DNA of 64,000 nucleotides. It comes from Spirochaetota bacterium (GTDB lineage Bacteria > Spirochaetota > UBA4802 > UBA5550). Of this stretch, positions 1-64,000 are shown one piece after another. Under the pieces are notes generated by a model. The model searched no databases. It saw nothing but the letters and a program-made list of their open reading frames with translations, and was not told where the DNA came from. The translations under genes were made by a program, and so were the position numbers. The stretch spans positions 1,408,001-1,472,000 of the forward strand of contig CAXXHB010000003.1 in assembly GCA_963664815.2 (NCBI GenBank), in the 5' to 3' direction. The number at the start of each line of letters is the position of its first letter. Within the stretch, counting starts at the first letter, position 1.

Positions 1-58
1 CGTATATAAAACTGAAACAAGTGCTCGATTTCTTTATGATGCACTTTCAACCTCTCTG

Positions 59-92
59 CTGGTAATTACTTAGAATTCTAAGTAATTACCAG
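59..92. repeat. Perfect 34-bp palindrome
   Basis: ctggtaattacttagaattctaagtaattaccag equals its own reverse complement; lies downstream of the minus-strand ORF 141-344, so it may act as a terminator. Confidence 0.9.
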
Positions 93-140
93 TAATTTAG
101 CAGATTAATTATTGTCAATATATTATTTATTTTTTTAAGA

Positions 141-344
141 TTATCTTGCCCGGCAGTCTCTTTTGCACCCTTTCTTATTCTGTTTTTCACATTCCTGTTT
201 ATATTTTTTATTAGGGCACCTGGTTTCAATGCAACGCTTCATGCATTCTCTGTCATTTGCTTCAAGGTTACCTGAAATACCTGAGGATACAACTACTGAG
301 AATATAAAGACTATTGCAAAAAATAAGAAAAAAATTCTATTCAT
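141..344 (-). CDS. Small secreted cysteine-rich protein (67 aa)
   Basis: Hydrophobic signal-peptide-like N-terminus, then 6 Cys as Cx3Cx4Cx8Cx7Cx3C; G-rich (ggggg) RBS-like run upstream. Confidence 0.6.
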   Translation of the reverse strand: MNRIFFLFFAIVFIFSVVVSSGISGNLEANDRECMKRCIETRCPNKKYKQECEKQNKKGCKRDCRAR

Positions 345-654
345 GATTTTCCCCCGGCTTTTTTATTTATTTTTGATAGCCTGCAATATTTATATAATAT
401 TTACAGGTCAATGTCAATAATCAGTAATAAATATTTTTATTGTCAACCCGGATCGGAGTCTGTTTCTGTTAACTGGTTTAAATTTCAAGGTTTATATTTA
501 ACTTTTAAGTTTACCTGTATCTGTTTGTTAAAATATAAAGAATTAATTTACAGATGTTGATTAATAAACGGAGATAAATTTTTTTACAGGCTTGACATAG
601 GCTCTCAATGGTATTTGTTTAATTAAATTTAAAAAATTTTAGGAGCTAAAAACT

Positions 655-1050
655 ATGAATGAAGTATTTGAATACCTGAAAAAATGCGGTGCTTTTTTCC
701 TGGCGACAATTGACGGAGATCAGGCCAGGGTAAGGCCATTCGGCGCAATAAATATTTTTGAGGGTAAAATTTATATCCAGACCGGTAATATAAAAAAGGT
801 ATTCAGTCAGATGAAAAAGAATCCCAGGGTTGAAATCTGCGGCATGGCTGACAAGGGCAGCTGGATTCGTATAGAGGCAACCGCAATTCAGGATGACAGA
901 ATTGAGGCCAGGCAGAATATGCTCGATTCATTCCCGATGCTGAAATCCATGTATGCAGCAGATGATGGCAACTGTGAAGTCCTCTATCTTAAAGATGCAA
1001 CTGCAACATTTTCATCTTTTACAACAGAGCCCAGGATTGTCCGGTTTTGA
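655..1050 (+). CDS. Pyridoxamine 5'-phosphate oxidase-like FMN-binding protein (NimC/NimA-like)
   Basis: FFLATIDGDQARVRPF and KKVFSQMKKNPRVEIC motifs; aggag RBS. Confidence 0.85.
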   Translation: MNEVFEYLKKCGAFFLATIDGDQARVRPFGAINIFEGKIYIQTGNIKKVFSQMKKNPRVEICGMADKGSWIRIEATAIQDDRIEARQNMLDSFPMLKSMYAADDGNCEVLYLKDATATFSSFTTEPRIVRF

Positions 1051-1057
1051 TTGAATA

Positions 1058-1097
1058 ACGCCTCCATGCAGGATAAATATTTTCTGCGTGGAGGCGT
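1058..1097 (+). terminator. Stem-loop downstream of 655-1050
   Basis: acgcctccatgcag...ctgcgtggaggcgt inverted repeat. Confidence 0.6.
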
Positions 1098-1262
1098 GCA
1101 AGACGTGGATGTATATATTTAAACTTAAGTATCCTTCAGATTTGCTGCCTGCCATTGAAAAACTTCCTGATCTGATAACTTTTATTATGTGTAATACTGA
1201 CTGGTGTTAAAGGTGAATAATCCTTAGCCATGGCATAAGTTAAAATTACATGGAGAAAAGAA

Positions 1263-1537
1263 ATGAATTTAATTAAATGTGAAATATGCAATAACGGATT
1301 TAGCGATGATCAGATAATTACCGGCCACGGGATACGTCATGAAGTTGAAAACCTGATAAAAATTGACTTTCCGGCCTGGAATGATAATAGTCATATATGT
1401 AAAAATGATTTTAATACATACCGTGTAAGGTATTTAACCAAGATGATTGAGGATGAAAAATGAAGATTGGAGAGAAAATTTCAGACAGGGTTGCATCTTT
1501 CGGGGGCAGCTGGACTTTTATCATATCATTTCTTTAA
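1263..1537 (+). pseudogene. DUF1003-family membrane protein remnant
   Basis: 66-aa N-terminus (CEIC...ICKNDFNTYRVRYL) stops at 1463; a shifted frame then reads KIGEKISDRVASFGGSWTFIISFL*, the DUF1003 signature; the middle and C-terminus are missing. Confidence 0.75.
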
Positions 1538-1717
1538 TGTAATCACTTCTTAGCTGCATTACCAATGTATTTAAGAATATTTCTTTATGTTTCTTCTTTA
1601 TTCGAATATCTACACATGTTTTTCTCTTACAATTGTAAATCAGGTTATCAGAAAGCTTGAAATAGTATTATTTTTATAGTAGTATTAGATATACTAAAAA
1701 ACCGAGGGAGAAATTGA

Positions 1718-3934
<2,217 letters not shown>

Positions 3935-4066
3935 TGATGAGAAGACTAAAGCTGCAATGGATGAGGCAGCAAGGCAGGGTGCAGCTCTAAGTAAATATAA
4001 AATCTCTGCCTTTGTTAAAATTCCTTCACCACCCAGGGATTCACCGGTTCTTTTTATAATATGTTG

Positions 4067-4825
4067 TTATTCTTTGATTTTTGCAATTATTTCACTGGCG
4101 CACTTTTCTCCTGAGAGCAGCATCCCGCCGAAGACCGGTCCCATCCGTGGAGATCCGAAGTAACCGCAGGCTGCCATTCCTGTAACATAAAGTCCTGGAT
4201 AGACCTCCCTGGTGTTTGCCACGGTCATCTTTTCACCGCTGTCACAGAACATCGGAGCCTCGCCAGCCGGGGATGCGATAATTCCGCGTTTAGAGAGGAG
4301 AGATACCACTGCCGACGGGTGCCCTGTCGAATCAACAACAAAGCGTGATTTTATCATAAGCGGATCAACATGGAGATTTGCCGTCTTAACCGGGGTCCAG
4401 TTTATTACTACGCCCTCCATACGGTTGTATTTTACAATGACATCCTCAATCTCGACTGTATTAAAAATGGAACATCCGGCATCAAGTGTTGCAGCTATAA
4501 GTTTTGCAGACATCTCAACAGCATCAACAGAGTAATAGCCTTCACGGAATTTTTTCAGGCGGAATGAAAAACTCTCAGCAATTTCTATACAGTCATCCTG
4601 CAGTACAATCTCGTTCATCATCATGCCGCCTCCCCATATACCTCCGCCGGGTGAGAGTTTTTTTTCATAGATGGCCGTTTTAATACCGGCTCGTGCAAGA
4701 TAACAACCGAGAACAAGTCCTGACGGCCCGCCACCTGCAATGACGACATCATTTTCAATATGGTTTGTAAATTTAGCGATGTAGCTTTCCACTATCGCCC
4801 GGGTGATAATTGTTTCCTGAAGCAT
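4067..4825 (-). CDS. thi4: Sulfide-dependent adenosine diphosphate thiazole synthase (His-type Thi4)
   Basis: GGGPSGL, GGGIWGGGMM, LHVDP (His rather than suicide Cys) and PRMGPVFGGMLLSG motifs; TPP riboswitch upstream. Confidence 0.95.
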   Translation of the reverse strand: MLQETIITRAIVESYIAKFTNHIENDVVIAGGGPSGLVLGCYLARAGIKTAIYEKKLSPGGGIWGGGMMMNEIVLQDDCIEIAESFSFRLKKFREGYYSVDAVEMSAKLIAATLDAGCSIFNTVEIEDVIVKYNRMEGVVINWTPVKTANLHVDPLMIKSRFVVDSTGHPSAVVSLLSKRGIIASPAGEAPMFCDSGEKMTVANTREVYPGLYVTGMAACGYFGSPRMGPVFGGMLLSGEKCASEIIAKIKE

Positions 4826-4853
4826 AGTACCTCCAAAGTTTTAATAATAATAT

Positions 4854-4883
4854 AAAAAGCCGTGTGGAGGTACACGGCTTTTT
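4854..4883 (-). terminator. Riboswitch expression-platform terminator
   Basis: aaaaagccgtgt-loop-acacggcttttt hairpin between the TPP aptamer and the thi4 start. Confidence 0.8.
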
Positions 4884-4924
4884 AATAATGACATATATGA
4901 ATAATAATATGACTTTATTTAAAA

Positions 4925-5007
4925 CCGTTTCCCTCCGCCGGTATTAACCGGATCAGGTAATCAGGGTATAATCTCAGCGCACGAATTAAACGCGGCACCC
5001 CTAACGG
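4925..5007 (-). ncRNA. TPP riboswitch
   Basis: Minus strand reads ccgttaGGGGTGcc...gCTGAGAttatACCC...ACCTGATCCGGTTAATACCGGCGGAGGGAaacgg, the canonical THI-box, upstream of thi4. Confidence 0.95.
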
Positions 5008-5259
5008 AAAATTTAAACTTTTAAAACTTTAAACGGCCAAACCTGTATTGTCAAATATTTTAATACGGAAATTTGATTATGCTGAATATTTTACATATAC
5101 CACAGCGAAGAATTTAAAAACATTCTGATAATATATATTAAGTATTATATTTTATGGATTAAAAATTCTTAAAAAAATATACTTTTTAAAAGTCTGTATA
5201 TGTATTTTAGCGGGGAGAGAAAGTCCTGATATTAAATTAGCTGATAATAATATGAAGTA

Positions 5260-5595
5260 TCATGATTTTACCAGTATATTAAATAATTTTACATCTGTCA
5301 GTGCTTCTAATCCGTAATTAATATCAGATTCCATAGCAATCATATCACCAGTGTTGACTATAACTTCATCACTTTCTTTATATAAGATTTTAGCGCTCCC
5401 TTCAATAATAATAAACAGAGTTTCCATATTGTAATACTCTTTATCAATACTTTCACCTTTTGCAAAAGAGAAAAAACGTATTTCTGTGTTGTCATTGGCA
5501 ATTAAAGCTTTGCTTGCAATTTTATTCCCTGTATGACTTATCATATCTGTCATGGAAATGACTTCAAAAGGTTTTATGTTTCTCAGATATTTCAT
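5260..5595 (-). CDS. Cupin domain protein
   Basis: FFSFAKGESI...IIEGSAKI cupin strands; metal-binding His residues absent. Confidence 0.75.
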   Translation of the reverse strand: MKYLRNIKPFEVISMTDMISHTGNKIASKALIANDNTEIRFFSFAKGESIDKEYYNMETLFIIIEGSAKILYKESDEVIVNTGDMIAMESDINYGLEALTDVKLFNILVKS

Positions 5596-5598
5596 TTT

Positions 5599-5937
5599 CT
5601 ATTCCTCTTTAACTACAACCAGAAGCATTTTCATATCTTCCATTGCTGTGACCTGGTGAGGGATATTGGCCGGCATAACCACTATCTGCCCTTTAACGGC
5701 TTCTAACATGTGATCCCCTATTTTTACTTTGGCCACACCCTGATGTATATATATCAATGCATCCCCCTTTGCAGTATGAGGCCCCACACCTTCACCTTTT
5801 CCGAAAGCCATTGCTGTTATCCCCACGCCGTTTTTTTGTGCCATGGTTACAGTTTCAATCTGTCCGTCCCTGCAGCTTACCAGACTGTCAAAATCCAGAC
5901 TTCGGGCTTTTTCAACGTTTTTTATCAATTCCTGCAT
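5599..5937 (-). CDS. Cupin domain protein
   Basis: [17 protein letters not shown] and [11 protein letters not shown] motifs; start reassigned to ATG 5937 (MQELIK) after aaggag RBS. Confidence 0.85.
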
Positions 5938-6015
5938 TTTAATGATCTCCTTAGGGTTAATAAGTTTTACTTTATTTCTGTATTTCTTCAGTATCACAGA
6001 AAAAAAAGAATTTAA

Positions 6016-6029
6016 ATGACTTAAGTCAA
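6016..6029. promoter_or_regulatory. Putative Crp/Fnr-family box
   Basis: ATGAC-ttaa-GTCAA resembles TTGAY-N4-RTCAA; about 80 bp upstream of the cupin pair. Confidence 0.4.
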
Positions 6030-6335
6030 TTTTTTTCAGTTCAAGTTTTATATTTATTTTTTTGTCAATAGTTCTGCTGAGCAGTTCAGCGTTATATTAC
6101 AGCTGGTATCTTATTTTATCATTGACATAATACTGTTTTAAAGAAAGCCTGCTTGAACTTTCTATAAAAAACTCAATAATAATTCTTTAACTTTTTATGT
6201 TTTTATAAAAGAAAATGCTCTATTTCCACCGCCGACAATGGAGGCTGTGAGAGATAATCTTTATATTACACTGAAATATCTGTTAAGGAACAATAATTGT
6301 AAAAAAACAAAAAGAAAAGGGGAGAGAGAGAAACA

Positions 6336-7025
6336 GTGAGAATCAATAAAATTATTCTATTTTTAATAGTATTGTCTTTAACCGGCATTCCGGGTGCAAC
6401 AGGAAATGCAAAGATAAAAAATCCGGTTAAGTCTGTAAAAGATCTTGTTGATAAAAAAAATCAAAAAGATTCCAAAGAGAAGCCAAAAGAAACTCCAAAA
6501 GAGACGCCTAAAGAGATTAAGTACGATTATGTAATGACTGATAAAAGCGACATTGAAGCTGATGTTATTAAGCTTTTACCTGCTAAAAGTGTGATTACAC
6601 ACAGGATTACTGAAGGAATATTTGGTCCTGCTGACGGGACAAAAGGTATGATAAAAATTGTTCCATACATAACAGGAAATAACGGCAAGGTACAGCTTAT
6701 GCTGCTTATTCCTGCAGAGATCCGGAAATATAATAAGATGATGCTTGGTGAGATCAGCTTCGGAGGAAACAGTGCATCAGAAGTATTGTCAGTTTTTTTT
6801 GACCAGGCAGATAAGGATAAGGAACGGGAGCTTTTTGTACTGTGCGCATACGTAAAAGGAAACCGCCCTTTTTTTGAAACAGCAGTGTATGACTGGAATA
6901 AAACCAGATTTGATCGTGTGCCGGGCCTTGAATCAAAAATAAAAAATTTAACTCCCGCAATAAATGTAAGAAGGGCTTTAAGGGCGATGGAGTCTCAATC
7001 CGGAACAGGTAAAGCAAAAAAATAA
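6336..7025 (+). CDS. Hypothetical exported protein
   Basis: Signal-peptide-like start, KETPKETPKE low-complexity linker, gggagag RBS. Confidence 0.75.
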   Translation: MRINKIILFLIVLSLTGIPGATGNAKIKNPVKSVKDLVDKKNQKDSKEKPKETPKETPKEIKYDYVMTDKSDIEADVIKLLPAKSVITHRITEGIFGPADGTKGMIKIVPYITGNNGKVQLMLLIPAEIRKYNKMMLGEISFGGNSASEVLSVFFDQADKDKERELFVLCAYVKGNRPFFETAVYDWNKTRFDRVPGLESKIKNLTPAINVRRALRAMESQSGTGKAKK

Positions 7026-7044
7026 AGATTCGGGTAATACCGTG

Positions 7045-7088
7045 ACATCAATACGGAACTCTCTTGTGAATCCATTCCGTATTGATGT
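7045..7088 (+). terminator. Stem-loop
   Basis: acatcaatacggaa / ttccgtattgatgt 14-bp inverted repeat just after the stop codon. Confidence 0.55.
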
Positions 7089-7218
7089 AAATATTCCTGC
7101 AGCCATAAGGCTGTCCTGAAAGTCTGTTTCACCAGTTTTAACTTCCTTCATGAAAAGAGAAATTTTATCTCATTCGGGAGAGCACCAGATTTAAATTATT
7201 CAGTATTGGAGATTATCC

Positions 7219-9969
7219 ATGAAACCTTCCATTTTTCGGCCCTGTTTAGTGTCCTTAAGTGTTCTGTTGTTTGCACTGCTTCTGGTCAGCGTTACACCTG
7301 TAAATGCTGCTGATGGAAAAAAATGGGATGGGAAGACATATCCGTTCAAACTTCTTGATCCATCGAAAGCAAACAGCGTGAGTAATCCCTTTATTATCGA
7401 TACCGCCGGCAAGCTTGCGTATTTTTCATGGCTGGCTTCCAGAGGGAATGATATGGATTTCGATATGGCTGCATACGGCAGAGAAAACGGACTCAAAGGT
7501 CTGCAGGCCGCATTTAAAGATAATTTTGTGAAGCTTACTGCGGATCTTGATATGAATGGTTCCAGGTTTGAATTAACCGCCATTATGGGTATGTCTGTAA
7601 ATTTTGACGGTGGCGGGCATGTGATTGATAACCTGTGCATCAGCGATAAAAAAACCAAAACGATTATCGACGCGACAGAGGGTACTGTTGAAATATATCT
7701 GGGGCTTTTCCAGGATGCTGAATCAATAAGAAATCTCGGTATCGGCAAAGGATCAACGATCACCTTCTATGGCGGATCCAGCTATACAAATTCAGTCTTT
7801 GCGGCCGGTGTTGCTGCAGGTGCTAACCTTGTAGATAACTGTTTCAGCGATGCCACAGTGAAGATAAACGGAGAGGGAGATGCCCTCGTTGCGGGGGTTG
7901 TGGCTCAATGTGCATATGTAACCAACTCATATAACCGCGGTTCCGTTATAATTATTGGCAAAGTTATAAATTCAAGGGCAAAAAACAAACAGGGAAGAAT
8001 AGAACCGGGTGAGTTGAGGGTTGGCGGGGTGTGTGCACGGTTTGACAAAAAAATCTCGGGCTGTTACAATACCGGCTCTATTACCGTTAAGTCTTCCGGT
8101 GCAGTTGTTGAAATCGGCGGAGTTTCCGCAAATCAGAACGGTGGTGTGTGTACGGATCTCTATAATTCAGGAAGTATACATCTGGCTGCAGATGGCCATA
8201 TCAAAAACGCCGGTATTGGCGGTGTGCTTGGTGTCGGAACTCCTGCTTTGGCGCTCCCATGGAAGCCGATCAAATACGTTGATTCGGGATATATATATAA
8301 TAAAGGGAATATCGATGTTACGGTACAGAGCGGCGGTCAGATATTTGCGGGCGGAATATGCGGTTCTAATAAACCGGGATTCAACGGTATATGGCTGGGG
8401 TTCGCGGGCGGAATCAGCGGATGTATCAATACATATAATACAGGCTCAATATCTGTTGCTTCAAAAGAAAAGGTTGATGCTCTTGGCGCGGGTGGAATAG
8501 CCGGTTATGGAACCATGGTAATTAACAGCTACAATACCGGCAGCATTAAAGGAATCTCCGGAGCCGGAACAACACTGTACATCGGCGGCCTTGGAGGCAG
8601 TGCTGTGTATGTTCAGAACTGCTACAATATCGGCGCGGTGAGCGGAAAAGGTCCCGGTGATAATTTTACCGGGGGAATTGTGGGAAATGCCGTTGCAACA
8701 TGGGGGGAAACAGATAAAACACTGATAACCGCACTGAACGGCTTCTGGCTTAAACAGGCCAAAGAGGGTGGTGTCAACAGCGATATTAAATATGGCAAGG
8801 GTTCCTATTATTACATGACATTGAGCGATCTGAAGAAAAAGACCGGGGAAACTGAATTCCGCAAGCTTCTTGATGCTGTTGACAGGGAGAAGGAAGACCC
8901 TGACACCATGCATGAAGCTTCATACGGAGCAGTCTATTCATTCGAGAGCCCATCCTCATCCGTTATGACCAGAACAGATGACGGGCCGGGGAAAAGGGGG
9001 AATCTTAACGGCACGCTGCTTAACAATCTTAATAATATGGTAGAGGACAAAATAAACCGTTTATACCGCAGATGGGTTATTGACGGATCAAACGGCGGAT
9101 ATCCGGTGTTATCGTCCAAACCGACTATTTACAGCAGCACTCCTGAAAAGCCCGATGCCTCTGTCGCCAAACAGATCGCCGGAGGGTACCTGGGGGAGAA
9201 TAAGCAATGGACAGACAATATCACGCTGAACGCTGACGGCACTTTTAAACGGGCCAACGGCGGCGATGGCGGGAACTGGCTGTTCAACGGGAAGAGGCTG
9301 ATACTCCTGTGGTCAAAGTGGGAGCCTGAGATTCTTGAACAGAAATCCGAGGGGGTATTCTCTTCGAATGTTTACGATTTCAAACTGACACGCTCCGGCT
9401 CTTCGAAACTGGAAGATAAACCGGATGCAGCAACAGCAGGTAAGCTTGCGGGAGTATATTCTGCCGAGCACAGGTACTGGACCGATAATATTATAATCAA
9501 CGGCGACGGCACATTCAAAAAAGCCTCAGACGGCGATAACGGTACATGGTCTTTTGACGGGAAGAAGCTGATGCTCAAGTGGTCAAAGTGGGCACCGGAA
9601 ATTCTTGAGCTGAAGTCTGATGGTTCATTCTCCTGTAAGATCTACAGGTTTAAGCTGACGCGCTCCGCCGCATCCAGGCCTGATAATTCCGCAAAAGATA
9701 CTCTTACCCCGGCCGAAAAACCGGATGCAAAGATAGCAAAACTGGTAGCAGGAGTGTATTATGCCCAGCACAGGGACTGGACCAGCACTGTCACAATTAA
9801 TGCTGACGGCACCTTCAGGCGTGACAGCAACGGAGATGGAGGTACATGGACAAGCTCTGATGGGAGGACACTTGTTCTCAAATGGTACAAGTCGGCACCA
9901 GAGACCCTGCAGAAATCGGCGACCGGGTTCTATTGTCCTGCATATAAGTTCACTCTCAGGCAACGCTGA
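7219..9969 (+). CDS. Large secreted protein with GLUG-like beta-helix repeats and three C-terminal ~85-aa repeats
   Basis: Signal peptide; FDGGGHVIDNL and many YNxGxI...GGIxG repeats; 3x KPDA..AG.Y......WT..I.IN.DGTF.....D.G.W. Confidence 0.85.
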   Translation: MKPSIFRPCLVSLSVLLFALLLVSVTPVNAADGKKWDGKTYPFKLLDPSKANSVSNPFIIDTAGKLAYFSWLASRGNDMDFDMAAYGRENGLKGLQAAFKDNFVKLTADLDMNGSRFELTAIMGMSVNFDGGGHVIDNLCISDKKTKTIIDATEGTVEIYLGLFQDAESIRNLGIGKGSTITFYGGSSYTNSVFAAGVAAGANLVDNCFSDATVKINGEGDALVAGVVAQCAYVTNSYNRGSVIIIGKVINSRAKNKQGRIEPGELRVGGVCARFDKKISGCYNTGSITVKSSGAVVEIGGVSANQNGGVCTDLYNSGSIHLAADGHIKNAGIGGVLGVGTPALALPWKPIKYVDSGYIYNKGNIDVTVQSGGQIFAGGICGSNKPGFNGIWLGFAGGISGCINTYNTGSISVASKEKVDALGAGGIAGYGTMVINSYNTGSIKGISGAGTTLYIGGLGGSAVYVQNCYNIGAVSGKGPGDNFTGGIVGNAVATWGETDKTLITALNGFWLKQAKEGGVNSDIKYGKGSYYYMTLSDLKKKTGETEFRKLLDAVDREKEDPDTMHEASYGAVYSFESPSSSVMTRTDDGPGKRGNLNGTLLNNLNNMVEDKINRLYRRWVIDGSNGGYPVLSSKPTIYSSTPEKPDASVAKQIAGGYLGENKQWTDNITLNADGTFKRANGGDGGNWLFNGKRLILLWSKWEPEILEQKSEGVFSSNVYDFKLTRSGSSKLEDKPDAATAGKLAGVYSAEHRYWTDNIIINGDGTFKKASDGDNGTWSFDGKKLMLKWSKWAPEILELKSDGSFSCKIYRFKLTRSAASRPDNSAKDTLTPAEKPDAKIAKLVAGVYYAQHRDWTSTVTINADGTFRRDSNGDGGTWTSSDGRTLVLKWYKSAPETLQKSATGFYCPAYKFTLRQR
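9148..9966 (+). repeat. Three tandem intragenic domain repeats
   Basis: Units start near 9148, 9418 and 9718 (KPDA), with DNA-level similarity such as gacggcac(t/a/c)tt and tggtcaaagtggg. Confidence 0.85.
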
Positions 9970-10122
9970 CCGGGTTATTGAACTATACAGATAAATTTAA
10001 AACCGGGGAAAGTTATGAAGAAATATTTTGTTGCTGCAATACTGCTGCTTTGCACTACACAGTTTCTGTTCTGACTAAAAGAAAGGAAAAAAGTGAGCAA
10101 ACAGGTTTTCCATCCAGGTATA

Positions 10123-11310
10123 TTAAAAATATCTGGCAAGCAGTTCACCGGCCCTTGCATTTCCCAGTCCGGAGGCCTTTATCAAATCCTTTTCCGCCTC
10201 CTTAAGTCTGTTTAATGAAAAATGAAGAACTCCTCTTCTTAAATAACCGTCGGGGTATGATGGGGCTGATTTTATTGCCGAGGTGAAATCCTCGAGGGCC
10301 TTATCAAAAAGTTCCATCTTTACATAAGTTTCACCCCTGTACAAAAGGCACTCGGAGTCTTCCGGATTTTTCAGTATTACCCTGGTAAAATCTTCACATG
10401 CCGCCGGGTAATTCCCCGATTCATAAAGTGCATTAGCCCTGTTGAAAAATATGCAGGTATCTTCAGGATCGAGTTTTAAAGCTTCGTTGTATATTGCAAT
10501 TGCCCTGCTGAATTCATGTTTTTCGTAAAGAGTGATTCCTCTGTCAATTAACTCAGCGATCTTTTTTTTATTTCCGGAGATGTCCGGAGAGACTGCACCA
10601 TGTGCTGTCAGCATATCATGCATTTTCTGTTTATCAGCTTTATTGTCCGGAAGGATATAGTGTGTCAGTATAAAGAGGGGAGTTTCGCCGCCTCTGTTTT
10701 TTATATTCGGGTCTGCCCCGTTTTTAAGCAGTGTTTCCATAACATCTGATCTGAGAAAAAAAACCGTGAGGTGAAGCGGTGTCATACCGTCAGCATTGAC
10801 AGCGTTTTTATCCGCTCTGTGTTTAAGTAAAGATTCTGTCATTTCTTTATTGCCCCAATAGGCAGCCTTGTGAAGCGGAGTTTCATTTTCGTTGTCTGTT
10901 ATATCAACACTGGTGTAATGCCTGATAAGGTATTCCCCCGTTTCCAGATCTTTAAAATATGCTGCGAAGTGGAGAGGTGTCTCGTTTTTCTCTGTTACAG
11001 CAAGCGGTTCTGCGTGATTTTCTATAAGAAACCTGATCATGCTTAATGTGTCTCCCCGGGATAAACAGGCCGAATGCAGAGGGGTCATCTCTTTTATTCC
11101 TCTGCAGTTGACATCAGCATTACAGCTTAAGAGTTTCTTCGCGGCATCCATGTAATTATTGGCTGCAGAAATATGGAGCAGAGAGTTGTGGCCGTTTACA
11201 GGTGCATTGATATTTTTACCGTTTTTAATTATTTTATCAGCTTTTTCTGTTATCTCCTTTTCCGTGAATGTTTTTCCTGAGTTGAACAGTCTTTTAAATA
11301 GTTCCATCAT
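10123..11310 (-). CDS. Ankyrin-repeat plus TPR-repeat protein
   Basis: Repeated TPLHxAA motifs, then TPR units (FFNRANALY, YRGETY); ggaggt RBS supports a start at 11310. Confidence 0.9.
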   Translation of the reverse strand: MMELFKRLFNSGKTFTEKEITEKADKIIKNGKNINAPVNGHNSLLHISAANNYMDAAKKLLSCNADVNCRGIKEMTPLHSACLSRGDTLSMIRFLIENHAEPLAVTEKNETPLHFAAYFKDLETGEYLIRHYTSVDITDNENETPLHKAAYWGNKEMTESLLKHRADKNAVNADGMTPLHLTVFFLRSDVMETLLKNGADPNIKNRGGETPLFILTHYILPDNKADKQKMHDMLTAHGAVSPDISGNKKKIAELIDRGITLYEKHEFSRAIAIYNEALKLDPEDTCIFFNRANALYESGNYPAACEDFTRVILKNPEDSECLLYRGETYVKMELFDKALEDFTSAIKSAPSYPDGYLRRGVLHFSLNRLKEAEKDLIKASGLGNARAGELLARYF

Positions 11311-11617
11311 AATGGATACCTCCGATTGTTCCAATATCTATATACCAGGCAGTTCTTTTATATCTGTTGCATAATATAGATTTAAAAGTAAAAAACAATT
11401 ATTTTTAATATTTTATAATTTTTTGCATGATCTTTCTGAATTAAATAGTATATGCCGCTTCGGATCATGGAATGGGATGAAATAAAACTGTGATTGACCT
11501 GGCTAAAAAACGAATTTTAAAATATTATATTAAAAATGACCTTGACTTTTAAATTTTATATGTCGTAATAGGTATATATCAGTTATTATGCCATGTGCAT
11601 TACGGAGAAAAGATAAA

Positions 11618-11887
11618 ATGAATATTTATGTAGGTAACCTGTCGTATAAAATGACAGATGAAGATTTGGGGAGTTTATTTAATTCATACGGTACAGTATC
11701 TCAAAGCAAAATTGTTATCGACAGGGAGACTGGACGTTCCAAGGGCTTCGGATTTGTTGAGATGCCCAATCAGTCTGAAGGTGATGAAGCAATCAGGCAG
11801 CTGGATGGGAAAGAGGTTGACGGCAGAAACATTAAAGTTAACGTTGCAAAACCTAAAGAGGATAAACCACGCAGAAATCAAAGATAA
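11618..11887 (+). CDS. RRM RNA-binding protein
   Basis: RNP2 IYVGNL and RNP1 KGFGFVEM; start at ATG 11618. Confidence 0.95.
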   Translation: MNIYVGNLSYKMTDEDLGSLFNSYGTVSQSKIVIDRETGRSKGFGFVEMPNQSEGDEAIRQLDGKEVDGRNIKVNVAKPKEDKPRRNQR

Positions 11888-11984
11888 TAAACAGAAATCC
11901 TGCTATGATTACTTTCGTTCATGTATGTAGGATGTTCATCTGGACGAAAGTAAAGATTTGAAATGACATTTTAAGGATGAAAAA

Positions 11985-12176
11985 TTGGCCAGAAATAACT
12001 ATCAATATGAAAAGCGGCAGAGAGACATAGCAAAGAAAAAAAAGCAGGATGAAAAACGTCAGAAGAAGCTCAATAAAACATTGAATCCTGAAGACGATAA
12101 TTCAGATACTGACAATGATTTAAATGAGAATGATTTAACAGAAGATTCTGATAATGAAGATGAAAAAAAGGAATAA
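11985..12176 (+). CDS. Small charged hypothetical protein
   Basis: TTG start with aagga RBS; basic N-half (YEKRQRDIAKKKKQDEKRQKK) and acidic tail. Confidence 0.7.
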   Translation: MARNNYQYEKRQRDIAKKKKQDEKRQKKLNKTLNPEDDNSDTDNDLNENDLTEDSDNEDEKKE

Positions 12177-12276
12177 GTTGTAATATTATTCACCCCGGAA
12201 AATCCCTTTTGCAGTATCAATACTTTTGTGATTGTTTGTGAAATTATTAAACAAAATATTTATTATGGCTTATTAG

Positions 12277-13092
12277 ATGAAAAAGGTAAGGCTTGACCTG
12301 TTGCTTGTTGAGCGGGGATACTCTAAGTCTGTTGAGAAGGCGAAAAAGGAGATTCTCTCCGGATGGGTCAAGGTAAGCGGCGAGACTTGTCGAAATCCTT
12401 CGTTGAAAATTTCAGGCAAAGAAGAAATCATCGTAGAAAGGCCCGGCGGTCAGTTTGTAAGCCGCGGTGGAGACAAACTGCTGCATGCTATAAATGAATT
12501 TAATATAGACATGGTGAATCTTGTTGCCCTTGATCTCGGCGCTTCTACAGGGGGATTTACCGATTGTATGTTGAAATCTGGAGCGGCAAAAGTATATGCT
12601 CTTGATGTAGGGTATAACCAGATTGATTATTCACTCAGGATTGATCCCCGGGTGGTTGTTATGGAAAAAATTCATGCCAGGGATATAAGGAAAGATTTGT
12701 TTCAGGATCATGTAGATTTTTTTACTGCGGATCTTTCATTTATATCTATTTTAAAAATTCTCCCCTCTGTTTATTCGGTTTTTGATAAAATCACAGGAGT
12801 AATACTGTTAAAACCCCAGTTTGAGGCGGAACCTTCGCAGCATATTAAAGGCATTGTCACTGATCCTGACTGTCATAAAGAGATTCTTTACAGGGTAGCT
12901 TCCGGTATTATAGAAACAGGTTTTGAAATAAAAGGGATTACTTATTCACCGATTAAAGGTCATTCCGGTAATATTGAATTTTTATTACTTCTGGTAAGAG
13001 ATAGTGCCGGTACAGAGATGCCCGCTTATAAAGATTCATTGAAAAACATAATATCTGCTGTTGTAGAAACTGCACATAACATCCTGAAGTGA
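12277..13092 (+). CDS. tlyA: TlyA family rRNA 2'-O-methyltransferase
   Basis: S4 domain RLDLLLVERG; FVSRGGDKL, LDLGASTGGFTD, KPQFE and SPIKG..GNIEF motifs. Confidence 0.95.
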   Translation: MKKVRLDLLLVERGYSKSVEKAKKEILSGWVKVSGETCRNPSLKISGKEEIIVERPGGQFVSRGGDKLLHAINEFNIDMVNLVALDLGASTGGFTDCMLKSGAAKVYALDVGYNQIDYSLRIDPRVVVMEKIHARDIRKDLFQDHVDFFTADLSFISILKILPSVYSVFDKITGVILLKPQFEAEPSQHIKGIVTDPDCHKEILYRVASGIIETGFEIKGITYSPIKGHSGNIEFLLLLVRDSAGTEMPAYKDSLKNIISAVVETAHNILK

Positions 13093-13356
13093 TAAAAAAA
13101 ACGAATTAAATATTTTTCTTGTTGCTTATTTTCAGCCGGTTTTTTAGAAAATATCAGCTTAATATATAAAATGTGCCGGTTATTATTCAAAATTTAAAAA
13201 ATAAGTCTGATATTTCAGAATTCTCTTAAACGCACTTCATAATGCAGTTATTCGGTATATAATGCCCGGAGTTTATCCTGTCAGAAGTGTAGACTATTTA
13301 TAAAGAGTATCCTGTTATAACAATATTTTGAATATAATAATCACAAGGAGAGATCA

Positions 13357-14610
13357 ATGAAAATATTAGCATTAAATTGCGGAAGCTCCTCTTTAAAATA
13401 CCAGTTATTTGACTGGGAAAAAAAAGAAGTTGTTGCAATCGGTATCGTCGAGAGAATCGGTATTGATGGTTCATTTATCAAACATGAAGTCCCTGCAAAA
13501 GACAAAGAGATCAAGACAGAAACTCCAATTCCGGATCATAAAGTAGGTATCCAGCTTGTTCTTGACGCTCTTGTTAAGGGAGATGGTGCTGTTATCGGCG
13601 GAATGTCTGAAATCTCAGCAGTAGGCCACAGGGTTGTTCATGGCGGAGAAAAATTCAATCACAGTGTTCTCATTGATGATAAAGTAATTGATGCCATTAA
13701 AGCTGTTTCGCATCTTGCGCCGCTTCATAATCCGGCAAACCTTATTGGTATAGAAGCAGCAATCGAAGCGCTTCCGGGATGCCCCCAGGTTGCGATTTTT
13801 GACACAGCTTTCCATCAGACAATGCCGAATTATGCGTATATGTATCCTGTACCTCATGAATGGTATGATAAATTTGCTGTAAGAAGATATGGTTTCCACG
13901 GAACAAGTCATCTCTATGTTTCAAAAAGAGCGGCTGATCTCCTGGGAAAATCTCCGAAGGACTGCAACATCATAACTATGCATATTGGTAACGGAGTTTC
14001 CTGTTCAGCAATCAGAAACGGTATCAGCGTTGATACATCAATGGGTCTTACACCTCTTGAAGGTGCAGTAATGGGTACAAGATCCGGTGATATTGACCCG
14101 GCGATACCAATGTTCATGCAGAATGAACTCGGCGTTGGTGCAAAAGAGATGGACACTATACTCAATAAAAAATCCGGTCTTCTCGGTATAACCGGAAAAT
14201 TTACAGACAGGCGCGATATCCTTTCAGGTGCAGAATCCGGCGACGAAAAATGCAAGCTTGCAGTTGATATGGAATGCTATAAACTGAGAAAAATACTCGG
14301 TTCCTATGCAGCAGCGCTTGGTAAAGTGGATGCAATCGTGTTTACAGCCGGAGTTGGTGAAAACGCAGGAGATATCAGGCAGAAGGTTCTTGAAGGTCTT
14401 GACTGTCTTGGAATTGTTATAGATAAAGAGAAAAACCTCGGAACAAGATCCAAACATGGCGAAACCCTTATTTCAAAACCCGATTCAAAAATAAAAGTAT
14501 ATGTAATACCGACAAACGAAGAGCTTGTATTTGTTGAGGATGTTGTTGGAATCATGAATAAAACATATGATGATCATATGGTTTATAAGTATACTTTCCT
14601 TAAAAAATAG
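13357..14610 (+). CDS. ackA: Acetate kinase
   Basis: LNCGSSSLKYQ, GHRVVHGG, APLHNP, FDTAFH and FTAGVGEN motifs. Confidence 0.98.
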   Translation: MKILALNCGSSSLKYQLFDWEKKEVVAIGIVERIGIDGSFIKHEVPAKDKEIKTETPIPDHKVGIQLVLDALVKGDGAVIGGMSEISAVGHRVVHGGEKFNHSVLIDDKVIDAIKAVSHLAPLHNPANLIGIEAAIEALPGCPQVAIFDTAFHQTMPNYAYMYPVPHEWYDKFAVRRYGFHGTSHLYVSKRAADLLGKSPKDCNIITMHIGNGVSCSAIRNGISVDTSMGLTPLEGAVMGTRSGDIDPAIPMFMQNELGVGAKEMDTILNKKSGLLGITGKFTDRRDILSGAESGDEKCKLAVDMECYKLRKILGSYAAALGKVDAIVFTAGVGENAGDIRQKVLEGLDCLGIVIDKEKNLGTRSKHGETLISKPDSKIKVYVIPTNEELVFVEDVVGIMNKTYDDHMVYKYTFLKK

Positions 14611-14664
14611 TAATTGGCAGTTTATTCCTGTCTCAGGAAAACAGGCTGGAATAATTATATCAGG

Positions 14665-14698
14665 AGAGGCTTTTCTTTATGAAAAGCCTCTTTTTTTT
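14665..14698 (+). terminator. Rho-independent terminator
   Basis: agaggcttttc-tttat-gaaaagcctct followed by a T run. Confidence 0.9.
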
Positions 14699-14801
14699 AT
14701 TTTTAAAATTTACCTGGTGAATTATTGTTGACCTGTCTTATTTTGAATGAAAAAATACAGATATATATGTAACTTAAATCAGTTTAACTGGTATATTAGA
14801 A

Positions 14802-15003
14802 CTATAGCATTTTACAATTGAAATAGAACACTCATTGCCATTCCCGCGAAGGGGAGAATCCCATAGAACAGGTATGATGAGATTCCGGCAGTTCAGTCAC
14901 GATGTCTGCCTGCAGGCACGAAACAGGATGTTTTTATAATGCCTGCCTTCGTAGTCACTAAGGCCGGAATCTCATGGTGCTGATCGTTTCGTAAATGCTG
15001 TAG
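14802..15003. mobile_element. Putative MITE / palindromic repeat element
   Basis: Imperfect terminal IRs ctatagcattt / aaatgctgtag; internal IR atgagattccggc / gccggaatctcat; degenerate ATTCCC-N8-GGGAAT-like motif; GC-richer than its flanks. Confidence 0.45.
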
Positions 15004-15069
15004 TCATGTGAAATATAACAATTTCTGTTGCTTATACATTGCAGGTAATCATTCTTTGAGGATATCAGG

Positions 15070-15426
15070 ATGAAACAGATATATAAAATTTTAATCATTT
15101 TTATTATTATTTTTTCACAGACTGCCTATTCACTGGATCTGAAAGATCTTGCAGCTTATCCTGTGCCGTTCAATCCTCAGAAAAAAACGCTTACTATTGA
15201 TAATCCTTCAGGAACTCTGGGATCGCACAAGGTTACAGTTTCAATTTATGATATAAATGGAGATGAGGTTATTACAAAGACGCTCTCTTCCTTTCCTGTA
15301 AAATGGAACGGAAGAAACAGCAGCGGAAGATGTGTAAAGCCCGGATTATATATTCTTAAAATAGAAGTAGATGATGACTCCGGTGAATACGGAAAAAAGA
15401 TTATCCGCATCCTGATAGATTATTGA
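15070..15426 (+). CDS. Exported FlgD-Ig-like protein (T9SS-CTD-like fold)
   Basis: Signal peptide; YPVPFNP, IYDINGDEV and WNGRNSSGRCVKPGLYILKIE motifs. Confidence 0.8.
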   Translation: MKQIYKILIIFIIIFSQTAYSLDLKDLAAYPVPFNPQKKTLTIDNPSGTLGSHKVTVSIYDINGDEVITKTLSSFPVKWNGRNSSGRCVKPGLYILKIEVDDDSGEYGKKIIRILIDY

Positions 15427-15439
15427 TGATGGTGCATTT

Positions 15440-16444
15440 ATGAAACTGAAGATATCAGCCATTATTTTACTTTTATTTACGGCCTCGGGTGTTTATGCGG
15501 GGAATGCCGGAAGCAGGGGGTCATACACAAGAGGGGGGTGGGCAGGCGCTGAGTATGCCGCATCAGGTATGACCGGGGAGGTTCTTGCCAATGATGTTTT
15601 TTCAATTTACTGGAACCCTGCGGGATTGGCCGAGCTTCGTACCAAGAAAAAACTTTCTGAAAGCCAGATAACTGAAAAGGCAAAGCAGGGGAAGCTTAAT
15701 GACATAACGGAAGATGACCTGCTGAATTTTTCCGAGGATGACAGCAATAAGCTTTTTTTTAACATCGGAGCATCCTATACAAATCTTGATCTTGACAGGG
15801 ATGCCGGTTTTGCCGGGTGCGCATTCAATCTTTTCAAAGGAGTGCTCGGCGCGGGCTACTATTCCATTGTATCTTCCGATATAGAAACAAGAGATGATTC
15901 GGGAACATTAACCGGTACTCAGAAATATTCAGGTTCTACCGGAATATTATCATATGCAATGCAGTGGAACATTCTGTCATTCGGTATATCCGCAAAGGGG
16001 TACTATGAGAAGATAGGTGAATCGACATATTCCGGCGCCGGCGCTGATGTCGGATTACAGATATTTATTCTTCCATTTATTAAACTCGGGATACTGGTAA
16101 GAGATGCGGGTGGATTCCTGAAACCGCAGAATGCGTCCGGCTCGGAAAACAGATATGACTTTTTCAATCCGCAGATAAAGACAGGAGTTGCATTCCTGAC
16201 TGATTCGGGTGTGAAGATAGCCATTTCCGGTTCAAAGAAACTTGAGCAGACGGATTTTGAATACGGTGCAGGGGTTGAATATGAAATATTGAAATTCTTA
16301 ACAATCAATACCGGTATAACTGATAATTATTTTTCAGCCGGATTTACCCTTAAGCTTATAAATATGGACGTTTCATATGCAATCAACTTCGACCAGATAG
16401 ATTTCGGTTATAATAATACTGTATCCATGGCTATGCTCTTTTGA
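15440..16444 (+). CDS. PorV/FadL-like outer membrane beta-barrel protein
   Basis: Signal peptide; GAEYAASG...FSIYWNPAGLA motif; amphipathic strands; C-terminal Phe. Confidence 0.75.
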   Translation: MKLKISAIILLLFTASGVYAGNAGSRGSYTRGGWAGAEYAASGMTGEVLANDVFSIYWNPAGLAELRTKKKLSESQITEKAKQGKLNDITEDDLLNFSEDDSNKLFFNIGASYTNLDLDRDAGFAGCAFNLFKGVLGAGYYSIVSSDIETRDDSGTLTGTQKYSGSTGILSYAMQWNILSFGISAKGYYEKIGESTYSGAGADVGLQIFILPFIKLGILVRDAGGFLKPQNASGSENRYDFFNPQIKTGVAFLTDSGVKIAISGSKKLEQTDFEYGAGVEYEILKFLTINTGITDNYFSAGFTLKLINMDVSYAINFDQIDFGYNNTVSMAMLF

Positions 16445-17262
16445 TGAATACCGGGAAAAAAACCCGTATTATGGGGATATTGAATGTTACTCCCGATTCT
16501 TTTTATGACGGGGGAACATATAACAGCATTGATAAAGCAGCGGCTCATGCTGTGAAAATGTTTGAAGAGGGTGCCGACATCATAGATGTCGGGGGTGAGT
16601 CGACAAGACCAGGTGCAGATGATGTCAGCGTTAATGAAGAGATTGACCGGGTAGTTCCTGTAATAGAACGTATAATCAGGGATATGCCGCTCCCTGTATC
16701 GGTTGATACGACAAAATCTGAAGTTGCTCTTGAAGCTGTAAAAGCCGGGGCGTCTATAATAAATGATATAAGCGGACTTACATTTGACCCGGGAATTACA
16801 GATGTTGCCGCGAAGTACAAAACAGGCCTGATAATTATGCATATAAAAGGGACTCCTCATGATATGCAGAAAAATATTGTATATAATGATATTATAAAAG
16901 ATATACTTGATTTTTTAAATGTATCTATAAATAATGCATTGAACTGTGGTGTTTCAGGTGATAAAATTATTATTGATCCGGGCATAGGTTTTGGAAAGAG
17001 TATTGAACATAATTATACAATTCTTAATAATATAGAAAAATTAAGGGAAACAGGATATCCTGTTCTTGTGGGACTTTCGAGGAAGTCTCTGATCGGAAAG
17101 ATTTATGAAAAGGATGAGGACAGGCTTCCTGCTACAATCGCATTGAATGCAGTTGCTGTAAATAATGGTGCAGAGATTATCAGGGTGCATGATGTTAAAG
17201 CCCACCGGCTTGCCATGGAGAGTATAGACTTTTTAAAAGGACAGTGTCTTGACAGATGGTAG
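16441..17262 (+). CDS. folP: Dihydropteroate synthase
   Basis: MGILNVTPDSFYDGG, IDVGGESTRPG, DPGIGFGK, SRKS and IIRVHDV motifs. Confidence 0.98.
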   Translation: MMNTGKKTRIMGILNVTPDSFYDGGTYNSIDKAAAHAVKMFEEGADIIDVGGESTRPGADDVSVNEEIDRVVPVIERIIRDMPLPVSVDTTKSEVALEAVKAGASIINDISGLTFDPGITDVAAKYKTGLIIMHIKGTPHDMQKNIVYNDIIKDILDFLNVSINNALNCGVSGDKIIIDPGIGFGKSIEHNYTILNNIEKLRETGYPVLVGLSRKSLIGKIYEKDEDRLPATIALNAVAVNNGAEIIRVHDVKAHRLAMESIDFLKGQCLDRW

Positions 17263-18062
17263 AATTATTCAGTAATATAAGCGGTTCTATAACTTCATTC
17301 TGGGACTATTTCAGGAATGTCATTGATATACTGATTGTAGCTTATCTTTTTTACTGGACTTATACATTTCTGCTCAATACAAGGGCTGTACAGCTGATAA
17401 AGGGTGTGGTTGTAATTTTTATAGTTGCTGTAATCGCCGGTATTCTTCACCTTGATACGCTGGACTGGCTCATTAAAAATATAACTTCCTACCTGGTGAT
17501 TACTGTAATAATTCTTTTCCAGCCGGAATTGAGACGATTAATTACTAGATTCGGACAGAGAAACTGGCTTGTAAATGAGTCGAGCACCGAGTCATTCCAG
17601 CTTGATGAACTGGTTAACTCAGTTTTTGCAATGGCAGAGGAGAAAGTCGGCGCACTTATTGTAATAGAGAGAAATACAGGGCTTAAAAGCTTCGTTGAAT
17701 CGGGAGTGGTTGTGGACTCTATCATTTCTGAAGAGCTTATAAGGACTGTTTTTTTCCCTCTGACTCCGCTTCATGACGGTGCACTTATAATCCAGGAGGG
17801 GAGAATTGCCGGAGCTGCATGTTATCTTCCCCTTAGTGATTCAAAACAGATAAAAAAACATCATGGAGCCAGGCACAGGGCCGGGCTTGGAATAGCTGAA
17901 GAGACAGATGCGCTTGTAATAGTCACTTCTGAAGAGCGCGGAGAGATATCGATTATGGTTAACGGTAAGCTCATTTCAGGAATAAAGAACGGCGATCTTA
18001 AAAACATGATACTCTTCTTTATGAATCCTAAAACTGCTTATGAGGAGACATACAATATTTAA
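17256..18062 (+). CDS. cdaA: Diadenylate cyclase CdaA
   Basis: Three N-terminal TM helices, FQPELRR, LHDGA and GARHRA DisA_N motifs. Confidence 0.95.
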   Translation: MVELFSNISGSITSFWDYFRNVIDILIVAYLFYWTYTFLLNTRAVQLIKGVVVIFIVAVIAGILHLDTLDWLIKNITSYLVITVIILFQPELRRLITRFGQRNWLVNESSTESFQLDELVNSVFAMAEEKVGALIVIERNTGLKSFVESGVVVDSIISEELIRTVFFPLTPLHDGALIIQEGRIAGAACYLPLSDSKQIKKHHGARHRAGLGIAEETDALVIVTSEERGEISIMVNGKLISGIKNGDLKNMILFFMNPKTAYEETYNI

Positions 18063-19034
18063 ATGAAAAGGTACATTGAAATTCTCGCCGAAATCATTAA
18101 GAATAAGAGTATTGTTCCAAAATTAGTGAGCATTCTTCTTGCCGTCATTCTGTGGGCTTACATTACAAGTGCAAAGAGCGGTGATGTACGTTTTAAGCTT
18201 CCTGTAACCTATACAGGTCTTGATGAAAAATATATTGTTTCAAAAGTTTCACATAAATTCGTAATGGTTGAAGTCAGCGGGAATAAGGATGATTTGAAAA
18301 ATATTTCATCAAAGAATATCAAACTTCTGGTTGATCTTTCCAAATCCATACCGGGAGAGTCTAAACCATTTGCCATACAGTATCAGAAGATTGATTTTAC
18401 TGATGATTTAAAAATCGGATTATATCCCGAAGAGGTGAAAGTATTCATCGAGAAAAAAATAGAAAGAAATGTGAAGATAATCCCCAGGTATACCGGTTTT
18501 CCGGAGAAAGGATTTATGACCGGGAATTTAAAAGTTAATCCGGAATATGTACGGATTGCCGGGCCGGGATCAGTAATAAATAATATCGGTGCAGTGTATA
18601 CTGAAAATATTGCTGTTGACAGTAAAAATGCCATGTTCCGGCAGGATGTTAAACTTGTTTCTATCAGTAATGACCAGCTTCAGTACAGTGTTTCAAAGGT
18701 AAATGTTACAGTACCGGTTTTTAATGTTTCAGAGGTAACATCCTATGAAATTCCTGTTGCAGTTAAAAACAAAAAGAGGGGATTAAATTATATTTTTAAT
18801 CTTAACAGGGTTAAGGTGAATGTGGTTGTTTCCGGAAACAAGAATATAGGAGAACATTCATTTTCTGCTTATATCGATGTTGATGATATAGACGGAGGTG
18901 AGGATGATTTTGCAAGGAAGAACAGGATTGAAGTAATGCGGTATGTGTATGTCAGCGGAGATACATCTGAAAGTGAAAATGCTATACTATCATCAACTCC
19001 GGAAGTTGTGGAAATAGTTGTAACAAAGGAATAA
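18063..19034 (+). CDS. cdaR: CdaR/YbbR-domain protein
   Basis: N-terminal TM (KLVSILLAVILWAYI), YbbR-like repeats (VNPEYVRIAGP), directly after cdaA. Confidence 0.85.
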   Translation: MKRYIEILAEIIKNKSIVPKLVSILLAVILWAYITSAKSGDVRFKLPVTYTGLDEKYIVSKVSHKFVMVEVSGNKDDLKNISSKNIKLLVDLSKSIPGESKPFAIQYQKIDFTDDLKIGLYPEEVKVFIEKKIERNVKIIPRYTGFPEKGFMTGNLKVNPEYVRIAGPGSVINNIGAVYTENIAVDSKNAMFRQDVKLVSISNDQLQYSVSKVNVTVPVFNVSEVTSYEIPVAVKNKKRGLNYIFNLNRVKVNVVVSGNKNIGEHSFSAYIDVDDIDGGEDDFARKNRIEVMRYVYVSGDTSESENAILSSTPEVVEIVVTKE

Positions 19035-19099
19035 TCAGGTATCTTATCCATAAAAGGGATAAAAAAAGGGATAAATGGTTTTATTTAACGGAGAAGATA

Positions 19100-19306
19100 A
19101 TGATAGGCAGGATTTTTAGTTTAATTTTTTTTATTTTCATCGGGTTTGTAATATTGAAATTTTTGAAACTGATATTCCAGATTGGTAAAACTACAGGCGA
19201 GTTTAACCGGAGAGTGGATGAGATGGACCGTTCAAAGAAAAGTGCCGGACGGGACAAAAAAGGTGCGGTTATTGAACTTGATAAGAATCAATACAAAGTT
19301 GAGTGA
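19100..19306 (+). CDS. Small membrane protein
   Basis: N-terminal TM helix, ggag RBS, co-oriented in the operon. Confidence 0.7.
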   Translation: MIGRIFSLIFFIFIGFVILKFLKLIFQIGKTTGEFNRRVDEMDRSKKSAGRDKKGAVIELDKNQYKVE

Positions 19307-19312
19307 ATATAA

Positions 19313-19720
19313 ATGAAAAAATGCATACCTGTATTTTTTCTTCTTTTAATTTTATTATCCTGCGGAAAACTGAAAGGGGAGTTTGCATTCAAAACTCCTG
19401 AAGACAAAGGTTATAAGATTAATCAGAGCAGGTTTGAATTTGATGCTTCCAAAGAGATTGACTGGATTTTCAGGTTTGATTCCGAGACACGTCATAGAAT
19501 AAATCTGGGAGTAATAATTTTAAAGAAAGAGCTCGGGTGGATAGATATATTAACCACTTCAGATTATATAGATCCCCTGAAAAACATTTTGTATGGTAAG
19601 CTGAAAGATATGGAACCAGGTGAATACAAAATAGTAATTGTGGAACCTACTCCCGAAGGGAATAAAATTATTGATGAAATTGAAATATATCTATATTCAG
19701 ACGAAGAAGAACTGGATTAA
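19313..19720 (+). CDS. Putative lipoprotein
   Basis: Lipobox-like LLSC after a hydrophobic stretch. Confidence 0.75.
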   Translation: MKKCIPVFFLLLILLSCGKLKGEFAFKTPEDKGYKINQSRFEFDASKEIDWIFRFDSETRHRINLGVIILKKELGWIDILTTSDYIDPLKNILYGKLKDMEPGEYKIVIVEPTPEGNKIIDEIEIYLYSDEEELD

Positions 19721-19722
19721 CT

Positions 19723-20010
19723 TCATTTAGAAAGTCTGTTTACAGAATCTATAACATCATCTATTTTATCTTTTTTCTTATGCATGTCAATTAATTCTTT
19801 TTCACAGCTGTTAATATATTTCCGCAGGGTTTCATCAACATTTTCCCCTTTGTAATGAATATAACCCAGGTACAATACAAGCGAAATAATTATTATGATT
19901 ATTATTTTTAAAATACGTTTGAGTATCAAATAGATAATAAGTGAGATCAGCAGAATCAGTATAGTAAGAAGAATTTTATTCGATAATAAAGAGTTTATAA
20001 ACGGTTCCAT
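19723..20010 (-). CDS. Small membrane protein
   Basis: Two Ile/Leu-rich TM segments. Confidence 0.6.
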   Translation of the reverse strand: MEPFINSLLSNKILLTILILLISLIIYLILKRILKIIIIIIISLVLYLGYIHYKGENVDETLRKYINSCEKELIDMHKKKDKIDDVIDSVNRLSK

Positions 20011-20196
20011 ATTACAGTTCCAATTTCCCGGTATCTTTAAGCTAATTTTTCATTAATATAAATTAATTATAAATCTGATTATTTCTTGCAATGATTATTT
20101 TATTATTAAATACTGCCTATTATTAAAAAGTTCCGGAGTTTATAAACACCGGAACTTTTAAGATACTGTTAATCTGGTAATAATCCGGAGGAATTG

Positions 20197-21207
20197 ATGG
20201 AATTTAAAAAGGTGCTTAAGAAGGCAACTTTCCTTGATCCGTTAAATGGATTTGACCATGGAGGCCGCGAGTGTGAAATCAGGACAGATCCTCTTACGGG
20301 AAGGAATTCGAGAATACTTTTTTTCCCGGTGAGAGTTCTTCCTGAACCTGATCCGGAGTTGATCAGGAAAAAAGATTCAGGTTTTTGTCCTTTCTGTACA
20401 GAAAACATTGATAAAATTACTCCTAAATTCAGTCCGGAATTATTCAGCAGGGACAGATTCAGAGTCGGTGAGGCTGTATGTTTTCCAAATGCGTTCCCAT
20501 ATGATGAAAACGGCGCTGTGACAGTAATGACCGAAAAGCATATGGTGATGATCGATGAGTTCACCTGCGAAATTATACAGAATGCAGTTTCCTGCTGTGT
20601 TGAGTTTCTTGTCGATGTAAAAGAAAAACAGCCTGAGGCGGTATATCAGTCCATTAACTGGAATTACCTTCCGACTGCCGGCAGTTCAATTGTCCATCCT
20701 CATCTTCAGATTACGGCTTCATCCATTCCGACCAATTATTATTCTGATGTCCTGAAAACAATGGAAGTGTCCGTGGAGAATGTTTTTAAAGATCTTGTTC
20801 TCTCTGAGATTGCTGAAGATGAAAGGTTTATTTCAAAGGGTGAGTATTATTCATGGATGATAGCCTTCGCTCCGGAGGGTATCTTTGATTTAATGGCAGT
20901 GTCTCACGAATATTTTGAGCCGTATCAGCTTAGGGATGGGAGGCTTGAAGAGCTTGTAAAAGGGATCATTAAAACAATCAATTTTATAAAATCCAATCAT
21001 ATAATCAGTTATAATATGTCTTTTTTCTTTATACCGGGTAATAATGAATTTATACCTCATATGCGAATATGTCCAAGAACCAATGTTCCCCCTCTGGATA
21101 CAAGTGAAATAAATTACATGAAGATGCTTCACAATGAACCTATGTCTACAATGAAACCTGAACATGTTGCAGCTGAAATAAAAAAAATCTGGAACGCTTG
21201 TCAGTAG
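20197..21207 (+). CDS. Galactose-1-phosphate uridylyltransferase-like (GalT/HIT) protein
   Basis: EIRTDPLTG, CPFC, FPNAFPY and AGSSIVHPHLQ motifs; ggagga RBS before ATG 20197. Confidence 0.85.
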   Translation: MEFKKVLKKATFLDPLNGFDHGGRECEIRTDPLTGRNSRILFFPVRVLPEPDPELIRKKDSGFCPFCTENIDKITPKFSPELFSRDRFRVGEAVCFPNAFPYDENGAVTVMTEKHMVMIDEFTCEIIQNAVSCCVEFLVDVKEKQPEAVYQSINWNYLPTAGSSIVHPHLQITASSIPTNYYSDVLKTMEVSVENVFKDLVLSEIAEDERFISKGEYYSWMIAFAPEGIFDLMAVSHEYFEPYQLRDGRLEELVKGIIKTINFIKSNHIISYNMSFFFIPGNNEFIPHMRICPRTNVPPLDTSEINYMKMLHNEPMSTMKPEHVAAEIKKIWNACQ

Positions 21208-21237
21208 TAACGCCCTGATTATTACCGGTATAAAAAA

Positions 21238-21267
21238 TATCCCCATGCCGTCATCGGCGTGGGGATA
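21238..21267. terminator. Hairpin between convergent genes
   Basis: tatccccatgccg-tcat-cggcgtggggata. Confidence 0.7.
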
Positions 21268-21320
21268 CAGAATTTCTTTATTAAACGTGTATATTAAGGC
21301 ATTGTTACTTACATATTTTG

Positions 21321-21953
21321 TTATTTGGCGGAAACCCTGATGTTTTCCAGATTTATTTTATAGCCTCCGGAAACAGTTACATATCCGCGGTATTTGTCTG
21401 ACATATCTGTTATTTTTGCCATAAACCAGTTTTGTGTTATTGCCGCAGATTTATCTTCGGGTGCAAAGTAAACTCCATCATCGCCAGCTCTTTCAAAAGC
21501 AATAATGAGAAGTCCGATTTTCAGTTCTTTTTCAGCAGCTATCCGCGTCTTCCAGAAATTTTTAGTCCAGATGTTCTCTCCATTATCGATGGTCATGAAT
21601 TCCCCTTCATTTTTTGTTTTTGCTGAAGGTGGAGTAACAATTTTCGCGGCTTTGACATATATCCATCCTGAACCTTTAAAAGGTTCCTTTGATACAAAGA
21701 CCACATCGCTGGTGATGAAATGATTATCTCCAGTCGCGGAGCCGCTGTTTTTACTTTTGTTTTTTGAATTTTTACTGTTGTCTGAAATTCCGTTGGTTGA
21801 ATTATTGCTGCTGGAATCTGATGAGCTCAGGGCTTTGTCTTTTAAAGTGTTTACTACGTTTCCCTCTATAAGGCTTTTTGTGTCCATACTGCATGAAACA
21901 AATGCAACACAGGTTATCATCAGGATTGATGTTTTTATCATTTTCCCAATCAT
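21321..21953 (-). CDS. Hypothetical lipoprotein
   Basis: Lipobox-like FVSC, Ser/Asn linker, ggag RBS. Confidence 0.75.
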   Translation of the reverse strand: MIGKMIKTSILMITCVAFVSCSMDTKSLIEGNVVNTLKDKALSSSDSSSNNSTNGISDNSKNSKNKSKNSGSATGDNHFITSDVVFVSKEPFKGSGWIYVKAAKIVTPPSAKTKNEGEFMTIDNGENIWTKNFWKTRIAAEKELKIGLLIIAFERAGDDGVYFAPEDKSAAITQNWFMAKITDMSDKYRGYVTVSGGYKINLENIRVSAK

Positions 21954-22260
21954 TAAAATCCTCCATTTAATTAATTGTCTGATTTAGATATTTTTATGTG
22001 GGGTATATAAGAAAGGCAACACTATTTTTAAATAATTGGGTCAAAATTAAAATGATTTGTTTTTTATGAATAAAAGGTAAATATATCGACAATAATTTAT
22101 TAATATATATTTTTTATCGACATCGACTCTTTGTCTGGTATTTTCAATTACAATGAGTTAAGTAATAAATATTAATTTGATGTATGAGTAATAAGTGTAT
22201 ATGCTACCTGTTATTTGAATTAAATGAGCAGTGTGATTTATTCAGGAACTGAAATTAAAA

Positions 22261-22283
22261 AAGGGTAACTAAAAGTTACCCTT
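22261..22283 (-). terminator. Terminator of the tRNA pair
   Basis: aagggtaact-aaa-agttaccctt with a minus-strand T run. Confidence 0.8.
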
Positions 22284-22288
22284 AAAAT

Positions 22289-22362
22289 TAGCGGGGGAGG
22301 GACTCGAACCCCCCACACCACGGATATGAGCCGTGTGCTCTAACCAACTGAGCTACCCCGCC
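22289..22362 (-). tRNA. tRNA-Met (CAT), elongator type
   Basis: GGCGGGGTAGCTCAGTTGGTTAGAGC ACACGG CTCATAT CCGTG...GGTTCGAGTCC cloverleaf; G1:C72 pair; CCA not encoded. Confidence 0.93.
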
Positions 22363-22374
22363 GGTTTTTTTTAT

Positions 22375-22447
22375 TAGCGCGGGTAGGACTTGAACCTACG
22401 ACCTTTGGGTTATGAGCCCAACGAGCTGCCAACTGCTCCACCGCGCG
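22375..22447 (-). tRNA. tRNA-fMet (CAT), initiator
   Basis: CGCGCGGTGGAGCAGTTGGCAGCTCG TTGGG CTCATAA CCCAA; C1 mismatch and three G:C pairs in the anticodon stem. Confidence 0.95.
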
Positions 22448-22789
22448 ATCTGTAAGCAACCTAAATAAATGGCAGGTATGTGTCAACATTTTTTAATAAT
22501 TAAAAAATAATTAACAGAATATTTTCTTTTTTACCTTTCAGCTGTTTATTGTGATTAAACCTTTACAGGAGATTATGTTCATCATTTATACTTTAATATA
22601 TGTTCGTGAATTGCTATAGCATTTGACTGGATTGTATTTTAATATAAATATAACCTGATATGTTAAATATAAACGCAATTCAGCAGTTTATGGATACAGG
22701 TAATTATTCACTGTAAATTTATTGAATACACATGAAAACTAATTGACCGCAATGATAAGACAAATAACATTTTGACAGTGTGAAATTAT

Positions 22790-23785
22790 ATGATAAATCC
22801 TTTTAAATATTTCAGAAACAGAAAAGTAGGCCTTGCGCTTGGCAGCGGAGGTGCTAAAGGGTTATCTCATATCGCAGTGATAGAATACCTTGAGAATATG
22901 AATATCCCGATTGATATGATTTCCGGGTCAAGTATTGGCGCAGTAATAGGGGCTGTTTACCTGTGCGGTAACCTTAAAAAGCTTAAGGATGATATGCTGT
23001 CTTTTTCAAAGAAGGAGCTTCTCCGTATAGCCGATATTACTCTTCCGAAATCCGGACTCATCAAGGGTAATAATTTTGTACAGTTTCTGACCAGGTATAT
23101 ACCGGCTGACGCAAAAATCGAAAATCTGCCTAAACCTCTCGGAATTGTAGCAACAGATTATTTTACCGGGGAACCAATAATTTTCAGAAAAGGAAATATA
23201 CTCGAAGCTGTAAGAGCCAGTGTATCCATTCCGGGGGTTTTGGTACCCGCTACATACAAAAACACCTATCTTCTTGATGGTGGAGTGGCAAATCCCCTGC
23301 CTGTTGATGTAGTAAAAAAAATGGGTGCAGGATTGACCATTGCAGTAAATCTTCATCCGGGACTTAAAATTTCCAGAATAAAAAAATATGTAAAGAACAG
23401 TGCCGGAGTAATAGGAATTGACCTGTTCCCGGAAGAAATAAAGTTTGCCGATGATAAACATGGTGTTTCGGTTGATGATGATCAGAAGGGGCGAACAGGC
23501 TGGTTTAAAAATATTGATCAATGGCTTTCACGTGATAAGAGGGAAAAGGAGAAAGATCTTCCGCCAAGTATTTTTGAAGTTCTCTTCCAATCGATTGATA
23601 TTATGGAATTTGTAAATACAAGAAATATACTTAAATATCACACCCCGACTGTTTTAATAGAACCTGATCTGCTGCAGACCGGGACTCTCGATTTTCATGA
23701 TGCAAAAAATATTATGACTACCGGTTTTGCTGCGTCTGCTGATAAAAAATTTGAACTTTTACGAAAGATCAGAATATGGGTATAA
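22790..23785 (+). CDS. Patatin-like phospholipase (RssA/NTE family)
   Basis: LGSGGAKG, GSSIG nucleophile and LLDGGV motifs. Confidence 0.93.
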   Translation: MINPFKYFRNRKVGLALGSGGAKGLSHIAVIEYLENMNIPIDMISGSSIGAVIGAVYLCGNLKKLKDDMLSFSKKELLRIADITLPKSGLIKGNNFVQFLTRYIPADAKIENLPKPLGIVATDYFTGEPIIFRKGNILEAVRASVSIPGVLVPATYKNTYLLDGGVANPLPVDVVKKMGAGLTIAVNLHPGLKISRIKKYVKNSAGVIGIDLFPEEIKFADDKHGVSVDDDQKGRTGWFKNIDQWLSRDKREKEKDLPPSIFEVLFQSIDIMEFVNTRNILKYHTPTVLIEPDLLQTGTLDFHDAKNIMTTGFAASADKKFELLRKIRIWV

Positions 23786-23806
23786 ATAATTATTACAGGG
23801 AATGAC

Positions 23807-25435
23807 ATGAACAGAATAAAACTTTTTTTAAAAGATAATTATTACCTTGCAACTGCAGTTTTACTGTTTCTCTCTTTCCCGTCTTATGATTTTGCTTTTC
23901 TGAAACTATTTCCTGTGATTGCATGGTTTTCTCTTGTTCCGCTGTTCTGTTATGTTTCAGGTAAACCTCTGAAAGATGTTTTTTTTACCGCTTTTGTTAC
24001 CGGTCTTGCGGGTAATTTTCTGGCATATGGCTGGATAGGTAATTTCGGTGCGAAGGTGCAGGGGGGATTTATTGTAATTATTGTTTTTTTGATTCCGACT
24101 TTAACCGTTTTTTTTACAATCAAGATTATTCTATCAGAGTTCCTGTCTCAAAAATTTCCGGAATATAAGGTATTTATCTATCCGGCTGTCTGGATAATAA
24201 TTGATTATGTTCAGTCAATAGGTTTTCTCGCGTTCCCCTGGACCTATATCGGATACTCTCAGTATCCCTTTACATCGTTTATTCAGATTGCATCGGTAAC
24301 CGGAATACTTGGAGTGAATTTTATAATTATACTTTTTAACAAAGCATTTTCTGAATATATGCTTTCATTTAAGAATGGATTTAAAAGTGTAAAAGATATT
24401 TTGAGCAATTCTTATTCGATCAAATTTGCAGTGGTTCTTCTTCTCGTTATTGCTATAACGATATCCGGATTTTTCAGACTCTCATCGGTCACCAATAAAG
24501 AAAATGGTAAAAAACTGAAGGTTGTGCTTATACAGTCTTGTATATCTCCATGGGAGAACTGGTCGGGCAACAGATTCAGGTATCTTTCGGAGCTGATGCA
24601 CTACACAAGAGAATCACTCGCTACTGATCCGGACTTTATTATCTGGTCGGAATCTGCAACACTTGAACTGATTTCATTCAGGGCCGCCACGGGGGACAGG
24701 GATGGTTTTGATGAACAGCTTTTAAGTTTTATTAAAGATAACGGAAAACCTCTTCTTACCGGAGAAATCGGACTTACCGTCAGGCGTGACCGCGGTTTTT
24801 TTAAATATTCTCCCCAGAATAATGCGGTTCTGATCAGCGGAAATGGTGAAGTTGTACAGACCTATCCTAAAATAAATCTTGTTCCCTTCGGAGAGTGGTT
24901 CCCCTATGAGAAATGGTTTGCACCAGTAAAACGTCTTCTTGAAAGCTTCGGGGCATCTGAATTTGTACCGGGTAAAAAACCTGAGCTGTTTACAGTTGAC
25001 GGTTTAAGATTCGGATCACTTATCTGCTATGAGGGGATTTTTTTCAGGTTGTGCAGGGAATATGGTAATATGGGTGCCGACTTCCTCGTCAACATAACCA
25101 ATGACGGCTGGACTGATACTTACAACGGGCATTACCAGCACTATTCAGCCTCATTGTTCCGTGCTGTTGAAAACGGTATATGGGTGGCAAGGGCCGGTAA
25201 TACAGGGGTTACATCGTTAATTGATCCAAAGGGGAGAGTTACGGCTTCGCTTCCTATTCTTAAAAAAAATTTTCTGTCCGGTGAAATTGATACATCCCGT
25301 AATGTTAAAACATTTTATTCCAGGAACGGTGATCTTATACTGTATGTTTCAATATTATTTATTCTAATTTTCATTGCTATTGTTGTATTCAGGAAGTTTA
25401 ACATATTTTTAAGGGAAAAAAGTGCAAAGAAATAA
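23807..25435 (+). CDS. lnt: Apolipoprotein N-acyltransferase
   Basis: TM N-terminus with FPW; IWSES, YPKINLVPFGE, LICYE, NITNDGW and RAVENG motifs. Confidence 0.96.
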   Translation: MNRIKLFLKDNYYLATAVLLFLSFPSYDFAFLKLFPVIAWFSLVPLFCYVSGKPLKDVFFTAFVTGLAGNFLAYGWIGNFGAKVQGGFIVIIVFLIPTLTVFFTIKIILSEFLSQKFPEYKVFIYPAVWIIIDYVQSIGFLAFPWTYIGYSQYPFTSFIQIASVTGILGVNFIIILFNKAFSEYMLSFKNGFKSVKDILSNSYSIKFAVVLLLVIAITISGFFRLSSVTNKENGKKLKVVLIQSCISPWENWSGNRFRYLSELMHYTRESLATDPDFIIWSESATLELISFRAATGDRDGFDEQLLSFIKDNGKPLLTGEIGLTVRRDRGFFKYSPQNNAVLISGNGEVVQTYPKINLVPFGEWFPYEKWFAPVKRLLESFGASEFVPGKKPELFTVDGLRFGSLICYEGIFFRLCREYGNMGADFLVNITNDGWTDTYNGHYQHYSASLFRAVENGIWVARAGNTGVTSLIDPKGRVTASLPILKKNFLSGEIDTSRNVKTFYSRNGDLILYVSILFILIFIAIVVFRKFNIFLREKSAKK

Positions 25436-25818
25436 ATACCGTAATAGTTTAAAAAAGCATCATATTCTGAATGGATAAATAAAAGGCTTTACAAAAAAAA
25501 TCTCCCTTGTAATTTCTGCTGAAGTATTGTCAATCTTTTCGTTGATATAAAAATTTGAATTCCAGTCATGGAAGGAAGAAATTTGTGTATCAAAAAAAGA
25601 ATAAGAGCTGTTTAAGTCATGGTTTTTCTATGAATTTTCACTCTTCTGTTATCCGGAACAATATAACTTAAATAAAACGGATTGTATATTCTCAGAGTTT
25701 TTATATACCCGAACTGCGGTATAGGAGAAATGTCTGCCGGATGAACCGGTTTATTTCTGGTGTAAATAAATGTTTATTCAAACAATATAATGTATGAAAT
25801 AATTCAGGAGGTTCTTAA

Positions 25819-27930
25819 ATGTTGAAGGAGTATAAAACTGGTGAAATCAGAAACGTAGCAATAATCGGACATGGAGGAACAGGAAAATCAACACTGCTTG
25901 ATGCGATGCTTTTTGTAAGCGGGCAGATCGATAAAATGGGTAATGTTGACAATGGTACTCTGGTTTCGGATTTTGATGATGATGAAAAGGAAAAGAAAAT
26001 TTCAATAAAAGCATCTCTCGGTTTCGTGGAATTTGAAGATGTGAAGGTTAATATAATAGATACTCCCGGAACAGCGGATTTTGTCGGAGAGGCGCGCTCT
26101 GCACTTCAGGCGGTTGAAACAGCGATTCTAGTTGTGGATTCTGTTGATGGTGTTCAGATTGAAACCGAGAAAGCATGGAGATATCTTGCCGAAAATAACA
26201 TTCCAAGAATTATTTTTGTAAACAAGATGGATAAAGAGAGAGCCAGTTATGATAAAGTAATTGAAAATATTAAAACGAGTCTTGGCGTAAATGTCGCTTC
26301 TCTCTGCATTCCAAATGGCGAAGGCGAGTCTTTCAAGGGTGTAGTTGATACGATACAGATGAAGCTGTATACACCCAAAGGTGATGGCAGGGATGTAACA
26401 ATCGGTGAAATACCTGCAGACATGAAAGAACTGGTTGAGCTTGAAAGAATGAACCTTATCGAACTTGGCGCAGAAGGATCAGATGAGCTGATCGAAAAAT
26501 TTTTAAGCGGCGAGCAGTTGACTGATGAAGAGATAAGGTTCGGGATCAGGACCCAGCTCTCTGCAGGCAAATTGACACCGGTAATTTGCGGTTCATCCTT
26601 AAAAGTAATAGGGATTAAAAACCTTGTCAGGGTAATAAAAAATTATACACCTCCTCCACAGACCGGAAAAGAATTCAAGGGGCATGACCAGGTTCATTCT
26701 GATAAAGAAATAATTGTAAAAATGGATGATTCGGGAGTATTCAGCGCGGTTGTATGGAAAACGGCAATTGACCAGTATGCAGGAAGGTTCAATTATGTGA
26801 AGGTGATTTCCGGTCAGCTTAACCCTGAAACTGAGGTACTTAATTCGACAAAAAATATCAAAGAGAGAGCCACCAAGCTTTATACGATGATAGGTCATAA
26901 ACAGGTTGATATTCCGAAAATAAATGCCGGAGATATCGGTGTTCTCGTTAAACTTGATAAAACAACAACTCTTGATACTCTTTGTGATCCAAAAACCTCT
27001 GTTGTTCTTCCTATAATAAAACTTCCACAGCCGGTATTCTCTTTTGGTATTGAGGCCGCGAAAAGGGGAGAAGAGGATAAGATAGGCCAGTTCCTTAACA
27101 AAATGGCTGAAGAAAATCCTACAATAAAATATGGATTCGATGCATCGACTTCCGAGTCTGTTCTGTCCGGTATGGGTGAGATGCAGCTTAATATTATTCT
27201 TAAAAACCTGAAAGAAAAACTGAAACTGGATGTTAATACAAAAATACCCCGTGTAGCATATAAAGAGACAATTACTAAAAAAGCTGAAGCCCAGTATAAA
27301 CATAAAAAGCAGTCAGGAGGCCATGGTCAGTACGGCGAGGTTCATATCCGCATTAAACCGCTTGAAAGAGGTAAAGGCTTTGAGTTTGTTGACAGTATCG
27401 TTGGAGGAGTTGTTCCGAAGCAGTATATACCGGCAGTTGAAAAAGGTCTAAGGGAAGGTCTGGAGGAAGGGGTTCTTGCAAAATATCATGTTGAAGATGT
27501 ATGGACTGAACTGTTTTATGGTTCTTATCATGATGTAGATTCTTCAGAAATGGCATTTAAAATCGCTTCAAGAACTGCTTTTAAAATGGCAATGGAACAG
27601 GCCGGGCCGCAGATTCTTGAACCTATAATGAATGTCAAGATTATGGCAGATAAGGAATTTATGGGTGATATAATGAGCGATATAACAAGCAGGAGGGGGC
27701 GTGTTCTCGGAATGGACAGCAACGAAGGTTCAGTTAGCAATATCCAGATAGTTAAAGCTCAGGTTCCCCAGGCTGAGATGCTCAGATACAGCACTGATTT
27801 GAGAGCAATGACAAGCGGGAAAGCAACATTTGAAATGGAATTCTCTCATTATGATCCGATAACCGGCAGAGATGCTGATAAAATTATCGAGGAAAGGAAG
27901 AAATTTCTGGAAGACGAGGCCAATAAATAA
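25819..27930 (+). CDS. fusA2: Elongation factor G paralog (EF-G II type)
   Basis: Full five-domain EF-G (KKQSGGHGQYG, GSYHDVDSSEMAF) with divergent G motifs GHGGTGKST, KKISI and DTPGT; not in an str operon. Confidence 0.9.
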   Translation: MLKEYKTGEIRNVAIIGHGGTGKSTLLDAMLFVSGQIDKMGNVDNGTLVSDFDDDEKEKKISIKASLGFVEFEDVKVNIIDTPGTADFVGEARSALQAVETAILVVDSVDGVQIETEKAWRYLAENNIPRIIFVNKMDKERASYDKVIENIKTSLGVNVASLCIPNGEGESFKGVVDTIQMKLYTPKGDGRDVTIGEIPADMKELVELERMNLIELGAEGSDELIEKFLSGEQLTDEEIRFGIRTQLSAGKLTPVICGSSLKVIGIKNLVRVIKNYTPPPQTGKEFKGHDQVHSDKEIIVKMDDSGVFSAVVWKTAIDQYAGRFNYVKVISGQLNPETEVLNSTKNIKERATKLYTMIGHKQVDIPKINAGDIGVLVKLDKTTTLDTLCDPKTSVVLPIIKLPQPVFSFGIEAAKRGEEDKIGQFLNKMAEENPTIKYGFDASTSESVLSGMGEMQLNIILKNLKEKLKLDVNTKIPRVAYKETITKKAEAQYKHKKQSGGHGQYGEVHIRIKPLERGKGFEFVDSIVGGVVPKQYIPAVEKGLREGLEEGVLAKYHVEDVWTELFYGSYHDVDSSEMAFKIASRTAFKMAMEQAGPQILEPIMNVKIMADKEFMGDIMSDITSRRGRVLGMDSNEGSVSNIQIVKAQVPQAEMLRYSTDLRAMTSGKATFEMEFSHYDPITGRDADKIIEERKKFLEDEANK

Positions 27931-27944
27931 AAATAATTATTATT

Positions 27945-27980
27945 ATATAATGATGGTGCTGTGCAGCACCATCATTATAT
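27945..27980 (+). terminator. Stem-loop after the EF-G paralog
   Basis: atataatgatggtgctg-tg-cagcaccatcattatat. Confidence 0.7.
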
Positions 27981-28113
27981 TTGATACATGATTGTTTGTT
28001 TATGTAACATTTTTCTTCAAAATATACACATTAAATAATTACAGAGAGAAAACCTGATACAAAGTAATTTATAATTTGAGATATTCAAATAAACTAAAGT
28101 ATGAAATTTAACT

Positions 28114-29001
28114 GTGACTGATAGATATAAAATAAATTTGTCCCTCCTCCTGGTAATATCTTTTTTTCTTCATGTAGTATTCATGGCCGCGTTTTTTTTA
28201 CCTGATTCATATGGGCTTGCTTCCTCTTATAAAAATAAAAAAAAGAATAATTCGCTCTTTTCCGGCAGAGATATTATTGTAAACATGAACCAGGATGACA
28301 GGCGATCCCCGGATAAACGGACTTTACTTTCTGACAGGGATTCAACATCCCGAGGCTTTATAACCAGTGAGAAGGGGGATAGATGGCTGAACAATTCACT
28401 TGAATTCAGATTAAGAAAAGGAATGAAAAAACAGAGTTCCAGTCAGTCAGGTTCATCAACCGGTGAGAAAACACAATTATCGGATAAAGAATCCGGTGTA
28501 AATTTAACGGTATATAAGCGTGGAAGTTCAGCAAGAAGAGGGAGCGACGGCATGTTCAATGATGTAGCTATTCCGGACAGAAACAACATCACGATGAAAA
28601 ATGCAATTTTCTACAGTAACAGCGGTATTTTTTCATTCAATACTGCAAAGTTTAAAAACTTCAGCTTCTTCAAAAGTATGAAAGACAAAATAGCTTCAAA
28701 CTGGTATCCCCCGCTACTTGCAAATGCTGTAATAGGCGGATATAATCCCTTATCTGGAAGCTATACTCCGGGAAATATGAGAATTATGGCAATACCGGCG
28801 CAGAAGGTTAAACTGTATTTCATTATGAACCGTAATGGTGATATCCAGAAAGTTGATATTGTAGATTCTTACGGAAATAAACCGCTGGATGACTCATGTC
28901 TTGATGCGGTCAGATTATCAAAGAGTTTCGGGAAAGTTCCCGATGATATAAAAGGGGAGTTTATACTTATCCCTTTTATATTCGGGTATTATTCAAATTA
29001 A
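28114..29001 (+). CDS. TonB/TolA C-terminal domain protein
   Basis: N-terminal TM with SxxxH; KDKIASNWYPP and VDSYGNKPLDDSCLDAV motifs. Confidence 0.8.
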   Translation: MTDRYKINLSLLLVISFFLHVVFMAAFFLPDSYGLASSYKNKKKNNSLFSGRDIIVNMNQDDRRSPDKRTLLSDRDSTSRGFITSEKGDRWLNNSLEFRLRKGMKKQSSSQSGSSTGEKTQLSDKESGVNLTVYKRGSSARRGSDGMFNDVAIPDRNNITMKNAIFYSNSGIFSFNTAKFKNFSFFKSMKDKIASNWYPPLLANAVIGGYNPLSGSYTPGNMRIMAIPAQKVKLYFIMNRNGDIQKVDIVDSYGNKPLDDSCLDAVRLSKSFGKVPDDIKGEFILIPFIFGYYSN

Positions 29002-29028
29002 TCTTAAAGTCCTTTGTTTTCTGTTTTG

Positions 29029-31329
29029 TTAAAAAATTTTCAGATCCTTAAGAGTCATATTCTCAAGTACCTTGTCCCTTCCGGAATTTATTTTTTCGAA
29101 CAAATTCAAAATATTTCCCTTTGATGCGTTCTTTCTGAATGAGGCGGGCACCTCTATCTGGGCTTCATTAATAAGGTTAAACAACTCAGCCAGTTTTATA
29201 TTCTCTGATGATTTTGCCGGCATTAATGGCCCTTTCTGTTCTCTGTAAATAAATCCTTTATCAACAAACAGCTTGATGAAGTAATCGAGATCTATGGAGT
29301 TGTGAGAAACTTTTTTCAGGAGTTCGGCATATGTAGTATCTCCTTTCCCGGCTTCGAATTTTGTGTAAATATGCTGAATGGCAACCAGCCCGTAAAAGAT
29401 ATTCATCTTCCTGCTTTCTTCAAATGTGTTTTTAAGACTGGAGTATGTTTCAGGGTGCATAAGAGTATAAGATACCTCAGCTCCGTAAAGAATGATGAGG
29501 GATGATGCATATATCATCAAAAGGAAAATAGGGATCGATGCAAGTGCTCCGTAAATTGCAAATGTACCTGTGGCAAATGCTTTTACATATATGATGAAAA
29601 GAAGAATAAATATTACCCATACTGTACCGGTAAATGCAGCTCCAATTGAAGCATATTTAAATGGTACTTTTGTATTTGGAGTCGTTGAGTAGGCCATAAG
29701 GAAAAGGAGCCAGATGAAGAGGAATGGGGCAAGAAAATTTATTATCATTGCAAAAGCGCTTTTTCCGGATTCTCCTTTCCATGTTTTACCGTTATCTGTT
29801 GATTTCTGTATAGTGCCTCCGTTTCCGACAGCCCACAGAGCTCCGGTAGCCTGGAGCAGCCTGTTTATCTTATATGCGGGTAGGGTATCGCTTTTCCAGC
29901 TAATACCTCCGTTTACTGTGTGAATAAGTATTCCGTTTTCACCGGCAATTAAACCTTCATTTTTATTCAGAAAGAGTACGGTATAATAGTTGTATTCCTT
30001 GAATTTCCCCTGCTGCCATGTGTCGCCTCCATCAGTGGTATGGAGTATTATGCCATCATTGCCTGCAATCCATATATCATTTTTATTGACAAAAGATACG
30101 GTGTTCAGATCAACGAGTTTGTTTTTCCTTTTGGATTCATTTATTGTTTTTATTGTCCAGGTCAAACCTGCATCTTCTGTAAGATATATACGGCCTTTTG
30201 TTCCTGTTGCAATACCTCGATTTTCAAAGAAAGCTATGTTCCTGAAATTCAGGGTTACATCCTTTGTATCTATAGCCCTCCAGTCTCTTCCCCCCGATTC
30301 TGTAGCGAGAATTATACCTCCATCTGCAGCGATAAAGCCGAGGCGGTTATTAATCATATAAATATTGTTAAGACTGAAGTCTCCCCATTTTGATATTGAC
30401 CAGTTCTTGCCTTTATCACGGGAGTGAAGTATAAGGCCTTTACCTGATATTGCCCACCCTTCTTCATTGATAAATTTAATATCATTGAAAGTCTCTTTCA
30501 TCAGCGACAGATGGTCGAGTCGGGAGTCATCTTCTGAAAAAGTATTGTCTGAAAAACTGTAGGTGTATATTCTCTGGTTTTCATAATCGAAATTCCATTC
30601 TTCGCCGGAAGTGAAATTTGTTTTGTCCACAGGGCTCTGAATTATAGAGCCCTTGTTGCCGACAACCCATATTTTATTATCTTCGATGAATGCTGAATTG
30701 TAATTTGCTGATGAAAAAACATCAGTCATCTTTGTAGCCACAGTCATACCTGCTATAAGCATTAACGGACCGAGAGTAAGAGCAGCCCAGTAGTACATGA
30801 TTTTCTGGAACAGTGTTCTACCCTGTTTTACTTTCCATATTTCGTTAAGTGATTTTTCCAATGTACGCAGGGTGGCTGTTGCGGTAAAGAATACGATTAC
30901 AGCACCAATTCCCCCTATCTTGCCGGCATTATCAATGAGTCCAGATATTGCTTCAAAAACCGGATCTATATTAAGCTTTATACTGTGTTCGACCATGAAG
31001 AGGGACATTTCCCTGAAAAGGTCCTCTTTTTTATTTTCCACCCCTGAAAAAATTGACAGAAATGTCAGAAAAACAGTCAGCAAAGGTATCAGTGAAGTAA
31101 CAGCTGCATATGCTATTGCAGATGCTTTTGTTAAACAGTCATCAATCATGAATTTTCTTGTGGCGACAATAAACACTTTTACTGTTGTTACAATTCTGTT
31201 ATAGACAGTGCTTTCAAAGGAGTATCCTTCATAAATCTGTTTACCTATAGTAACAATTCTCTGTATCAATGGAGTTTTATTTTTTACATCATTTTTAGCC
31301 TTTTTAAGGATCTTACTGAATGGGAACAT
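29029..31329 (-). CDS. YihY/BrkB family membrane protein with an inserted YCF48-like BNR propeller and C-terminal wHTH-like region
   Basis: KASAIAY..SLIP and IYGALASIPIFLL YihY motifs flank many T.DGG.TW Asp-box repeats. Confidence 0.88.
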   Translation of the reverse strand: MFPFSKILKKAKNDVKNKTPLIQRIVTIGKQIYEGYSFESTVYNRIVTTVKVFIVATRKFMIDDCLTKASAIAYAAVTSLIPLLTVFLTFLSIFSGVENKKEDLFREMSLFMVEHSIKLNIDPVFEAISGLIDNAGKIGGIGAVIVFFTATATLRTLEKSLNEIWKVKQGRTLFQKIMYYWAALTLGPLMLIAGMTVATKMTDVFSSANYNSAFIEDNKIWVVGNKGSIIQSPVDKTNFTSGEEWNFDYENQRIYTYSFSDNTFSEDDSRLDHLSLMKETFNDIKFINEEGWAISGKGLILHSRDKGKNWSISKWGDFSLNNIYMINNRLGFIAADGGIILATESGGRDWRAIDTKDVTLNFRNIAFFENRGIATGTKGRIYLTEDAGLTWTIKTINESKRKNKLVDLNTVSFVNKNDIWIAGNDGIILHTTDGGDTWQQGKFKEYNYYTVLFLNKNEGLIAGENGILIHTVNGGISWKSDTLPAYKINRLLQATGALWAVGNGGTIQKSTDNGKTWKGESGKSAFAMIINFLAPFLFIWLLFLMAYSTTPNTKVPFKYASIGAAFTGTVWVIFILLFIIYVKAFATGTFAIYGALASIPIFLLMIYASSLIILYGAEVSYTLMHPETYSSLKNTFEESRKMNIFYGLVAIQHIYTKFEAGKGDTTYAELLKKVSHNSIDLDYFIKLFVDKGFIYREQKGPLMPAKSSENIKLAELFNLINEAQIEVPASFRKNASKGNILNLFEKINSGRDKVLENMTLKDLKIF

Positions 31330-31509
31330 CTCCGTTTCTCCATGGTGTAGTTTTATTGCCGCAGGAAATACTGCGGATTTAAGGGTGTTTTCTATATATT
31401 AAAAGTCAGTAATAAATATTTTTATAAATATGATCCTTTTATATATCATTGTCAAGTTTTTATTAAAAAGATTACTGCATCGTTTGAGGATTTATCTGTT
31501 ACATAAATG

Positions 31510-31561
31510 TTTTTTTAACGGTTCAGAAATACAATATTGTATTTCTGAACCGTTAAAAAAA
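31510..31561. repeat. Perfect 52-bp palindrome upstream of the amtB promoter
   Basis: tttttttaacggttcagaaatacaat|attgtatttctgaaccgttaaaaaaa with no loop. Confidence 0.9.
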
Positions 31562-31711
31562 ACTGATTCTGCATTTTATCTTCAGGTCTAAGTTAATCAA
31601 TGCCTCCTGAACTCTTAATATAATCAGTCAATACCACACGATTAACATAAAAAGCACTTCAATGTTAATTTCATGTTAACAAATCTGCATCGAGTTAATT
31701 TGACTGAATAT

Positions 31712-31728
31712 TTGGCACGCAATATGCT
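31712..31728 (+). promoter_or_regulatory. sigma54 (-24/-12) promoter
   Basis: TTGGCACGCAATATGCT, with GG 31714-15 and GC 31726-27 spaced by 10 nt. Confidence 0.85.
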
Positions 31729-31761
31729 TTTAGAATAAGTAGATTAAAAAAGGAGGAATTT

Positions 31762-31842
31762 ATGCGATCGCTATCAGGATTGCCTGAAAATTCAAATAAT
31801 AGACTGCTTATTAAGGCAGATGTCAGAGAGGTAAAAGTATGA
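31762..31842 (+). CDS. 26-aa upstream ORF coupled to amtB
   Basis: aaggagg RBS; MRSLSGLPENSNNRLLIKADVREVKV*; its TGA overlaps the amtB ATG (ATGA). Confidence 0.5.
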   Translation: MRSLSGLPENSNNRLLIKADVREVKV

Positions 31843-33434
31843 AAAAGAAACTGATAAGTTTCATAGCTGCATGTTTTATGTTATTCACTGCCGGGTTATC
31901 ATTTTCACAGGATGCTCCGGTAAAAACCGATACGATTATCAGAACAGTTGATCCCTCGGGAGGGAATACCGGAAATGCTGGTGATGTAACTGCTGCTACA
32001 AAGGGAAGTCCTACTCTTACAGAAGTAGCGGCTGAAGTAGGCCATACAAAAGTTGCATTAAATCTTGTCTGGACTCTTATCGCTGCATTTCTTGTAATGT
32101 TTATGCAGGCGGGATTCGCCATCGTTGAAAGCGGCCTGACAAGGGCAAAAAATGTGGCGCATACTATGTCGATGAACTTTATGATTTATCCGCTTGGAAT
32201 GCTCGGCTTTTATCTGTGCGGGTTTGCAATTATGTTCGGTGGTGTAGGCGCGCTTGGTACTCTCGGTGGTTATGACGGGTTATCATCCGAGTTTGTGATT
32301 CACCTTTTCGGGAAGGAATTCGGACTTTTCGGTACAAAGGGTTTTATGCTTACAGGTGTATATGATGTGGCTATTTTCGGGCTGTTTATTTTCCAGATGG
32401 TTTTTATGGATACTACAGCAACTATCCCTACGGGTTCAATGGCTGAGCGATGGAAATTTTCATCATTTTTCATATATGGAATTTTTGTAGGAACCATAAT
32501 ATATCCTATATATGGTAACTGGGTATGGGGAGGTGGATGGCTGGCATCACTTGGGAAGAATTTCGCACTTGGGCATGGACATGTCGACTTCGCCGGTTCA
32601 TCAGTTGTCCATATGACTGGTGGTGTACTTGCACTTGTCGGTGCAAAAATACTGGGACCCAGAATAGGGAAGTATAATGAAGACGGATCTCCCAATGCTA
32701 TACCTGGCCATAATATACCGCTGGCCATTTTGGGAACCTTTATCCTCGCATTCGGATGGTTCGGTTTTAATGCGGGCTCGACACTGGCAGGGACAGATCT
32801 TCGTATAAGTGTTGTTGCAGTAAATACAATGCTTGCTTCCGGTGCAGGTGCAATAGTATCAGCACTATGGATGTGGGGAGTAAGGGGGAATAAACCTGAT
32901 CCAAGTATGATGTGTAATGGTATGCTCGCAGGCCTTGTTGCAATTACTGCTCCATGTGCTTTTGTTGGTTCAGGTGCAGCGGTTATTATAGGGACAATAT
33001 CCGGTATACTGGTTATTGAAGCAGCATTTTTTGTTGAAAGAAAACTAAAAGTAGATGATCCTGTCGGCGCAGTTGCTGTCCATGGTGTTAATGGAGCATG
33101 GGGATGCCTTGCACTCGGAATTTTTGCTGATGGTTCTTATGGCGACGGATGGAACGGTGTTTCAGGAACAGTTAAAGGTCTGTTATATGGAGATACGTCA
33201 CAGTTTTTTGCCCAGTCCATAGGTGTAATAACTAATATAATTTATGTTGCGGTTATTGGTTATCTGGTATTCAAACTGGTAGACTTAACAATAGGTAACA
33301 GGGTACCGGCGTCTTATGAATTAGACGGGCTTGATATCCCGGAGATGGGAGTTATTGGATATTCAGGTGTTAAACTGGATAAATATTCAGAAACGCCAAT
33401 ATCGCGAAAAAGTTCAACTGCCGGTTTACTATAG
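31839..33434 (+). CDS. amtB: Ammonium transporter
   Basis: FMQAGFA.VESG, DFAGSSVVH, FGWFGFNAGS and DDPVGAVAVH motifs; N-terminal signal/extension. Confidence 0.97.
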   Translation: MKKKLISFIAACFMLFTAGLSFSQDAPVKTDTIIRTVDPSGGNTGNAGDVTAATKGSPTLTEVAAEVGHTKVALNLVWTLIAAFLVMFMQAGFAIVESGLTRAKNVAHTMSMNFMIYPLGMLGFYLCGFAIMFGGVGALGTLGGYDGLSSEFVIHLFGKEFGLFGTKGFMLTGVYDVAIFGLFIFQMVFMDTTATIPTGSMAERWKFSSFFIYGIFVGTIIYPIYGNWVWGGGWLASLGKNFALGHGHVDFAGSSVVHMTGGVLALVGAKILGPRIGKYNEDGSPNAIPGHNIPLAILGTFILAFGWFGFNAGSTLAGTDLRISVVAVNTMLASGAGAIVSALWMWGVRGNKPDPSMMCNGMLAGLVAITAPCAFVGSGAAVIIGTISGILVIEAAFFVERKLKVDDPVGAVAVHGVNGAWGCLALGIFADGSYGDGWNGVSGTVKGLLYGDTSQFFAQSIGVITNIIYVAVIGYLVFKLVDLTIGNRVPASYELDGLDIPEMGVIGYSGVKLDKYSETPISRKSSTAGLL

Positions 33435-33449
33435 GATAGAGGTGACAAG

Positions 33450-33788
33450 ATGAAAAAAATTGAAGCAATTATAAGACCTGAAAAACTCGATGCAGTTCTT
33501 GATGAACTTGAAAATGTAGGTTATTCGGGATTGATGATCACCGAAATTAAGGGTCATGGAAAGCAAAAGGGAGTTGTGCAGCAGTGGCGTGGAGAAAGTT
33601 ATAAAGTAAAACTGATCTACAAGGTTAAAATTGAAATAATCGCAAAAGACAATGAAGTTGCGAATATAAAGGATACAATTATTAAAGCAGCAAAAACAGG
33701 TGAGATGGGAGACGGCAAGATTTTTATTTATTCAATTGAGGAAGCTGTTAAAATCAGGACAGGTGAAACAGGAGACAATACTCTCTGA
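33450..33788 (+). CDS. glnK: PII nitrogen regulatory protein
   Basis: MKKIEAIIRP, GHGKQKG, Tyr51 and TGEMGDGKIF motifs; linked to amtB. Confidence 0.93.
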   Translation: MKKIEAIIRPEKLDAVLDELENVGYSGLMITEIKGHGKQKGVVQQWRGESYKVKLIYKVKIEIIAKDNEVANIKDTIIKAAKTGEMGDGKIFIYSIEEAVKIRTGETGDNTL

Positions 33789-33797
33789 CGAAATTAA

Positions 33798-33841
33798 AAA
33801 AAGGTAATGGGGGTTCATTTATGAATCCCCATTACCTTTTT
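33798..33841 (+). terminator. Rho-independent terminator
   Basis: aaaaggtaatgggg...ccccattaccttttt. Confidence 0.85.
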
Positions 33842-34021
33842 ATTGATCAAACTCATTTTTTTCAGTTAATACACCCCGTTAAATTACATTTTTGTTAAAT
33901 TGTCTTATTGTTATATGTTCTCCGGGAAAATTATTTGTTTAAAATGTATGGATTAATATTATGTCTATTAATCAGGAGTAACCGCTATATTTAAAATTGC
34001 GGTGAGATTTAGGAATATAAA

Positions 34022-35554
34022 ATGGATCTGATAAACGACAGACAGAGTGGTTTGCTGGAAAAAATTGGAAGAATTTTTATCGAGGATAACGGCGATATTA
34101 AAATACTTATGTCCAATGTGTTTAAACTCATTGTAACCTATTACAATATTGAACGCGGAATGATAAGCATATATCACAAGGAGGAGGGTGAGATATGTGT
34201 TGATATATATCATGGATACACTGAGGAAGAGGTTGCAAGGGGGGTATACAGACCGGGAGAGGGAATAATCGGTACTGTTATTAAAACCGGAAATCCTTAT
34301 ATTGTAATGGATATAATGAATGAACCGAAGTTTCTTAACAGGACAGGTGCTGACAGAAATACAACAGCTAACAAGATTTCATTTATTTGTGTCCCTATTA
34401 AACTGAATTCAGCGGTTATTGGTACAATTTCTGTTGATATTATTAATAATTTCGGAAGAGATCTCGCCGAAGAATACCATGCCCTTACTACTGTATCTAT
34501 TATGATTGCACAGGCGGTTAACGGCAGAATTGAATCAGTTTTAAGAGAGAAAATGCTTAAAGATGAGAATGAACTTCTCCGTAAAAAAATATCGATCAAT
34601 AGTGTCCAGGGGAAACTGTTGGGAACCTCCAGTGAGATGAAAGAAGTATATGAAAAAATCATTATGGTATCGGGGACTGACACAACTGTGCTCATTACGG
34701 GTGAGAGCGGGACAGGGAAGGAGCTTATTGCTGATGCCATACAAAGAAATAGTAAGCGATACGGTGGTCCGTTTGTAAAAGTAAATGTTGCATCATTGCC
34801 GAAGAATCTTATTGAGACTGAACTTTTCGGTTATGAAAAGGGGGCATTTACAGGTGCTGATAAGATGAAAAAGGGGAGATTTGAGCTGGCCCATGGGGGG
34901 ACGATTTTCCTTGATGAGATAGGTGACCTGGATATTTCTTTACAGGTTCATCTTTTAAGGGTTTTACAGGAAAAAAGTATCGATAGAGTGGGGGGAAATG
35001 CGCCGGTTCCAGTTGACGTAAGGGTTATTGCCGCTACTAACCAGAACCTTGAAGAAAAGATTAAAAATAATGAGTTCAGGGAGGATCTCTATTACAGGCT
35101 CAATGTTTTTCCAATACAATCACCTAAATTGCGGGACAGAAGATCTGATATTGTTCTGCTGGCGGATCACTTTCTTGAAATTTATAATTCAAGAGCGGAA
35201 AAAAAGATAAGCAGGATAAGTACGGATACAATTGATCTTCTTGTCGCGTATCACTGGCCGGGGAACGTAAGAGAGCTGGAGAATTGTATCGAACGGGCAG
35301 TAATTCTATGCAATGAGGATGTTATAAGAAATTATCATCTTCCTCCATCTCTTCAGATATTTAACGATAAAAACGGATCAGGGACTCTTGAAGAGAGGAC
35401 TAACATGTTTGAAAAGGAACTTATTATTGATGCCTTAAAAGTATCAAATGGTAATGTTTCAAATGCATCGAAAAAACTCGGAACAACAAAAAGAATACTC
35501 GGTTATAAAATGGATAAGCTTGGAATTGACTATAAAATTTTCAGAAATCACTGA
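34022..35554 (+). CDS. NifA-like GAF-AAA+-Fis sigma54 activator
   Basis: GAF domain ([16 protein letters not shown]); [20 protein letters not shown] and WPGNVREL motifs; C-terminal HTH. Confidence 0.93.
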
Positions 35555-35977
35555 AAAATTCAAGTGATAAAATAAAGCCTTTCATTTGAGCAATCATAAA
35601 TACTGTTTAATATTCAGACTGAATTTCCTCCATATTTAATTAATATTACAAATTACTGGCATTGATATCAAGTGTTAAAATTATATCAGTTTACAAGTAT
35701 GTTAGTTGGTACAAATAAATTGTTACAAATTTGCATTTTGTTTGTTTGAATGATTTTAAATATAACATTATGGTAACATATTTGTAATAATAATCCGCCT
35801 GCAGATTTTCACTCCGATAATTGGTGTTTTGAAAATTCATAAAATACAATTACGTAACTGATTTTTAATGCAATGTTAAAATTTAACATAATTGAAATAT
35901 TGAATCATCAGTTTTCATTGATTGTATATCGGGTACGATGTTTTGTTGTAATATAATTTAATTCATGGAGCGGTGTT

Positions 35978-36424
35978 ATGAATATAACAGTCGTTAGGAC
36001 ATTGAAATTGTTTGTTATGTATTGTTCCTCCTCTTTCAGTTCTGAAGAATTGTCTGTCGCGATAAAGATGGATGAAGGTGATGAACTCAGACTGATCGGG
36101 CTTCCATGTTCAGGGAAGGTTGACCTTCTTTACCTTTTAAAAGCATTTGAGAAGGGGGCAGACGGTCTGGTAATACTCACATGCCCGAAAAATGAATGCC
36201 GTCATCTGGAGGGTAATCTCCGGGCGTTGCGAAGGGCTGACAGTGTAAGCTCAATACTCGATGAAACAGGGCTTGGTAATGACAGAATAACCGTATTACA
36301 GTTGAAAGAGGACGGAATTGACGGCATAGTGTCGGAGATTGCTGCGTTTGCAGGCAGCCTGAGGCCGTTAGCCTTTAAAAATTCCGGTTCGTCTGCAGTT
36401 GATGCAACAGCTGTTTCAAATTAG
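35978..36424 (+). CDS. Divergent MvhD/FlpD-like [2Fe-2S] protein
   Basis: LPCSGKVD...AFEKGADG...TCPKNECRHLEGN. Confidence 0.85.
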   Translation: MNITVVRTLKLFVMYCSSSFSSEELSVAIKMDEGDELRLIGLPCSGKVDLLYLLKAFEKGADGLVILTCPKNECRHLEGNLRALRRADSVSSILDETGLGNDRITVLQLKEDGIDGIVSEIAAFAGSLRPLAFKNSGSSAVDATAVSN

Positions 36425-36519
36425 GTAGTTTTTAACTGCTTGTGTGTTCTGAATCCGGGTGAGGCCCGGCTGGTATTTGCAAATATTTAGAAGATATAAA
36501 AAATTCTGGTGATTATATT

Positions 36520-37437
36520 ATGAAAAAAGAGAAAAATTTCGCGGATCAGATAAGGGACAAAGATTTTATTGTAACAGCAGAATACCTTCCGCGTGCTGAA
36601 ACAGATCCGGCGAATATTAAAACAATAATTGACTGCCTGAGAGAGGTACCATCAGCGGTAAACGTTTCGGATAACCCGTTTGGTGTGGCAATGTCAAGTT
36701 TTGCAGCATCAATTCACCTTATCAATGCAGGAATTGAACCTGTACTTCAGATCGTCACAAGAGACAGGAACAGGATTGCAATACAGTCTGATATTCTGGG
36801 AGCGTCATCTCTCGGGATAAGAAATATGCTTTGTCTTTCAGGGTATCATCAGGTGCTTACAGACAATCCTGAATCAGCAAATGTTTATGATATTGACTCA
36901 ACACAGCTCCTGGCAATTGTGGAGAATCTGAGGATGAAGGGAGAGCTTCTGAACGGCGCAAAGATAAATGGGCCGTTTAATATGACTACTGGCGCCGTTG
37001 CAAATCCTTTTATGACACCGGTTGAACTTAACGTGCTGAGAGTTTCACAAAAGGCTGAGGCCGGGGCGGTTTTTTTTCAGACCCATCCCGTTTTTGATGT
37101 TGAGAAATTCAGTTTATGGCTTACTGCAGTAAAAGAATCTGGTGTTGATGAAAAAACCGCGATACTTGCCGGTGTGCTCCCGCTTGAAAGCGTTGAAGAG
37201 GCTGAATCTTTAAGACTAAAATATACTGATTTCAATATACCTCAATCCGTTATCGATCGCCTGAAATCGGCGGGAAGCGCAGAAGCACAGAAAAAGGAAG
37301 GAATTGCAGTCTGCACGGAAATTATATCAAAGGTAAAAAATATGAGCGGCCTCAGAGGAATACATCTTCTTACGGGCGGCAAAGAAAAACTGATACCCGA
37401 GATTCTTGGAGTATCCGGTCTGTCCGGAAAAATATAG
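36520..37437 (+). CDS. metF: Methylenetetrahydrofolate reductase-like flavoprotein (MetFV type, divergent)
   Basis: VTAEYLP, AVNVSDNP, IEPVLQIVTRDRNRIAIQSDILGA and KAEAGA motifs. Confidence 0.88.
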   Translation: MKKEKNFADQIRDKDFIVTAEYLPRAETDPANIKTIIDCLREVPSAVNVSDNPFGVAMSSFAASIHLINAGIEPVLQIVTRDRNRIAIQSDILGASSLGIRNMLCLSGYHQVLTDNPESANVYDIDSTQLLAIVENLRMKGELLNGAKINGPFNMTTGAVANPFMTPVELNVLRVSQKAEAGAVFFQTHPVFDVEKFSLWLTAVKESGVDEKTAILAGVLPLESVEEAESLRLKYTDFNIPQSVIDRLKSAGSAEAQKKEGIAVCTEIISKVKNMSGLRGIHLLTGGKEKLIPEILGVSGLSGKI

Positions 37438-37457
37438 GAATGAACTGGAGATAATTT

Positions 37458-38864
37458 ATGCCGGAAAAATATCACATTGAAACAAATCCGGTCCCTCCGC
37501 GACGTCCGAGGACAGGTAAATACGGTATTATTGACTGGAGAGAAGATTGTGCAAGGTGCCATAATTGTGTAAAGAAAGCATGTGTTTATGACAGGCACAG
37601 GGATGAAATTAAATATATCAGAAATATGGATGATGTTGATGCACTTTTTTTTGACTGCATGGGATGCTTTTCCTGTGTGCAGGAGTGTACTAAAAACCTT
37701 TTAAGGCTTACCATAAACCCTGAGTATGAGAAACTAGGGAATGATTACTGGACTCCACAGATTATCCAGACTACATGGCTGCAGGCTGAAACTGCGAAGA
37801 TCCCTGTTTCGGGTGCAGGATATGGCGGAAGATTTTCCGGTTATGGTTTTGATTCCATGTGGACCGACATGTCAGAGATAGTAAGGCCAACGAGAGACGG
37901 GATTCACGGGCGTGAATATATAAGTACTTCTGCAGACATAGGCAGGAAAACATCATTTCTTGTGATGAAGGATGGAGAACTTTCAACGGATATCCCTCCA
38001 TTAATATCAACTCCAATGCCGCTGATAATTGATATGATGCCTGAAGAATATTCTCTGGAAATTCTGGAACCATTGATGATGGAAACTGCATATAGAACTG
38101 ATCTGACAGCTGTTATTGATTCAGGAAGATGGTCTTTTAAAAATAATTTCAGCGAGAAGTATCTCCCGCATGTAGCATTTTATTTCGCTGCCGGTTCGGA
38201 ACTCCTTCCTGCGGATATTATACGTAAAACAAAAATGGTGGAGATTGAAAATTCCGGCGATATTAAACGCCGGATAATGGAACTCAAAGAGATCAGTGCG
38301 GACATAGTAGTGTGTGTAAGGATTAAATTAGATGAAAACGGCATTAGCCGGGCAGTTGAACTTTCCGAGCAGGGTATTGAAGCACTGCATATTATAGCAG
38401 ATATGAACGGAAAACAGTATGGCACAGGTTCTCCGTTATTTATAAAAGATATGATACGTCAGATTCATAAATCGCTGATTGAAAGCGGCAGACGTGATGA
38501 TATTACAATAATTTCAGGTGGCGGAATAGCCCTTCCGGAACATATGGTTAAGGGAATTATATGCGGAACTGATCTTGTATCAATAGAACTTCCGCTTTTA
38601 ATTGCAATGGAATGCCATCTGTGTGGGGTTTGCACCGGAGAGAAAAAATGTCCCGCGAAAATCAGGGAAGTTGACATTGAGTATGGCGCTGGCCGGATGA
38701 CTAACCTGATTGCAGCGTGGCATGACCAGATGGTTGAACTTATGGGAGCCATGGGCATCAGAGATGCAAGACGTCTACGCGGTGATGTGGGGCGTGCCAT
38801 GTTTTTTGAACAGATGGAGGAGGAAAGCTTTGGGAGAATTTTTGGTAAACGGAAGCATGCTTGA
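37458..38864 (+). CDS. Degenerate glutamate synthase FMN-domain paralog with N-terminal ferredoxin
   Basis: CARCHNCVKKAC and CMGCFSCVQEC clusters; ISGGGIA...CHLCGVC...CP tail; MSxG and AQGAKPG motifs absent. Confidence 0.8.
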   Translation: MPEKYHIETNPVPPRRPRTGKYGIIDWREDCARCHNCVKKACVYDRHRDEIKYIRNMDDVDALFFDCMGCFSCVQECTKNLLRLTINPEYEKLGNDYWTPQIIQTTWLQAETAKIPVSGAGYGGRFSGYGFDSMWTDMSEIVRPTRDGIHGREYISTSADIGRKTSFLVMKDGELSTDIPPLISTPMPLIIDMMPEEYSLEILEPLMMETAYRTDLTAVIDSGRWSFKNNFSEKYLPHVAFYFAAGSELLPADIIRKTKMVEIENSGDIKRRIMELKEISADIVVCVRIKLDENGISRAVELSEQGIEALHIIADMNGKQYGTGSPLFIKDMIRQIHKSLIESGRRDDITIISGGGIALPEHMVKGIICGTDLVSIELPLLIAMECHLCGVCTGEKKCPAKIREVDIEYGAGRMTNLIAAWHDQMVELMGAMGIRDARRLRGDVGRAMFFEQMEEESFGRIFGKRKHA

Positions 38865-40419
38865 GAAAATAATTCCTGAAAACACGCTTAAAACCAGGAC
38901 TATACAGCATACAGAAGAGCGGGCAATAAATCCAGCTCCTCCAAGATACAGGAATGAGATGGGAAAATATATAACCCTGAGAGATGAAACAAAATGCATA
39001 TTATGCGGAAAATGTGCCGCTGTATGCCCGCAGGGAGTTCATGTATTGAAACCGGGGTACAAGTATTTTGCTGAGCCTAAAAATCACCTCTGTTTTGGTT
39101 TTAAGTGCGAAGAGAAGGGGTGTTACTGTGTTGCCGCCTGCCCGAACGGCGCATTGAAAGTCGAAGTAAATCCCATGATGAAAGTTCTGGGAGACTACAG
39201 GTGGACAGCAGAGATGATACTTGCTACATGGAAAATGGCTGAAAACGGTAAAATTCCATCTGATGATTATGGGTTGGAATATGAAACCGGAAATTCCGGT
39301 GGAGGTTTTGACCGGATAAGATTTAAATTTCCGGAAAAACCGCCGATAGCACTCAGTGCAGAAGATATTGATACTTCACTTGAACTGAACCGGAGAAATG
39401 ACGGCAGGCCAAAAATAAAAATTGATGTTCCGTGGTATGGCGGAGGTATGTCCTTTGGTTCTGTCAGCAACACTACGCAGCTTTCAAAAGCACGAGCGGC
39501 AGTTGCATGGAACACTTTTACCTGTACCGGTGAAGGCGGGTATATGGAGAGGATGAGGCCATACGATGACCATGTTATAACTCAGGTCGCAACGGGTTTA
39601 TTCGGAATCAGGGAAGAGACTATTCAAAGAGTTCCTATAGTGGAGTTTAAATATGCGCAGGGTGCCAAACCTGGACTCGGCGGTCACCTCCTGGGGGATA
39701 AAAACACCCCGGCAGTTGCTATGATGCGGGGAACGGTCGTAGGTATTCCACTTTTCTCTCCATTTCCGTTTCACAGCGTATATTCCATAGAAGATCACAT
39801 GAAACAGATTGACTGGATTAAGCATGTAAACAGGCGGGCGCTGATTTCAAGCAAGGTATCAACTCCTAATGATGTGGATATGGTTGCTGTAGGGAGTTAT
39901 TCTGCAGGCACCCATATTATACATCTTGACGGAGGGTACGGCGGAACAGGAGCAGCTCCGGAAATTGCCAAAAAGAATATAGCAATGCCGATAGAATATG
40001 CTATTCCGAAAGTTCATAATTTTCTTGTAGCGGAAGGAGCAAGGGAGGGAGTAACACTGATCGCAAGCGGAGGTATCCGTAATCCCTATGATATGGCCAA
40101 GGCAATTGCACTTGGAGCAGATGGAGTTGTTATAGGTACAATGGAGATGGTGGCGCTCGGGTGCGTAAGATGCGGAAGATGTTCCGCAGGCCGTGGTTGT
40201 CCAAGAAGCATAGCTACTACCGATAAAAAACTTGCACCCAAGATAGAACTCGAATGGGGAGCCCAGAGGCTTATTAATACTTACAATGCATGGAGAGACG
40301 AACTTATAAGAATTCTTCAGAGGCTTGGACTGGGAAGCGTAGCTGCCCTGAGGGGCAGATCAGATCTTCTCATGCATCTTGATTATACCAATGACGTGGA
40401 GTATAACCATGAAAAATGA
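38857..40419 (+). CDS. Glutamate synthase FMN/Fe-S subunit (archaeal-type GltB2) with ferredoxin
   Basis: CILCGKCAAVCP, GGMSFGS, TGEGG, QVATGLFG, EFKYAQGAKPGLGGHL, ASGGIR and CVRCGRC...CP motifs; start at ATG 38857. Confidence 0.93.
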   Translation: MLEKIIPENTLKTRTIQHTEERAINPAPPRYRNEMGKYITLRDETKCILCGKCAAVCPQGVHVLKPGYKYFAEPKNHLCFGFKCEEKGCYCVAACPNGALKVEVNPMMKVLGDYRWTAEMILATWKMAENGKIPSDDYGLEYETGNSGGGFDRIRFKFPEKPPIALSAEDIDTSLELNRRNDGRPKIKIDVPWYGGGMSFGSVSNTTQLSKARAAVAWNTFTCTGEGGYMERMRPYDDHVITQVATGLFGIREETIQRVPIVEFKYAQGAKPGLGGHLLGDKNTPAVAMMRGTVVGIPLFSPFPFHSVYSIEDHMKQIDWIKHVNRRALISSKVSTPNDVDMVAVGSYSAGTHIIHLDGGYGGTGAAPEIAKKNIAMPIEYAIPKVHNFLVAEGAREGVTLIASGGIRNPYDMAKAIALGADGVVIGTMEMVALGCVRCGRCSAGRGCPRSIATTDKKLAPKIELEWGAQRLINTYNAWRDELIRILQRLGLGSVAALRGRSDLLMHLDYTNDVEYNHEK

Positions 40420-43093
40420 CACGGTGGACAGATTAATCGAATCAAAGGGACGGCTGCTTGCAAATGTCGAATTCCCTTCTATTGTCAGAAAAGGTGAAGA
40501 AGAGGGTGGATGCGGTGTTGTAGGTTTCTGCTGCAGCGAACCCGTTGCAGGAAAACATATTTATGAACCTTCAAAGCAGATGCACAACCGGGGTAATGGC
40601 AAGGGTGGCGGTATTGCGGCTGTAGGTTTTATACCCGAACAGATGAATGTCAGCAGGGATATACTTGAAGACTGCTATATGCTGCATATAGCTTTTCTTG
40701 AAGATAATGTAAAGAGTGATGTCGAGAATGAGTTTATTAACCCGTATTTTAACGTGGCGGCTTCAGCCATGCTCGATAAGGTCGATGACTGGACAACAAT
40801 ACCGGGACTTGAAGTGAAACCTCCCGATGTCTGCAGATATTTTGTCCGCGTAAAAAATGATGTTCTTGCAGGGTTTATAGCTGAAAACAGGCTGGAAGGA
40901 ATAGACAGCAGGGAAGCAGAGGATGAGTTTCTGAACCAGAACAGTTTTAAACTGAATCAGGTATATTATGCGGCTCATGGTGATAAAAGGGCGTTTGTGC
41001 TCTCTCATGGGCGGAATATAATGATTCTTAAGGTTGTAGGTTTTGCCGAGGCGATTGTTGATTATTATAAGATAAGAGAGCTTAAGGCTCATACATGGAT
41101 TGCACATCAGCGCTTCCCTACCAAGGGACGGGTATGGCATCCTGCAGGAGCGCATCCATTCACGGGAATAAATATGGCTCTTGTACACAACGGAGACTTC
41201 GCGAATTATCATTCAGTAACAGAGCACCTTCTTCAGAGAAACATATATCCGCAGTTTCTGACTGACACTGAGGTTTCGGCCCTGTTGTTTGATCTGATGA
41301 ACAGGACATATCATTATTCACTGGAACATATTATTGAAGCGATGGCCCCTACCTCTGAGCTTGACTTTGACAGGCTGCCTGAGAATAAAAAGAAATTATA
41401 CAGGGCAATACAGGCAACGCATATACACGGTTCGCCCGATGGTCCGTGGTTCTTCATTATTACGAGAAATGTCCCTGAAAAGAAACAGTTTCAGCTTCTT
41501 GGGATTACTGATACTGCTATGCTTCGTCCGCAGGTTTTTGCATTCTGTGACGGTGAGGTTCAGGTTGGACTGATAGCTTCAGAAAAACAGGCAATCGATG
41601 CAACTCTTGTAAGTCTGTCGAAAGATGATCCCAGGATCTGTCCTGTTGCAGAAAAGTACTGGAATGCACGCGGTGGAAGCCATACAGACGGTGGCGCTTT
41701 TATTTTTAATATTTCTGAAGTATCTGGTAAGATGAGAATTGAATGCACAGATAAATTTGGTAAACCGGTTTCACTTCCCGGGAACGGGGAGGTATGTGAT
41801 TTTATATCTGAAAAATATCTTTCACATAAGCTGAAAGACGATGTCGTGAATTATATCAGGCAGTATAACGATAATAATCCTTACGGGCTTTACAGTTATA
41901 TCCGTGATAATATACCTTTTTGGTCATATGATGATATCCGCGCGGCTCTGAGGATGATTACAGATATGGCTTCAGATAATTCAGGTATTGAGAGAGCTGT
42001 ATCGGTATTAACTTTATTAAATGATCTTAAATATCCGGTCGGAAAAAAGAAAAGAAGCAACTTAATACATCTTATAAGAATGGAACTTACGAAGATGTTT
42101 AAAAAACTGCCATATCTTGATGATAAGACTGTATCAGACGGGAACAGTTACAGGCTTATTGATCTTGATAAAAGAGATACGCTTCGCGGTCCTGAGCAGA
42201 ACGAATCTGTTCTTGTAATTAATGCATATAACTTTCCTCCTGAAGGCGTACTGAGCGATGCATCGCTGCTTATGGATGCGTATATGAAAGGATGGAAAAA
42301 GTTCATTTCATTCGGATGTACGGGACAGAGATATATAGGGAATGGTCTGGGCCCGGATACCGATGATGTGGTAATAGACGTTTATGACAGCTGCGGCGAT
42401 TATCTTGCTTCTGGAATTGACGGCCTTACAATAAAGGTTCATAATAATGCGCAGGATCAGCTGGGGCAGATAATAAAGAGAGGAAAGCTTGTAATCTACG
42501 GCGATGTAGGACAGACTTTTCTCTACGGCGCGAAGGGCGGAGACATTTACGTGATGGGTAACGCAGCAGGGCGTCCGCTGATAAATTCTGTCGGGAGGCC
42601 AAGAGTAATAATTAATGGCACATGCCTCGACTTTCTGGGTGAATCATTTATGGCTGGAGACCCTCATAAAGAAGGTGGGTTTGTCGTGCTGAATGGTACA
42701 AAGTTTGATGATGAAGGGAAGGTGCAGCTGCTCGATGAACCTTATCCCGGAAGTAATATTTTTTCTCTTGCAACAGGTGGAGCTGTATATGTCCGGGATC
42801 CGCATAAAACGCTTGTTGATCAGCAGCTTAACGGTGGTGTAATTGAATCGATAAATAAAAAAGACTGGGAACTTATTCTTCCATATCTCGAGGAGAATCA
42901 GCGTCTTTTCAATATCAGGTTAGACGAATTATTAACTGTTAACGGTGCTGTTAAAAACCCGTTAAAAGTTTATAGAAAAGTTATCCCCGCATCGGCAGCA
43001 AAGCGAGCGGATACCGATACAGATGATCTTTTTGATGATGAATTTACCGAAGAGGAAATATTTTTTAAAAAGGAGCCGGTGACTATCAGCTGA
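40409..43093 (+). CDS. Glutamate synthase GATase (GltB1) plus GXGXG (GltB3) fusion
   Basis: EEEGG-CGVVG Ntn cysteine, MHNRGNG, AHQRFPT, HPF, HNGDFANY and TDTE motifs; C-terminal GDVGQTFLYGAKGG / GNAAGR / GESFMAG beta-helix; start at ATG 40409. Confidence 0.92.
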   Translation: MKNDTVDRLIESKGRLLANVEFPSIVRKGEEEGGCGVVGFCCSEPVAGKHIYEPSKQMHNRGNGKGGGIAAVGFIPEQMNVSRDILEDCYMLHIAFLEDNVKSDVENEFINPYFNVAASAMLDKVDDWTTIPGLEVKPPDVCRYFVRVKNDVLAGFIAENRLEGIDSREAEDEFLNQNSFKLNQVYYAAHGDKRAFVLSHGRNIMILKVVGFAEAIVDYYKIRELKAHTWIAHQRFPTKGRVWHPAGAHPFTGINMALVHNGDFANYHSVTEHLLQRNIYPQFLTDTEVSALLFDLMNRTYHYSLEHIIEAMAPTSELDFDRLPENKKKLYRAIQATHIHGSPDGPWFFIITRNVPEKKQFQLLGITDTAMLRPQVFAFCDGEVQVGLIASEKQAIDATLVSLSKDDPRICPVAEKYWNARGGSHTDGGAFIFNISEVSGKMRIECTDKFGKPVSLPGNGEVCDFISEKYLSHKLKDDVVNYIRQYNDNNPYGLYSYIRDNIPFWSYDDIRAALRMITDMASDNSGIERAVSVLTLLNDLKYPVGKKKRSNLIHLIRMELTKMFKKLPYLDDKTVSDGNSYRLIDLDKRDTLRGPEQNESVLVINAYNFPPEGVLSDASLLMDAYMKGWKKFISFGCTGQRYIGNGLGPDTDDVVIDVYDSCGDYLASGIDGLTIKVHNNAQDQLGQIIKRGKLVIYGDVGQTFLYGAKGGDIYVMGNAAGRPLINSVGRPRVIINGTCLDFLGESFMAGDPHKEGGFVVLNGTKFDDEGKVQLLDEPYPGSNIFSLATGGAVYVRDPHKTLVDQQLNGGVIESINKKDWELILPYLEENQRLFNIRLDELLTVNGAVKNPLKVYRKVIPASAAKRADTDTDDLFDDEFTEEEIFFKKEPVTIS

Positions 43094-43118
43094 AAGAAAT
43101 GTCTAATGGAGTAGCTAT

Positions 43119-43682
43119 ATGACAATAATTATAAAGAGTGAAAATAAAGGGAAGAGTTTTTTCGAAAAGATAAAGACCGGGTCGGGTGTGGACATCAGTC
43201 TTTGCCTCCAGTGCAGGAGATGTTCAAATGGCTGTCCTGCAGCTGCTTTTACAGGAGCATCCCCTTCGGAAATAATAAGAAAGCTTCAGCTTGGTATGAG
43301 TAAGGAAATTCTTGATGATGATTTTATATGGGTCTGCGCTTCATGCGAAACCTGTTTTGCAAGATGCCCGATGAAGATCAATATGGCGGCAGTGATCGAT
43401 GAACTTAGAATTTCCGCCGGTGATTTAAAGTCAAAGACCCCGGCGGGGAATATGCCTATGATGAACAGGTTTCTTCTCGGTACTATGAGATCATTCGGAA
43501 GAACATATGATCTCGGAGCCATGATTCTTTACAAGGCCGGGACTTTCTCGTATTTCAGGGATGCGGGAAAATTTCCTATGATCCTTAAAAAGGGTAAAAT
43601 AGCGCTTTTTCCTTCATCAGCTGGTGATAAAAAAAGTGTAAAGAATATATTTAAAAATATTGAAAAGATGAGGAAACAGTAA
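43119..43682 (+). CDS. hdrC: Heterodisulfide reductase subunit C
   Basis: CLQCRRCSNGCP and IWVCASCETCFARCP motifs. Confidence 0.92.
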   Translation: MTIIIKSENKGKSFFEKIKTGSGVDISLCLQCRRCSNGCPAAAFTGASPSEIIRKLQLGMSKEILDDDFIWVCASCETCFARCPMKINMAAVIDELRISAGDLKSKTPAGNMPMMNRFLLGTMRSFGRTYDLGAMILYKAGTFSYFRDAGKFPMILKKGKIALFPSSAGDKKSVKNIFKNIEKMRKQ

Positions 43683-43683
43683 G

Positions 43684-44556
43684 ATGAAATACGCGTACTA
43701 TCCGGGATGTTCTGCCGAATCGACGGCACGCGATCAGTATACATCAACAATGGCTGTTGCGCGCTCTCTGGGGATTGAGCTTGTTGAACCGGAGGGATGG
43801 ACTTGTTGCGGTTCAACGCCTGCCCACCAGGTAAATCACGATCTGGCTGTTTCATTATCAGTGGCAAATCTGCAGAAGGTGCAGGATCTTGGACTCGATA
43901 TGGTGGTAAGCTGCGCATCATGTTACAGCAGGATGAAAGCTGCAAATCATGCAGTTGCTTCAGATCCGGCAGTAAGAAAACGGATTTCAGAGATTACCGG
44001 AAAAGACTATGACGGATCTGTCCGTGTGAGGCATTTTATTGAAATATTACTTGAAGACATCGGTTTGATGCAGTTTAAAAGAATGCTTACAGGCTCTCTT
44101 GACGGAATGAAGGTTGCTTCATATTATGGATGCCTGCTTGTGCGTCCCAATGAGATAACGGGTTTTGACGATCCGGAAAATCCGGTTTATATGGATAAGA
44201 TTATAAATGCCATGGGTGGAGATAGCATTGACTGGCCGCATAAAACAGAGTGCTGTGGCGCGTCACTTACCCTTACAAGACCCGGGATAGTTTTAAAACT
44301 GTCTGATTCAATTATTGCAATGGCGGAGGGATACGGGGCGGAATGCATTTCTGTTGCATGCCCGATGTGCCAGATAAACCTTGATATGAGACAGGGAGAT
44401 ATAAAAAAAGAAACAGGAAAAGACTACAGGATGCCTGTAATGTATATAACACAGCTTATCGGGCTATGTCTTGGAATTCCGGGGAATGACCTTGGAATCG
44501 GCAGGCTGATAAATTCGCCCGAAAAGATTATGACAGGAGTAGTTAATAATGCATAA
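43684..44556 (+). CDS. hdrB: Heterodisulfide reductase subunit B
   Basis: YYPGC, TCCG, CASC, YYGC, ECCG and CPMC (two CCG domains). Confidence 0.95.
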   Translation: MKYAYYPGCSAESTARDQYTSTMAVARSLGIELVEPEGWTCCGSTPAHQVNHDLAVSLSVANLQKVQDLGLDMVVSCASCYSRMKAANHAVASDPAVRKRISEITGKDYDGSVRVRHFIEILLEDIGLMQFKRMLTGSLDGMKVASYYGCLLVRPNEITGFDDPENPVYMDKIINAMGGDSIDWPHKTECCGASLTLTRPGIVLKLSDSIIAMAEGYGAECISVACPMCQINLDMRQGDIKKETGKDYRMPVMYITQLIGLCLGIPGNDLGIGRLINSPEKIMTGVVNNA

Positions 44557-47500
44557 GAGTAATAATAAAAAAACCGGAGCGGTAATTGTTCAGGGGGGCG
44601 GTATTGCAGGAGTGCAGGCATCTCTTGATCTTGCGAACTCGGGATTTAAAGTACATCTGGTTGAAAGCAGTTCAGCGATTGGCGGAATGATGGCTCATCT
44701 TGACAAAACATTCCCTACCGGTGATTGCGCAACATGTATTGTTTCTCCAAAACTGGTTGAATGTTCAAGAAACCTTAACATAGAAATACATACACTCTCC
44801 GAGCTTGAATCTCTTGAAGGGGAGGCTGGAAACTTCAAGGCAGGGATAAGAAAATCACCAAGGTATATAGACGAAAAAATCTGCAATGACTGCGGTGATT
44901 GCACAAAGGCCTGCCCCGTTGAAATCAGCGACAGGTTTAACCGGGGTCTCGGGAAAAGAAAGGCAATTCAGAAATATAACGCGCAGGCTATACCTAACAA
45001 ACCGGCAATAATGAAGCTGGGACACGCGCCGTGTAAGGTTACATGTCCTGCAAATATAAATGTTCAGGGTTATATTCAGCTTATAAAAAAGGGTGAATAT
45101 ATAAAAGCGGTGAATATGATAAGGGAAAGAAATCCCCTGTCAGCTGTATGCGGGCGTGTCTGTCCTGCGCCATGCGAGAATGCATGCACAAGATCAAAAT
45201 TTGATTCCGCTGTTGCAATAAGGCAGCTCAAGCGTTTTGCCTCTGATCAGGAGATGATGCTGGTGAAATCAGGAAAAATACAGCTTCCTGAAGAGAGAAG
45301 ACCCTCATCAAATGCGGAAAAAGTTGCTGTTATAGGTGCAGGTCCGGCAGGGCTCACATGTGCTGCCGATCTTGCAGACAGGGGGTTTGCTGTTACGGTT
45401 TTTGAAACAGGAGAGCGTGCAGGCGGGATGCTTATATGGGGCATTCCCGAATACCGGCTCCCCAGGAATATCCTTGATTATGAAGTTGAACTTATAAGGC
45501 GGAAAGGTGTTGAATTTGTTTTCAACTATCGTGCAGGAAGGGATGCGTCGATCAGTGAATTGAAAAGTAAATATGACGCTCTCTTTATAAGCGCCGGTGC
45601 GCATGGAGGGAGACGTTTAGGAGTAGAAGGTGAAGACCTTACAGGAGTTGATTCAGGAGTTGATTTTTTAAGAGAGAACGGCAAAGAAGGGGGCAGACCC
45701 CATGTAGGCGAAAATGTTGTAGTAATAGGGGGCGGTAACGTAGCGGTGGATGTAGCCCGTACGGCACTCCGTCTGGGCGCAAAAAATGTACAACTTGTTG
45801 CTCTTGAAAAATATGGGGAGATGCCGGCATATGAGGATGAAATAAAGGCTTCTGTTGAAGAAGGTATTGTCATAAAAAATGGATGGGGACCGGAGAAAAT
45901 TACAGGTAAAGGATCGGTTTCCGGTATTGAACTTAAAGAATGCGTCAGGGTCTTTGATGATAAAGGGAAATTCAGCCCGATATATAATAATGAAAATCTG
46001 ATAACATTAAAAGCTGACCAGATTATAGTTGCCATAGGGCAGATGGTTGAAAAGGATCTTCTTGAAAACAGCTGTGTAGATACGGAATTCGGATGCATAT
46101 CAGCTGACCCGGTTACACTTGAAACTACAGAAAAGGGCGTTTTTGCAGGCGGAGACAATGTATCCGGGCCTGCAAGTGTCATCGAAGCCGTTGCTGCAGG
46201 AAAAAGGGCTGCTGAATCTATAGAAAGGTTTTTAAACGGAAAAGATATGTTTACTGACCGTTTCGAATCAACGGTTAAACCGGTTCCGGAAAATATGCTT
46301 CCTTCTGCATCTGATGTAATTAAAAAAGAACGCTCTGTGGCAGATGAACTTCCGGTAAGTGAGAGAATACTGAATTTCAAGGAAGTGGAATCGGCATTTA
46401 CAGCTGAGCAGGCTGCGGCAGAGGCGGAGAGATGCCTTAACTGTGCCCTCTGTTCGGAGTGCAATGAATGTGTTTCCGCCTGTGAAAAACAGGCTGTACG
46501 GCACAATATGAAGGATGAGTACATTGAGCTTGATGCGGGATCGGTAATAATGACTGCCGGTTTTAAGGAGTTCGACGCATCAGAGAAAGGTGAGTTCGGA
46601 TATGGCAGATATAAAAATGTCGTTACGAATGTTCAGTTTGAAAGAATGCTCTCTGCGGCAGGACCATCCGGAGGGCATGTACTGAGACTTTCCGATGGGG
46701 AAGAGGCAAAGCGCATCGCCTTTATACAGTGTGTCGGTTCAAGGGATTCCAAATGCGGCAACGAATACTGCTCATCAATATGCTGCATGGCAACAACCAA
46801 GCAGGCGCTTGTTGCAGATGAACATATAGAAGGGATGAATGCGTCTATATTCTATATGGATATACGTGCTTTTGGAAAGGACTTCGACCGTTATTATGAA
46901 AGGGCAAGAAGTAAAGAAAATATAAAGTATATAAAAGGGATCCCTTCACGTACAGTGCAGGTTCCCGGATCTATGGATATACGTCTTAAATATATGGATG
47001 AGAATTTCAATTATATTGAAAGTGATTTTGACCTTGTGGTGCTTGCGGTTGGGATGGAGCCTCAGGATAAAATTGAAGAAAAGATGTCCGGAATAGGAGT
47101 TAAGCTAAACGAGTATGGATTCGCAGGGAGAAGCCGTCTCTATCCTCTTCAGACATCACGCGACGGGGTCTTCATCGCAGGGGCATTTAATGAACCGAAA
47201 GATATCCCGGAGACTGTTACGCAGGCAAGTGCGGCTGCGTCAATGGCTATGGAGATACTTAACCAGGCAAGGAATACACTCACGGCAGGAAAGAAGTACC
47301 CGGCAGAACATGATACTACGGATGAAAAACCGAGAATCGGTGTTTTTGTATGTCACTGCGGGATCAATATAGCTTCAACAGTTGATGTGGAAAAAGTGAC
47401 GGAAGCAGTAGCGGGTGAACCGGGTGTAATAGTGGCATCTCATACAATGTATACATGTTCCGATTCCAGCTTAACAAATATTAAAAAATGTATTATAGAA

Positions 47501-49036
47501 AACAGGCTCAACAGGGTTGTTGTGGCCTCATGTACACCAAGAACGCATGAAGACCTTTTCAGGGATACTCTCCGTGAGGCCGGACTTAACCAGTACCTTT
47601 TTGAACTGGCCAATATACGGGACCAATGTTCATGGGTTCACAGCGGAGAACCTGAACCGGCAACTGAAAAGGCTGTTCAGCTTGTAAAGATGTCAATAGC
47701 ACGTTCGAGAATGCTGAAACCACTGACAGGCGAATCATTACTGATAAACCAGAACGGACTTGTAATAGGGGGTGGACTGAGCGGGATGACTGCAGCTCTG
47801 TCGCTTGCGGAGCAGGGATTTAAAGTTACGCTTGTTGAGAAGTCAGAGGTACTGGGGGGAAATATGCTGAATATTTACAGTACTCTTGAGAATGAAGATA
47901 TAGGCGGTTTTCTGGGTGAAATGGTTTCAAAAGTTGGAAATCATAAAAACATTCAGCTTTACCTGAACAGCGAGGTGGTTAAATTAAATGGCCATATCGG
48001 AAAATTTACTGTTACCATAAGTCAGAAGGGAGTAACTAACGGTAAAGGTATTGATATCAACTGCGGTGCGATTGTTGTCGCCACTGGGGGTAAACCTGCA
48101 GAAGTAAAGGATTTCTCTTATGGAAAATCAGAGAATATATTAACACAGCTAGATCTGGAGAAAATGATTCATGAAAACAGTTTTTCATCTTTAAATTCTT
48201 CTGGCAGCAGCAAAAATATTGTAATGATTCAATGTGCGGGCTCACGCAACAATGAAAGGGAATACTGCAGCAGGATATGCTGCTCCATGGCAGTGAAAAA
48301 TGCTCTGAAAATAAAAAAAGGGAATCCTGATGTGAATGTTTATATTTTGTATCGTGATATAAGGACATATGGCTTCAGGGAAAAATATTATCTTGAGGCA
48401 AGGAAGTCGGGTGTAGTTTTTATAAGGTATGATGAAAAGAATCCTCCGGTAGTGTCGGAAGATGAAAAACTTTTTGTAACGCTTAAAAGCCCCGATATTC
48501 GCGATGTCGTTATGATTGAAGCTGATAATCTGATACTGAGTACCGGGATAGATGCACATGCTGAGAACAGGGCGGTTTCTGACATGCTTAAGCTTCAACT
48601 CAACCAGGATGGTTTTTTTCTTGAGGCACACGTTAAACTGCGACCTGTAGACTTTGCGACAGAGGGGATATATCTCTGCGGTCTTGCTCATTCACCGAAA
48701 ATGATTGATGAGAACATATCGCAGGCAAAGGCAGCAGCATCACGCGCTGCGACTATTCTTTCAAAGAACAGCCTTGAAGTTGGTGCACAGGTGTCGGAGG
48801 TAGACCAGAATAAATGTATATCTTGTATGACCTGTGTTCATGCATGCCCGTATGGAGCTCCGTCGGCAAATATTGACGGTAAGGCTGAAATAGCCGCAGC
48901 AAAATGCATGGGTTGCGGCATATGTGCATCGGAATGTCCCGCAAGGGCTATACAGCTTAACCATTTTGAGACAAAACAGTTCAACATTATGCTAGAGGAT
49001 CTGATAGAAAACTATATAGCAGTACATCGTAATTAA
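44549..49036 (+). CDS. hdrA: Large HdrA (HdrL-type): HdrA with inserted GltD-like NAD(P)H domain plus a second HdrA module
   Basis: GGGIAG...LDKTFPTGDCATC; insert APCKVTCP...CGRVCPAPCE...GAGPAG...GGGNVA; IQCVGSRD..YCSSICC; second module RIGVFVCHCG...NIRDQCSWVH...QCAGSR..YCSRICC; C-terminal ferredoxin. Confidence 0.93.
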   Translation: MHKSNNKKTGAVIVQGGGIAGVQASLDLANSGFKVHLVESSSAIGGMMAHLDKTFPTGDCATCIVSPKLVECSRNLNIEIHTLSELESLEGEAGNFKAGIRKSPRYIDEKICNDCGDCTKACPVEISDRFNRGLGKRKAIQKYNAQAIPNKPAIMKLGHAPCKVTCPANINVQGYIQLIKKGEYIKAVNMIRERNPLSAVCGRVCPAPCENACTRSKFDSAVAIRQLKRFASDQEMMLVKSGKIQLPEERRPSSNAEKVAVIGAGPAGLTCAADLADRGFAVTVFETGERAGGMLIWGIPEYRLPRNILDYEVELIRRKGVEFVFNYRAGRDASISELKSKYDALFISAGAHGGRRLGVEGEDLTGVDSGVDFLRENGKEGGRPHVGENVVVIGGGNVAVDVARTALRLGAKNVQLVALEKYGEMPAYEDEIKASVEEGIVIKNGWGPEKITGKGSVSGIELKECVRVFDDKGKFSPIYNNENLITLKADQIIVAIGQMVEKDLLENSCVDTEFGCISADPVTLETTEKGVFAGGDNVSGPASVIEAVAAGKRAAESIERFLNGKDMFTDRFESTVKPVPENMLPSASDVIKKERSVADELPVSERILNFKEVESAFTAEQAAAEAERCLNCALCSECNECVSACEKQAVRHNMKDEYIELDAGSVIMTAGFKEFDASEKGEFGYGRYKNVVTNVQFERMLSAAGPSGGHVLRLSDGEEAKRIAFIQCVGSRDSKCGNEYCSSICCMATTKQALVADEHIEGMNASIFYMDIRAFGKDFDRYYERARSKENIKYIKGIPSRTVQVPGSMDIRLKYMDENFNYIESDFDLVVLAVGMEPQDKIEEKMSGIGVKLNEYGFAGRSRLYPLQTSRDGVFIAGAFNEPKDIPETVTQASAAASMAMEILNQARNTLTAGKKYPAEHDTTDEKPRIGVFVCHCGINIASTVDVEKVTEAVAGEPGVIVASHTMYTCSDSSLTNIKKCIIENRLNRVVVASCTPRTHEDLFRDTLREAGLNQYLFELANIRDQCSWVHSGEPEPATEKAVQLVKMSIARSRMLKPLTGESLLINQNGLVIGGGLSGMTAALSLAEQGFKVTLVEKSEVLGGNMLNIYSTLENEDIGGFLGEMVSKVGNHKNIQLYLNSEVVKLNGHIGKFTVTISQKGVTNGKGIDINCGAIVVATGGKPAEVKDFSYGKSENILTQLDLEKMIHENSFSSLNSSGSSKNIVMIQCAGSRNNEREYCSRICCSMAVKNALKIKKGNPDVNVYILYRDIRTYGFREKYYLEARKSGVVFIRYDEKNPPVVSEDEKLFVTLKSPDIRDVVMIEADNLILSTGIDAHAENRAVSDMLKLQLNQDGFFLEAHVKLRPVDFATEGIYLCGLAHSPKMIDENISQAKAAASRAATILSKNSLEVGAQVSEVDQNKCISCMTCVHACPYGAPSANIDGKAEIAAAKCMGCGICASECPARAIQLNHFETKQFNIMLEDLIENYIAVHRN

Positions 49037-49050
49037 ACGAGAGGAATATA

Positions 49051-49500
49051 ATGAGTGATAAAAATTTTGAACCTCTGATTATCGCTTTCTGCTGCCAGTA
49101 CTGTTCGTATTCAGCGGCAGACCTTGCGGGTTCCATGAGGCTTCAGTATCCGCCTAATGTAAGAATTGTACGAACTCCCTGTACCGGCAGGCTTGAAGTT
49201 AATTTTTTTATGAAGGCGTTTGAAAAAGGTGCTGATGGAATACTTGTAGCCGGGTGCCTTGAAGGAGGCTGCCATTTTACTGAGGGTAATTTTCTTGCGA
49301 AAGGCAGAGTGGGATATACCCGGACAATACTTCATGAAAGCGGACTTGAAGCTGAACGTATAAAAATGATAAATGTATCGGCGGCAATGGCACGGCCGTT
49401 TGTAGACCATCTGAACGATTTGATTGAAACAGTAAAAAAACTCGGGCCTAATCCTCTTTCGGGTAAGGTCAACAGTGTTAAAGAGGAGATAGAAGTATGA
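49051..49500 (+). CDS. mvhD: MvhD [2Fe-2S] subunit
   Basis: AFCCQYCSYSAADLAG, PCTGR and GADGILVAGC..GGCHF motifs. Confidence 0.95.
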   Translation: MSDKNFEPLIIAFCCQYCSYSAADLAGSMRLQYPPNVRIVRTPCTGRLEVNFFMKAFEKGADGILVAGCLEGGCHFTEGNFLAKGRVGYTRTILHESGLEAERIKMINVSAAMARPFVDHLNDLIETVKKLGPNPLSGKVNSVKEEIEV

Positions 49501-50162
49501 TAGTAGCGCAGAGAAAAAGTATTCCCGAACTCACAGAGATACTTGAGGGGCATAAAAAAATACTTGTACTGGGATGCGGTACATGCGTCACGGTTTGCCT
49601 TGCCGGTGGAGAACGTGAAGTGAGTATTATCTCTTCGGCTCTTAGAATTTCTTCCAGTCTGAAAGGGCTCGGTTTCGAGGTAGAGGAGCTTACAATAGAG
49701 AGACAGTGTGACAATATTTTTATAGAGAAGGCAGCGGAAGCGGTTTCCAGAAATGACGTTGTTCTGTCACTGGGATGCGGCGCGGGCGTACAGGCAATAG
49801 CGGAAAGGTTTGATAAGCCTGTATATGCCGGACTTGACACCGAATTTATCGGAATACTCGAGGAGAGGGCAACCTGGACTGAAAAATGTATATCATGCGG
49901 GAAATGCGTTCTGCATATGTATGGAGGAATATGCCCTGTCACAAGATGTGCAAAGCATATGTTGAACGGGCCCTGCAGCGGTTCCAGGGAAGACAGGTGC
50001 GAGGTGAGACCAGACCGCCCATGTGCATGGCAACTTATTTATCAGAGACTTAAAAAAATTGGTGAACTTGATAAACTTAAACAGATAAAAGCGCCAAAAA
50101 ACTGGAATTACAGCCTTCATGGCGGTTCCAGGGTTATTATTCGCGAGGATCACAGAATATAA
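49497..50162 (+). CDS. metV: MTHFR small Fe-S subunit
   Basis: GCGTCVTVC, CGAGVQ, CISCGKCVL..YGGICPVTRCAK.MLNGPC and CAWQLIY motifs. Confidence 0.93.
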   Translation: MIVAQRKSIPELTEILEGHKKILVLGCGTCVTVCLAGGEREVSIISSALRISSSLKGLGFEVEELTIERQCDNIFIEKAAEAVSRNDVVLSLGCGAGVQAIAERFDKPVYAGLDTEFIGILEERATWTEKCISCGKCVLHMYGGICPVTRCAKHMLNGPCSGSREDRCEVRPDRPCAWQLIYQRLKKIGELDKLKQIKAPKNWNYSLHGGSRVIIREDHRI

Positions 50163-50197
50163 CATATTAACCTGCAAGTTTCAAAAACAGACATAGA

Positions 50198-50251
50198 GGC
50201 AGTATGATAATCAGGAGAGTGCTGAATTTTTAACCGGATTATCATACTGCC
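50198..50251 (+). terminator. Stem-loop closing the operon
   Basis: ggcagtatgataatc / gattatcatactgcc 15-bp inverted repeat. Confidence 0.6.
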
Positions 50252-50479
50252 AATCTCCGGTTTAACAATTCCGTATATGTTTTGTTTGATAGCTAAATCC
50301 AGTAATAATTTCTTAACATATATTTTGTGTAAAAACGATTATATCTCTTCTCCGTCATCGGTAGCGGAGAGATATAAAAAATTAAGGAATAATTATTGAA
50401 TTAAGTCTATATTTATAAATATGGTCGACATTAATCCTCATCTATTGTAGTATACAAAAAAAGAATGTGGAGAATATAA

Positions 50480-50923
50480 ATGAAACACTCGGAAGTATAT
50501 TTGATAATAATACTCTCATTACTGATGATTAACTCTTCATGCTGCAGTAAACCAAAAGAGGAAATAAGTGGAGGCAGCTGCAGCTATGTAAAATTTGAAG
50601 GTTTTGCTGTAATAAAATCAATTACAGCCGCACCTGCATCAGAATATAACTGCCCTGTTAAACCCATGCAGATTATATTTGAATTCACACCTTTAAATAT
50701 TTCAGACAGACAGAAGTATAAATTTAAGGAATTTAAAGATACTGCGGTCAAAATGAGGATCAATGATGGCGCCAATCCACCACTTGCATGGATCAAAAAG
50801 AACGGGATTGAGCCCGGAAAAAAATTCAGATGTTTCAGGGAAGAGATTACAAAAGGTACATGCACTCCTGTATGTTTCAAATTCACAGATCTGAATTTAT
50901 TTCCGGAAACCGGATGTAAATAA
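50480..50923 (+). CDS. Hypothetical Cys-containing lipoprotein
   Basis: Hydrophobic leader then SSCC; GGSCSY...ITKGTCTP. Confidence 0.7.
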   Translation: MKHSEVYLIIILSLLMINSSCCSKPKEEISGGSCSYVKFEGFAVIKSITAAPASEYNCPVKPMQIIFEFTPLNISDRQKYKFKEFKDTAVKMRINDGANPPLAWIKKNGIEPGKKFRCFREEITKGTCTPVCFKFTDLNLFPETGCK

Positions 50924-51116
50924 AAGTCGTTTCTGAAAAATACGAGGAGATACAAAATCAGGGAAAATGCAGGCAGAAATGGGTACAAATGGCAAATTTA
51001 AAGGTAATTTAAGAGTGAGAAATGGAAATTGATGATAAAAACTGTTTTTAAATTGACAAAAATATACTCTGCGGAAGCCTTAAGTAAAATATATTATATA
51101 AAGGATGTGATTTTCT

Positions 51117-51362
51117 ATGACAAGCCCATTAGAGGTTGAAGTCAACGGCGACATTGAAAAAGCGTTTAAAAATCTGAAGAAAAAAATGGCATTCGAAGGC
51201 ATCTTCAAAGAACTCAAGCGAAGGAGATATTATGAGAAACCGAGCGAAGAGAAGAAGCGTAAAAAAGAAGAAGCTGAAAGACGTCGAATCAAAAAGATGA
51301 GAAGAATGCAGGTTCAGAGTTCAAGAACGAAAAAGACAGGCCGTTCAGCCGGAAAAGAATAG
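51117..51362 (+). CDS. rpsU: 30S ribosomal protein S21
   Basis: IEKAFKNLKKK...ELKRRRYYEKPSEEKKRK. Confidence 0.95.
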   Translation: MTSPLEVEVNGDIEKAFKNLKKKMAFEGIFKELKRRRYYEKPSEEKKRKKEEAERRRIKKMRRMQVQSSRTKKTGRSAGKE

Positions 51363-51384
51363 GGTATAGAAAAATCTAAGAGAA

Positions 51385-51416
51385 AGAGGCTGTTCCTGAA
51401 TGGGCAGCCTTTTTTT
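51385..51416 (+). terminator. Rho-independent terminator of rpsU
   Basis: aggctgttc...gggcagcct followed by a T run. Confidence 0.85.
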
Positions 51417-51419
51417 ATA

Positions 51420-51452
51420 GTGCGCCCGGCACGAACGCACGCTTGACAGTGC
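51420..51452 (+). mobile_element. 5' remnant of a class C group II intron
   Basis: GTGCGCCCGGCA begins immediately after the terminator T run, the typical 5' end and target site of IIC introns; no RT ORF or domain V seen. Confidence 0.55.
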
Positions 51453-51591
51453 GGTTGTGAGCCGGCATGCTTCGTTCTGTTCAGCATATATTTGATAAAA
51501 AACCGTCCTGGTCAGACGAACTCACCAGATACCTGGCCTGACGAAAAGACAAACCAATATGCTTTGTTCAAACTACGTTTTTCATCAAATG

Positions 51592-53709
51592 TCATAAACT
51601 CAAAGACAATCCGGCATTAAATCCTATCCAGGTATATAATTTACCATCTGTCCATTCATTTGTATGAATAGTGTATGGAATATCCAGAGTTCCATATCTG
51701 CCATCAACTTTTTCTTTCGTTATATATATATTAAACGATGGTCCAATCAAAAAAGATAGTTTTTCAGTAAATTGATATTTATAATTTAAATCAACCTTGT
51801 TTAATAAATTCAGATCACCGTCCCATTTGTTATTATAATATATGTTATTAGACGATAAATCAAGGCTGAGTTTTTGTTTCTCAGATAAGGGAATATTCCC
51901 TCCAAACCCTATTCCAAGGCTGTAAACAGAATTATTCTTATAAGACGAATAACCTGTTTTGAAAATTGTATAAAATTTTTCAATCCCCATTTTATAATTA
52001 AAATTAGAGTATATTACTTCACCTGCTGTAGGTTCAAATTCAAAATGCCCATTTTTCACAATGCTGATTATTCCAATCGGTAAACCTTCCTCGCCGTCAT
52101 TCAGATAATTGATAACACCAAACTGAACTCCGTTAATTTTCTGTGCATAATTGAAAACACCTAATTGAAATCCCTTAACATCACTTGAGGTAATATTAAT
52201 TGTCGAAAGTTGGAATCCTTTTGAGTTTTGATCAGAATAATTAAGCACTCCTGATATAAACAGGCCGGAGGTCGAATCCATACAAACATTTGAAACGCCT
52301 GAAAGAAAAAATCCCTCTGACTTTTTTTCAGAATAATTGACCACTCCCGATACAAACAGACCGGATGCTGAATCCATGCATATATTTGAAACACCTGAAA
52401 GCAAAAATCCTTTTGAGTTTTCCCTGTTTATATTTGAAATCCCCGATAATTGAAATCCTTTAATTTCCCCTTCGTTATAATTTAAGATTGAACCCATTTC
52501 AAATATATTTACACCGCCATTTATACCATATAATAAATTAATTGAGAAATCATTTGAATATTCTAAAGAATTAAATCCATTACTTCCAAGCGGATAGCCG
52601 AATGTAACCTGAACTTTCCTGTGTGTTTTTTCCGGTTTCTGTTTTCCCCTTAAAACTGTTTCCTCGCCGGCGGATTGTTTCATGTCATTCAGCGCAATGC
52701 GATAACTTTTTTCAGGTGATACTTTTACGTTTATTTCAAAAGCACTTTTGTCTATCTGATTCAGCAGAGAGTATTCCCCTGCCGGGATGGCAATCTCCAT
52801 TTCTTTACCGTATGGTTTCTGAAGTTCGGCAATGAATACATTGTCACTATTGCGTATATACACCTTACCTGTAATTTTTTTATCAAGAATGAGCCTTGAT
52901 GTTTTTATTTTGATGTCAGTTATGACAACATCACCGGTGCCGTTCATCTGTATGTCGTAATTAGGATGCTGTGCTCCTCCCAGTGTTTTCTCTGTCCTTT
53001 CCAGCGTTTCGTTGTATGCGTACTGATAAGCTTCATTCAGGGTTATCCGGCCATCCGGAATCATATCCGCGGCTCCCCGCAGACCAGATACAAGATAATA
53101 TGTAAAGAATGAGCCTTTAATGGAATCAGATTCCTGAGATGCTTCATTCGAAGAGCTCGACGTCATAAATGCATCACCCACCATGTTAAACGATGAATCC
53201 AAAACAAATGGATATCTGAAGGTTCCACCTTTTATGCGGGTAAAAGCTCCTGATGAACAGGAGTCAAGTATAGCTATGCGTACATCGGCGGGTATGCCGC
53301 GTATACAATCTTTAAGTTCTTTATAATAAACTTTTTCCCGGCCGAGGAGTAAAGCTTCTTCATCAGAGTGACCTGAAAAATAGAAAACAAACTCTATCCT
53401 CTTATCTTTCTGTTTGCTGCCGGCTATTTCATTTTTAATTTTACTCAGAGCGGAGATGAAACTTTTCCGGTCAGGATCAAGCAGCAGAAGACTGTCGTTT
53501 CCAGATACTCCACCTATGCTGTTTAATACATTCATCATAGTGTCTGCGTCTGATGCCGCATAACGGAGCATCACCCTGTCTGGCCCCCCGTTGTTTGACC
53601 CGACTATGACCGCGAATCTCCGGATATTCTTAGCTTCTGCTGAATTCTTTATGCCTGATATTACTGTAATCAGAAGCATTATCACAACTACTCGGTTTAT
53701 TTTATTCAT
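51592..53709 (-). CDS. Secreted caspase-like (peptidase C14) protein with C-terminal repeats and a putative beta-barrel
   Basis: Signal peptide; FYFSGHS (His) and ILDSCSSG (Cys); GFQLSG.SN 15-aa repeats. Confidence 0.88.
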   Translation of the reverse strand: MNKINRVVVIMLLITVISGIKNSAEAKNIRRFAVIVGSNNGGPDRVMLRYAASDADTMMNVLNSIGGVSGNDSLLLLDPDRKSFISALSKIKNEIAGSKQKDKRIEFVFYFSGHSDEEALLLGREKVYYKELKDCIRGIPADVRIAILDSCSSGAFTRIKGGTFRYPFVLDSSFNMVGDAFMTSSSSNEASQESDSIKGSFFTYYLVSGLRGAADMIPDGRITLNEAYQYAYNETLERTEKTLGGAQHPNYDIQMNGTGDVVITDIKIKTSRLILDKKITGKVYIRNSDNVFIAELQKPYGKEMEIAIPAGEYSLLNQIDKSAFEINVKVSPEKSYRIALNDMKQSAGEETVLRGKQKPEKTHRKVQVTFGYPLGSNGFNSLEYSNDFSINLLYGINGGVNIFEMGSILNYNEGEIKGFQLSGISNINRENSKGFLLSGVSNICMDSASGLFVSGVVNYSEKKSEGFFLSGVSNVCMDSTSGLFISGVLNYSDQNSKGFQLSTINITSSDVKGFQLGVFNYAQKINGVQFGVINYLNDGEEGLPIGIISIVKNGHFEFEPTAGEVIYSNFNYKMGIEKFYTIFKTGYSSYKNNSVYSLGIGFGGNIPLSEKQKLSLDLSSNNIYYNNKWDGDLNLLNKVDLNYKYQFTEKLSFLIGPSFNIYITKEKVDGRYGTLDIPYTIHTNEWTDGKLYTWIGFNAGLSLSL

Positions 53710-54144
53710 TTGTGTTGCTCTCCGGTCACATGGATCTTTTATAAAGTAAAGACAATTGACACCAGAGAGTTTGAAAATAACTCCCTGGTGTCAAAGAATA
53801 ATAAAGAATATTATAGATAGAACTGTTCAGAAACATTTCTGAAAAAAGTATTTAATAAACCCTTTTCAAATACTTTTTTACATTTTCAGTATGATTTTAT
53901 CAGCAACAATCACTATTACTTAAACACATTATATATATAAATCTGTTACTTCATTTTAAAATAAAACAAAATTTTTAAAATTCCGAAATTTAACCGTAAA
54001 TTTGTATCAGACCTGTTTTTTCTATAAAGATAGTATGGGAGTCACACCCATGAATAAGAAAATAGCATATATGCCGGCCTTGATGTCCACAAGAATTCAA
54101 TTACGATAGCTCTTTTTGTTGAGCAGAGAAAAAAGAGGAATGAA

Positions 54145-54732
54145 TTAAAAAGATTGCTCACAATAATAACCCTGTGTTACTCTGGCTTAGTTTACAGGAA
54201 GAACGTGCTGGATGGTGAATGCGAGTCAGCTGATTGTACAAATGGTGAAGGATGTATGTTTTTTGATAATGGTTGTTATATAGGCACGTTTTAAAACAGT
54301 CACATGAATGATACCGGCACTTTCAGGTCTTTTAATTTGACATATACGGGGAATTATGAAAACGGTTTTCGTAATGGCAAAGGGATAATGGCAAACCTTC
54401 ATACCAGTGAAAAATATGAAGGAGACTGGAAAGAAGACTATACGCATGGTAAAGGAACGCTAACAGGTAATGAATACGAAAAATGCAAAGAGGAAAATTG
54501 TGAAGATAGCCATATTCCCTGTTTGAACAGTGTTTATGTTGGAGACTTCAAATAGGGTAATAGAGACGGTCACGGTGTATACACAGACAGTGAAGGCAAT
54601 AAGTATAAAGGGGAATGGAAAAATGACATGAAAAACGGTCAGGGAAAAATAGAGTACTATAGCATGGAAGATAATGGAGGCAGTTTTGTGGGACAATGGA
54701 AAGATGACAAACAGGATGGAGAGGCTATATGA
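54145..54732 (+). pseudogene. MORN-repeat protein pseudogene
   Basis: One continuous frame CESADCTNGEG...YIGTF*...YEGDWKED..HGKG...YVGDFK*GNRDGHG...YKGEWKNDMKNGQG with stops at TAA 54292 and TAG 54553; no intact start codon. Confidence 0.85.
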
Positions 54733-55250
54733 AAAATAAATCTTTAAAGATTTTAATTATAATGAGTTTATTTTTTTTTATCAGCATTGTATTTATAATA
54801 AAACATGTTAATGTACAAGATCCAGATTTATCTTTAACTGAAGCATTGAAAAGTAGCTCGATTAAGCTTGCAAATAAAGCATTAGATTCAGGTGCTAACC
54901 CAAATTATAAAATTAACAATAGAAGTAACATAGTAATTGTTGCTACTATTTCAGATGAATTTGAATTTGCAAAATTACTGATAAGAAGAGGGGCTGATGT
55001 AAATGTCAAAGTTTCTAATGGTACTCCGTTAATATTTTTTGCGATAGCACGCGCATGTCAAACAAAATCACCTGATGCTATTGAATATGTCAAATTTTTA
55101 ATAGAGAACGGAGCTGATGTAAATTCGCAGACAGCAGCAAACATAACACCGCTTTGTTATACAAGAACGATAAATGATAAAGGTGGATGTTCTGAAATAA
55201 CTTCAATTTTAGAAAAACATGGCGCAATAACCGGTGATGCATGTTATTAA
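54729..55250 (+). CDS. Membrane-anchored ankyrin repeat protein
   Basis: N-terminal TM; LIRRGADVN, GTPL, LIENGADVN and ITPL motifs. Confidence 0.88.
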   Translation: MKNKSLKILIIMSLFFFISIVFIIKHVNVQDPDLSLTEALKSSSIKLANKALDSGANPNYKINNRSNIVIVATISDEFEFAKLLIRRGADVNVKVSNGTPLIFFAIARACQTKSPDAIEYVKFLIENGADVNSQTAANITPLCYTRTINDKGGCSEITSILEKHGAITGDACY

Positions 55251-55304
55251 AAATAAAGCAATTTTCCCGCGCCGGTTTCGGCCTCTCATTCTGAAGGTGA
55301 TATT

Positions 55305-55465
55305 ATGAAAAAGCGGATTCTATTCATGGTGCTTGACCTTTTCGCGGCTGTTTCATGCAACACGGTTATAACGACATGTATAACGAGTCGGGGATTGTCT
55401 ATAAAGTGATCTATAAAGCCAACGGCGGTACGGGCAAATCCACTTCAGAGATGAAAATCCAGTAG
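55305..55465 (+). pseudogene. Frameshifted lipoprotein remnant (InlB B-repeat-like start)
   Basis: gaaggtga RBS, MKKRILFMVLDLFAAVSC lipobox, then a shifted frame reading YKVIYKANGGTG before a stop. Confidence 0.45.
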
Positions 55466-55604
55466 ACTTTTACCGGATGGGATTTTTTTAATACCTGGGG
55501 AATCGATCCTGCGATAAACAGCGGTTACCCTTAACTGAGATGTAAACCTCCGAGGTAACGGTACAGTTTGAAAAGAATCCCCTCTGATGGCAACTGGGAA
55601 TTCA

Positions 55605-55663
55605 TTTTGGTGCGCCCGTGATGGGTGCACCAAAAGTACCGGTCAAATGATGACCGGTACTTT
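55605..55663 (-). terminator. Tandem hairpins after the acyl-CoA dehydrogenase
   Basis: ttttggtgcgccc/gggtgcaccaaaa and aaagtaccggtca/tgaccggtacttt. Confidence 0.75.
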
Positions 55664-55681
55664 ATGTATTCTGCTGAAGAT

Positions 55682-57541
55682 TTATTCCTCGAGAGCGCCG
55701 GTGAAAATTTCAGGAGACGCCAATATGCAGGCATCGTCATTATTCATAATACATTCCAGTTTTCCGAAAAATTTGGGAAATTCTGAAGAGATATAGAACT
55801 GCGATGAAAGAACGCGGCCTGAATAGTAGGCGGCTTCATTGTTATCCGCGATAATCTTCGCCCGCTCTTTCCCTTTTGCATCGCCGATGATGGCTTTCAT
55901 TTTTGGTATTGATATTGTAAGACTCTGAAGGTGAAGCCATGCAATGACAATCTGAAACATCGCCTGCTGAAGCTGTGTTGAATTAGAGAAGAGGGCCAGA
56001 AACTTCTGTTCTGCAAGCTGTGTTTTCATCATATCAATGACTTCGTCCAGTTTTACAACTCCACGTTCAACAAGTTTGATGTATTTATCGTCAACAATTC
56101 CTCCGGCCTTCTTTATTGTAGCGGCTACGCGGTTTTTGAATACCGTATAGTTCTGGTAATTTTTATTTGTAAGGATTTTCCTCATTTGAAGGTCAATAGA
56201 CTGGATACCGTTTGCTCCTTCATAGACAGAGAAAACCTTAATATCACGTGCATACTGTTCAACCGGGTAATCCTGGCAGTAGCCGTATCCGCCGTATACC
56301 TGGATTGCTTCTGCAGTTACCAGCCAGCCTGCGTCTGAGTTACCGGCTTTAACAATCGGGGTGAGAAGTTCTACAAATGCACCCGCCTCCTGTATTTCTT
56401 CGGCATCTTTTGAAGCGCTCACAATGTCTATATTGTAGCAGAGATAGTAGGTAAGCATCCTCATCCCTTCAACAAGGCTTTTCATGTAAAGCAGCATCCT
56501 TTTTACGTCTGTATGCTCAACGATGTTGACTTTGCCTTTGCCGGGAATAATCTCTCCCTGAATCCTGTTTTTTGCATAGGTTACTGCATGCATGTATGCA
56601 GCGCTTGAGACGCCGAGAGCCTGACATCCGGTAAAGGTTCTGGCCTCATTCATCAGATTAAACATGATCTTCATTCCGTCACGCTCATTACCCATTAGAT
56701 AACCTACGCACTGTCCGTTTTCTCCGAAACTGAGGGTTGAAGTTGCGTTGCCTCTGAGTCCCATTTTATGTTCTATCCCCACACATGCCATGTCATTGCG
56801 TTTTCCGATAGAACCGTCTTTGTTTATCAGAAACTTCGGAACGGCAAAAATAGAAATACCCTTTGTCCCTTCAGGATCACCTTCGATCCTTGCCAGTACA
56901 GGGTGCATTATATTCTTTACCATGTTATGCTCGCCGTTGCTGATGAATATCTTCTGTCCGGAAATCAGATATGTTCCGTCGGACTGACGCACTGCCTTTG
57001 TTGTCAGGGCTCCGACATCACTTCCTGCGCCAGGTTCTGTCAGACACATGGTTCCGCCGCATTCACCGGAAAACATTGTGTCGCAAAAAACTTTTTTGTA
57101 ATCTTCCGGTGCATGCTCGATCATAAGATGTGCTGTACCATAAAGTGAAGATGCGTACATCAGAAGAGCGGTATTTGCCGCATTGAAGTATTCCATTGAA
57201 CAGTAGTGAATAGCTGTCGGCATCCCCATTCCTCCGAGATCCTGCGGGAAAGGGAGAATATGAAAGCCTGCATCGGTATAAGCCTTAAAAGCTTTGGTAA
57301 AGGATTCGGGTACTGTTACCTCTTTTTTAACCGGATCGTACTTTAATCCGTTACGGTCTCCGTCTGCGAGTGTAGGATAAAACAGTTCAACAGCCATCTT
57401 CTCTGAAAGGTTTAAAGTATCCTCAAAAATGTCCCGATCCAACCCTGAATATGTCTCAAACCTGTTGATTTTATCAATTTCAAGCATCTCAAAAAGTACA
57501 AATCTCACATCACGTGAATCTACCAGTGGATTTAAAGCCAT
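55682..57541 (-). CDS. Acyl-CoA dehydrogenase (long ~600-aa family)
   Basis: GTMCLTEPGAGSDVG, GQKIFISNGEH, IEHKMG, AIQVYGGYGY and YEGANGIQ motifs. Confidence 0.95.
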   Translation of the reverse strand: MALNPLVDSRDVRFVLFEMLEIDKINRFETYSGLDRDIFEDTLNLSEKMAVELFYPTLADGDRNGLKYDPVKKEVTVPESFTKAFKAYTDAGFHILPFPQDLGGMGMPTAIHYCSMEYFNAANTALLMYASSLYGTAHLMIEHAPEDYKKVFCDTMFSGECGGTMCLTEPGAGSDVGALTTKAVRQSDGTYLISGQKIFISNGEHNMVKNIMHPVLARIEGDPEGTKGISIFAVPKFLINKDGSIGKRNDMACVGIEHKMGLRGNATSTLSFGENGQCVGYLMGNERDGMKIMFNLMNEARTFTGCQALGVSSAAYMHAVTYAKNRIQGEIIPGKGKVNIVEHTDVKRMLLYMKSLVEGMRMLTYYLCYNIDIVSASKDAEEIQEAGAFVELLTPIVKAGNSDAGWLVTAEAIQVYGGYGYCQDYPVEQYARDIKVFSVYEGANGIQSIDLQMRKILTNKNYQNYTVFKNRVAATIKKAGGIVDDKYIKLVERGVVKLDEVIDMMKTQLAEQKFLALFSNSTQLQQAMFQIVIAWLHLQSLTISIPKMKAIIGDAKGKERAKIIADNNEAAYYSGRVLSSQFYISSEFPKFFGKLECIMNNDDACILASPEIFTGALEE

Positions 57542-58178
57542 AAAAACCTCCGTATGAATTTATGTAACTGAACATTCAATTAATGAATTGTTTTGCAGTT
57601 ATATTTTTTTGTCAAGAATGATACTTGTCTTTGAACCGCTATGCTGTTGTTTTGAGTGCTGAGTGTTCTGTTGAAATATTTGATTTTTCATTCAGGCTTA
57701 ACATATACTGAAAAAATATATTTGTAAAAATAAGATCAGGAAAAAAAATATTAATTAAAACTGACAGTCGGAAAGATGGCGGGTTAAAAAGATTAGAGTG
57801 ATGCAGGTTAAAAATTTAAAATCTACCGGGAAGACAGCTGAGACGAAAAAAACAATTTATATAAAAAACTAAATAAAACAAAATGTTCATTGAGTATGTG
57901 CTTATTTTATTTAAATTGAAATCAGGTTTTTTAAATTTTTCTGATGTTTCAGCACACATATTATCTGAATAAAATATGAGAATTATATAAACTGGCCGTA
58001 TTATAGCCAGAAGATTGGTTTAGAGAATTATTTAATATTAATTGATAGACATAATTACATAGTAAATTGATAAAAAAATATATAAATTTAAGTATAATAA
58101 TTCCTTAATTTTGCACCAAAATATTTGTTAAGGAATTATTGCTGATAATTAACACAACTACTCAAAATGAGGTAAAAT

Positions 58179-60011
58179 ATGTTTTCGTTTAAAACTATTC
58201 AGTCCAAACTCATTACACTTATTGGAATTACACTGATTGTAATTCTTTCTGTTCTGGGTGTTATAATTGCAGAAACTGAAAGCAATAAAAGATTAAAAGA
58301 AATCAACACTACTGCAATTAATATTCTTGATGGAAGAAAAGAGCAGCTCGGGTCTATAATTACCGGTCTGTCTGATGAAGCAAGGCTATATGCAGAAAAG
58401 CCCGAAATAAGATCAATGAATCCAGCCACTCTTCCTGAAGCTATAAAAAGCATAAAACTCGGAAGTCTGGTGAAGGAGATTGTTGTCGTATTTGAAAACG
58501 GGACTTTTGCAGTAGCCGGCAGATATTTTGATAAAGCAGATGTCAGATACCGGGATTACTATAAAGCAGTATTTACAGAAAAAAAGGATTTATTCATTTC
58601 GACAATTACATCATCAGTCGACGGCAGCAAATATTTTATAATAACAATTCCAATTACAGATAAAACAGGTAAGCGAATTGGTCTCATGAATCTCAGTATG
58701 GATCTTGCTGATCTGAGCGCTCTGATAACTGACAAGATAAATGTGTTGTCCGGATATGCTTTTGTTCTTGATGAGAACGGTACTGCTTTGATGCATCCTA
58801 AAAAGGAATTTATCCTGAAAATGAATCTCAGGGAGATGAAGGACTGGGACGGACTTGGTGACCTTTATGAAAAAATCAGGAAAAATAATTCAGGTTCGCA
58901 TAATTACCATAATCCCCAGGGGGAAGAGATAATGACTTTCTTCAGTAAAATTCCCAACACTCCGGGATGGGTGATATGTGCAACTGTCAGGATGTCTGTT
59001 TTAAAAAACATTACAAAGTCGATGGTGGGTATTCTTTTTGTAGGTATCATTACTGCTGAGATAATAATAATTATCCTGATCTGGTTTATCTGCAGAATTA
59101 CCATCACTGATCCTGTAAAGAAAATTATAGATTTTACAGCAGATCTTGAAAATAAAGAATTATCCAGAAGGCTTGATATCCAGCAGAAAGATGAATTTGG
59201 ACGAATAGGTGAATCCCTTAATATGGCTGTTCTGGCCATTGAAACAGCGATGAAAAAAGTTTTGCTCTCTTCGGAATCACTCCTGCATGGAATGGAACAG
59301 ATATCTTCAGGGAATCATAATCTATCTCAGAGAACCAGTGAGCAGGCGTCGGCAATTGAAGAGGTTTCAGCTACAATTGAAGAAACCGCAGCAACAATAG
59401 CACAGAATTCAGAAAATGCGAAGAATGCAGAAAGGATATCCAGAGAGACAAATTCAATGGCTGAGTCCGGAGGGAAAGAGCTGGAAGAGGCCGTGGTTAC
59501 AATAAACTTAATAAGCGAGTCTAGCGCCAGAATGTCTGAAATAATTCAGGTGATTAATGATATAGCTTTTCAGACAAATCTTCTCGCTCTTAATGCGGCG
59601 GTTGAAGCTGCAAGGGCCGGAGATCAGGGGCGGGGATTTGCAGTTGTGGCCGGAGAGGTCAGGAACCTCGCTCAGAGGTCAGGTGATGCCGCAAAACAGA
59701 TAGGTTCCCTGATAAAAGATTCTGTTGAAAAAATTCAGTCCGGGACAATGCAGGTCAATAAAAGCGGTGAATCCCTGGTGAAAATAATCGAGTCGACAGG
59801 GAATGTAAGTAATGCTGTTTCCGAAATTGCATATGCCAGCGATGAGCAGAAGACAGGGGTAGACCAGATAAACAATGCGATTGTTGAGCTTGATAAGGCA
59901 ACTCAGCAGAATGCTGCCCTTGTTGAGGAAACTGCGTCGGCAAGTGAAGAAATCTCATCCCGGGCTAAAGAACTTGTTGAACTTATACATCAGTTCAGGA
60001 TTAATATATGA
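58179..60011 (+). CDS. Methyl-accepting chemotaxis protein (dCache sensor)
   Basis: Two TMs, Cache domain ([18 protein letters not shown]), [24 protein letters not shown]. Confidence 0.96.
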
Positions 60012-60108
60012 ATTTTTATTGACTAATAACAGTCTGAATTATAATTTATCGTCCTGGATAAAACTGATTTTTTAATGAAAGTTTTGTTTTATTCAGCCTT
60101 AAAAAAAA

Positions 60109-60193
60109 GGAGAGGTGTCAGAGTGGCCGATCGTGTCTGACTCGAAATCAGATGTCCTGCAAGGGACCGGGGGTTCAAATCCCTCCCTCTCCG
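60109..60193 (+). tRNA. tRNA-Ser (CGA)
   Basis: GGAGAGGTGTCAGAGTGG...TCTGA CTCGAAA TCAGA, long variable arm, GGTTCAAATCC; CCA not encoded. Confidence 0.95.
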
Positions 60194-60433
60194 GATTTTT
60201 TAATTTTTTATTTAATATATTAATAACCCCATTTTTGCCTCGCCGGTTATAAAATTTTATAGATTGATATTGCTGATATTGGAATTCCCCATGCATTTTA
60301 ATTAAATAAAATTGCTTGACCATTAAAAAATACATGTCATTTTGTATAATGATTTAACAATGTTTATTTTACAAAAAATATATCTTAAGGAATTATTCCT
60401 GATTTATAATTATCATAAACGGAAGAATATAAG

Positions 60434-61126
60434 ATGAATAATATGAAGTTGTATGTAGCAGGTGTGTTGATTTTAATGCTGGTTATTCCCTTGTCAGCTG
60501 AAAACAGATGTGACAGGTCAACCCCGGAAAAATTCTACAAGGCATTCAGCTGGTGTTGTGAAGATATCGAAAAGGGCATAACGGCAGGTGAGTTGTACGA
60601 TACTGCTTCAGCGAAAGCAATTGATGATTATGAAGGTGCTGCCGCAAAGTCTATTCAATCATTCAATACGTTTATGAGTAAAATAAAAACCGGATTTAAT
60701 CCCAGGTTCAGGGAAGCTGGAAAGAATAAGTTCAGGGTTACAATATCATCCGATGGGATCAGCGGCGGGAAAACAGAGATAACCTGGAAATTTTCTGCTA
60801 CTTCAATAATGGAGGATATCAAAGCGCTTTTACCGGGTGATGTAATATTCCATGATGCAGATTGTAAAGACAATATCTGTGTGTCACGTGTTGCAATTGC
60901 AGGGGACAAAAAAAAAATAAGATTAGTGATGACTCAGTCAGGTTACAGAATTAAACTTGATGAGGACGATATAAAAAACTTTACTACGGTAACAATCGTG
61001 CTTAACAGGCTGACTCTGCTTTTTAATACTTTTTCAGATAAAATAGATAAAGGGATAATAAACGAGAGTAATTTTTCCGAGACAATGATGACGTGGAAGA
61101 ATGAATTTGACGAGATGACGAAATAG
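60434..61126 (+). CDS. Hypothetical exported protein
   Basis: Signal peptide ending PLSA; 230-aa ORF. Confidence 0.7.
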   Translation: MNNMKLYVAGVLILMLVIPLSAENRCDRSTPEKFYKAFSWCCEDIEKGITAGELYDTASAKAIDDYEGAAAKSIQSFNTFMSKIKTGFNPRFREAGKNKFRVTISSDGISGGKTEITWKFSATSIMEDIKALLPGDVIFHDADCKDNICVSRVAIAGDKKKIRLVMTQSGYRIKLDEDDIKNFTTVTIVLNRLTLLFNTFSDKIDKGIINESNFSETMMTWKNEFDEMTK

Positions 61127-61166
61127 ACTTACTCTTTTTTTAACATTTACAGAGAAACTATATTTA

Positions 61167-63338
61167 ATGAATATATTAAACAGAATCAACAGATCCATAT
61201 CGGCATTTATAAAAAACCTTAGCAGCACGCTCGTTTTGTCTTCTATACGACAGGGGCTGACATTGATGATTCCTGTTATGATGATAGGTGCTTTCGCACT
61301 GTTTGTAAACAATATTCCGGTTAAATCTTATCAGATTTTCATGAAGAGTATTTTTGGAGAGGGTTGGGAGTCTTTCGGGATTTATGTTCATCGCGGCACA
61401 TTTTCAATAATGTCTGTCGGCATGCTTCTTACAATCAGTTATTCAATGGCCGGTAATTCTACCATGGGGAAGAAGAATAAAGTAAATCCGGTAATTGCTT
61501 CAATTGTTGCTATGGCGTCACTTTTTTCAATTATGCATGTGAGTAATGACATGTTACGTTTCAGCTGGCTTGGCCCTCTTGGCGTATTTCCAGCAATAGT
61601 AATTGCGTGTTTATCAACATCGGTCTTTATCTATTTTTCATCTGTCCCCTGGCTCAGGATAAGGATGTACAGTAATACAGCCGACCAGAATCTTACCCAG
61701 TCAATTGCTTCGATGATTCCTGCGCTGTTGACAATATCAGTCTTTGCACTGTTTCGCCTGTGTATGACGGGATTTGGCATAGAGGATATGTATGCTGAAA
61801 TAAACCTATGGCTTAAAAATTTATTCACTGGGACATCATCTTCGCTGCTGACGGCAGTTATTTTCATCAGCCTTATACATATATTCTGGTTTTTCGGAAT
61901 TCACGGCAATAATGTACTTGAACCTGTGACACAGACTCTATTTGTTCCGGCGCTTGCAGTAAACCAGTCCCTTGTTGCACAGGGGCATCAGCCGGTTGAG
62001 ATATTTACAAAGCAGTTTTTTGATGTGTTTGTTCTGCTTGGCGGATCCGGTTCAACTCTTTGCCTTATAATTGCAATCATTATCAGCACGCGACGCAGCA
62101 ACACGAAACAGATTGCGTCAATATCGGCTCTGCCGAGTCTTATCAACGTCAATGAAATCATGATTTTCGGAATTCCGGTAATTCTTAATTTTTATCTTCT
62201 GATTCCATTTGTTTTACTCCCCGTAATGCTTACGGTTATTACATATACAGCAATGTCGCTCGGCTTTGTAAATCTGACAATTGCCCCTGTTGAATGGACT
62301 ACGCCGATTTTCATTGGAGGCTACATCGCAACCGGATCAATTGCAGGGGCATTTCTGCAGCTGTTTAATCTTGTTGCCGGAATTCTGTTTTACTGGCCTT
62401 TTATCAGGCTTAATGAAAAACATCTGGCTGACGGGCAGGCCGAACAGCTGAAAAAACTCTCACTCGAAATAGAACATCTTGAAGAGATGAAGGAGACAAT
62501 ACTGCTTGGCAGACCCGACAGCATGGGTAATCTTTCAAGGCTTCTGATTAGCGATCTTGAACGCGATCTCAGGAGTGAGAAGCTGAAGCTTGTATATCAG
62601 CCGCAGGTAAACTCTGATAATAAAATGACAGGGATGGAGGCGCTGCTGAGATGGGAACATGCCGAATTGGGTTTCATTGCGCCTCCGTTGATAATAGCAC
62701 TTGCCGAAGAGACACCAATTATAAATGAGCTTGGTATCTGGATAGTCAGAACCGCATGTTTACAGATGAAAGAGTGGAGGCGGGCAGGAATAAAAGGATT
62801 AGATGATATAACAATTTCTATAAATATATCTCCACATCAGCTGGATGATCCCTCGTTTTGTTCAAAAGTGAAGTCCATATTGCTTGAAGCAGGGCTATCT
62901 TCATCATCCCTTGAATTGGAAATTACCGAGCAGGTTGCTCTTGGCGGAATCAAGAGGCTTAAGAGACTTGATGAGCTGAAGGAAATGGGGATTAAACTGG
63001 CAATGGATGATTTTGGTATGGGACATAGTTCATTAATGTATCTGAAAGAGCTGAGTCTTGATACCATTAAACTTGACGGTGCATTGATTCATGAAGTGAC
63101 TGTAAATGAAAAATGCCGTGATATTATCAGCTCAATTGTACAGCTGGGGAATACTATGGGAATTGCTGTAATAGCCGAGTTTGTCGATTCTCTCCACCAG
63201 CAGCAGGAGCTTCTGCGTCTGGGCTGCCTGATATACCAGGGATATCTTTACAGTCCTCCGCTGAAACCTGATGAACTGCTCCCATTCTACATGAAACTGT
63301 CATTTGACCGGCAAAGCAGAATTGAAACTGACATCTGA
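61167..63338 (+). CDS. PTS EIIC (cellobiose/lactose type) fused to an EAL phosphodiesterase
   Basis: FWFFGIHG, LGGSGSTL, INVNEIMIFGIPV and WTTPIFIGGY EIIC motifs; YQPQV, EALLRW, ELEITE, DDFGMG, IKLD and QGY EAL motifs. Confidence 0.93.
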   Translation: MNILNRINRSISAFIKNLSSTLVLSSIRQGLTLMIPVMMIGAFALFVNNIPVKSYQIFMKSIFGEGWESFGIYVHRGTFSIMSVGMLLTISYSMAGNSTMGKKNKVNPVIASIVAMASLFSIMHVSNDMLRFSWLGPLGVFPAIVIACLSTSVFIYFSSVPWLRIRMYSNTADQNLTQSIASMIPALLTISVFALFRLCMTGFGIEDMYAEINLWLKNLFTGTSSSLLTAVIFISLIHIFWFFGIHGNNVLEPVTQTLFVPALAVNQSLVAQGHQPVEIFTKQFFDVFVLLGGSGSTLCLIIAIIISTRRSNTKQIASISALPSLINVNEIMIFGIPVILNFYLLIPFVLLPVMLTVITYTAMSLGFVNLTIAPVEWTTPIFIGGYIATGSIAGAFLQLFNLVAGILFYWPFIRLNEKHLADGQAEQLKKLSLEIEHLEEMKETILLGRPDSMGNLSRLLISDLERDLRSEKLKLVYQPQVNSDNKMTGMEALLRWEHAELGFIAPPLIIALAEETPIINELGIWIVRTACLQMKEWRRAGIKGLDDITISINISPHQLDDPSFCSKVKSILLEAGLSSSSLELEITEQVALGGIKRLKRLDELKEMGIKLAMDDFGMGHSSLMYLKELSLDTIKLDGALIHEVTVNEKCRDIISSIVQLGNTMGIAVIAEFVDSLHQQQELLRLGCLIYQGYLYSPPLKPDELLPFYMKLSFDRQSRIETDI

Positions 63339-63608
63339 TTTTCAGCAGTTCATATATATAAGACTTGTTTCTTCCACGGTTTTTACAGAGTTAAGGGGGT
63401 GAGCCCCTGAAAAGATTACACTCAAGTATTCCTGAACGCTGTAGATGCCGGTCGGGAAATAACTCAGTTGTTATTATTTCTTGACATTTTATTTGGGATA
63501 AGAATTTTCAGAAAATGAGTATTTAAAAGTTTAAACATTGATATCTGAAGGAAAGTTTAGGGAATCGTTTATATTTCCTGGTCTATTTTTTAAAGGAAGG
63601 AGATTATA

Positions 63609-64000
63609 GTGGCAATTGAAAACAGTAACAATACTGCCTATAATGTGAGTGAATACAGTATTGAAAGAATTGACGGGAAAAAGAAAAAAGCATTTTTTCC
63701 GATAAGTCTTAAACTTATAACAATGATTTCACTGATAGTTTTAATCTCGCTTCTTTCAGTTTCGGTTGTGGCAACTTACTTCTTCATGGCAGACAATAAA
63801 GTCAGGGCTATGGAGGATACTCTCAACTATTCGACTCTGATATCAAAGAAGGTCTATACCGATCTTGTATCGATTACTGATAAAGGAAAAATTGCTGCTA
63901 TTAATTTACGCGGGGTAAAATCGGGAAAAGCAGGGGGGGCTTTATCGTTCATGGAGATGATGCTCTCCGGGGATTCTGATATGATTTTAATCGGCGTTAT
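63609..64000 (+). CDS. Partial membrane sensor protein, possibly a HAMP adenylate/guanylate cyclase (truncated by window end)
   Basis: aaggaaggag RBS, GTG start, open frame; FPISLKLITMISLIVLISLLSVSVVATYFF TM segment. Confidence 0.6.
   Translation, partial: MAIENSNNTAYNVSEYSIERIDGKKKKAFFPISLKLITMISLIVLISLLSVSVVATYFFMADNKVRAMEDTLNYSTLISKKVYTDLVSITDKGKIAAINLRGVKSGKAGGALSFMEMMLSGDSDMILIGV

Follow-up and report, generated by a model that had tools for sequence, protein, structure and literature searches.

A probable split glutamate synthase encoded with an Hdr-MvhD-MetFV gene set in a conserved operon of a Spirochaetota bacterium

Gene content and conservation of the locus

We analysed a 64,000-nucleotide stretch of a Spirochaetota genome (the window), in which the ORF list places ten closely packed genes on the + strand between positions 35,978 and 50,162. 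The gaps between these genes range from -11 to +25 nt with the sole exception of the 95 nt between mvhD' and metF, and the names of all ten are backed by Pfam and NCBIfam matches. The features of the cluster and of the region upstream of it are as follows.

31713..31728, + strand: sigma-54-type promoter-like site upstream of amtB, one mismatch to TGGCAC-N5-TTGCW
31839..33434, + strand: amtB, ammonium transporter (PF00909, E 2e-108)
33450..33788, + strand: glnK, P-II protein (PF00543, E 1.5e-27)
34022..35554, + strand: NifA-like activator with GAF, sigma-54 AAA+ and HTH domains (Pfam)
35873..35889, no strand assigned: 17-nt palindrome (two 8-nt arms around a 1-nt centre), a candidate operator some 90 nt ahead of the first start codon
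35978..36424, + strand: mvhD', divergent MvhD/FlpD-like [2Fe-2S] adaptor (PF02662, E 5e-23)
36455..36469, + strand: GC-rich hairpin with a weak T tail in the 95-nt mvhD'/metF gap, from a scan for terminator-like structures
36520..37437, + strand: metF-like, flavoprotein of the MTHFR fold with an altered pterin site (PF02219, E 4e-30)
37458..38864, + strand: gltB2', degenerate paralog of the GOGAT FMN subunit (weak PF01645, E 2.5e-13, plus Fer4)
38857..40419, + strand: gltB2, ferredoxin domain and FMN/2-oxoglutarate domain (PF01645, E 1e-85)
40409..43093, + strand: gltB1/3 fusion, class II (Ntn) glutaminase, variable linker and GXGXG beta-helix (PF13522 and PF01493)
43119..43682, + strand: hdrC, 2x[4Fe-4S] (TIGR03290, E 9e-19, plus Fer4 families)
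43684..44556, + strand: hdrB, two complete CCG motifs (PF02754 twice; TIGR03288, E 1.6e-52)
44549..49036, + strand: hdrL (hdrA-L), 1495 aa, tandem pseudo-dimeric HdrA with an inserted GltD/NfnL-like NAD(P)H module
49051..49500, + strand: mvhD (PF02662, E 2e-46)
49497..50162, + strand: metV (PF12225, E 1e-35)

A preliminary description of this DNA had reported ten co-oriented and mostly overlapping or near-abutting genes directly after an amtB-glnK-NifA-like group. Its coordinates match ours exactly in an ORF check and the Pfam domains of the upstream ORFs bear out the placement; metF and metV are, as it stated, kept apart in the window by the glt and hdr genes.

We fetched 31 related loci for comparison, all from MAGs of Syntrophales, Spirochaetota, Planctomycetota and Desulfobacterota. 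One circular gene order fits all 31 when every gene present is counted: 13 loci hold all ten genes in the order of the window, 5 are circularly permuted and the remaining 13 are incomplete at contig ends, yet consistent with the circular order. This sharing of gene order is far beyond chance, and the neighbourhood check that the preliminary description had proposed finds the glt-hdr-met set linked as one conserved unit in 31 of 31 loci. The GltB1/3 proteins of the Hdr-type clusters form one clade (SH-aLRT 100), and in the GltB1/3 tree Spirochaetota rows are nested among Syntrophales rows. No account of such an Hdr-wired split glutamate synthase arrangement was found in the literature searched.

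The same three-protein GOGAT core also occurs with other partners. In 10 loci (type A) it accompanies a GlcD-like FAD/Fe-S flavoprotein and in two (type B, L045 and L052) MvhD-MetV-MetF alone, these type-B clusters having neither Hdr nor an NAD(P)H module, and gltB2' is found in all three cluster architectures. Fused giant proteins that combine a GlcD-like part with Glu_synthase and GXGXG were also seen. Together the window and its two sister architectures indicate, as judged from gene content, a split GOGAT family whose core would plug into interchangeable redox modules. More than 7,600 of the 8,000 candidates scored belong to the GltB1/3 family at E <=1e-5; the named matches listed are all from MAGs, so that anaerobes of sediment, peat and digesters may commonly assimilate nitrogen in this way.

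As the core occurs without Hdr genes in 12 loci, other partners can evidently serve it. This occurrence, together with the ferredoxin-like domain that GltB2 itself carries, would suit co-regulated but separate enzymes, that is a ferredoxin-dependent split GOGAT and an independent Hdr-MvhD-MetFV oxidoreductase sharing an operon. We consider such an arrangement improbable however, since met/mvh-type genes are intermixed with the glt genes whichever of the two orders a locus follows; this is true of all 31 loci, which carry at least four phylum labels, and the gene set behaves as a single clade. Furthermore MetF, MvhD' and HdrL are dedicated paralogs unlike those of the ordinary clusters in the same genomes, and the operon's one HdrA-type gene and two MvhD genes have no counterpart elsewhere in the host genome.

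The probable glutamate synthase core and its nitrogen neighbourhood

The GXGXG domain of GltB1/3 is recognised by PF01493 (E 7e-14), and its glutaminase domain scores weakly against Pfam GATase models (PF13522, E 1.8e-6; no match to PF00310). Cys35 lies inside an EGGCGVVGF stretch that is at least 98% conserved over 119 homologs and at least 90% conserved in the wider A1 set, and because it is internal by about 34 residues we assume that a leader is removed. R, HNG and DTE residues align with the glutamine-binding residues of GlmS, the counterparts there being R73, N98-G99 and D123. An AF2 model of GltB1/3 (pLDDT 87.7) has GltS alpha subunits as its top Foldseek matches, with 1ea0_A first (E 2.8e-14, TMq 0.52); the whole-chain leaders 1ea0_A, 7mfm_G, 2vdc_A, 6s6s_A and 1ofd_A lie at TMq 0.47-0.52, and PurF/GlmS reach a TMq of 0.2 against 0.5 for GltS alpha.

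GltB2 matches Azospirillum GltS alpha (2vdc_A) with an E of 2e-44 and retains the motifs GGMSFGS, GEGG, QVATGxFG, QGAKPGxGG, SPxPxHxxYSIED, GGTGAAP and SGGIR, its FMN/2-oxoglutarate motifs being all common to the canonical GltB of the host. Beside the FMN site it carries a four-Cys Fe-S motif, CxxCxxCx5CP, whereas the same aligned place in Azospirillum and host canonical GltB holds the three-Cys [3Fe-4S] motif Cx5Cx4CP. GltB2' has lost the substrate and FMN motifs of GltB2, save for GGGIA..CG(A/T)D aligned to SGGIR..LGAD, and retains two N-terminal 4Fe-4S motifs and CxxCxxCx5CP. With the glutaminase residues, the FMN/2-oxoglutarate motifs and a GltS alpha-like fold in place, the glt part can very probably be taken as a genuine glutamate synthase, as the preliminary description had it.

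In order to weigh another chemistry we considered N-methylglutamate synthase. MgsABC has the same three-domain make-up, its genes accompany gmaS and mgdABCD of the N-methylglutamate pathway, and its reaction is redox-neutral. A similar enzyme here, performing some other amide transfer or reductive amination on methylamine or gamma-glutamylmethylamide and tied to C1 metabolism via MetF, would be in keeping with the shared make-up, with the weak Pfam score of the glutaminase domain and with the fourth Cys by the FMN site. Against it, the 2-oxoglutarate and FMN motifs of canonical GltB are all kept, the Fe-S domains argue for net electron input, and gltB is the one NCBIfam model with a strong score for GltB2. 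A scan of the larger ORFs from 25819 to 57541, 10 in the cluster and 10 flanking it, gave no gmaS/mgdABCD domains, and the neighbours that recur are glnA, amtB, glnK, NifA-like, NrpR-like and nif genes. This alternative, which had been raised at the outset, therefore gained no support and we regard it as very improbable.

The nitrogen-assimilation neighbourhood extends across phyla. Beside the cluster, an AmtB homolog is found in 5 other loci and glnK in 3 others. The NifA-like activator has nifA TIGR01817 as its best NCBIfam match (454 bits, under the 529-bit cut-off), and its homologs flank 6 other type-C (Hdr-type) loci as well as L045, L046, L047, L050, L054 and L055. Type I glnA stands directly upstream in L045 (TIGR00653, over its cut-off), the only glnA found in the genomes G008 and G016 sits about 2 kb from gltB2, NrpR-like proteins also recur beside the cluster in relatives, and nifDKEN lie about 7 kb off in G010 and G011.

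Other routes to glutamate differ between carriers. Elsewhere the host genome has a canonical pair, gltB of 1524 aa and gltD of 472 aa, so that the complex is not essential there for glutamate synthesis. The idea that carriers might lack canonical gltBD may hold for some of them: no long GltB was seen in 13 of 20 other carriers, and the host and the other 7 have gltBD. In G008, G016 and G019, which are MAGs and possibly incomplete, we found neither a long GltB nor a further strong PF01645 match nor a GDH, and this lack of any other recognisable glutamate route also speaks against a product other than glutamate.

The redox subunits and the proposed electron route

The expected marks of HdrABC are present, namely the CCG pair of HdrB, the two 4Fe-4S clusters of HdrC and the FAD and Fe-S sites of HdrA, and with hdrC, hdrB, hdrA, mvhD, metV and metF all identified in the window the gene set of an Hdr-type MTHFR is complete. 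The cysteines C16, C44, C69 and C74 of MvhD' are shared by all 20 orthologs. HdrA has been rearranged and shows a tandem form plus an insert: on HdrA 5odc_A, HdrL residues 11-155 correspond to 145-289, 633-851 to 291-510, 926-1099 to 2-175 and 1344-1485 to 505-649. The insert, at about residues 160-641, matches Nfn/GltD chains, resembles those of Nfn type (E 1e-75 to 1e-98) more closely than GltD (E 1e-54), and glycine motifs for FAD and NAD(P)H are found at 16, 263, 394 and 1074. Because this GltD/Nfn-like insert is carried there, the entry of NAD(P)H at the large HdrA, as previously suggested, is plausible. The companion statement that the locus has no stand-alone gltD is right in so far as none is free, and a GltD/NfnL-like module is present inside HdrA-L.

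The MetF-like subunit departs from its relatives. Glu28, Asp120 and Gln183 (E. coli MTHFR numbering) are pterin-binding and catalytic residues according to the available parts of PMC11094777 and PMC11868366, and in E. coli the D120N variant retains 0.3% of kcat, with a Km higher by a factor of more than 40 (PMC11094777). Of the three, the window's MetF keeps the Glu28 equivalent and has Tyr109 in place of Asp120 and His189 in place of Gln183. None of the 23 cluster MetFs, which form their own clade on a long stem (0.63), keeps the Asp120 equivalent (Y in 19, H in 2, F in 2), while Glu28 is kept in all 23 and Gln183 in 9; in contrast the controls, 22 other MTHFRs and 2 type-B MetFs, keep all three residues without exception. 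This loss in 23 of 23 against retention in 24 of 24 makes a bifurcating MTHFR plus GOGAT less likely than an MTHFR-type machine re-aimed at GOGAT.

Genomic context was also considered. Ordinary hdrCB-hdrA/L-mvhD-metV-metF clusters with the MetF Asp kept are present in all three carriers examined (G004, G008, G019), and other MTHFRs are kept in all carriers but one. Acetyl-CoA synthase is present in 13 of 20 carriers, and carriers with it also hold separate ordinary Hdr-MTHFR clusters; no CdhC/AcsB was found in 7 of 20. Neither was CdhC/AcsB found in the host genome (96% complete) or in its closest relatives G010, G011 and G013. The results for the host and for the 20 carriers speak against service of the window's MetFV-HdrABC-MvhD set in a Wood-Ljungdahl pathway.

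These data bear on a bifunctional C1-nitrogen coupler, in which the MetF-like subunit would still act on methyl-/methylene-THF and be linked to GOGAT and NAD(P)(H). Methyl-THF could be a mid-potential donor (the methyl-/methylene-THF couple lies at about -200 mV) from which electrons pass downhill to 2-iminoglutarate and uphill to NAD(P)+, or both substrates could accept electrons from NAD(P)H. The type-B clusters L045 and L052, where a MetF with intact Glu/Asp/Gln is paired with MvhD, MetV and the GOGAT core and there is no Hdr or NAD(P)H module, make an electron path from MetF to GOGAT plausible. At the same place type-A clusters hold a GlcD-like dehydrogenase, an enzyme of a kind that typically donates electrons at a similar potential, and the retention of Glu28 (23/23) and in part of Gln183 (9/23) and the acetyl-CoA synthase of 13 carriers point the same way. 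The missing Asp120 in every cluster MetF, the failure to find CdhC/AcsB in the host, G010, G011 and G013, and the other MTHFRs in all carriers but one all count against it, and a stoichiometric tie of catabolic methyl flux to glutamate synthesis would be physiologically awkward. We therefore judge a coupler of this kind unlikely, though less so than separate enzymes.

The reading that we favour, with moderate confidence, is that the operon encodes one nitrogen-linked multi-subunit glutamate synthase, in which a duplicated Hdr-type MTHFR machine has been re-aimed at GOGAT. In GltB1/3 a leader of about 34 residues would probably be removed to expose Cys35 and activate the glutaminase. GltB2 would supply the ferredoxin domain, the FMN site reducing 2-iminoglutarate and the 4-Cys cluster, and GltB2' may be a non-catalytic Fe-S paralog serving as scaffold or electron wire. 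The redox partner would be the paralogous Hdr-type methylene-THF reductase machine (HdrC, HdrB, HdrL, MvhD, MetV, MetF) plus a second MvhD, with NAD(P)H feeding the GltD/Nfn-like insert of HdrL. Since the pterin-holding residue of the MetF-like subunit is lost, the GOGAT site, and not methylene-THF, would most likely form the exergonic reductive arm. The HdrA flavins may split or merge electron pairs, coupling exergonic GOGAT reduction to a harder redox step, either ferredoxin reduction or whatever HdrBC handles; the two full CCG motifs kept in HdrB imply a further substrate beyond this account.

A further step, which we put forward tentatively and with considerable doubt, is a new class of flavin-based bifurcating enzyme in which nitrogen assimilation conserves energy. 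By our own estimate the effective E0' of the glutamine-dependent step from 2-oxoglutarate is near -65 mV, and at the HdrL flavins this strongly exergonic reduction could draw along that of ferredoxin, or of the Hdr-MTHFR partner, by NAD(P)H. If so, energy-starved anaerobes would regain low-potential reductant for each glutamate made, of use to nitrogenase where nif genes adjoin, and the system would have arisen by duplication of a whole Hdr-MTHFR machine with the terminal reductase site shifting from MetF to the split GOGAT. The homologous Moorella complex does not reduce ferredoxin according to the accessible part of PMC13040438, citing Mock 2014. The combination of a split glutamate synthase with Hdr-type electron-routing machinery in one operon, seen in many uncultured anaerobes, points to an undescribed and possibly energy-saving form of nitrogen assimilation.

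Known systems and regulation

All six gene types of the Moorella thermoacetica MetFV-HdrABC-MvhD complex ('Type IV' in the portion of PMC13040438 available) are also in the window, and carrier genomes hold ordinary Moorella-like clusters, some with full-length HdrL. Compared with the Moorella complex the window adds a second MvhD and three Glt proteins, metF lies away from metV, MetF lacks the Asp120 equivalent and no acetyl-CoA synthase was found in the host. The same portion, from 2026, still calls the second redox partner of Hdr-type MTHFR complexes unknown, a matter on which the locus bears.

As in split archaeal-type, ferredoxin and F420 GOGATs, separate proteins carry the large-subunit domains, a ferredoxin domain stands at the N-terminus of GltB2, and the glutaminase, FMN and GXGXG modules are intact. 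Unlike in those enzymes GltB1 and GltB3 are fused via a variable linker of about 150 residues, a degenerate GltB2' is obligatory, there is a 4-Cys cluster motif, and an Hdr-type machine takes the place of free ferredoxin, F420H2 or GltD as the likely partner. The chemistry should be that of canonical NADPH-GOGAT GltBD (1ea0, 2vdc, 6s6s), where a GltD-family module likewise gives NAD(P)H electrons; here, however, that module is internal to HdrL with no free beta subunit, and the large subunit is divided between proteins. Glutamate synthases fall into four recognised donor classes (NADPH, NADH, ferredoxin and F420); the donor of split GOGAT is poorly defined, and the locus bears on what feeds it. 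F420-dependent GOGAT is mentioned in the part of PMC9012536 available.

The HdrL of Desulfobacterium autotrophicum (PMC2702500) and the archaeal 'type II' and 'type III' HdrA (PMC12054007) also comprise a large HdrA with a GltD-like insert followed by mvhD. The window HdrL merges tandem (type II-like) and GltD-insert (type III-like) features and is tied to GltB-type genes, a context not mentioned in the accessible parts of these two papers, and the locus offers a concrete system for the role of HdrL-type proteins in bacteria.

HdrL matches 7bkb_A and the GXGXG domain matches FwdC (5t5i_C). The structure 7bkb is the Methanospirillum hungatei Fdh-MvhD-HdrABC-Fmd supercomplex, in which a substrate-reducing enzyme with a GXGXG (FwdC-like) beta-helix is attached directly to an Hdr core, an arrangement that the window's proteins may share. 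The enzyme attached in Methanospirillum takes low-potential electrons for CO2 reduction, whereas GOGAT is a high-potential acceptor.

The proposal that the operon is nitrogen-regulated is favoured by its neighbourhood and not by a promoter, as the region ahead of it shows no convincing sigma-54 site, either in the window or in its three closest relatives (L018, L019, L022). Matches to the sigma-54 pattern with <=2 mismatches are not enriched across the window (14 found against 28 expected), so that the site at 31713..31728 is a lead only. The 17-nt palindrome ahead of mvhD' lies within the sole block conserved between the window and these three relatives.

Gene content and distribution of the ten-gene cluster

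All ten open reading frames of the preliminary description were confirmed at their exact positions, with Pfam and NCBIfam backing each name.

Genes of the cluster in the window (names backed by Pfam and NCBIfam)
35978-36424, + strand: MvhD/FlpD-like protein (mvhD')
36520-37437, + strand: MTHFR-fold protein (MetF-like)
37458-38864, + strand: gltB2', weak Glu_synthase paralog with Fer4 motifs
38857-40419, + strand: gltB2, ferredoxin domain plus a strongly matching Glu_synthase FMN domain
40409-43093, + strand: gltB1/3, class II amidotransferase domain fused to a GXGXG domain, 894 aa
43119-50162, + strand: HdrC, HdrB, 1495-aa HdrA (HdrL), MvhD and MetV

Spacing within the cluster runs from an 11-nt overlap to a 25-nt gap, with the exception of 95 nt after mvhD', a gap which contains a GC-rich hairpin, and the G+C content is 0.43-0.445 compared with 0.33-0.40 in the flanks. 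Fe-S and flavin motifs are intact throughout the predicted proteins; four Cys of MvhD' are invariant and both CCG motifs of HdrB are complete.

Using the GltB1/3 fusion as query we scanned one genome per species, followed by tblastn with the proteins of the window, and obtained 31 related loci with GltB1/3 identities of 61-86%, in carrier genomes that are mostly MAGs labelled Syntrophaceae/Syntrophales, Leptospirales/Spirochaetota, Phycisphaerales, Desulfobacteraceae and others. The gene set picked out in the preliminary description proved to be a conserved unit (type C), with all ten genes in the order of the window at 13 of the 31 loci and a further 13 interrupted by contig ends, where those genes that are present keep the order. 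The other five are circularly permuted (gltB1/3-hdrC-hdrB-hdrL-mvhD-metV-mvhD'-metF-gltB2'); at the permuted locus of the relative G008, gltB2 comes next, past the locus end. GltB1/3 is patchy in the phylum of the host (9/301 sampled genomes, confined to two families) and occurs in 25 of 151 genomes from the order of the relative G003. The wider family has at least 7,676 members at E 1e-5 or better among 8,000 candidates scored, and 1,377 representatives at E 1e-3 or better; named members are all MAG-derived among the matches listed.

Trees were built by 'quick' searches and midpoint-rooted. For GltB1/3 (32 rows) the permuted loci form a single subclade and the Spirochaetota rows are nested among Syntrophales rows, which together with the G+C contrast fits lateral spread of the whole cluster. 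A description of gltB-type genes within an hdr-mvhD-metFV cluster was not found in the open full-text literature.

The glutamate synthase core and its partners

The catalytic marks of glutamate synthase (GOGAT) appear to be intact in the glt part. GltB2 matches the FMN domain of Azospirillum GltS at E 2e-44 and shares all conserved substrate and FMN motifs with the canonical GltB of the host, while the Fe-S motif beside its FMN site has four Cys, not three. In GltB1/3 a nearly invariant Cys35 is preceded by a variable leader, and the class II glutaminase residues Arg, Asn-Gly and Asp are kept. An AlphaFold2 model of this fusion (pLDDT 87.7, pTM 0.89) was matched best by whole GltS alpha subunits (1ea0_A, E 2.8e-14, TMq 0.52), and PurF and GlmS matched its glutaminase part alone (TMq ~0.2); an amidotransferase or reductive aminase other than GOGAT is considered very improbable. 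The possibility that the GltB1/3 linker, about 150 residues long, is a relic of the GltS central domain was considered and found no support; the linker is the least conserved part and helical in the model.

GltB2' is without the substrate and FMN motifs of GltB2, except for a GGGIA..CG(A/T)D stretch aligning with the SGGIR..LGAD of GltB2; it retains two N-terminal 4Fe-4S motifs as well as CxxCxxCx5CP, and its residues 135-155 form an invariant stretch peculiar to it. A sequence search of the PDB with GltB2' gave no match at E 0.01 or better. Since each of the three architectures found includes it beside the core, we read GltB2' as a putative non-catalytic Fe-S subunit.

The two further architectures join the same three-gene core (gltB2'-gltB2-gltB1/3) to different partners and come from the order of G003, in a sister group with 55-58% identity; one more case of type C (L055) was also sampled in this order. 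In type A (10 loci: L043, L044, L046-L051, L053, L054) the core follows a GlcD/GlcF-like protein of 614-617 aa with FAD_binding_4, FAD-oxidase_C and 4Fe-4S dicluster domains. Two of these loci sit on large contigs (3.25 and 4.02 Mb), and the genomes of the type-A carriers G361 and G379 appear to be closed. In type B (L045, L052) it follows mvhD-metV-metF and hdr genes are absent.

Sister operons in fetched loci
L043 9552-17025, - strand: type-A four-gene operon
L044 4952-12418, + strand: type-A four-gene operon
L045 9599-19824, - strand: type-B operon, type I glnA before and sigma-54 activator after
L052 9048-16591, - strand: type-B operon

Types C and A each form one clade in the GltB1/3 tree (SH-aLRT 100 each), with both type-B rows as long branches between them. 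Giant proteins of 2,526-3,152 aa (P0148, P0164, P0196), in which FAD_binding_4, FAD-oxidase_C, (Fer4), Glu_synthase and GXGXG are fused, act like a 'Rosetta stone' in pointing to the partnership of the GlcD-like part with the GOGAT domains in type A, which is possibly a 2-hydroxyacid-driven GOGAT.

HdrL, the MetF-like subunit and the proposed electron route

Mapped on the HdrA structure 5odc_A, HdrL is arranged in tandem. One thioredoxin-reductase-like flavin unit is interrupted by an insert and consists of residues 11-155 and 633-851; residues 926-1099 and 1344-1485 comprise an N-terminal cluster domain, a second flavin site and a C-terminal ferredoxin domain. For the insert (residues 160-641) the matches are to Nfn-type and GltD chains, at E 1e-98 to 1e-54; its 4Fe-4S motifs are retained, as are an FAD site (GAGPAG) and a dinucleotide site (GGGNVA), and judged from its sequence an NAD(P)H-type module sits inside HdrL. 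Large HdrA proteins with GltD inserts are known in Desulfobacterium autotrophicum (PMC2702500) and in archaea (PMC12054007); in the parts of these sources consulted neither is tied to GltB-type genes. The only HdrA-type gene of the host and both its MvhD genes are those of the cluster. Selenocysteine was considered for HdrL orthologs with split matches (L009, L025, L026, L031) and rejected, the breaks being frame changes and not in-frame TGA.

Of the three MTHFR-fold genes of the host, one is a canonical metF, one lies in a metV-metF pair of its own and the third is the cluster copy. In a tree of 47 such proteins a long stem (0.63, SH-aLRT 100) sets the clade of the 23 type-C copies apart, and the two type-B MetFs fall among ordinary MetV-associated MetFs. 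At the position of E. coli Asp120 none of the 23 type-C copies has Asp (Tyr 19, His 2, Phe 2), compared with 22/22 other MTHFRs and 2/2 type-B copies; Gln183 is kept in 9/23 type-C copies (His in the window) against 24/24 others, type-B included, and Glu28 is Glu everywhere among the aligned proteins. According to two sources (PMC11094777, PMC11868366), the pterin ring is held through hydrogen bonds by Asp120 and Gln183; in D120N kcat falls to 0.3% and Km rises more than 40-fold, and Q183 variants raise Km more than 250-fold. The folate site of the type-C MetF is therefore changed, and a true C1-nitrogen coupler with an active MetF, for which the kept Glu28 might speak, is unlikely. The host encodes formate-THF ligase, and acetyl-CoA synthase was not found in its 96% complete genome. 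Its separate metV-metF pair (G000:C3:1949909-1951689; L041 5094-7689) is 40-42% identical to that of the cluster and lies directly downstream of genes for a 4Fe-4S dicluster protein and a class III cytochrome c.

Ordinary hdrC-hdrB-hdrA/L-mvhD-metV-metF clusters are also present in all three carriers examined (G004, G008, G019), with Asp kept in those MetFs that were aligned, and one of them (L077) is a likely parent form of the type-C operon.

Ordinary cluster in a carrier genome
L077 (G008:C105) 3919-12957, - strand: hdrC-hdrB-hdrL-mvhD-metV-metF, with a full-length HdrL 50% identical to that of the window and a further MTHFR-fold gene upstream

Given the separate MetF clade, the altered folate residues and these ordinary clusters in carriers, the type-C set looks like a duplicated Hdr-type MTHFR operon which gained a second mvhD and the GOGAT core and whose MetF then drifted at the folate site.

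In the Hdr-coupled GOGAT that we favour, the cluster proteins would form one complex in which electrons of NAD(P)H enter at HdrL and pass along Fe-S chains (MvhD', MetV, GltB2') to GltB2. Through the flavins of HdrA the GOGAT step, being strongly exergonic, would be coupled to a second and harder reaction, which may be reduction of ferredoxin or of an HdrBC substrate. Estimated potentials are about -140 mV for 2-OG + NH4+ / Glu (about -65 mV with glutamine hydrolysis included), -200 mV for methylene/methyl-THF and -320 mV for NAD(P). The homologous Moorella complex, as described in PMC13040438, oxidised NADH and reduced neither methylene-THF nor ferredoxin, its second partner still being called unknown, so ferredoxin is not assured as the partner in a type-C complex. 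Complex prediction for MvhD' and MetF with GltB2' as partner scored 0.31, 0.00 and 0.00 against a mark of 0.32, which speaks neither for binding nor against it. Separate enzymes that share their regulation are considered improbable.

Nitrogen-assimilation context and control

Nitrogen-assimilation genes recur in the neighbourhood of the cluster. In the window amtB, glnK and a GAF / sigma-54 / HTH activator lie upstream; the activator had been called NifA-like, and nifA is indeed its top NCBIfam match, at a score under the cut-off. Of the 31 type-C loci and the window, 24 have 2.5 kb or more of flanking sequence on at least one side, and recurrent neighbours are a sigma-54 activator (7), AmtB (6), GlnK (4), a 354-aa HTH protein (5) and a PAS protein (3). 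An NrpR-type regulator (PF01995, E 2e-84), best known from nitrogen control in methanogens, lies directly upstream of the cluster in two bacterial MAGs.

NrpR-type genes (PF01995) beside type-C clusters
L008 2167-4865, + strand: NrpR-type regulator and 529-aa protein
L013 4442-5452: NrpR-type regulator

The 529-aa protein which follows the regulator in L008 has a weak partial Glu_synthase match and a 599-aa homolog in L035 (2805-4604).

A type I glnA, over the NCBIfam cut-off, is directly upstream of the type-B cluster L045, and glnA or glnA-like genes flank L005, L029, L046, L050 and L055. The sole glnA found in G008 and in G016 sits some 2 kb away from gltB2 and is read in the same direction, and canonical gltB lies a few kb from the cluster in G005 and G017. 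A long canonical GltB is present in 7/20 carriers and was not found in the rest; the host itself has gltB-gltD and a GDH. GDH is absent from 6/21 genomes; in G008, G016 and G019 we found GS and no long GltB, other strong Glu_synthase domain or GDH, absences that are provisional because these are MAGs. The two closest nif-bearing relatives have nifDKEN-type genes about 7 kb upstream of the cluster (G010:C2:205274-210791, G011:C3:268645-274376). Nitrogenase supply as a general role was rejected, nif genes occurring in only 4/21 genomes; nitrogenase was not found in the host, though the NifA-like gene is present.

A sigma-54 site is perfect at -103 in L008 and matches 9/11 in L005 and L025. Before the operon in the window (35555-35977) none was found at two mismatches or fewer (top site 8/11 at 35771), nor was one found before the cluster in L018, L019 and L022. 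As sites are present in some loci and lacking in others, sigma-54 control of the type-C operon would be lineage-dependent at best. A scan of the window for cis-regulatory RNA found no riboswitch before the operon; its sole match was a TPP riboswitch at 4913-5012 on the - strand (70 bits, over the gathering score). One candidate operator is a 17-nt palindrome with perfect 8-nt arms (35873-35889) located some 90 nt before mvhD'; it falls within the sole upstream block conserved with L018, L019 and L022. Elsewhere in the window, two long + strand ORFs at 1718-3934 and 7219-9969 (738 and 916 aa) have a G+C content of about 0.50 compared with 0.35-0.40 around them.

Follow-up and report, generated by a model that had tools for sequence, protein, structure and literature searches.

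Gene content of the locus

The window, by which we mean the whole 64,000-nucleotide stretch of Spirochaetota DNA analysed here, carries a ten-gene operon in which a MetF-like protein of the MTHFR fold (P0001) is encoded among glutamate synthase, Hdr and MvhD subunits, with nitrogen-related genes lying upstream. All features are on the forward strand:

31839..33434, + strand: amtB ammonium transporter (PF00909, 363 bits)
33450..33788, + strand: glnB/PII nitrogen regulator (PF00543, 96 bits)
34022..35554, + strand: enhancer-binding protein with GAF, sigma-54 activator (AAA+) and HTH_8 domains (PF00158, 237.7 bits; GAF; HTH_8)
35978..36424, + strand: MvhD1 (FlpD family), directly upstream of the MetF-like gene (PF02662, 81.8 bits)
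36520..37437, + strand: MetF-like MTHFR-fold protein P0001, a stop-free frame of 305 aa (PF02219, 105.6 bits; AF2 pLDDT 95.3)
37458..38864, + strand: GltB', with a 2x[4Fe-4S] ferredoxin domain, a GltS-type TIM barrel and an extra invariant Cys cluster (PF01645, 50.4 bits; Fer4)
38857..40419, + strand: GltB FMN-domain subunit with an N-terminal ferredoxin domain (PF01645, 288 bits; Fer4 families)
40409..43093, + strand: Ntn-amidotransferase and GXGXG subunit with a propeptide before Cys45 (GXGXG PF01493, 52 bits; GATase_6, 28 bits)
43119..43682, + strand: HdrC-like protein (Fer4_17 and others; TIGR03290, 67.9 bits, below cut-off)
43684..44556, + strand: HdrB-like protein with two CCG domains (PF02754, 82.8 bits; TIGR03288, 178.6 bits, below cut-off)
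44549..49036, + strand: HdrL-type fusion of 1495 aa, joining a GltD-like part (Fer4_20 and Pyr_redox_2) to HdrA-like FAD and ferredoxin domains (profile matches)
49051..49500, + strand: MvhD2 (FlpD) (PF02662, 157 bits)
49497..50162, + strand: MetV homologue, the last gene of the operon (PF12225, 121.8 bits)

A homologue of the sigma-54 activator is also found upstream of the operon in seven loci (L004, L012, L019, L021, L030, L038 and L039). A sigma-54-like motif with one mismatch, TGGCACGCAATATGC, is present at 31713-31727; the promoter scan of the whole window gave 31 matches against 42.6 expected, a count not above chance, and inspection by eye of 35555-35977 revealed no convincing -24/-12 element.

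The MetF-like protein matches PF02219 well above the cut-off of 24 bits and covers profile positions 3-284 of 287. Its AF2 model (pTM 0.92) is a confident MTHFR barrel, with Foldseek TM scores of 0.72-0.78 to solved MTHFRs (TMq of 0.77 for 7th5_B, 0.75 for 1zp4_B and 0.78 for 6fcx_A). The Pfam score and the superposable (beta/alpha)8 barrel of the model together place the protein in the MTHFR fold, in agreement with its preliminary description as a MetF homologue. It nevertheless falls far below the NCBIfam equivalog cut-offs (TIGR00676, 50.1 versus 293.7 bits; TIGR00677, 51.2 versus 310), and also below those of PRK09432 (18.8 versus 382) and PRK08645 (169 versus 453). Its nearest relatives are MetV-adjacent MetF proteins, which share 40-45% identity. 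The preliminary description had further treated the gene as one half of a MetF/MetV pair, which has to be revised: the gene directly upstream encodes MvhD, and MetV lies 12 kb downstream rather than directly beside metF as in the MetFV type. The complete type IV MTHFR gene set (hdrC, hdrB, hdrA, mvhD, metV and metF) is nonetheless contained within 35978-50162.

At the level of the operon, sequence comparison points to all the parts of a glutamate synthase, i.e., an Ntn nucleophile Cys, an FMN domain, GXGXG and, within the HdrL-type protein, a GltD-like NAD(P)H module. The nucleophile, Cys45, lies in the motif GGCGV[VTI]GF (CGVVGF), which was present in 36 of the 36 homologous HSPs that reach it. 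In a 43-sequence alignment GltB' showed invariant Cys residues at C31/34/37/42, C67/70/73/77 and C369/386/389/392/398, and Foldseek matched its AF2 model to FMN-type barrels including GltS. The reading frame of the GltB FMN-domain subunit opens at 38710, with Met 38857 inferred as its likely start, and that of the amidotransferase/GXGXG subunit opens at 40379 and likely starts at 40409. The genome of the window also encodes a canonical GltB (1526-aa ORF) and GDH, so the Hdr-linked operon is dispensable for basic glutamate synthesis.

The folate site across loci

In MTHFR the general acid is Glu28, and Asp120 and Gln183 bind the pterin (E. coli numbering). P0001 retains the Glu and has Tyr and His in place of the Asp and the Gln:

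36580..36582, + strand: codon GAA of Glu21, within TAEYL, equivalent to E. coli Glu28 and retained (codon check, 17-sequence profile)
36844..36846, + strand: codon TAT of Tyr109, at the position of E. coli Asp120 (codon check, phmmer, profile, MAFFT)
37084..37086, + strand: codon CAT of His189, at the position of E. coli Gln183 (codon check, phmmer, MAFFT)

Read directly, GGG TAT CAT at 36841-36849 encodes G108-Y109-H110, and CAG ACC CAT at 37078-37086 encodes Q187-T188-H189. A phmmer comparison with PDB chains placed LSGY on LRGD of yeast Met12 and QTH on ITQ (Q183) of the E. coli enzyme, the 17-sequence profile matched position 21 to slEffPP of the human enzyme and position 109 to LRGD, and MAFFT alignments paired LSGDHQ with LSGYHQ and FIQTQ with FFQTH, gap-free nearby. 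These substitutions are not due to chance, since SGYH occurs in 113 and QTH in 109 of the 120 closest database proteins (in this regex count, 6 matches for the Asp position fell elsewhere in the proteins). Changes at these positions are severe in the E. coli enzyme, where D120N leaves 0.3% of kcat and raises Km more than 40-fold, and with Q183A or Q183E the rise in Km exceeds 250-fold (PMC11094777). The Asp sits above the flavin N1-C2=O (PMC3156243).

Related loci were divided according to their gene arrangement. Class B is the Hdr-linked arrangement of the window, mvhD-(metF-like)-gltB'-gltB(FMN)-GATase/GXGXG-hdrC-hdrB-hdrL(gltD-hdrA)-mvhD-metV, and class A is the MetV-adjacent, glt-linked arrangement mvhD-metV-metF-glt, without hdr. 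The three lineages of class B provided 106 loci with a readable residue, only 3 of which have Asp and 1 the full Glu-Asp-Gln (E-D-Q) triad. In the lineage of the window, here the Tyr lineage (the window and 37 loci; 36 proteins aligned), position 109 carries Y (30), F (3), H (2) or T (1) but never D, position 189 carries H (16), Q (17), S (2) or C (1), Glu21 is found in 36/36, and H110, Q111, Q187 and T188 are invariant; wherever the contig allows, its loci all have the metF-like gene linked to mvhD and glt. A sister lineage of eight class B loci has the triads EEG, EDQ, EDD, AAD, ADD, AMD, AAD and ATD, and in the third lineage position 109 is T, S, A, K or N in 60 of 60 readable glt-linked loci. 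In contrast, all 23 class A loci keep E-D-Q, and so do about 94 ordinary MetV-adjacent loci. Among the 97 other tips of the tree the triad is intact in 95, the exceptions being a class B fragment and L198. In IQ-TREE -fast runs with aLRT, the tree with a canonical outgroup did not recover class B as monophyletic, its three lineages forming a grade rather than a clade.

In these sequences, loss of the triad tracks the Hdr-linked arrangement and not glt linkage as such, and the change of Gln to His is a trait of a sub-lineage only, not the defining change. The by-eye alignment in the preliminary description, with Asp replaced by Tyr, Gln by His and the Glu kept, was right, whereas co-segregation of Tyr and His with glt-linked copies does not hold, given the intact class A triads. 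Its interpretation is partly upheld: a triad that decays in several different ways in class B and is invariant elsewhere fits a loss of methylene-THF reduction, while the flavin relay that it put forward is a putative role. A second, canonical metF, suggested there as something to look for, does exist, as the genome of the window has two further MTHFR genes, both with E-D-Q; a separate E-D-Q MTHFR was present in all 16 carrier genomes checked (15 others and the window's own).

The ten-gene order is preserved in 13 of 14 extended loci, and mvhD1 adjoins the metF-like gene in 37 of 37 Tyr-lineage loci, the permuted loci L016, L024 and L040 having the order metV-mvhD1-(metF-like); L024 belongs to a MAG labelled Desulfosudis oleivorans. 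An FlpD(MvhD)-MTHFR fusion protein (P0245) occurs in the Thr lineage. No MetF-GltB' fusion was found among 16 longer relatives. Fusions seen in that set were MetV-MetF, MetF-CdhD, a MetV-MetF-MetH type and one FlpD-MetF.

Possible roles of the MetF-like subunit

The lost folate-binding Asp, together with a place in a ten-gene operon conserved across many bacterial phyla, makes a repurposed, non-catalytic subunit most likely. We think it probable that the MetF-like protein has lost its activity on folate, probably bears a flavin and acts as an adaptor subunit in a glutamate synthase driven by Hdr, as a dedicated part of a ten-gene complex. The split synthase (GltB', GltB-FMN and GATase/GXGXG) would be wired to HdrC, HdrB, the HdrA-GltD fusion, the two MvhD proteins and MetV. 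The substrate-reducing site would have moved from MetF to the FMN site of GltB, the MetF barrel being kept as an adaptor between the iron-sulfur clusters of MvhD1/MetV and the ferredoxin domain of GltB'. The barrel probably still holds its flavin, with Tyr, Phe or His where the pterin would bind, above the isoalloxazine N1-C2=O.

A cofactor-less structural relic, i.e., a barrel without flavin that only holds neighbouring subunits, seems unlikely to us. It would be in keeping with the many routes by which the catalytic residues have decayed, with the position of the protein among the less conserved subunits (mean identity of 59% over 13 genomes, compared with 75.5% for GltB-FMN and 81% for MetV, the most conserved), and with a published precedent, a dead molybdopterin subunit in archaeal Hdr complexes (PMC12054007). 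However, in a family alignment of 111 sequences P0001 matches the consensus at 26 of 26 nearly invariant columns (including RDRNR, SG-HQ and GA-F-QT), and in the Tyr lineage the Asp has mostly given way to an aromatic residue, which fits packing on a ring system; both argue against a relic, neither being proof.

We regard it as improbable that the barrel is an active enzyme for some other substrate, in which Tyr109, His189 and Glu21 would form a re-tooled site, e.g., for another pterin or for a hydride donor supplying the complex. The identity of 51-74% across phyla reflects clear purifying selection and, like the invariant Glu21, the prevalent Tyr109 and the four invariant residues beside the altered positions, is consistent with such a site. 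Yet position 189 varies even inside the Tyr lineage, and in other class B lineages position 109 is occupied by Thr, Ser, Ala, Lys, Asn, Met or Glu, while in some of them Ala replaces the Glu, and Asp, Gly, Pro or Glu replaces the Gln. As these divergent residues occur in the same operon type, the job of the operon, if it has only one, cannot need a Tyr/His/Glu site. That the protein is still a methylenetetrahydrofolate reductase, tolerant of Tyr and His at the pterin site, is very hard to sustain: the Pfam assignment, the naming of its relatives in database records as 'methylenetetrahydrofolate reductase (NADPH)' and the catalytic Glu speak for it, but in E. coli even the conservative D120N exchange leaves almost nothing of the folate half-reaction (PMC11094777), both Asp and Gln are found in 118 of the 120 MetF tips that lie outside class B, another E-D-Q copy is present in each carrier genome checked, and the TIGR00676 score is far too low.

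Several observations count against a folate-dead adaptor in an Hdr-driven glutamate synthase. The retention of Glu21 and the strong conservation of Tyr109 could indicate a re-tooled rather than a dead active site, and in class A a MetF with an intact triad lies beside the same glt trio, so that MetF chemistry may be connected to the glt proteins. The canonical GltB and the GDH of the same genome, and the grade formed by the three class B lineages, also weigh on that side.

More tentatively, the operon could encode an undescribed electron-bifurcating glutamate synthase, a MetFV-HdrABC-MvhD machine of the Moorella type in which the site of the high-potential acceptor would have shifted from MetF (methylene-THF) to the split GltB (2-iminoglutarate), with MetF staying on as a folate-dead adaptor, either flavin-bearing or a scaffold. 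NAD(P)H would be oxidised at the GltD-HdrA fusion, and its electrons would go partly to the glutamate synthase reaction, which is strongly exergonic, and partly to a low-potential acceptor, for example ferredoxin. If so, anaerobes from at least a dozen phyla would conserve energy through nitrogen assimilation, and class A would be a related but distinct machine with folate chemistry and glutamate synthesis on one electron path.

On sequence grounds, the MTHFR annotation is almost certainly wrong for the whole of class B. In metabolic reconstructions from MAGs of Planctomycetota, Verrucomicrobiota, Bacteroidota, Chloroflexota, Desulfobacterota, Spirochaetota and others, genes so annotated would be assigned to the Wood-Ljungdahl or methionine pathway. 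The operon is also a widespread and concrete candidate for a new mode of electron input into glutamate synthase.

Comparison with known systems

Our search of openly accessible main texts turned up no description of this operon, nor of a degenerate MetF within a glutamate synthase cluster. The MetF-like protein belongs to the same sequence family as the MetFV-type MTHFRs (type II of Clostridium ljungdahlii and type IV of Moorella thermoacetica), from which class B differs in its replaced pterin-site Asp and Gln and its non-adjacent MetV. FMN is the cofactor of type II MetF, and its partner MetV carries two [4Fe-4S] clusters (PMC8760232). The gene set of the type IV MetFV-HdrCBA-MvhD system of M. 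thermoacetica plus the glt genes equals the class B operon, which adds three glt genes after metF, a GltD-like part on HdrA and a second MvhD before metF. Class B operons are a natural experiment on the possible partner reaction of type IV MetFV-Hdr complexes, an open question since the Moorella complex was described (PMC8760232). With the type I MTHFRs of E. coli, Thermus thermophilus and human, which use FAD and NAD(P)H, the MetF-like protein shares the (beta/alpha)8 fold and the catalytic Glu, but identity is only 16-18% and the equivalents of Asp120 and Gln183 are missing.

Compared with bacterial NADPH-glutamate synthase GltBD and the split archaeal type, the class B operon has all GltB domains and a GltD-like NAD(P)H module. 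The second barrel, the FMN barrel, GXGXG and a propeptide-bearing Ntn amidotransferase with CGV-GF are common to GltB and class B. In class B, by contrast, the GltB domains are spread over three polypeptides, of which two carry ferredoxin domains, GltD forms a fusion with HdrA, and HdrBC, two MvhD, MetV and the MetF-like protein come in addition. The archaeal type II HdrA complexes, which retain a non-catalytic molybdopterin subunit (PMC12054007), resemble class B in principle only, as that subunit has an unrelated fold and cofactor. [quoted passage not shown]

Triad residues of the MetF-like protein

The metF-like gene encodes a protein, P0001, whose triad codons were checked directly.

36520-37437 (+): metF-like gene, P0001, 305 amino acids (ORF translation)
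36580-36582: codon GAA of Glu21
36841-36849: codons of Gly108-Tyr109-His110
37078-37086: codons of Gln187-Thr188-His189

P0001 matched the Pfam MTHFR profile (PF02219, cut-off 24 bits) over nearly its full length with 105.6 bits, and lay far under all NCBIfam MTHFR equivalog cut-offs (e.g., 50.1 versus 293.7 for TIGR00676). Its AlphaFold2 model, built from an input alignment of 111 sequences, had a mean pLDDT of 95.3 and a pTM of 0.92, and Foldseek matched it to solved structures of the Thermus, E. coli, and human enzymes with TM scores of 0.72-0.78 at 16-18% identity.

The preliminary description had aligned Tyr109 and His189 by eye with Asp120 and Gln183 of E. coli MetF, the N-terminal Glu being kept. 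The codon positions it gave were exact and its alignment was correct, as phmmer and MAFFT place Tyr109 and His189 on the Asp and Gln sites and a 17-sequence profile places Tyr109 on the Asp site. Against PDB chains, phmmer set CLSGY of P0001 on ALRGD of yeast Met12 and FFQTH on AITQ of E. coli, in which the Q is chain residue 183; in the profile, position 21 falls on the Glu in slEffPP of the human enzyme, and the Asp of LRGD is matched by position 109. In the MAFFT alignment, the motifs flanking the substituted sites (RDRNR, SG-HQ, GA-F-QT) were invariant and free of gaps. P0001 keeps 26/26 of the residues nearly invariant across the family in the 111-sequence alignment, and among its 120 closest database proteins (63-100% identity) SGYH occurred in 113 and QTH in 109.

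Reading Tyr109 and His189 as a loss at folate-contact sites is supported by the published roles of the three E. coli residues. In excerpts of PMC11094777, Asp120 makes a bidentate bond to pterin N3 and the exocyclic NH2, and Gln183 bonds pterin NH8 and N1; D120N retains 0.3% of kcat with Km up more than 40-fold, Km rises more than 250-fold in both Q183A and Q183E, and Glu28Gln retains about 0.01% of activity. The MTHFR Asp also sits above the isoalloxazine N1-C2=O (excerpt of PMC3156243).

Organization of the ten-gene operon

The metF-like gene stands second in a tightly packed run of ten genes, with gaps of -8 to 95 bp if likely internal starts are used; amtB, glnB, and a GAF/sigma-54 activator gene lie 5' of them.

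Gene 1, 35978-36424: mvhD1 (FlpD)
Gene 2, 36520-37437 (+): metF-like
Gene 3: gltB', ferredoxin domain plus GltS-type barrel
Gene 4: gltB-FMN, ferredoxin domain plus 288-bit Glu_synthase domain
Gene 5: amidotransferase plus GXGXG protein, 904 amino acids
Gene 6: hdrC
Gene 7: hdrB
Gene 8: GltD-HdrA fusion, HdrL-type, 1495 amino acids
Gene 9, 49051-49500: mvhD2
Gene 10: metV, 12 kb from the metF-like gene

The MetF/MetV pair proposed in the preliminary description thus has to be abandoned, the partner of the metF-like gene being MvhD and MetV lying at that distance. GltB' is not a decayed copy: it carries eight invariant ferredoxin cysteines and an additional invariant Cys group in a 43-sequence alignment, and its barrel is similar to FMN-type barrels, GltS among them, by modeling and Foldseek. 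The amidotransferase subunit has GGCGVVGF at Cys45 after a propeptide-like leader, a motif found in 36/36 homologous HSPs reaching that site; the motif resembles the mature N terminus of bacterial GltB. MvhD1 lacks the N-terminal cysteine motif FCCQYC of MvhD2 and has MYCSSSF instead, so cluster binding may differ between the two copies.

Other features of the window are the following; the pairing of EIIC and EAL domains in the 723-residue protein is unusual.

50480-50923 (+): Cys-rich 147-residue ORF with a lipoprotein-like leader, directly 3' of metV; no Pfam match, and none found by tblastn against 14 extended loci
51592-53709 (-): caspase-domain (Peptidase_C14) protein, 705 residues, just 3' of the operon
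61167-63338 (+): 723-residue protein, PTS EIIC membrane domain (102 bits) plus C-terminal EAL c-di-GMP phosphodiesterase domain (212 bits)
54729-55250 (+) and 10123-11334 (-): two ankyrin-repeat proteins, one also with TPR repeats
16441-19034 (+): cluster of folP (Pterin_bind, 288.7 bits), cdaA (DAC, c-di-AMP synthase), and a YbbR-domain gene
13357-14610: acetate kinase
1718-3934: KatG-type peroxidase

Related operons and their distribution

Two scans of contigs, with one genome per species, gave 88 loci. The lineage of P0001 (Tyr lineage, 37 loci at ≥51% identity) has Y in 31, F in 3, H in 2, T in 1, and Asp in none at position 109, and H in 17, Q in 17, S in 2, and C in 1 at position 189. 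mvhD lies directly 5' of the metF-like gene in 37/37, and gltB', gltB, GATase, hdrC, hdrB, and hdrL follow 3' wherever the contig reaches. By record titles, these loci belong to Spirochaetota/Leptospirales, Syntrophales and other Desulfobacterota, Dehalococcoidia, Planctomycetota, Bacteroidales, Ignavibacteriae, Verrucomicrobiota, and FCPU426. All 51 loci at 40-45% identity have the E-D-Q triad with metV directly 5', most being Moorella-like hdrCBA-mvhD-metV-metF clusters. Ten of them precede the same glt trio with no hdr nearby (mvhD-metV-metF-gltB'-gltB-GATase, termed class A), and a scan for the sister group of the Tyr lineage yielded 13 more, all E-D-Q.

Class A loci: L049, L053, L058, L059, L075, L078, L083, L086, L087, L091, L153, L170, L171, L173, L175, L177, L180, L182, L183, L185, L194, L195, L206

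Several class A operons have glnB/PII or amtB close by, and the class joins a seemingly competent MetFV to the glutamate synthase trio.

The sister group contributed eight more Hdr-linked mvhD-metF-like-glt (class B) operons, with MAFFT-checked triads EEG, EDQ, EDD, AAD, ADD, AMD, AAD, and ATD. Scanning for a third lineage gave 64 loci, 61 with gltB' directly 3'; Asp was found in 0 of the 60 gltB'-linked loci readable at position 109, where, with truncated L286 included (61 loci), the residues are T (46), S (10), A (3), K (1), and N (1). These loci come from Planctomycetota, Fibrobacterota, Gemmatimonadota, Omnitrophota, Nitrospirota, Kiritimatiellota, Geobacter, and others. Across class B, Asp is kept in 3 of the 106 loci with a readable residue and the full triad in 1. 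Co-segregation of the substitutions with glt linkage, a check that the preliminary description had proposed, is not seen in general: loss of Asp tracks the Hdr-linked class B arrangement (103/106), and E-D-Q is intact in 23/23 class A loci, which are also glt-linked. Another 94 rows, MetV-adjacent or other and with one locus counted twice, likewise have E-D-Q, L198 (EDN) excepted. That locus, from a Chloroflexia MAG (match 10001-10843), reads metF-hdrC-hdrB-hdrL-mvhD2-metV without glt genes and lies within the class B clade, an arrangement that is possibly ancestral or secondarily reduced.

The full gene order ending in mvhD2-metV was present in 13 of 14 extended regions from 14 carrier genomes; in the other, L217 (G002:C1:845000-862000, Dehalococcoidia MAG), possibly a truncated or rearranged copy, the order ends after mvhD1-metF-like-gltB' and a partial gltB-FMN match. 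A tree of 164 tips (IQ-TREE -fast, LG+G4) unites the Tyr lineage and its sister in one clade (aLRT 98.2); class A forms a monophyletic group (aLRT 64.6) that is not sister to this clade. With the third lineage included, aLRT values were 99.6 for that lineage, 100 for Tyr plus sister, and 96.6 for the E-D-Q MetV-adjacent group containing class A; a canonical-MetF root gave no resolved branching among the class B lineages. Gln>His originated within sub-lineages.

The source genome (5.2 Mb, 96% complete) holds three MTHFR homologs: P0001, a metV-metF pair (148 bits; LSGDHQ, QTQ), and a canonical MetF of 296 residues (322.9 bits; FEFFPP, LRGD, CTQ), the second copy for which the preliminary description had advised a search. 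It also encodes a canonical large GltB (1526-residue ORF) and glutamate dehydrogenase, so housekeeping MTHFR activity and basic glutamate synthesis are independent of the operon. At least one separate E-D-Q homolog was present in 15/15 other carrier genomes examined. Orthologs of P0001 at ≥62% identity occur in 7/31 genomes of the source order, four of the seven being among the 8 genomes of its genus, and none was found at that identity in G021, a one-contig, 97% complete genome of the same genus; the operon is thus accessory and patchy. One carrier, G010 (the genome of locus L024), shows an unusual expansion, with eight MTHFR-family matches (E-D-Q four times, E-H-Q, E-E-P, E-D-T, and others).

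Possible role of the MetF-like subunit

Decay of the pterin-binding triad took many forms in class B, the barrel scaffold being retained, and MetV is the most conserved subunit (mean identity 81%), with the MetF-like protein among the less conserved (59%). A metagenome protein of the third lineage, P0245 (481 residues, triad E-T-Q), fuses an N-terminal FlpD/MvhD domain to a MetF-like domain, which hints at direct MvhD-MetF contact. We therefore interpret the MetF-like protein as a folate-dead adaptor, probably with its flavin still bound, that would be positioned between MvhD1/MetV and the GltB' ferredoxin domain, the reducing site now being the GltB FMN. Aromatic residues (Y, F, or H) replace Asp in 35/36 aligned proteins of the Tyr lineage, which fits a side chain at position 109 that would pack over the flavin in the place of the pterin. 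Glu21 and Tyr109 are strongly conserved inside this lineage, and for it alone the active site could be re-tooled rather than dead. The intact triad of class A beside the same glt trio counts against the folate-dead adaptor.

In flavin-based bifurcation, as outlined in part of a review, the high-potential branch runs via Fe-S clusters to a terminal flavin (PMC8097209). Among the papers covered by a literature search, none gave an account of the class B operon or of a degenerate MetF in a glutamate synthase cluster; HdrA-GltD fusions and MetFV-Hdr complexes are already described. Class B MetF-like genes are widespread and almost certainly mis-annotated. A precedent for a folate-dead MetF-like subunit is the catalytically dead molybdopterin subunit retained by archaeal Hdr complexes (excerpt of PMC12054007). 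The class B operon shares its gene set with type IV MTHFR, to which it adds a split GltB and a GltD module, and we rate it as a novel variant on kinds already known, namely Hdr-type complexes, MetFV, and GltS.

Follow-up and report, generated by a model that had tools for sequence, protein, structure and literature searches.

A GltD-like module inside the HdrA-type protein HdrL of a glutamate synthase-linked operon: a candidate pyridine-nucleotide port

Genes of the operon and its surroundings

The stretch of DNA analysed here (the window; 64,000 nucleotides from a Spirochaetota bacterium) contains an operon in which the parts of a split glutamate synthase are encoded together with HdrA-, HdrB-, HdrC-, MvhD-, MetF- and MetV-type proteins. 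The operon and the genes in front of it comprise the following features:

31839..35554, + strand: amt (31839-33434), glnK/P-II (33450-33788) and a sigma-54 activator with a GAF domain (34022-35554); Pfam, glnK by eye
35978..36424, + strand: mvhD-1, [2Fe-2S] adaptor of the FlpD family, first gene of the operon; Pfam FlpD, E 5.4e-23
36520..37437, + strand: metF-like gene, divergent member of the MTHFR family; Pfam MTHFR, E 3.9e-30
37458..38864, + strand: gltBA, 2x[4Fe-4S] ferredoxin domain, then a partial glutamate-synthase-like barrel and a further cysteine cluster; Pfam
38857..40419, + strand: gltB2, 2x[4Fe-4S] ferredoxin domain, then the FMN (synthase) domain of glutamate synthase; Pfam Glu_synthase, E 1.3e-85
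40409..43093, + strand: class-II glutamine amidotransferase fused to a GXGXG beta-helix (P0002), 894 aa; Pfam GATase_6, GXGXG
43119..43682, + strand: hdrC, 2x[4Fe-4S]; Pfam Fer4_17/Fer4_8, position conserved in related loci
43684..44556, + strand: hdrB, two CCG domains; Pfam CCG, E 1.8e-23, two stretches
44549..49036, + strand: hdrL, HdrA-type protein of 1495 aa; intact open reading frame
49051..49500, + strand: mvhD-2; Pfam FlpD, E 2.2e-46
49497..50162, + strand: metV, MTHFR C-terminal-domain protein, last gene of the operon; Pfam DUF5981, E 9.9e-36

The 112-aa open reading frame at 33450-33788 was read by eye as a P-II protein. A sigma-54-like site with one mismatch, the only single-mismatch site, lies upstream of amt at 31713-31728; before mvhD-1, the segment 35555-35977 holds no -24/-12 match within two mismatches, and the 14 sigma-54 matches observed window-wide stay below the 28 expected by chance. 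Promoter and terminator scans were uninformative, and an Rfam search gave no match within the operon. For expression, a search of sequencing runs listed five DNA data sets from two studies and no RNA data set.

The two mvhD genes of the operon are the only ones in the genome. Four cysteines of mvhD-1 are invariant in 29 homologues, while mvhD-2 begins 14 nt past hdrL, an mvhD gene following hdrL in all HdrL loci, and is 45-49% identical to the mvhD found beside MetFV-only hdrL. Among the three MTHFR copies of the genome, the metF of the operon scores lowest (105 bits vs 322.9 and 148.4). In gltBA, the Pfam Glu_synthase match (E 2.5e-13) covers profile positions 180-368 and is accompanied by Fer4; conserved cysteines are seen in 30 homologues. 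We infer that gltB2 starts at 38857 rather than at the mechanical open-reading-frame start 38710, because homologues starting just after gltBA are 515-519 aa long. The amidotransferase fusion has more than 7655 homologues, and the Gly-Cys-Gly around its Cys35 is invariant in nine of nine sequences. The genes hdrB and hdrL overlap by 8 nt, and the split gltB-like genes sit 1.5-7 kb upstream of the insert described below, in the same operon. Within the operon, Pfam searches detected neither a separate gltD nor an NfnA-like partner gene.

Elsewhere the genome encodes a canonical gltB (1524 aa) with a gltD (472 aa; TIGR01317, 618.6 bits) directly downstream of it, about 2.6 Mb from the operon, an nfnA-like gene beside an nfnB-like gene (C3:4082334-4084572), and a better-scoring canonical MTHFR. 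Acetyl-CoA synthase was not found in the genome, which is 96.2% complete, so that an acetogenic role of MetFV-Hdr is unlikely here; given the canonical MTHFR and gltBD, a catabolic MTHFR is not expected either.

Architecture of HdrL and its insert

The product of hdrL begins with an HdrA core (core 1), which carries a GltD-like insert, and ends with a second HdrA unit:

44549..45013, + strand: HdrA core 1, first part (residues 1-155), aligned to HdrA 145-289
45026..46445, + strand: GltD/NfnB-like module (residues 160-632); Pfam Fer4_20, Pyr_redox_2; PRK12771
45800..45811, + strand: nucleotide-specificity position (residues 418-421, A-L-E-K) at the end of strand beta-2 of the NAD(P) domain, placed by alignment
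46445..47323, + strand: HdrA core 1, second part (residues 633-925), aligned to HdrA 291-510
47324..49036, + strand: second HdrA unit (residues 926-1495), aligned to HdrA 2-175 and 505-649

The best NCBIfam match of the whole protein is HdrA2 (987 bits, under the HdrA2 cut-off of 1100). When searched with phmmer, the HdrA of PDB entry 5odc_A aligned with HdrL in four stretches (E 9.5e-179): HdrL residues 11-155 with HdrA 145-289, 633-851 with 291-510, 926-1099 with 2-175, and 1344-1485 with 505-649. The insert in this alignment has 477 residues (156-632) and falls between HdrA positions 289 and 291.

Core 1 possesses all HdrA core motifs, i.e., the FAD Rossmann motif (residues 12-40), the conserved cysteine pair C60/C63, the C...C-x-x-x-C-C cluster (C728/741/745/746) and the inserted ferredoxin domain, whose first four-cysteine motif (C112/115/118/122) precedes the insert and whose second (C635/638/641/645) follows it; every cysteine of HdrA 145-510 is kept. 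Evolutionary conservation of the cofactor cysteines is complete in the 31 HdrL proteins linked to glt genes, and C60, C112, C115, C118, C122 and the cysteines of the second part are also kept in all eight other HdrL proteins that we compared. C63 is retained by the 31 glt-linked proteins and by four of the eight others; the remaining four are gapped there in the alignment, which we read as an in-frame stop.

The second HdrA module, which the earlier note had placed from about 47327, starts in the alignment at residue 926 (nt 47324). It has an N-terminal domain with cluster cysteines, a second FAD Rossmann motif (from residue 1072 in Pfam, 1071-1099 in our alignment), the cysteines C1229/1240/1244/1245 and, as its C-terminus, a 2x[4Fe-4S] ferredoxin domain (1417-1470, Pfam). 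Over residues 1067-1384 the alignment shows neither the Cys/Sec pair nor an inserted ferredoxin domain in this unit: the stretch of the pair is replaced, and the inserted domain is skipped. Judged by these residues, the second unit is degenerate, and only core 1 has the full HdrA signature. The proposal that two HdrA flavin sites could permit bifurcation is thereby weakened.

That a complete GltD-like module lies inside HdrA is borne out by the split HdrA alignment and by the Pfam domain map that the earlier note had named as a check, in which both Fer4_20 (residues 158-236, E 8.3e-22) and Pyr_redox_2 (258-551, E 3e-54) were found; the coordinates correspond to residues 160-632, and every motif that had been quoted can be read in the hdrL translation. 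The module comprises two [4Fe-4S] motifs with the Fer4_20 cysteines C162/C166 and C201/205/209/213, an FAD Rossmann motif (259-272), an NAD(P) Rossmann motif (391-404) followed by A-L-E (418-420), a GG-D motif (530-540) and a closing cysteine pair, C629/C632. A flavin-side arginine, R303, is also present; according to the available text of PMC10482914, the geometry and not the presence of this arginine decides bifurcation.

With respect to its family, the module (HdrL residues 139-665) exceeds the cut-off of PRK12771 (540.9 bits; cut-off 516) and stays below those of the GltD models TIGR01317 (230.1 bits; cut-off 447.7) and TIGR01318 (266.8 bits; cut-off 482.95). Its best matches of solved structure are 9bov_A (334.5 bits), 9n5u_A (332.4 bits) and 8oh5_C, i.e., StnC (296.4 bits), with each of which it is collinear in a single stretch; NfnB (273.6/262.1 bits) and GltD (191.5/186 bits) score lower. 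Residues 9-43 of NfnB (4ylf_B) align at the C-terminal end of the insert (598-633), and the C-x-x-C pair C629/C632 that closes the module is N-terminal in NfnB and GltD. The canonical GltD order, in which the C-x-x-C helix directly precedes P-C-x-x-x-C-P, was seen in E. coli GltD and in the genome's own GltD, but not in the insert. Read from these alignments, the module is of a circularly permuted StnC/PRK12771 type, a relative but not an orthologue of GltD.

The insert separates the two cluster motifs of the ferredoxin domain inserted in core 1, and the chain of the module both enters and leaves at the distal cluster motif of the module itself, so that this cluster should adjoin the two clusters of the HdrA ferredoxin domain. 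The earlier note had seen in the insert the "missing GltD" of the operon. Part of this view holds up, since the insert is a complete NAD(P)H module and no other pyridine-nucleotide module can be recognised in the operon, which also encodes a split glutamate synthase. The insert is not GltD itself: it scores below TIGR01317, is permuted, is also present in HdrL proteins encoded apart from glt genes, and occurs in a genome that has gltBD.

Gene linkage and the nucleotide-specificity site

Of 537 relatives of the amidotransferase fusion, the 80 best supplied the metagenome loci that we examined. Within this set, metF, gltBA and gltB2 are present in 43 of the 49 loci with at least 4600 bp of upstream sequence, hdrC/B/L lie downstream in 34 of 41 loci with at least 1500 bp, and hdrL, mvhD and metV in 25 of 28 loci with at least 7600 bp of downstream sequence. 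Dozens of metagenome contigs have the gene order mvhD-metF-gltBA-gltB2-GATase/GXGXG-hdrC-hdrB-hdrL-mvhD-metV, and the whole operon is kept in three Leptospirales/Spirochaetota genomes; the source names of amidotransferase fusions with 65-74% identity include Spirochaetota, Sedimentisphaerales, Verrucomicrobiota and Desulfobacterota. The recurrence of this ten-gene order makes it most likely that the module is the nucleotide port of one composite complex. A Leptospirales-specific merger of two cassettes was ruled out, as the order is found in dozens of unrelated contigs. Our literature search found no paper describing the operon.

Residues 418-421 of HdrL align with Y-R-R-[T/S/D] in five solved NADPH-binding relatives, and the reading VQLVALE in place of YRR after the NAD(P)-binding strand proved correct, with A-L-E at 418-420 replacing Y-R-R. 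The NfnB residues that contact the 2'-phosphate are presumably those that we placed by alignment. Y-R-R is shared by E. coli GltD, the genome's own NfnB-like protein and the MetFV-only HdrL proteins, and also stands in 33 of 38 GltD-like matches of other loci. All 31 glt-linked HdrL proteins have [S/A/C]-L-E and all eight others Y-R-R, and E. coli PreT, which is annotated as NAD(+)-dependent, carries A-R-E-E at the position of residues 418-421. The NADH preference put forward in the earlier note has gained support from these observations, and the insert of glt-linked HdrL probably uses NADH rather than NADPH. However, the NAD(P) Rossmann fingerprint G-x-G-x-x-A is retained in all HdrL proteins and counts against NADH; it is taken as an NADP-type sign in the available part of a paper on archaeal HdrA (PMC12054007).

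In a quick tree, in which the long branches of PreT, GltD and several stand-alone proteins make deep placements unsure, the 31 glt-linked sequences share one side of a well-supported branch with four other rows; the change from Y-R-R to x-L-E was thus probably one inherited event and not 31 independent ones. PreT falls with the glt-linked inserts across a branch of 99% support, a placement that may be an artefact of the long PreT branch, and E. coli GltD forms a separate long-branched pair with the genome's own GltD. Should the NADH-dependent HdrA of Moorella have Y-R-R, the motif argument would fail. An Eubacteriales MAG (G406) with hdrC-hdrB-hdrA and Y-R-R-T in its insert was considered as a stand-in for Moorella and rejected, because it has no metFV within 16 kb.

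The insert might be envisioned as a beta subunit that docks directly on GltB2 and passes its electrons straight to the FMN, with the HdrA parts serving as a scaffold or side branch. The operon without a separate gltD, the glt linkage of hdrL in the 34 of 41 informative loci (best 80 of 537), the full GltD set of FAD, NAD(P)H site and two [4Fe-4S] clusters, and a nucleotide motif that differs exactly in the glt-linked clade would all suit such docking. We nevertheless consider it quite improbable. Eight full-length HdrL proteins (45-49% identity) are encoded beside hdrCB, mvhD or metV/metF and have no glt gene of at least 70 bits nearby, and they carry the insert at the same place; from this comparison it appears intrinsic to HdrL, with or without glt genes. 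Moreover, the permuted StnC-type topology ties both chain ends into the HdrA ferredoxin domain, and GltB2 and GltBA have N-terminal 2x[4Fe-4S] domains of their own, an archaeal-type entry.

The hdr-free cassettes, arranged as mvhD-metV-metF-gltBA-gltB2-GATase or as mvhD-gltBA-gltB2-GATase, likewise speak against direct docking, as they keep mvhD beside glt with or without metVF. Gene neighbourhoods therefore point to MvhD as the adaptor to the glutamate synthase, rather than to direct contact between the insert and GltB2. Predictions of a GltBA + MvhD-1 complex reached a median score of 0.45 (runs 0.57, 0.45 and 0.44), the best control scoring 0.00; at least 92% of contacts agree between runs, and the pLDDT of the partner is at least 74. 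Of 157 solved complexes, 116 reached the mark of this complex score, against 2 of 215 mismatched pairs; at values of 0.60 or less it was reached by 18 of the 157 and by both passing mismatches. For our own alignments these counts hold only roughly. The prediction thus lends weak support to a contact between GltBA and MvhD-1.

The same cassettes bear on a further explanation, according to which one transcript encodes two enzymes: a Moorella-type HdrL-HdrBC-MvhD-MetFV complex that uses the insert, and a co-regulated but independent ferredoxin-dependent glutamate synthase. HdrL and MetFV do occur apart from glt genes, glt cassettes occur without hdr (L122, L124 and L128 also have no metFV in the sequence stretch available), and exactly these six Hdr/Mvh/Met subunits make up the Moorella complex in the available text of the review PMC5861303. 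We hold this explanation to be unlikely, though by no means negligible. The genes metF and metV stand at opposite ends of the operon with glt and hdr between them, an order kept in dozens of contigs, and MetFV remains next to glt in loci without hdr (L054, L055, L130, L132, L135). In addition, the genome has a better canonical MTHFR and gltBD but no acetyl-CoA synthase, and the nucleotide motif changed along with glt linkage.

Electron routes and comparison with known systems

We favour, with a probability of roughly 0.6, the reading that residues 160-632 are the pyridine-nucleotide port of HdrL, feeding core 1, HdrBC, MvhD, the split glutamate synthase and MetFV. In the envisioned route, NADH (rather than NADPH) would reduce the FAD of the module, from which single electrons would pass over its two clusters to core 1. 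From there they would flow to HdrC/HdrB; the N- and C-terminal cluster domains of the second unit, together with both MvhD proteins, would also carry them to MetFV and to the GltBA/GltB2 ferredoxin domains. The module would thus take over the functional role of GltD, i.e., the entry of reductant, probably without GltD-style docking on GltB2.

MetF-family flavoproteins such as E. coli MetF can oxidise NAD(P)H themselves; hence, the insert need not be the sole entry point. The hdr-free glt cassettes, for their part, work without the insert, an observation that we counted against its being the sole entry.

It is also conceivable that the module is an outlet, at which NAD+ is reduced from ferredoxin or methyl-tetrahydrofolate or in a confurcation, or that it accepts both NADH and NADPH. 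A nucleotide module within the inserted ferredoxin domain could sit on an output branch; Wagner and colleagues are said to have thought, in 2017, of this domain in methanogen HdrA as the ferredoxin branch. HdrA holds a ferredoxin site according to the available part of PMC5861303, and the GltD-like modules of Nfn and Stn work in both directions according to the available part of PMC10482914. The retained G-x-G-x-x-A fingerprint would fit an outlet or a relaxed specificity, whereas the neighbourhood of amt, glnK and the sigma-54 activator fits an assimilatory reductase. Both acceptors of the operon, glutamate synthase and methylene-tetrahydrofolate, have potentials more positive than that of NADH, and NADH as the donor is the simpler assumption; an outlet is, in our view, very improbable. 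For methylene-tetrahydrofolate, -200 mV is given in the accessible text of PMC5861303.

Beyond the port itself, we tentatively suggest, while judging it rather doubtful as a whole, that HdrL, HdrBC, two MvhD, MetFV and a four-part glutamate synthase form an undescribed nitrogen-regulated supercomplex. It would carry out the strongly exergonic, NADH-driven reduction of 2-oxoglutarate + glutamine and of methylene-tetrahydrofolate, to which flavin-based bifurcation at core 1 would couple the formation of low-potential electrons, and x-L-E would mark a switch from NADPH to NADH on recruitment to glutamate synthase. If this were true, nitrogen assimilation would conserve energy. Nitrogen enters biomass mainly through glutamate synthase, whose known electron sources are NADPH (via GltD), NADH, ferredoxin and F420, and heterodisulfide-reductase-type machinery is used by anaerobes to split electron pairs. 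Here the electrons for glutamate synthase appear to come through a heterodisulfide-reductase-type flavoprotein, an arrangement conserved in many uncultured anaerobes. The complex, if real, would represent a new class of glutamate synthase and may identify the long-sought second partner of the Moorella-type MetFV-Hdr enzymes; the change in the nucleotide site that tracks glt linkage provides a concrete, testable prediction of specificity.

HdrL has been reported from Desulfobacterium autotrophicum and other Desulfobacterota (Strittmatter et al. 2009, PMC2702500; S. fumaroxidans proteome, PMC5947623), and the available part of PMC12054007 describes a "type III HdrA" with an inserted GltD domain in methane-metabolising archaea. 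As the earlier note had stated, fusions of the HdrL type are already known, and the architecture found here, a GltD-like NAD(P)H/FAD domain within HdrA and an adjoining mvhD, is the published one. In contrast to the Desulfobacteraceae-type loci (L026, L027, L031, L035, L036, L040), which encode one complete HdrA with the insert, the window protein is a tandem in the order core 1 with insert, N-terminal domain, core 2 and C-terminal ferredoxin domain. It also differs from HdrL and type III HdrA in being encoded with a split glutamate synthase and in having x-L-E instead of Y-R-R.

The MetFV-HdrABC-MvhD complex of Moorella thermoacetica (Mock et al. 2014) has, in the available part of the review PMC5861303, an HdrA with two FAD, NADH as the donor and a second acceptor that is unknown. 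MetF, MetV, HdrA, HdrB, HdrC and MvhD are all encoded in one operon here as well; unlike in Moorella, three glt genes and a second mvhD are interleaved, metF stands at the operon front, and the organism is without acetyl-CoA synthase.

The best solved matches, StnC of Sporomusa ovata (8oh5_C) and NfnA of the Bfu-type NfnABC (9bov_A, 9n5u_A), have the same permuted motif order as the insert (296-334 bits). Their modules combine FAD, nucleotide and two [4Fe-4S] clusters into an electron entry fused into a larger iron-sulfur protein, and StnC residues 102-565 form a non-bifurcating NADPH/FAD/two-cluster input module, as far as the available parts of PMC10482914 and PMC11829005 describe them. Unlike the insert, however, they bind NADPH, carry Y-R-R and are fused to NuoG-like domains rather than placed inside HdrA. 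GltD (A. brasilense 6s6s_G/2vdc_G, E. coli and the genome's own) shares with the insert the superfamily fold, the cofactor set and the proposed role in reductant entry, but the match to solved GltD amounts to 186-191 bits, both NCBIfam cut-offs are missed and the topology is permuted. PreT, the subunit of the E. coli NAD-dependent dihydropyrimidine dehydrogenase, resembles the insert in having A-R-E where the window protein has A-L-E, and differs from it as a stand-alone, long-branched protein of canonical, non-permuted order.

The operon and its surroundings

Ten co-directional, closely packed genes make up the operon; judged from their coordinates, the spacing ranges from -11 to +25 nt except for the 95 nt that follow mvhD-1, and every gene assignment is borne out by Pfam.

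Genes of the operon (window positions, strand)
35978-36424 (+), mvhD-1
36520-37437 (+), metF-like
37458-38864 (+), gltBA
38857-40419 (+), gltB2
40409-43093 (+), amidotransferase/GXGXG fusion
43119-43682 (+), hdrC
43684-44556 (+), hdrB
44549-49036 (+), hdrL (1495 aa)
49051-49500 (+), mvhD-2
49497-50162 (+), metV

The gltB2 open reading frame overlaps gltBA by ~155 nt, and its true start is probably at 38857. A hairpin rich in G+C (6 pairs, 5 of them G-C) lies at 36455-36469 (+) within the mvhD-1/metF gap, the only sizeable one of the operon. The GltBA protein (37458-38864) is strongly conserved (mean column identity 65%, n=30 sequences); it contains three clusters of Cys, and its residues 116-155 form a long stretch without variation. 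Its match to Pfam Glu_synthase is limited to the last half of the profile, and the protein, with its redox centres, may take the place of the GltB 'central domain'.

The G+C content of the operon (0.43-0.445, versus 0.35-0.40 nearby) fits its acquisition by transfer. Its surroundings point to nitrogen control, as they comprise amt, a GAF/sigma-54 activator recognized by Pfam, and a 112-aa ORF near amt that we read, by eye, as P-II. At 31713-31728 (+), ~110 nt ahead of amt, the sequence matches a sigma-54-type -24/-12 site in all but one position; nothing similar was detected upstream of mvhD-1, though the sigma-54 activator gene ends at 35554. Elsewhere, the window contains a TPP riboswitch at 4913-5012 (-) (Rfam RF00059, 70.3 bits), tRNA genes at 22289-22447 (-) and 60109-60193 (+), and two 2-kb bins (2001-4000 and 8001-10000) with G+C contents of 0.50 and 0.49 versus 0.33-0.40 around them, in which Rfam detected neither rRNA nor any other RNA.

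Databases hold more than 7655 relatives of the amidotransferase/GXGXG fusion; many are 65-75% identical and have source names from Spirochaetota, Sedimentisphaerales, Verrucomicrobiota and Desulfobacterota. Nine of these relatives were aligned and used to scan metagenomes, which yielded 537 relatives, and twelve window proteins were compared against the loci of the best 80, a selection that leans to close relatives.

Gene neighbourhoods of the fusion (best 80 of 537 metagenome loci)
at least 4600 bp upstream, 49 loci: metF + gltBA + gltB2 in 43/49, mvhD in 45/49
at least 1500 bp downstream, 41 loci: hdrC/B/L in 34/41
at least 6500 bp downstream, 31 loci: hdrL in 27/31
at least 7600 bp downstream, 28 loci: hdrL + mvhD + metV in 25/28

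The link between HdrL and glutamate synthase is hence real, despite the existence of glt-free HdrL proteins. The seven loci without hdr genes downstream hold the most distant fusions (56-59% identity), and their layouts differ: mvhD-metV-metF-gltBA-gltB2-GATase in L130 and L135, as well as in the genomes L054 and L055, whose cassettes are bordered by NrpR or by a sigma-54 regulator; mvhD-gltBA-gltB2-GATase in L122 and L128; in L126, L131 and L133 the upstream sequence is too short to give a layout. In Hdr-free cassettes, gltBA and gltB2 form a single ORF of 974-993 aa (L054 11664-14588 (-), L055 6207-9173 (+), L130 6942-9923, L133 223-3201). Other variants are a 1440-aa ORF of gltB2 plus the amidotransferase fusion (L101, 8345-12667), an hdrL straight after the fusion without hdrC/hdrB (L072, 12580-12708), and an operon with its two halves in opposite order (L097).

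The whole operon is kept in three Leptospirales/Spirochaetota genomes (HdrL identity 80-83%). Within the window's phylum, 13 of 401 sampled genomes, the window's own included, encode the fusion; all belong to the window's own order, with a patchy distribution by family (8/39, 3/5 and 1/9). Searches of the openly readable literature turned up no account of a glutamate synthase linked to Hdr.

Architecture of HdrL and its insert

The Methanothermococcus HdrA (5odc_A) aligns with HdrL in four pieces (phmmer against solved structures, E 9.5e-179).

Alignment of HdrL with HdrA (residues)
HdrL 11-155, HdrA 145-289
HdrL 633-851, HdrA 291-510
HdrL 926-1099, HdrA 2-175
HdrL 1344-1485, HdrA 505-649

Since adjoining HdrA residues are aligned on either side of it, the GltD-like segment is a 477-residue insertion, placed exactly between the two four-cysteine motifs (C112/115/118/122 and C635/638/641/645) of the inserted ferredoxin domain. 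The first HdrA unit, core 1, lacks the HdrA N-terminal domain and the C-terminal ferredoxin domain, both of which are provided by the second (unit 2, from residue 926); unit 2, for its part, has no inserted ferredoxin domain, and its flavin-adjacent conserved Cys pair is swapped for Cys-free residues. As each holds what the other misses, the two units look complementary, suggestive of an HdrA dimer that has been fused and has differentiated, leaving one site complete.

The cluster cysteines are all conserved in the 31/31 homologues encoded with split glutamate synthase genes (glt-linked). The second Cys of the flavin-side pair (window residue 63) falls into an alignment gap in 4/8 HdrL proteins encoded with MetF/MetV only (L018, L019, L020 and one more), and this position is printed as X in 9sfi_A; we read the gap as an in-frame stop, thus likely selenocysteine. 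The HdrL proteins of D. autotrophicum are reported selenoproteins (PMC2702500).

The earlier note had located a GltD-like segment in this 1495-aa protein, and Pfam indeed detects Fer4_20 (residues 158-236, E 8.3e-22) and Pyr_redox_2 (258-551, E 3e-54) there; all motifs it quoted are present in the translation.

NCBIfam scores of the insert (bits; cut-off)
PRK12771, 'NAD(P)-binding protein': 540.9; 516
TIGR01316, NfnB-type: 332.5; 471.75
TIGR01318: 266.8; 482.95
TIGR01317, GltD: 230.1; 447.7

Among solved structures, the insert scores highest with the GltD-like domains of 9bov_A (334.5 bits), 9n5u_A (NfnA of a Bfu-type Nfn; 332.4) and 8oh5_C (StnC; 296.4), followed by NfnB (273.6 and 262.1) and then true GltD (191.5 and 186). 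The Stn paper (PMC10482914) describes the StnC domain as an electron entry with NADPH, FAD and two clusters in which bifurcation has been lost, and holds that the geometry of a flavin-side Arg is decisive, not its mere presence; this residue is present in the insert (R303). Alignments reveal the insert to be circularly permuted: its C-x-x-C helix (C629/C632) stands at the end of the module, whereas it comes first in NfnB (4ylf_B, residues 9-43) and GltD; the order in StnC-type proteins is collinear with the insert. The permuted topology attaches both chain ends to the HdrA ferredoxin domain.

Nucleotide preference and the supposedly missing GltD

The earlier note considered the insert apparently NADH-type. 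In Rossmann folds, an acidic residue at the end of strand beta-2 favours NAD, while an arginine pair binds the NADP 2'-phosphate. At this position of the nucleotide domain, the window protein reads A-L-E-K (418-421); five solved relatives all read Y-R-R-[T/S], E. coli GltD Y-R-R-D, the NfnB-like protein of the window's genome (G000) Y-R-R-S, and E. coli PreT (RefSeq: NAD(+)-dependent dihydropyrimidine dehydrogenase subunit) A-R-E-E. When 39 full-length HdrL proteins were aligned and grouped by gene context, not by motif, [S/A/C]-L-E was found in 31/31 glt-linked proteins and Y-R-R-[T/S] in the 8/8 others.

Y-R-R also occurs in 33 of 38 further GltD-like matches that cover the site, the five exceptions being the G000 GltD (with an indel there), L022, L023, L029 and L046. 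L022 (3637-5064; a Hyphomicrobiales MAG) and L023 (10106-11530; a Bacteroidetes MAG) encode stand-alone permuted GltD-like proteins with C-L-E-Q, as in glt-linked HdrL, with which both group in a quick tree. A 99%-supported branch of this tree unites the glt-linked inserts with L022/L023 and PreT + L046_1; as these inserts all lie on one side of it, the change from Y-R-R to x-L-E was probably one event. As a further caveat to NADH preference, the G-x-G-x-x-A fingerprint of the domain is unchanged. On this sequence evidence, we estimate the probability that the insert prefers NADH at about 0.7.

The earlier note also equated the insert with a missing GltD. The operon is indeed without gltD; yet six Fer4_20 matches occur in G000 (96.2% complete), among them a canonical GltD (472 aa; TIGR01317 618.6 bits) whose gene immediately follows that of a 1524-aa GltB (contig C3, 4071452-4077444), so that gltD is absent only from the operon, not from the genome. 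An NfnB-like protein with Fer4_20 is adjoined by an NfnA-like protein; the two gene pairs lie within 13 kb (G000:C3:4071452-4084572, outside the window). Fer4_20 is also found in a 775-aa protein of the 'dicluster near Sec' type, encoded next to an aldehyde oxidoreductase, and in one of 819 aa. Moreover, the same insert is present in full-length HdrL relatives (45-49% identity) of Desulfobacterota MAGs (L017-L020, L028-L030, L032), which are encoded with hdrCB, mvhD, metV or metF, and no glt-like match of at least 70 bits lay in the flanks of these loci, which extended to at most 10 kb per side. The observation of the earlier note is confirmed, and its interpretation partly supported.

Proposed electron path and known systems

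From the observed cofactor motifs, insertion point, permuted topology and conserved gene set, we infer a path in which NADH would reduce the FAD of the insert, from which electrons would pass over the insert's two clusters and the ferredoxin-domain clusters to the core 1 flavin. One branch would then lead to HdrC/HdrB; the other would use the unit 2 cluster domains and MvhD to reach MetFV and the GltBA and GltB2 ferredoxin domains. MvhD may act as the adaptor to glutamate synthase, because Hdr-free cassettes keep mvhD beside the glt genes and because a predicted complex of GltBA with MvhD-1 weakly supports it. This prediction (median score 0.45, best control 0.00; runs share at least 92% of contacts; partner pLDDT at least 74) is to be read against a mark reached by 116/157 solved complexes and 2/215 mismatched pairs, with only 18/157 solved complexes, and both passing mismatches, at 0.60 or under.

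G000 (96.2% complete) contains no match to acetyl-CoA synthase, has a canonical MTHFR scoring better than that of the window, and encodes no MvhD outside the ten-gene operon; a role of the MetFV/Hdr part in acetogenesis is therefore unlikely. Electron bifurcation by the complex is possible. For the Moorella complex, whose HdrA is NADH-dependent, a review (PMC5861303) reports two FAD in HdrA and a second acceptor of unknown identity.

Desulfobacteraceae-type loci differ from the window in that their insert lies within a single complete HdrA. An archaeal counterpart of the HdrL architecture, 'type III HdrA', which carries an inserted GltD domain, is described in PMC12054007, and the HdrA/GltD-like fusion as such is thus already published. 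What goes beyond the papers cited here is that the insert is of the permuted StnC type, with a precisely located insertion point, that the second HdrA unit is degenerate and complementary to the first, and that the nucleotide site changes along with linkage to the split glutamate synthase.
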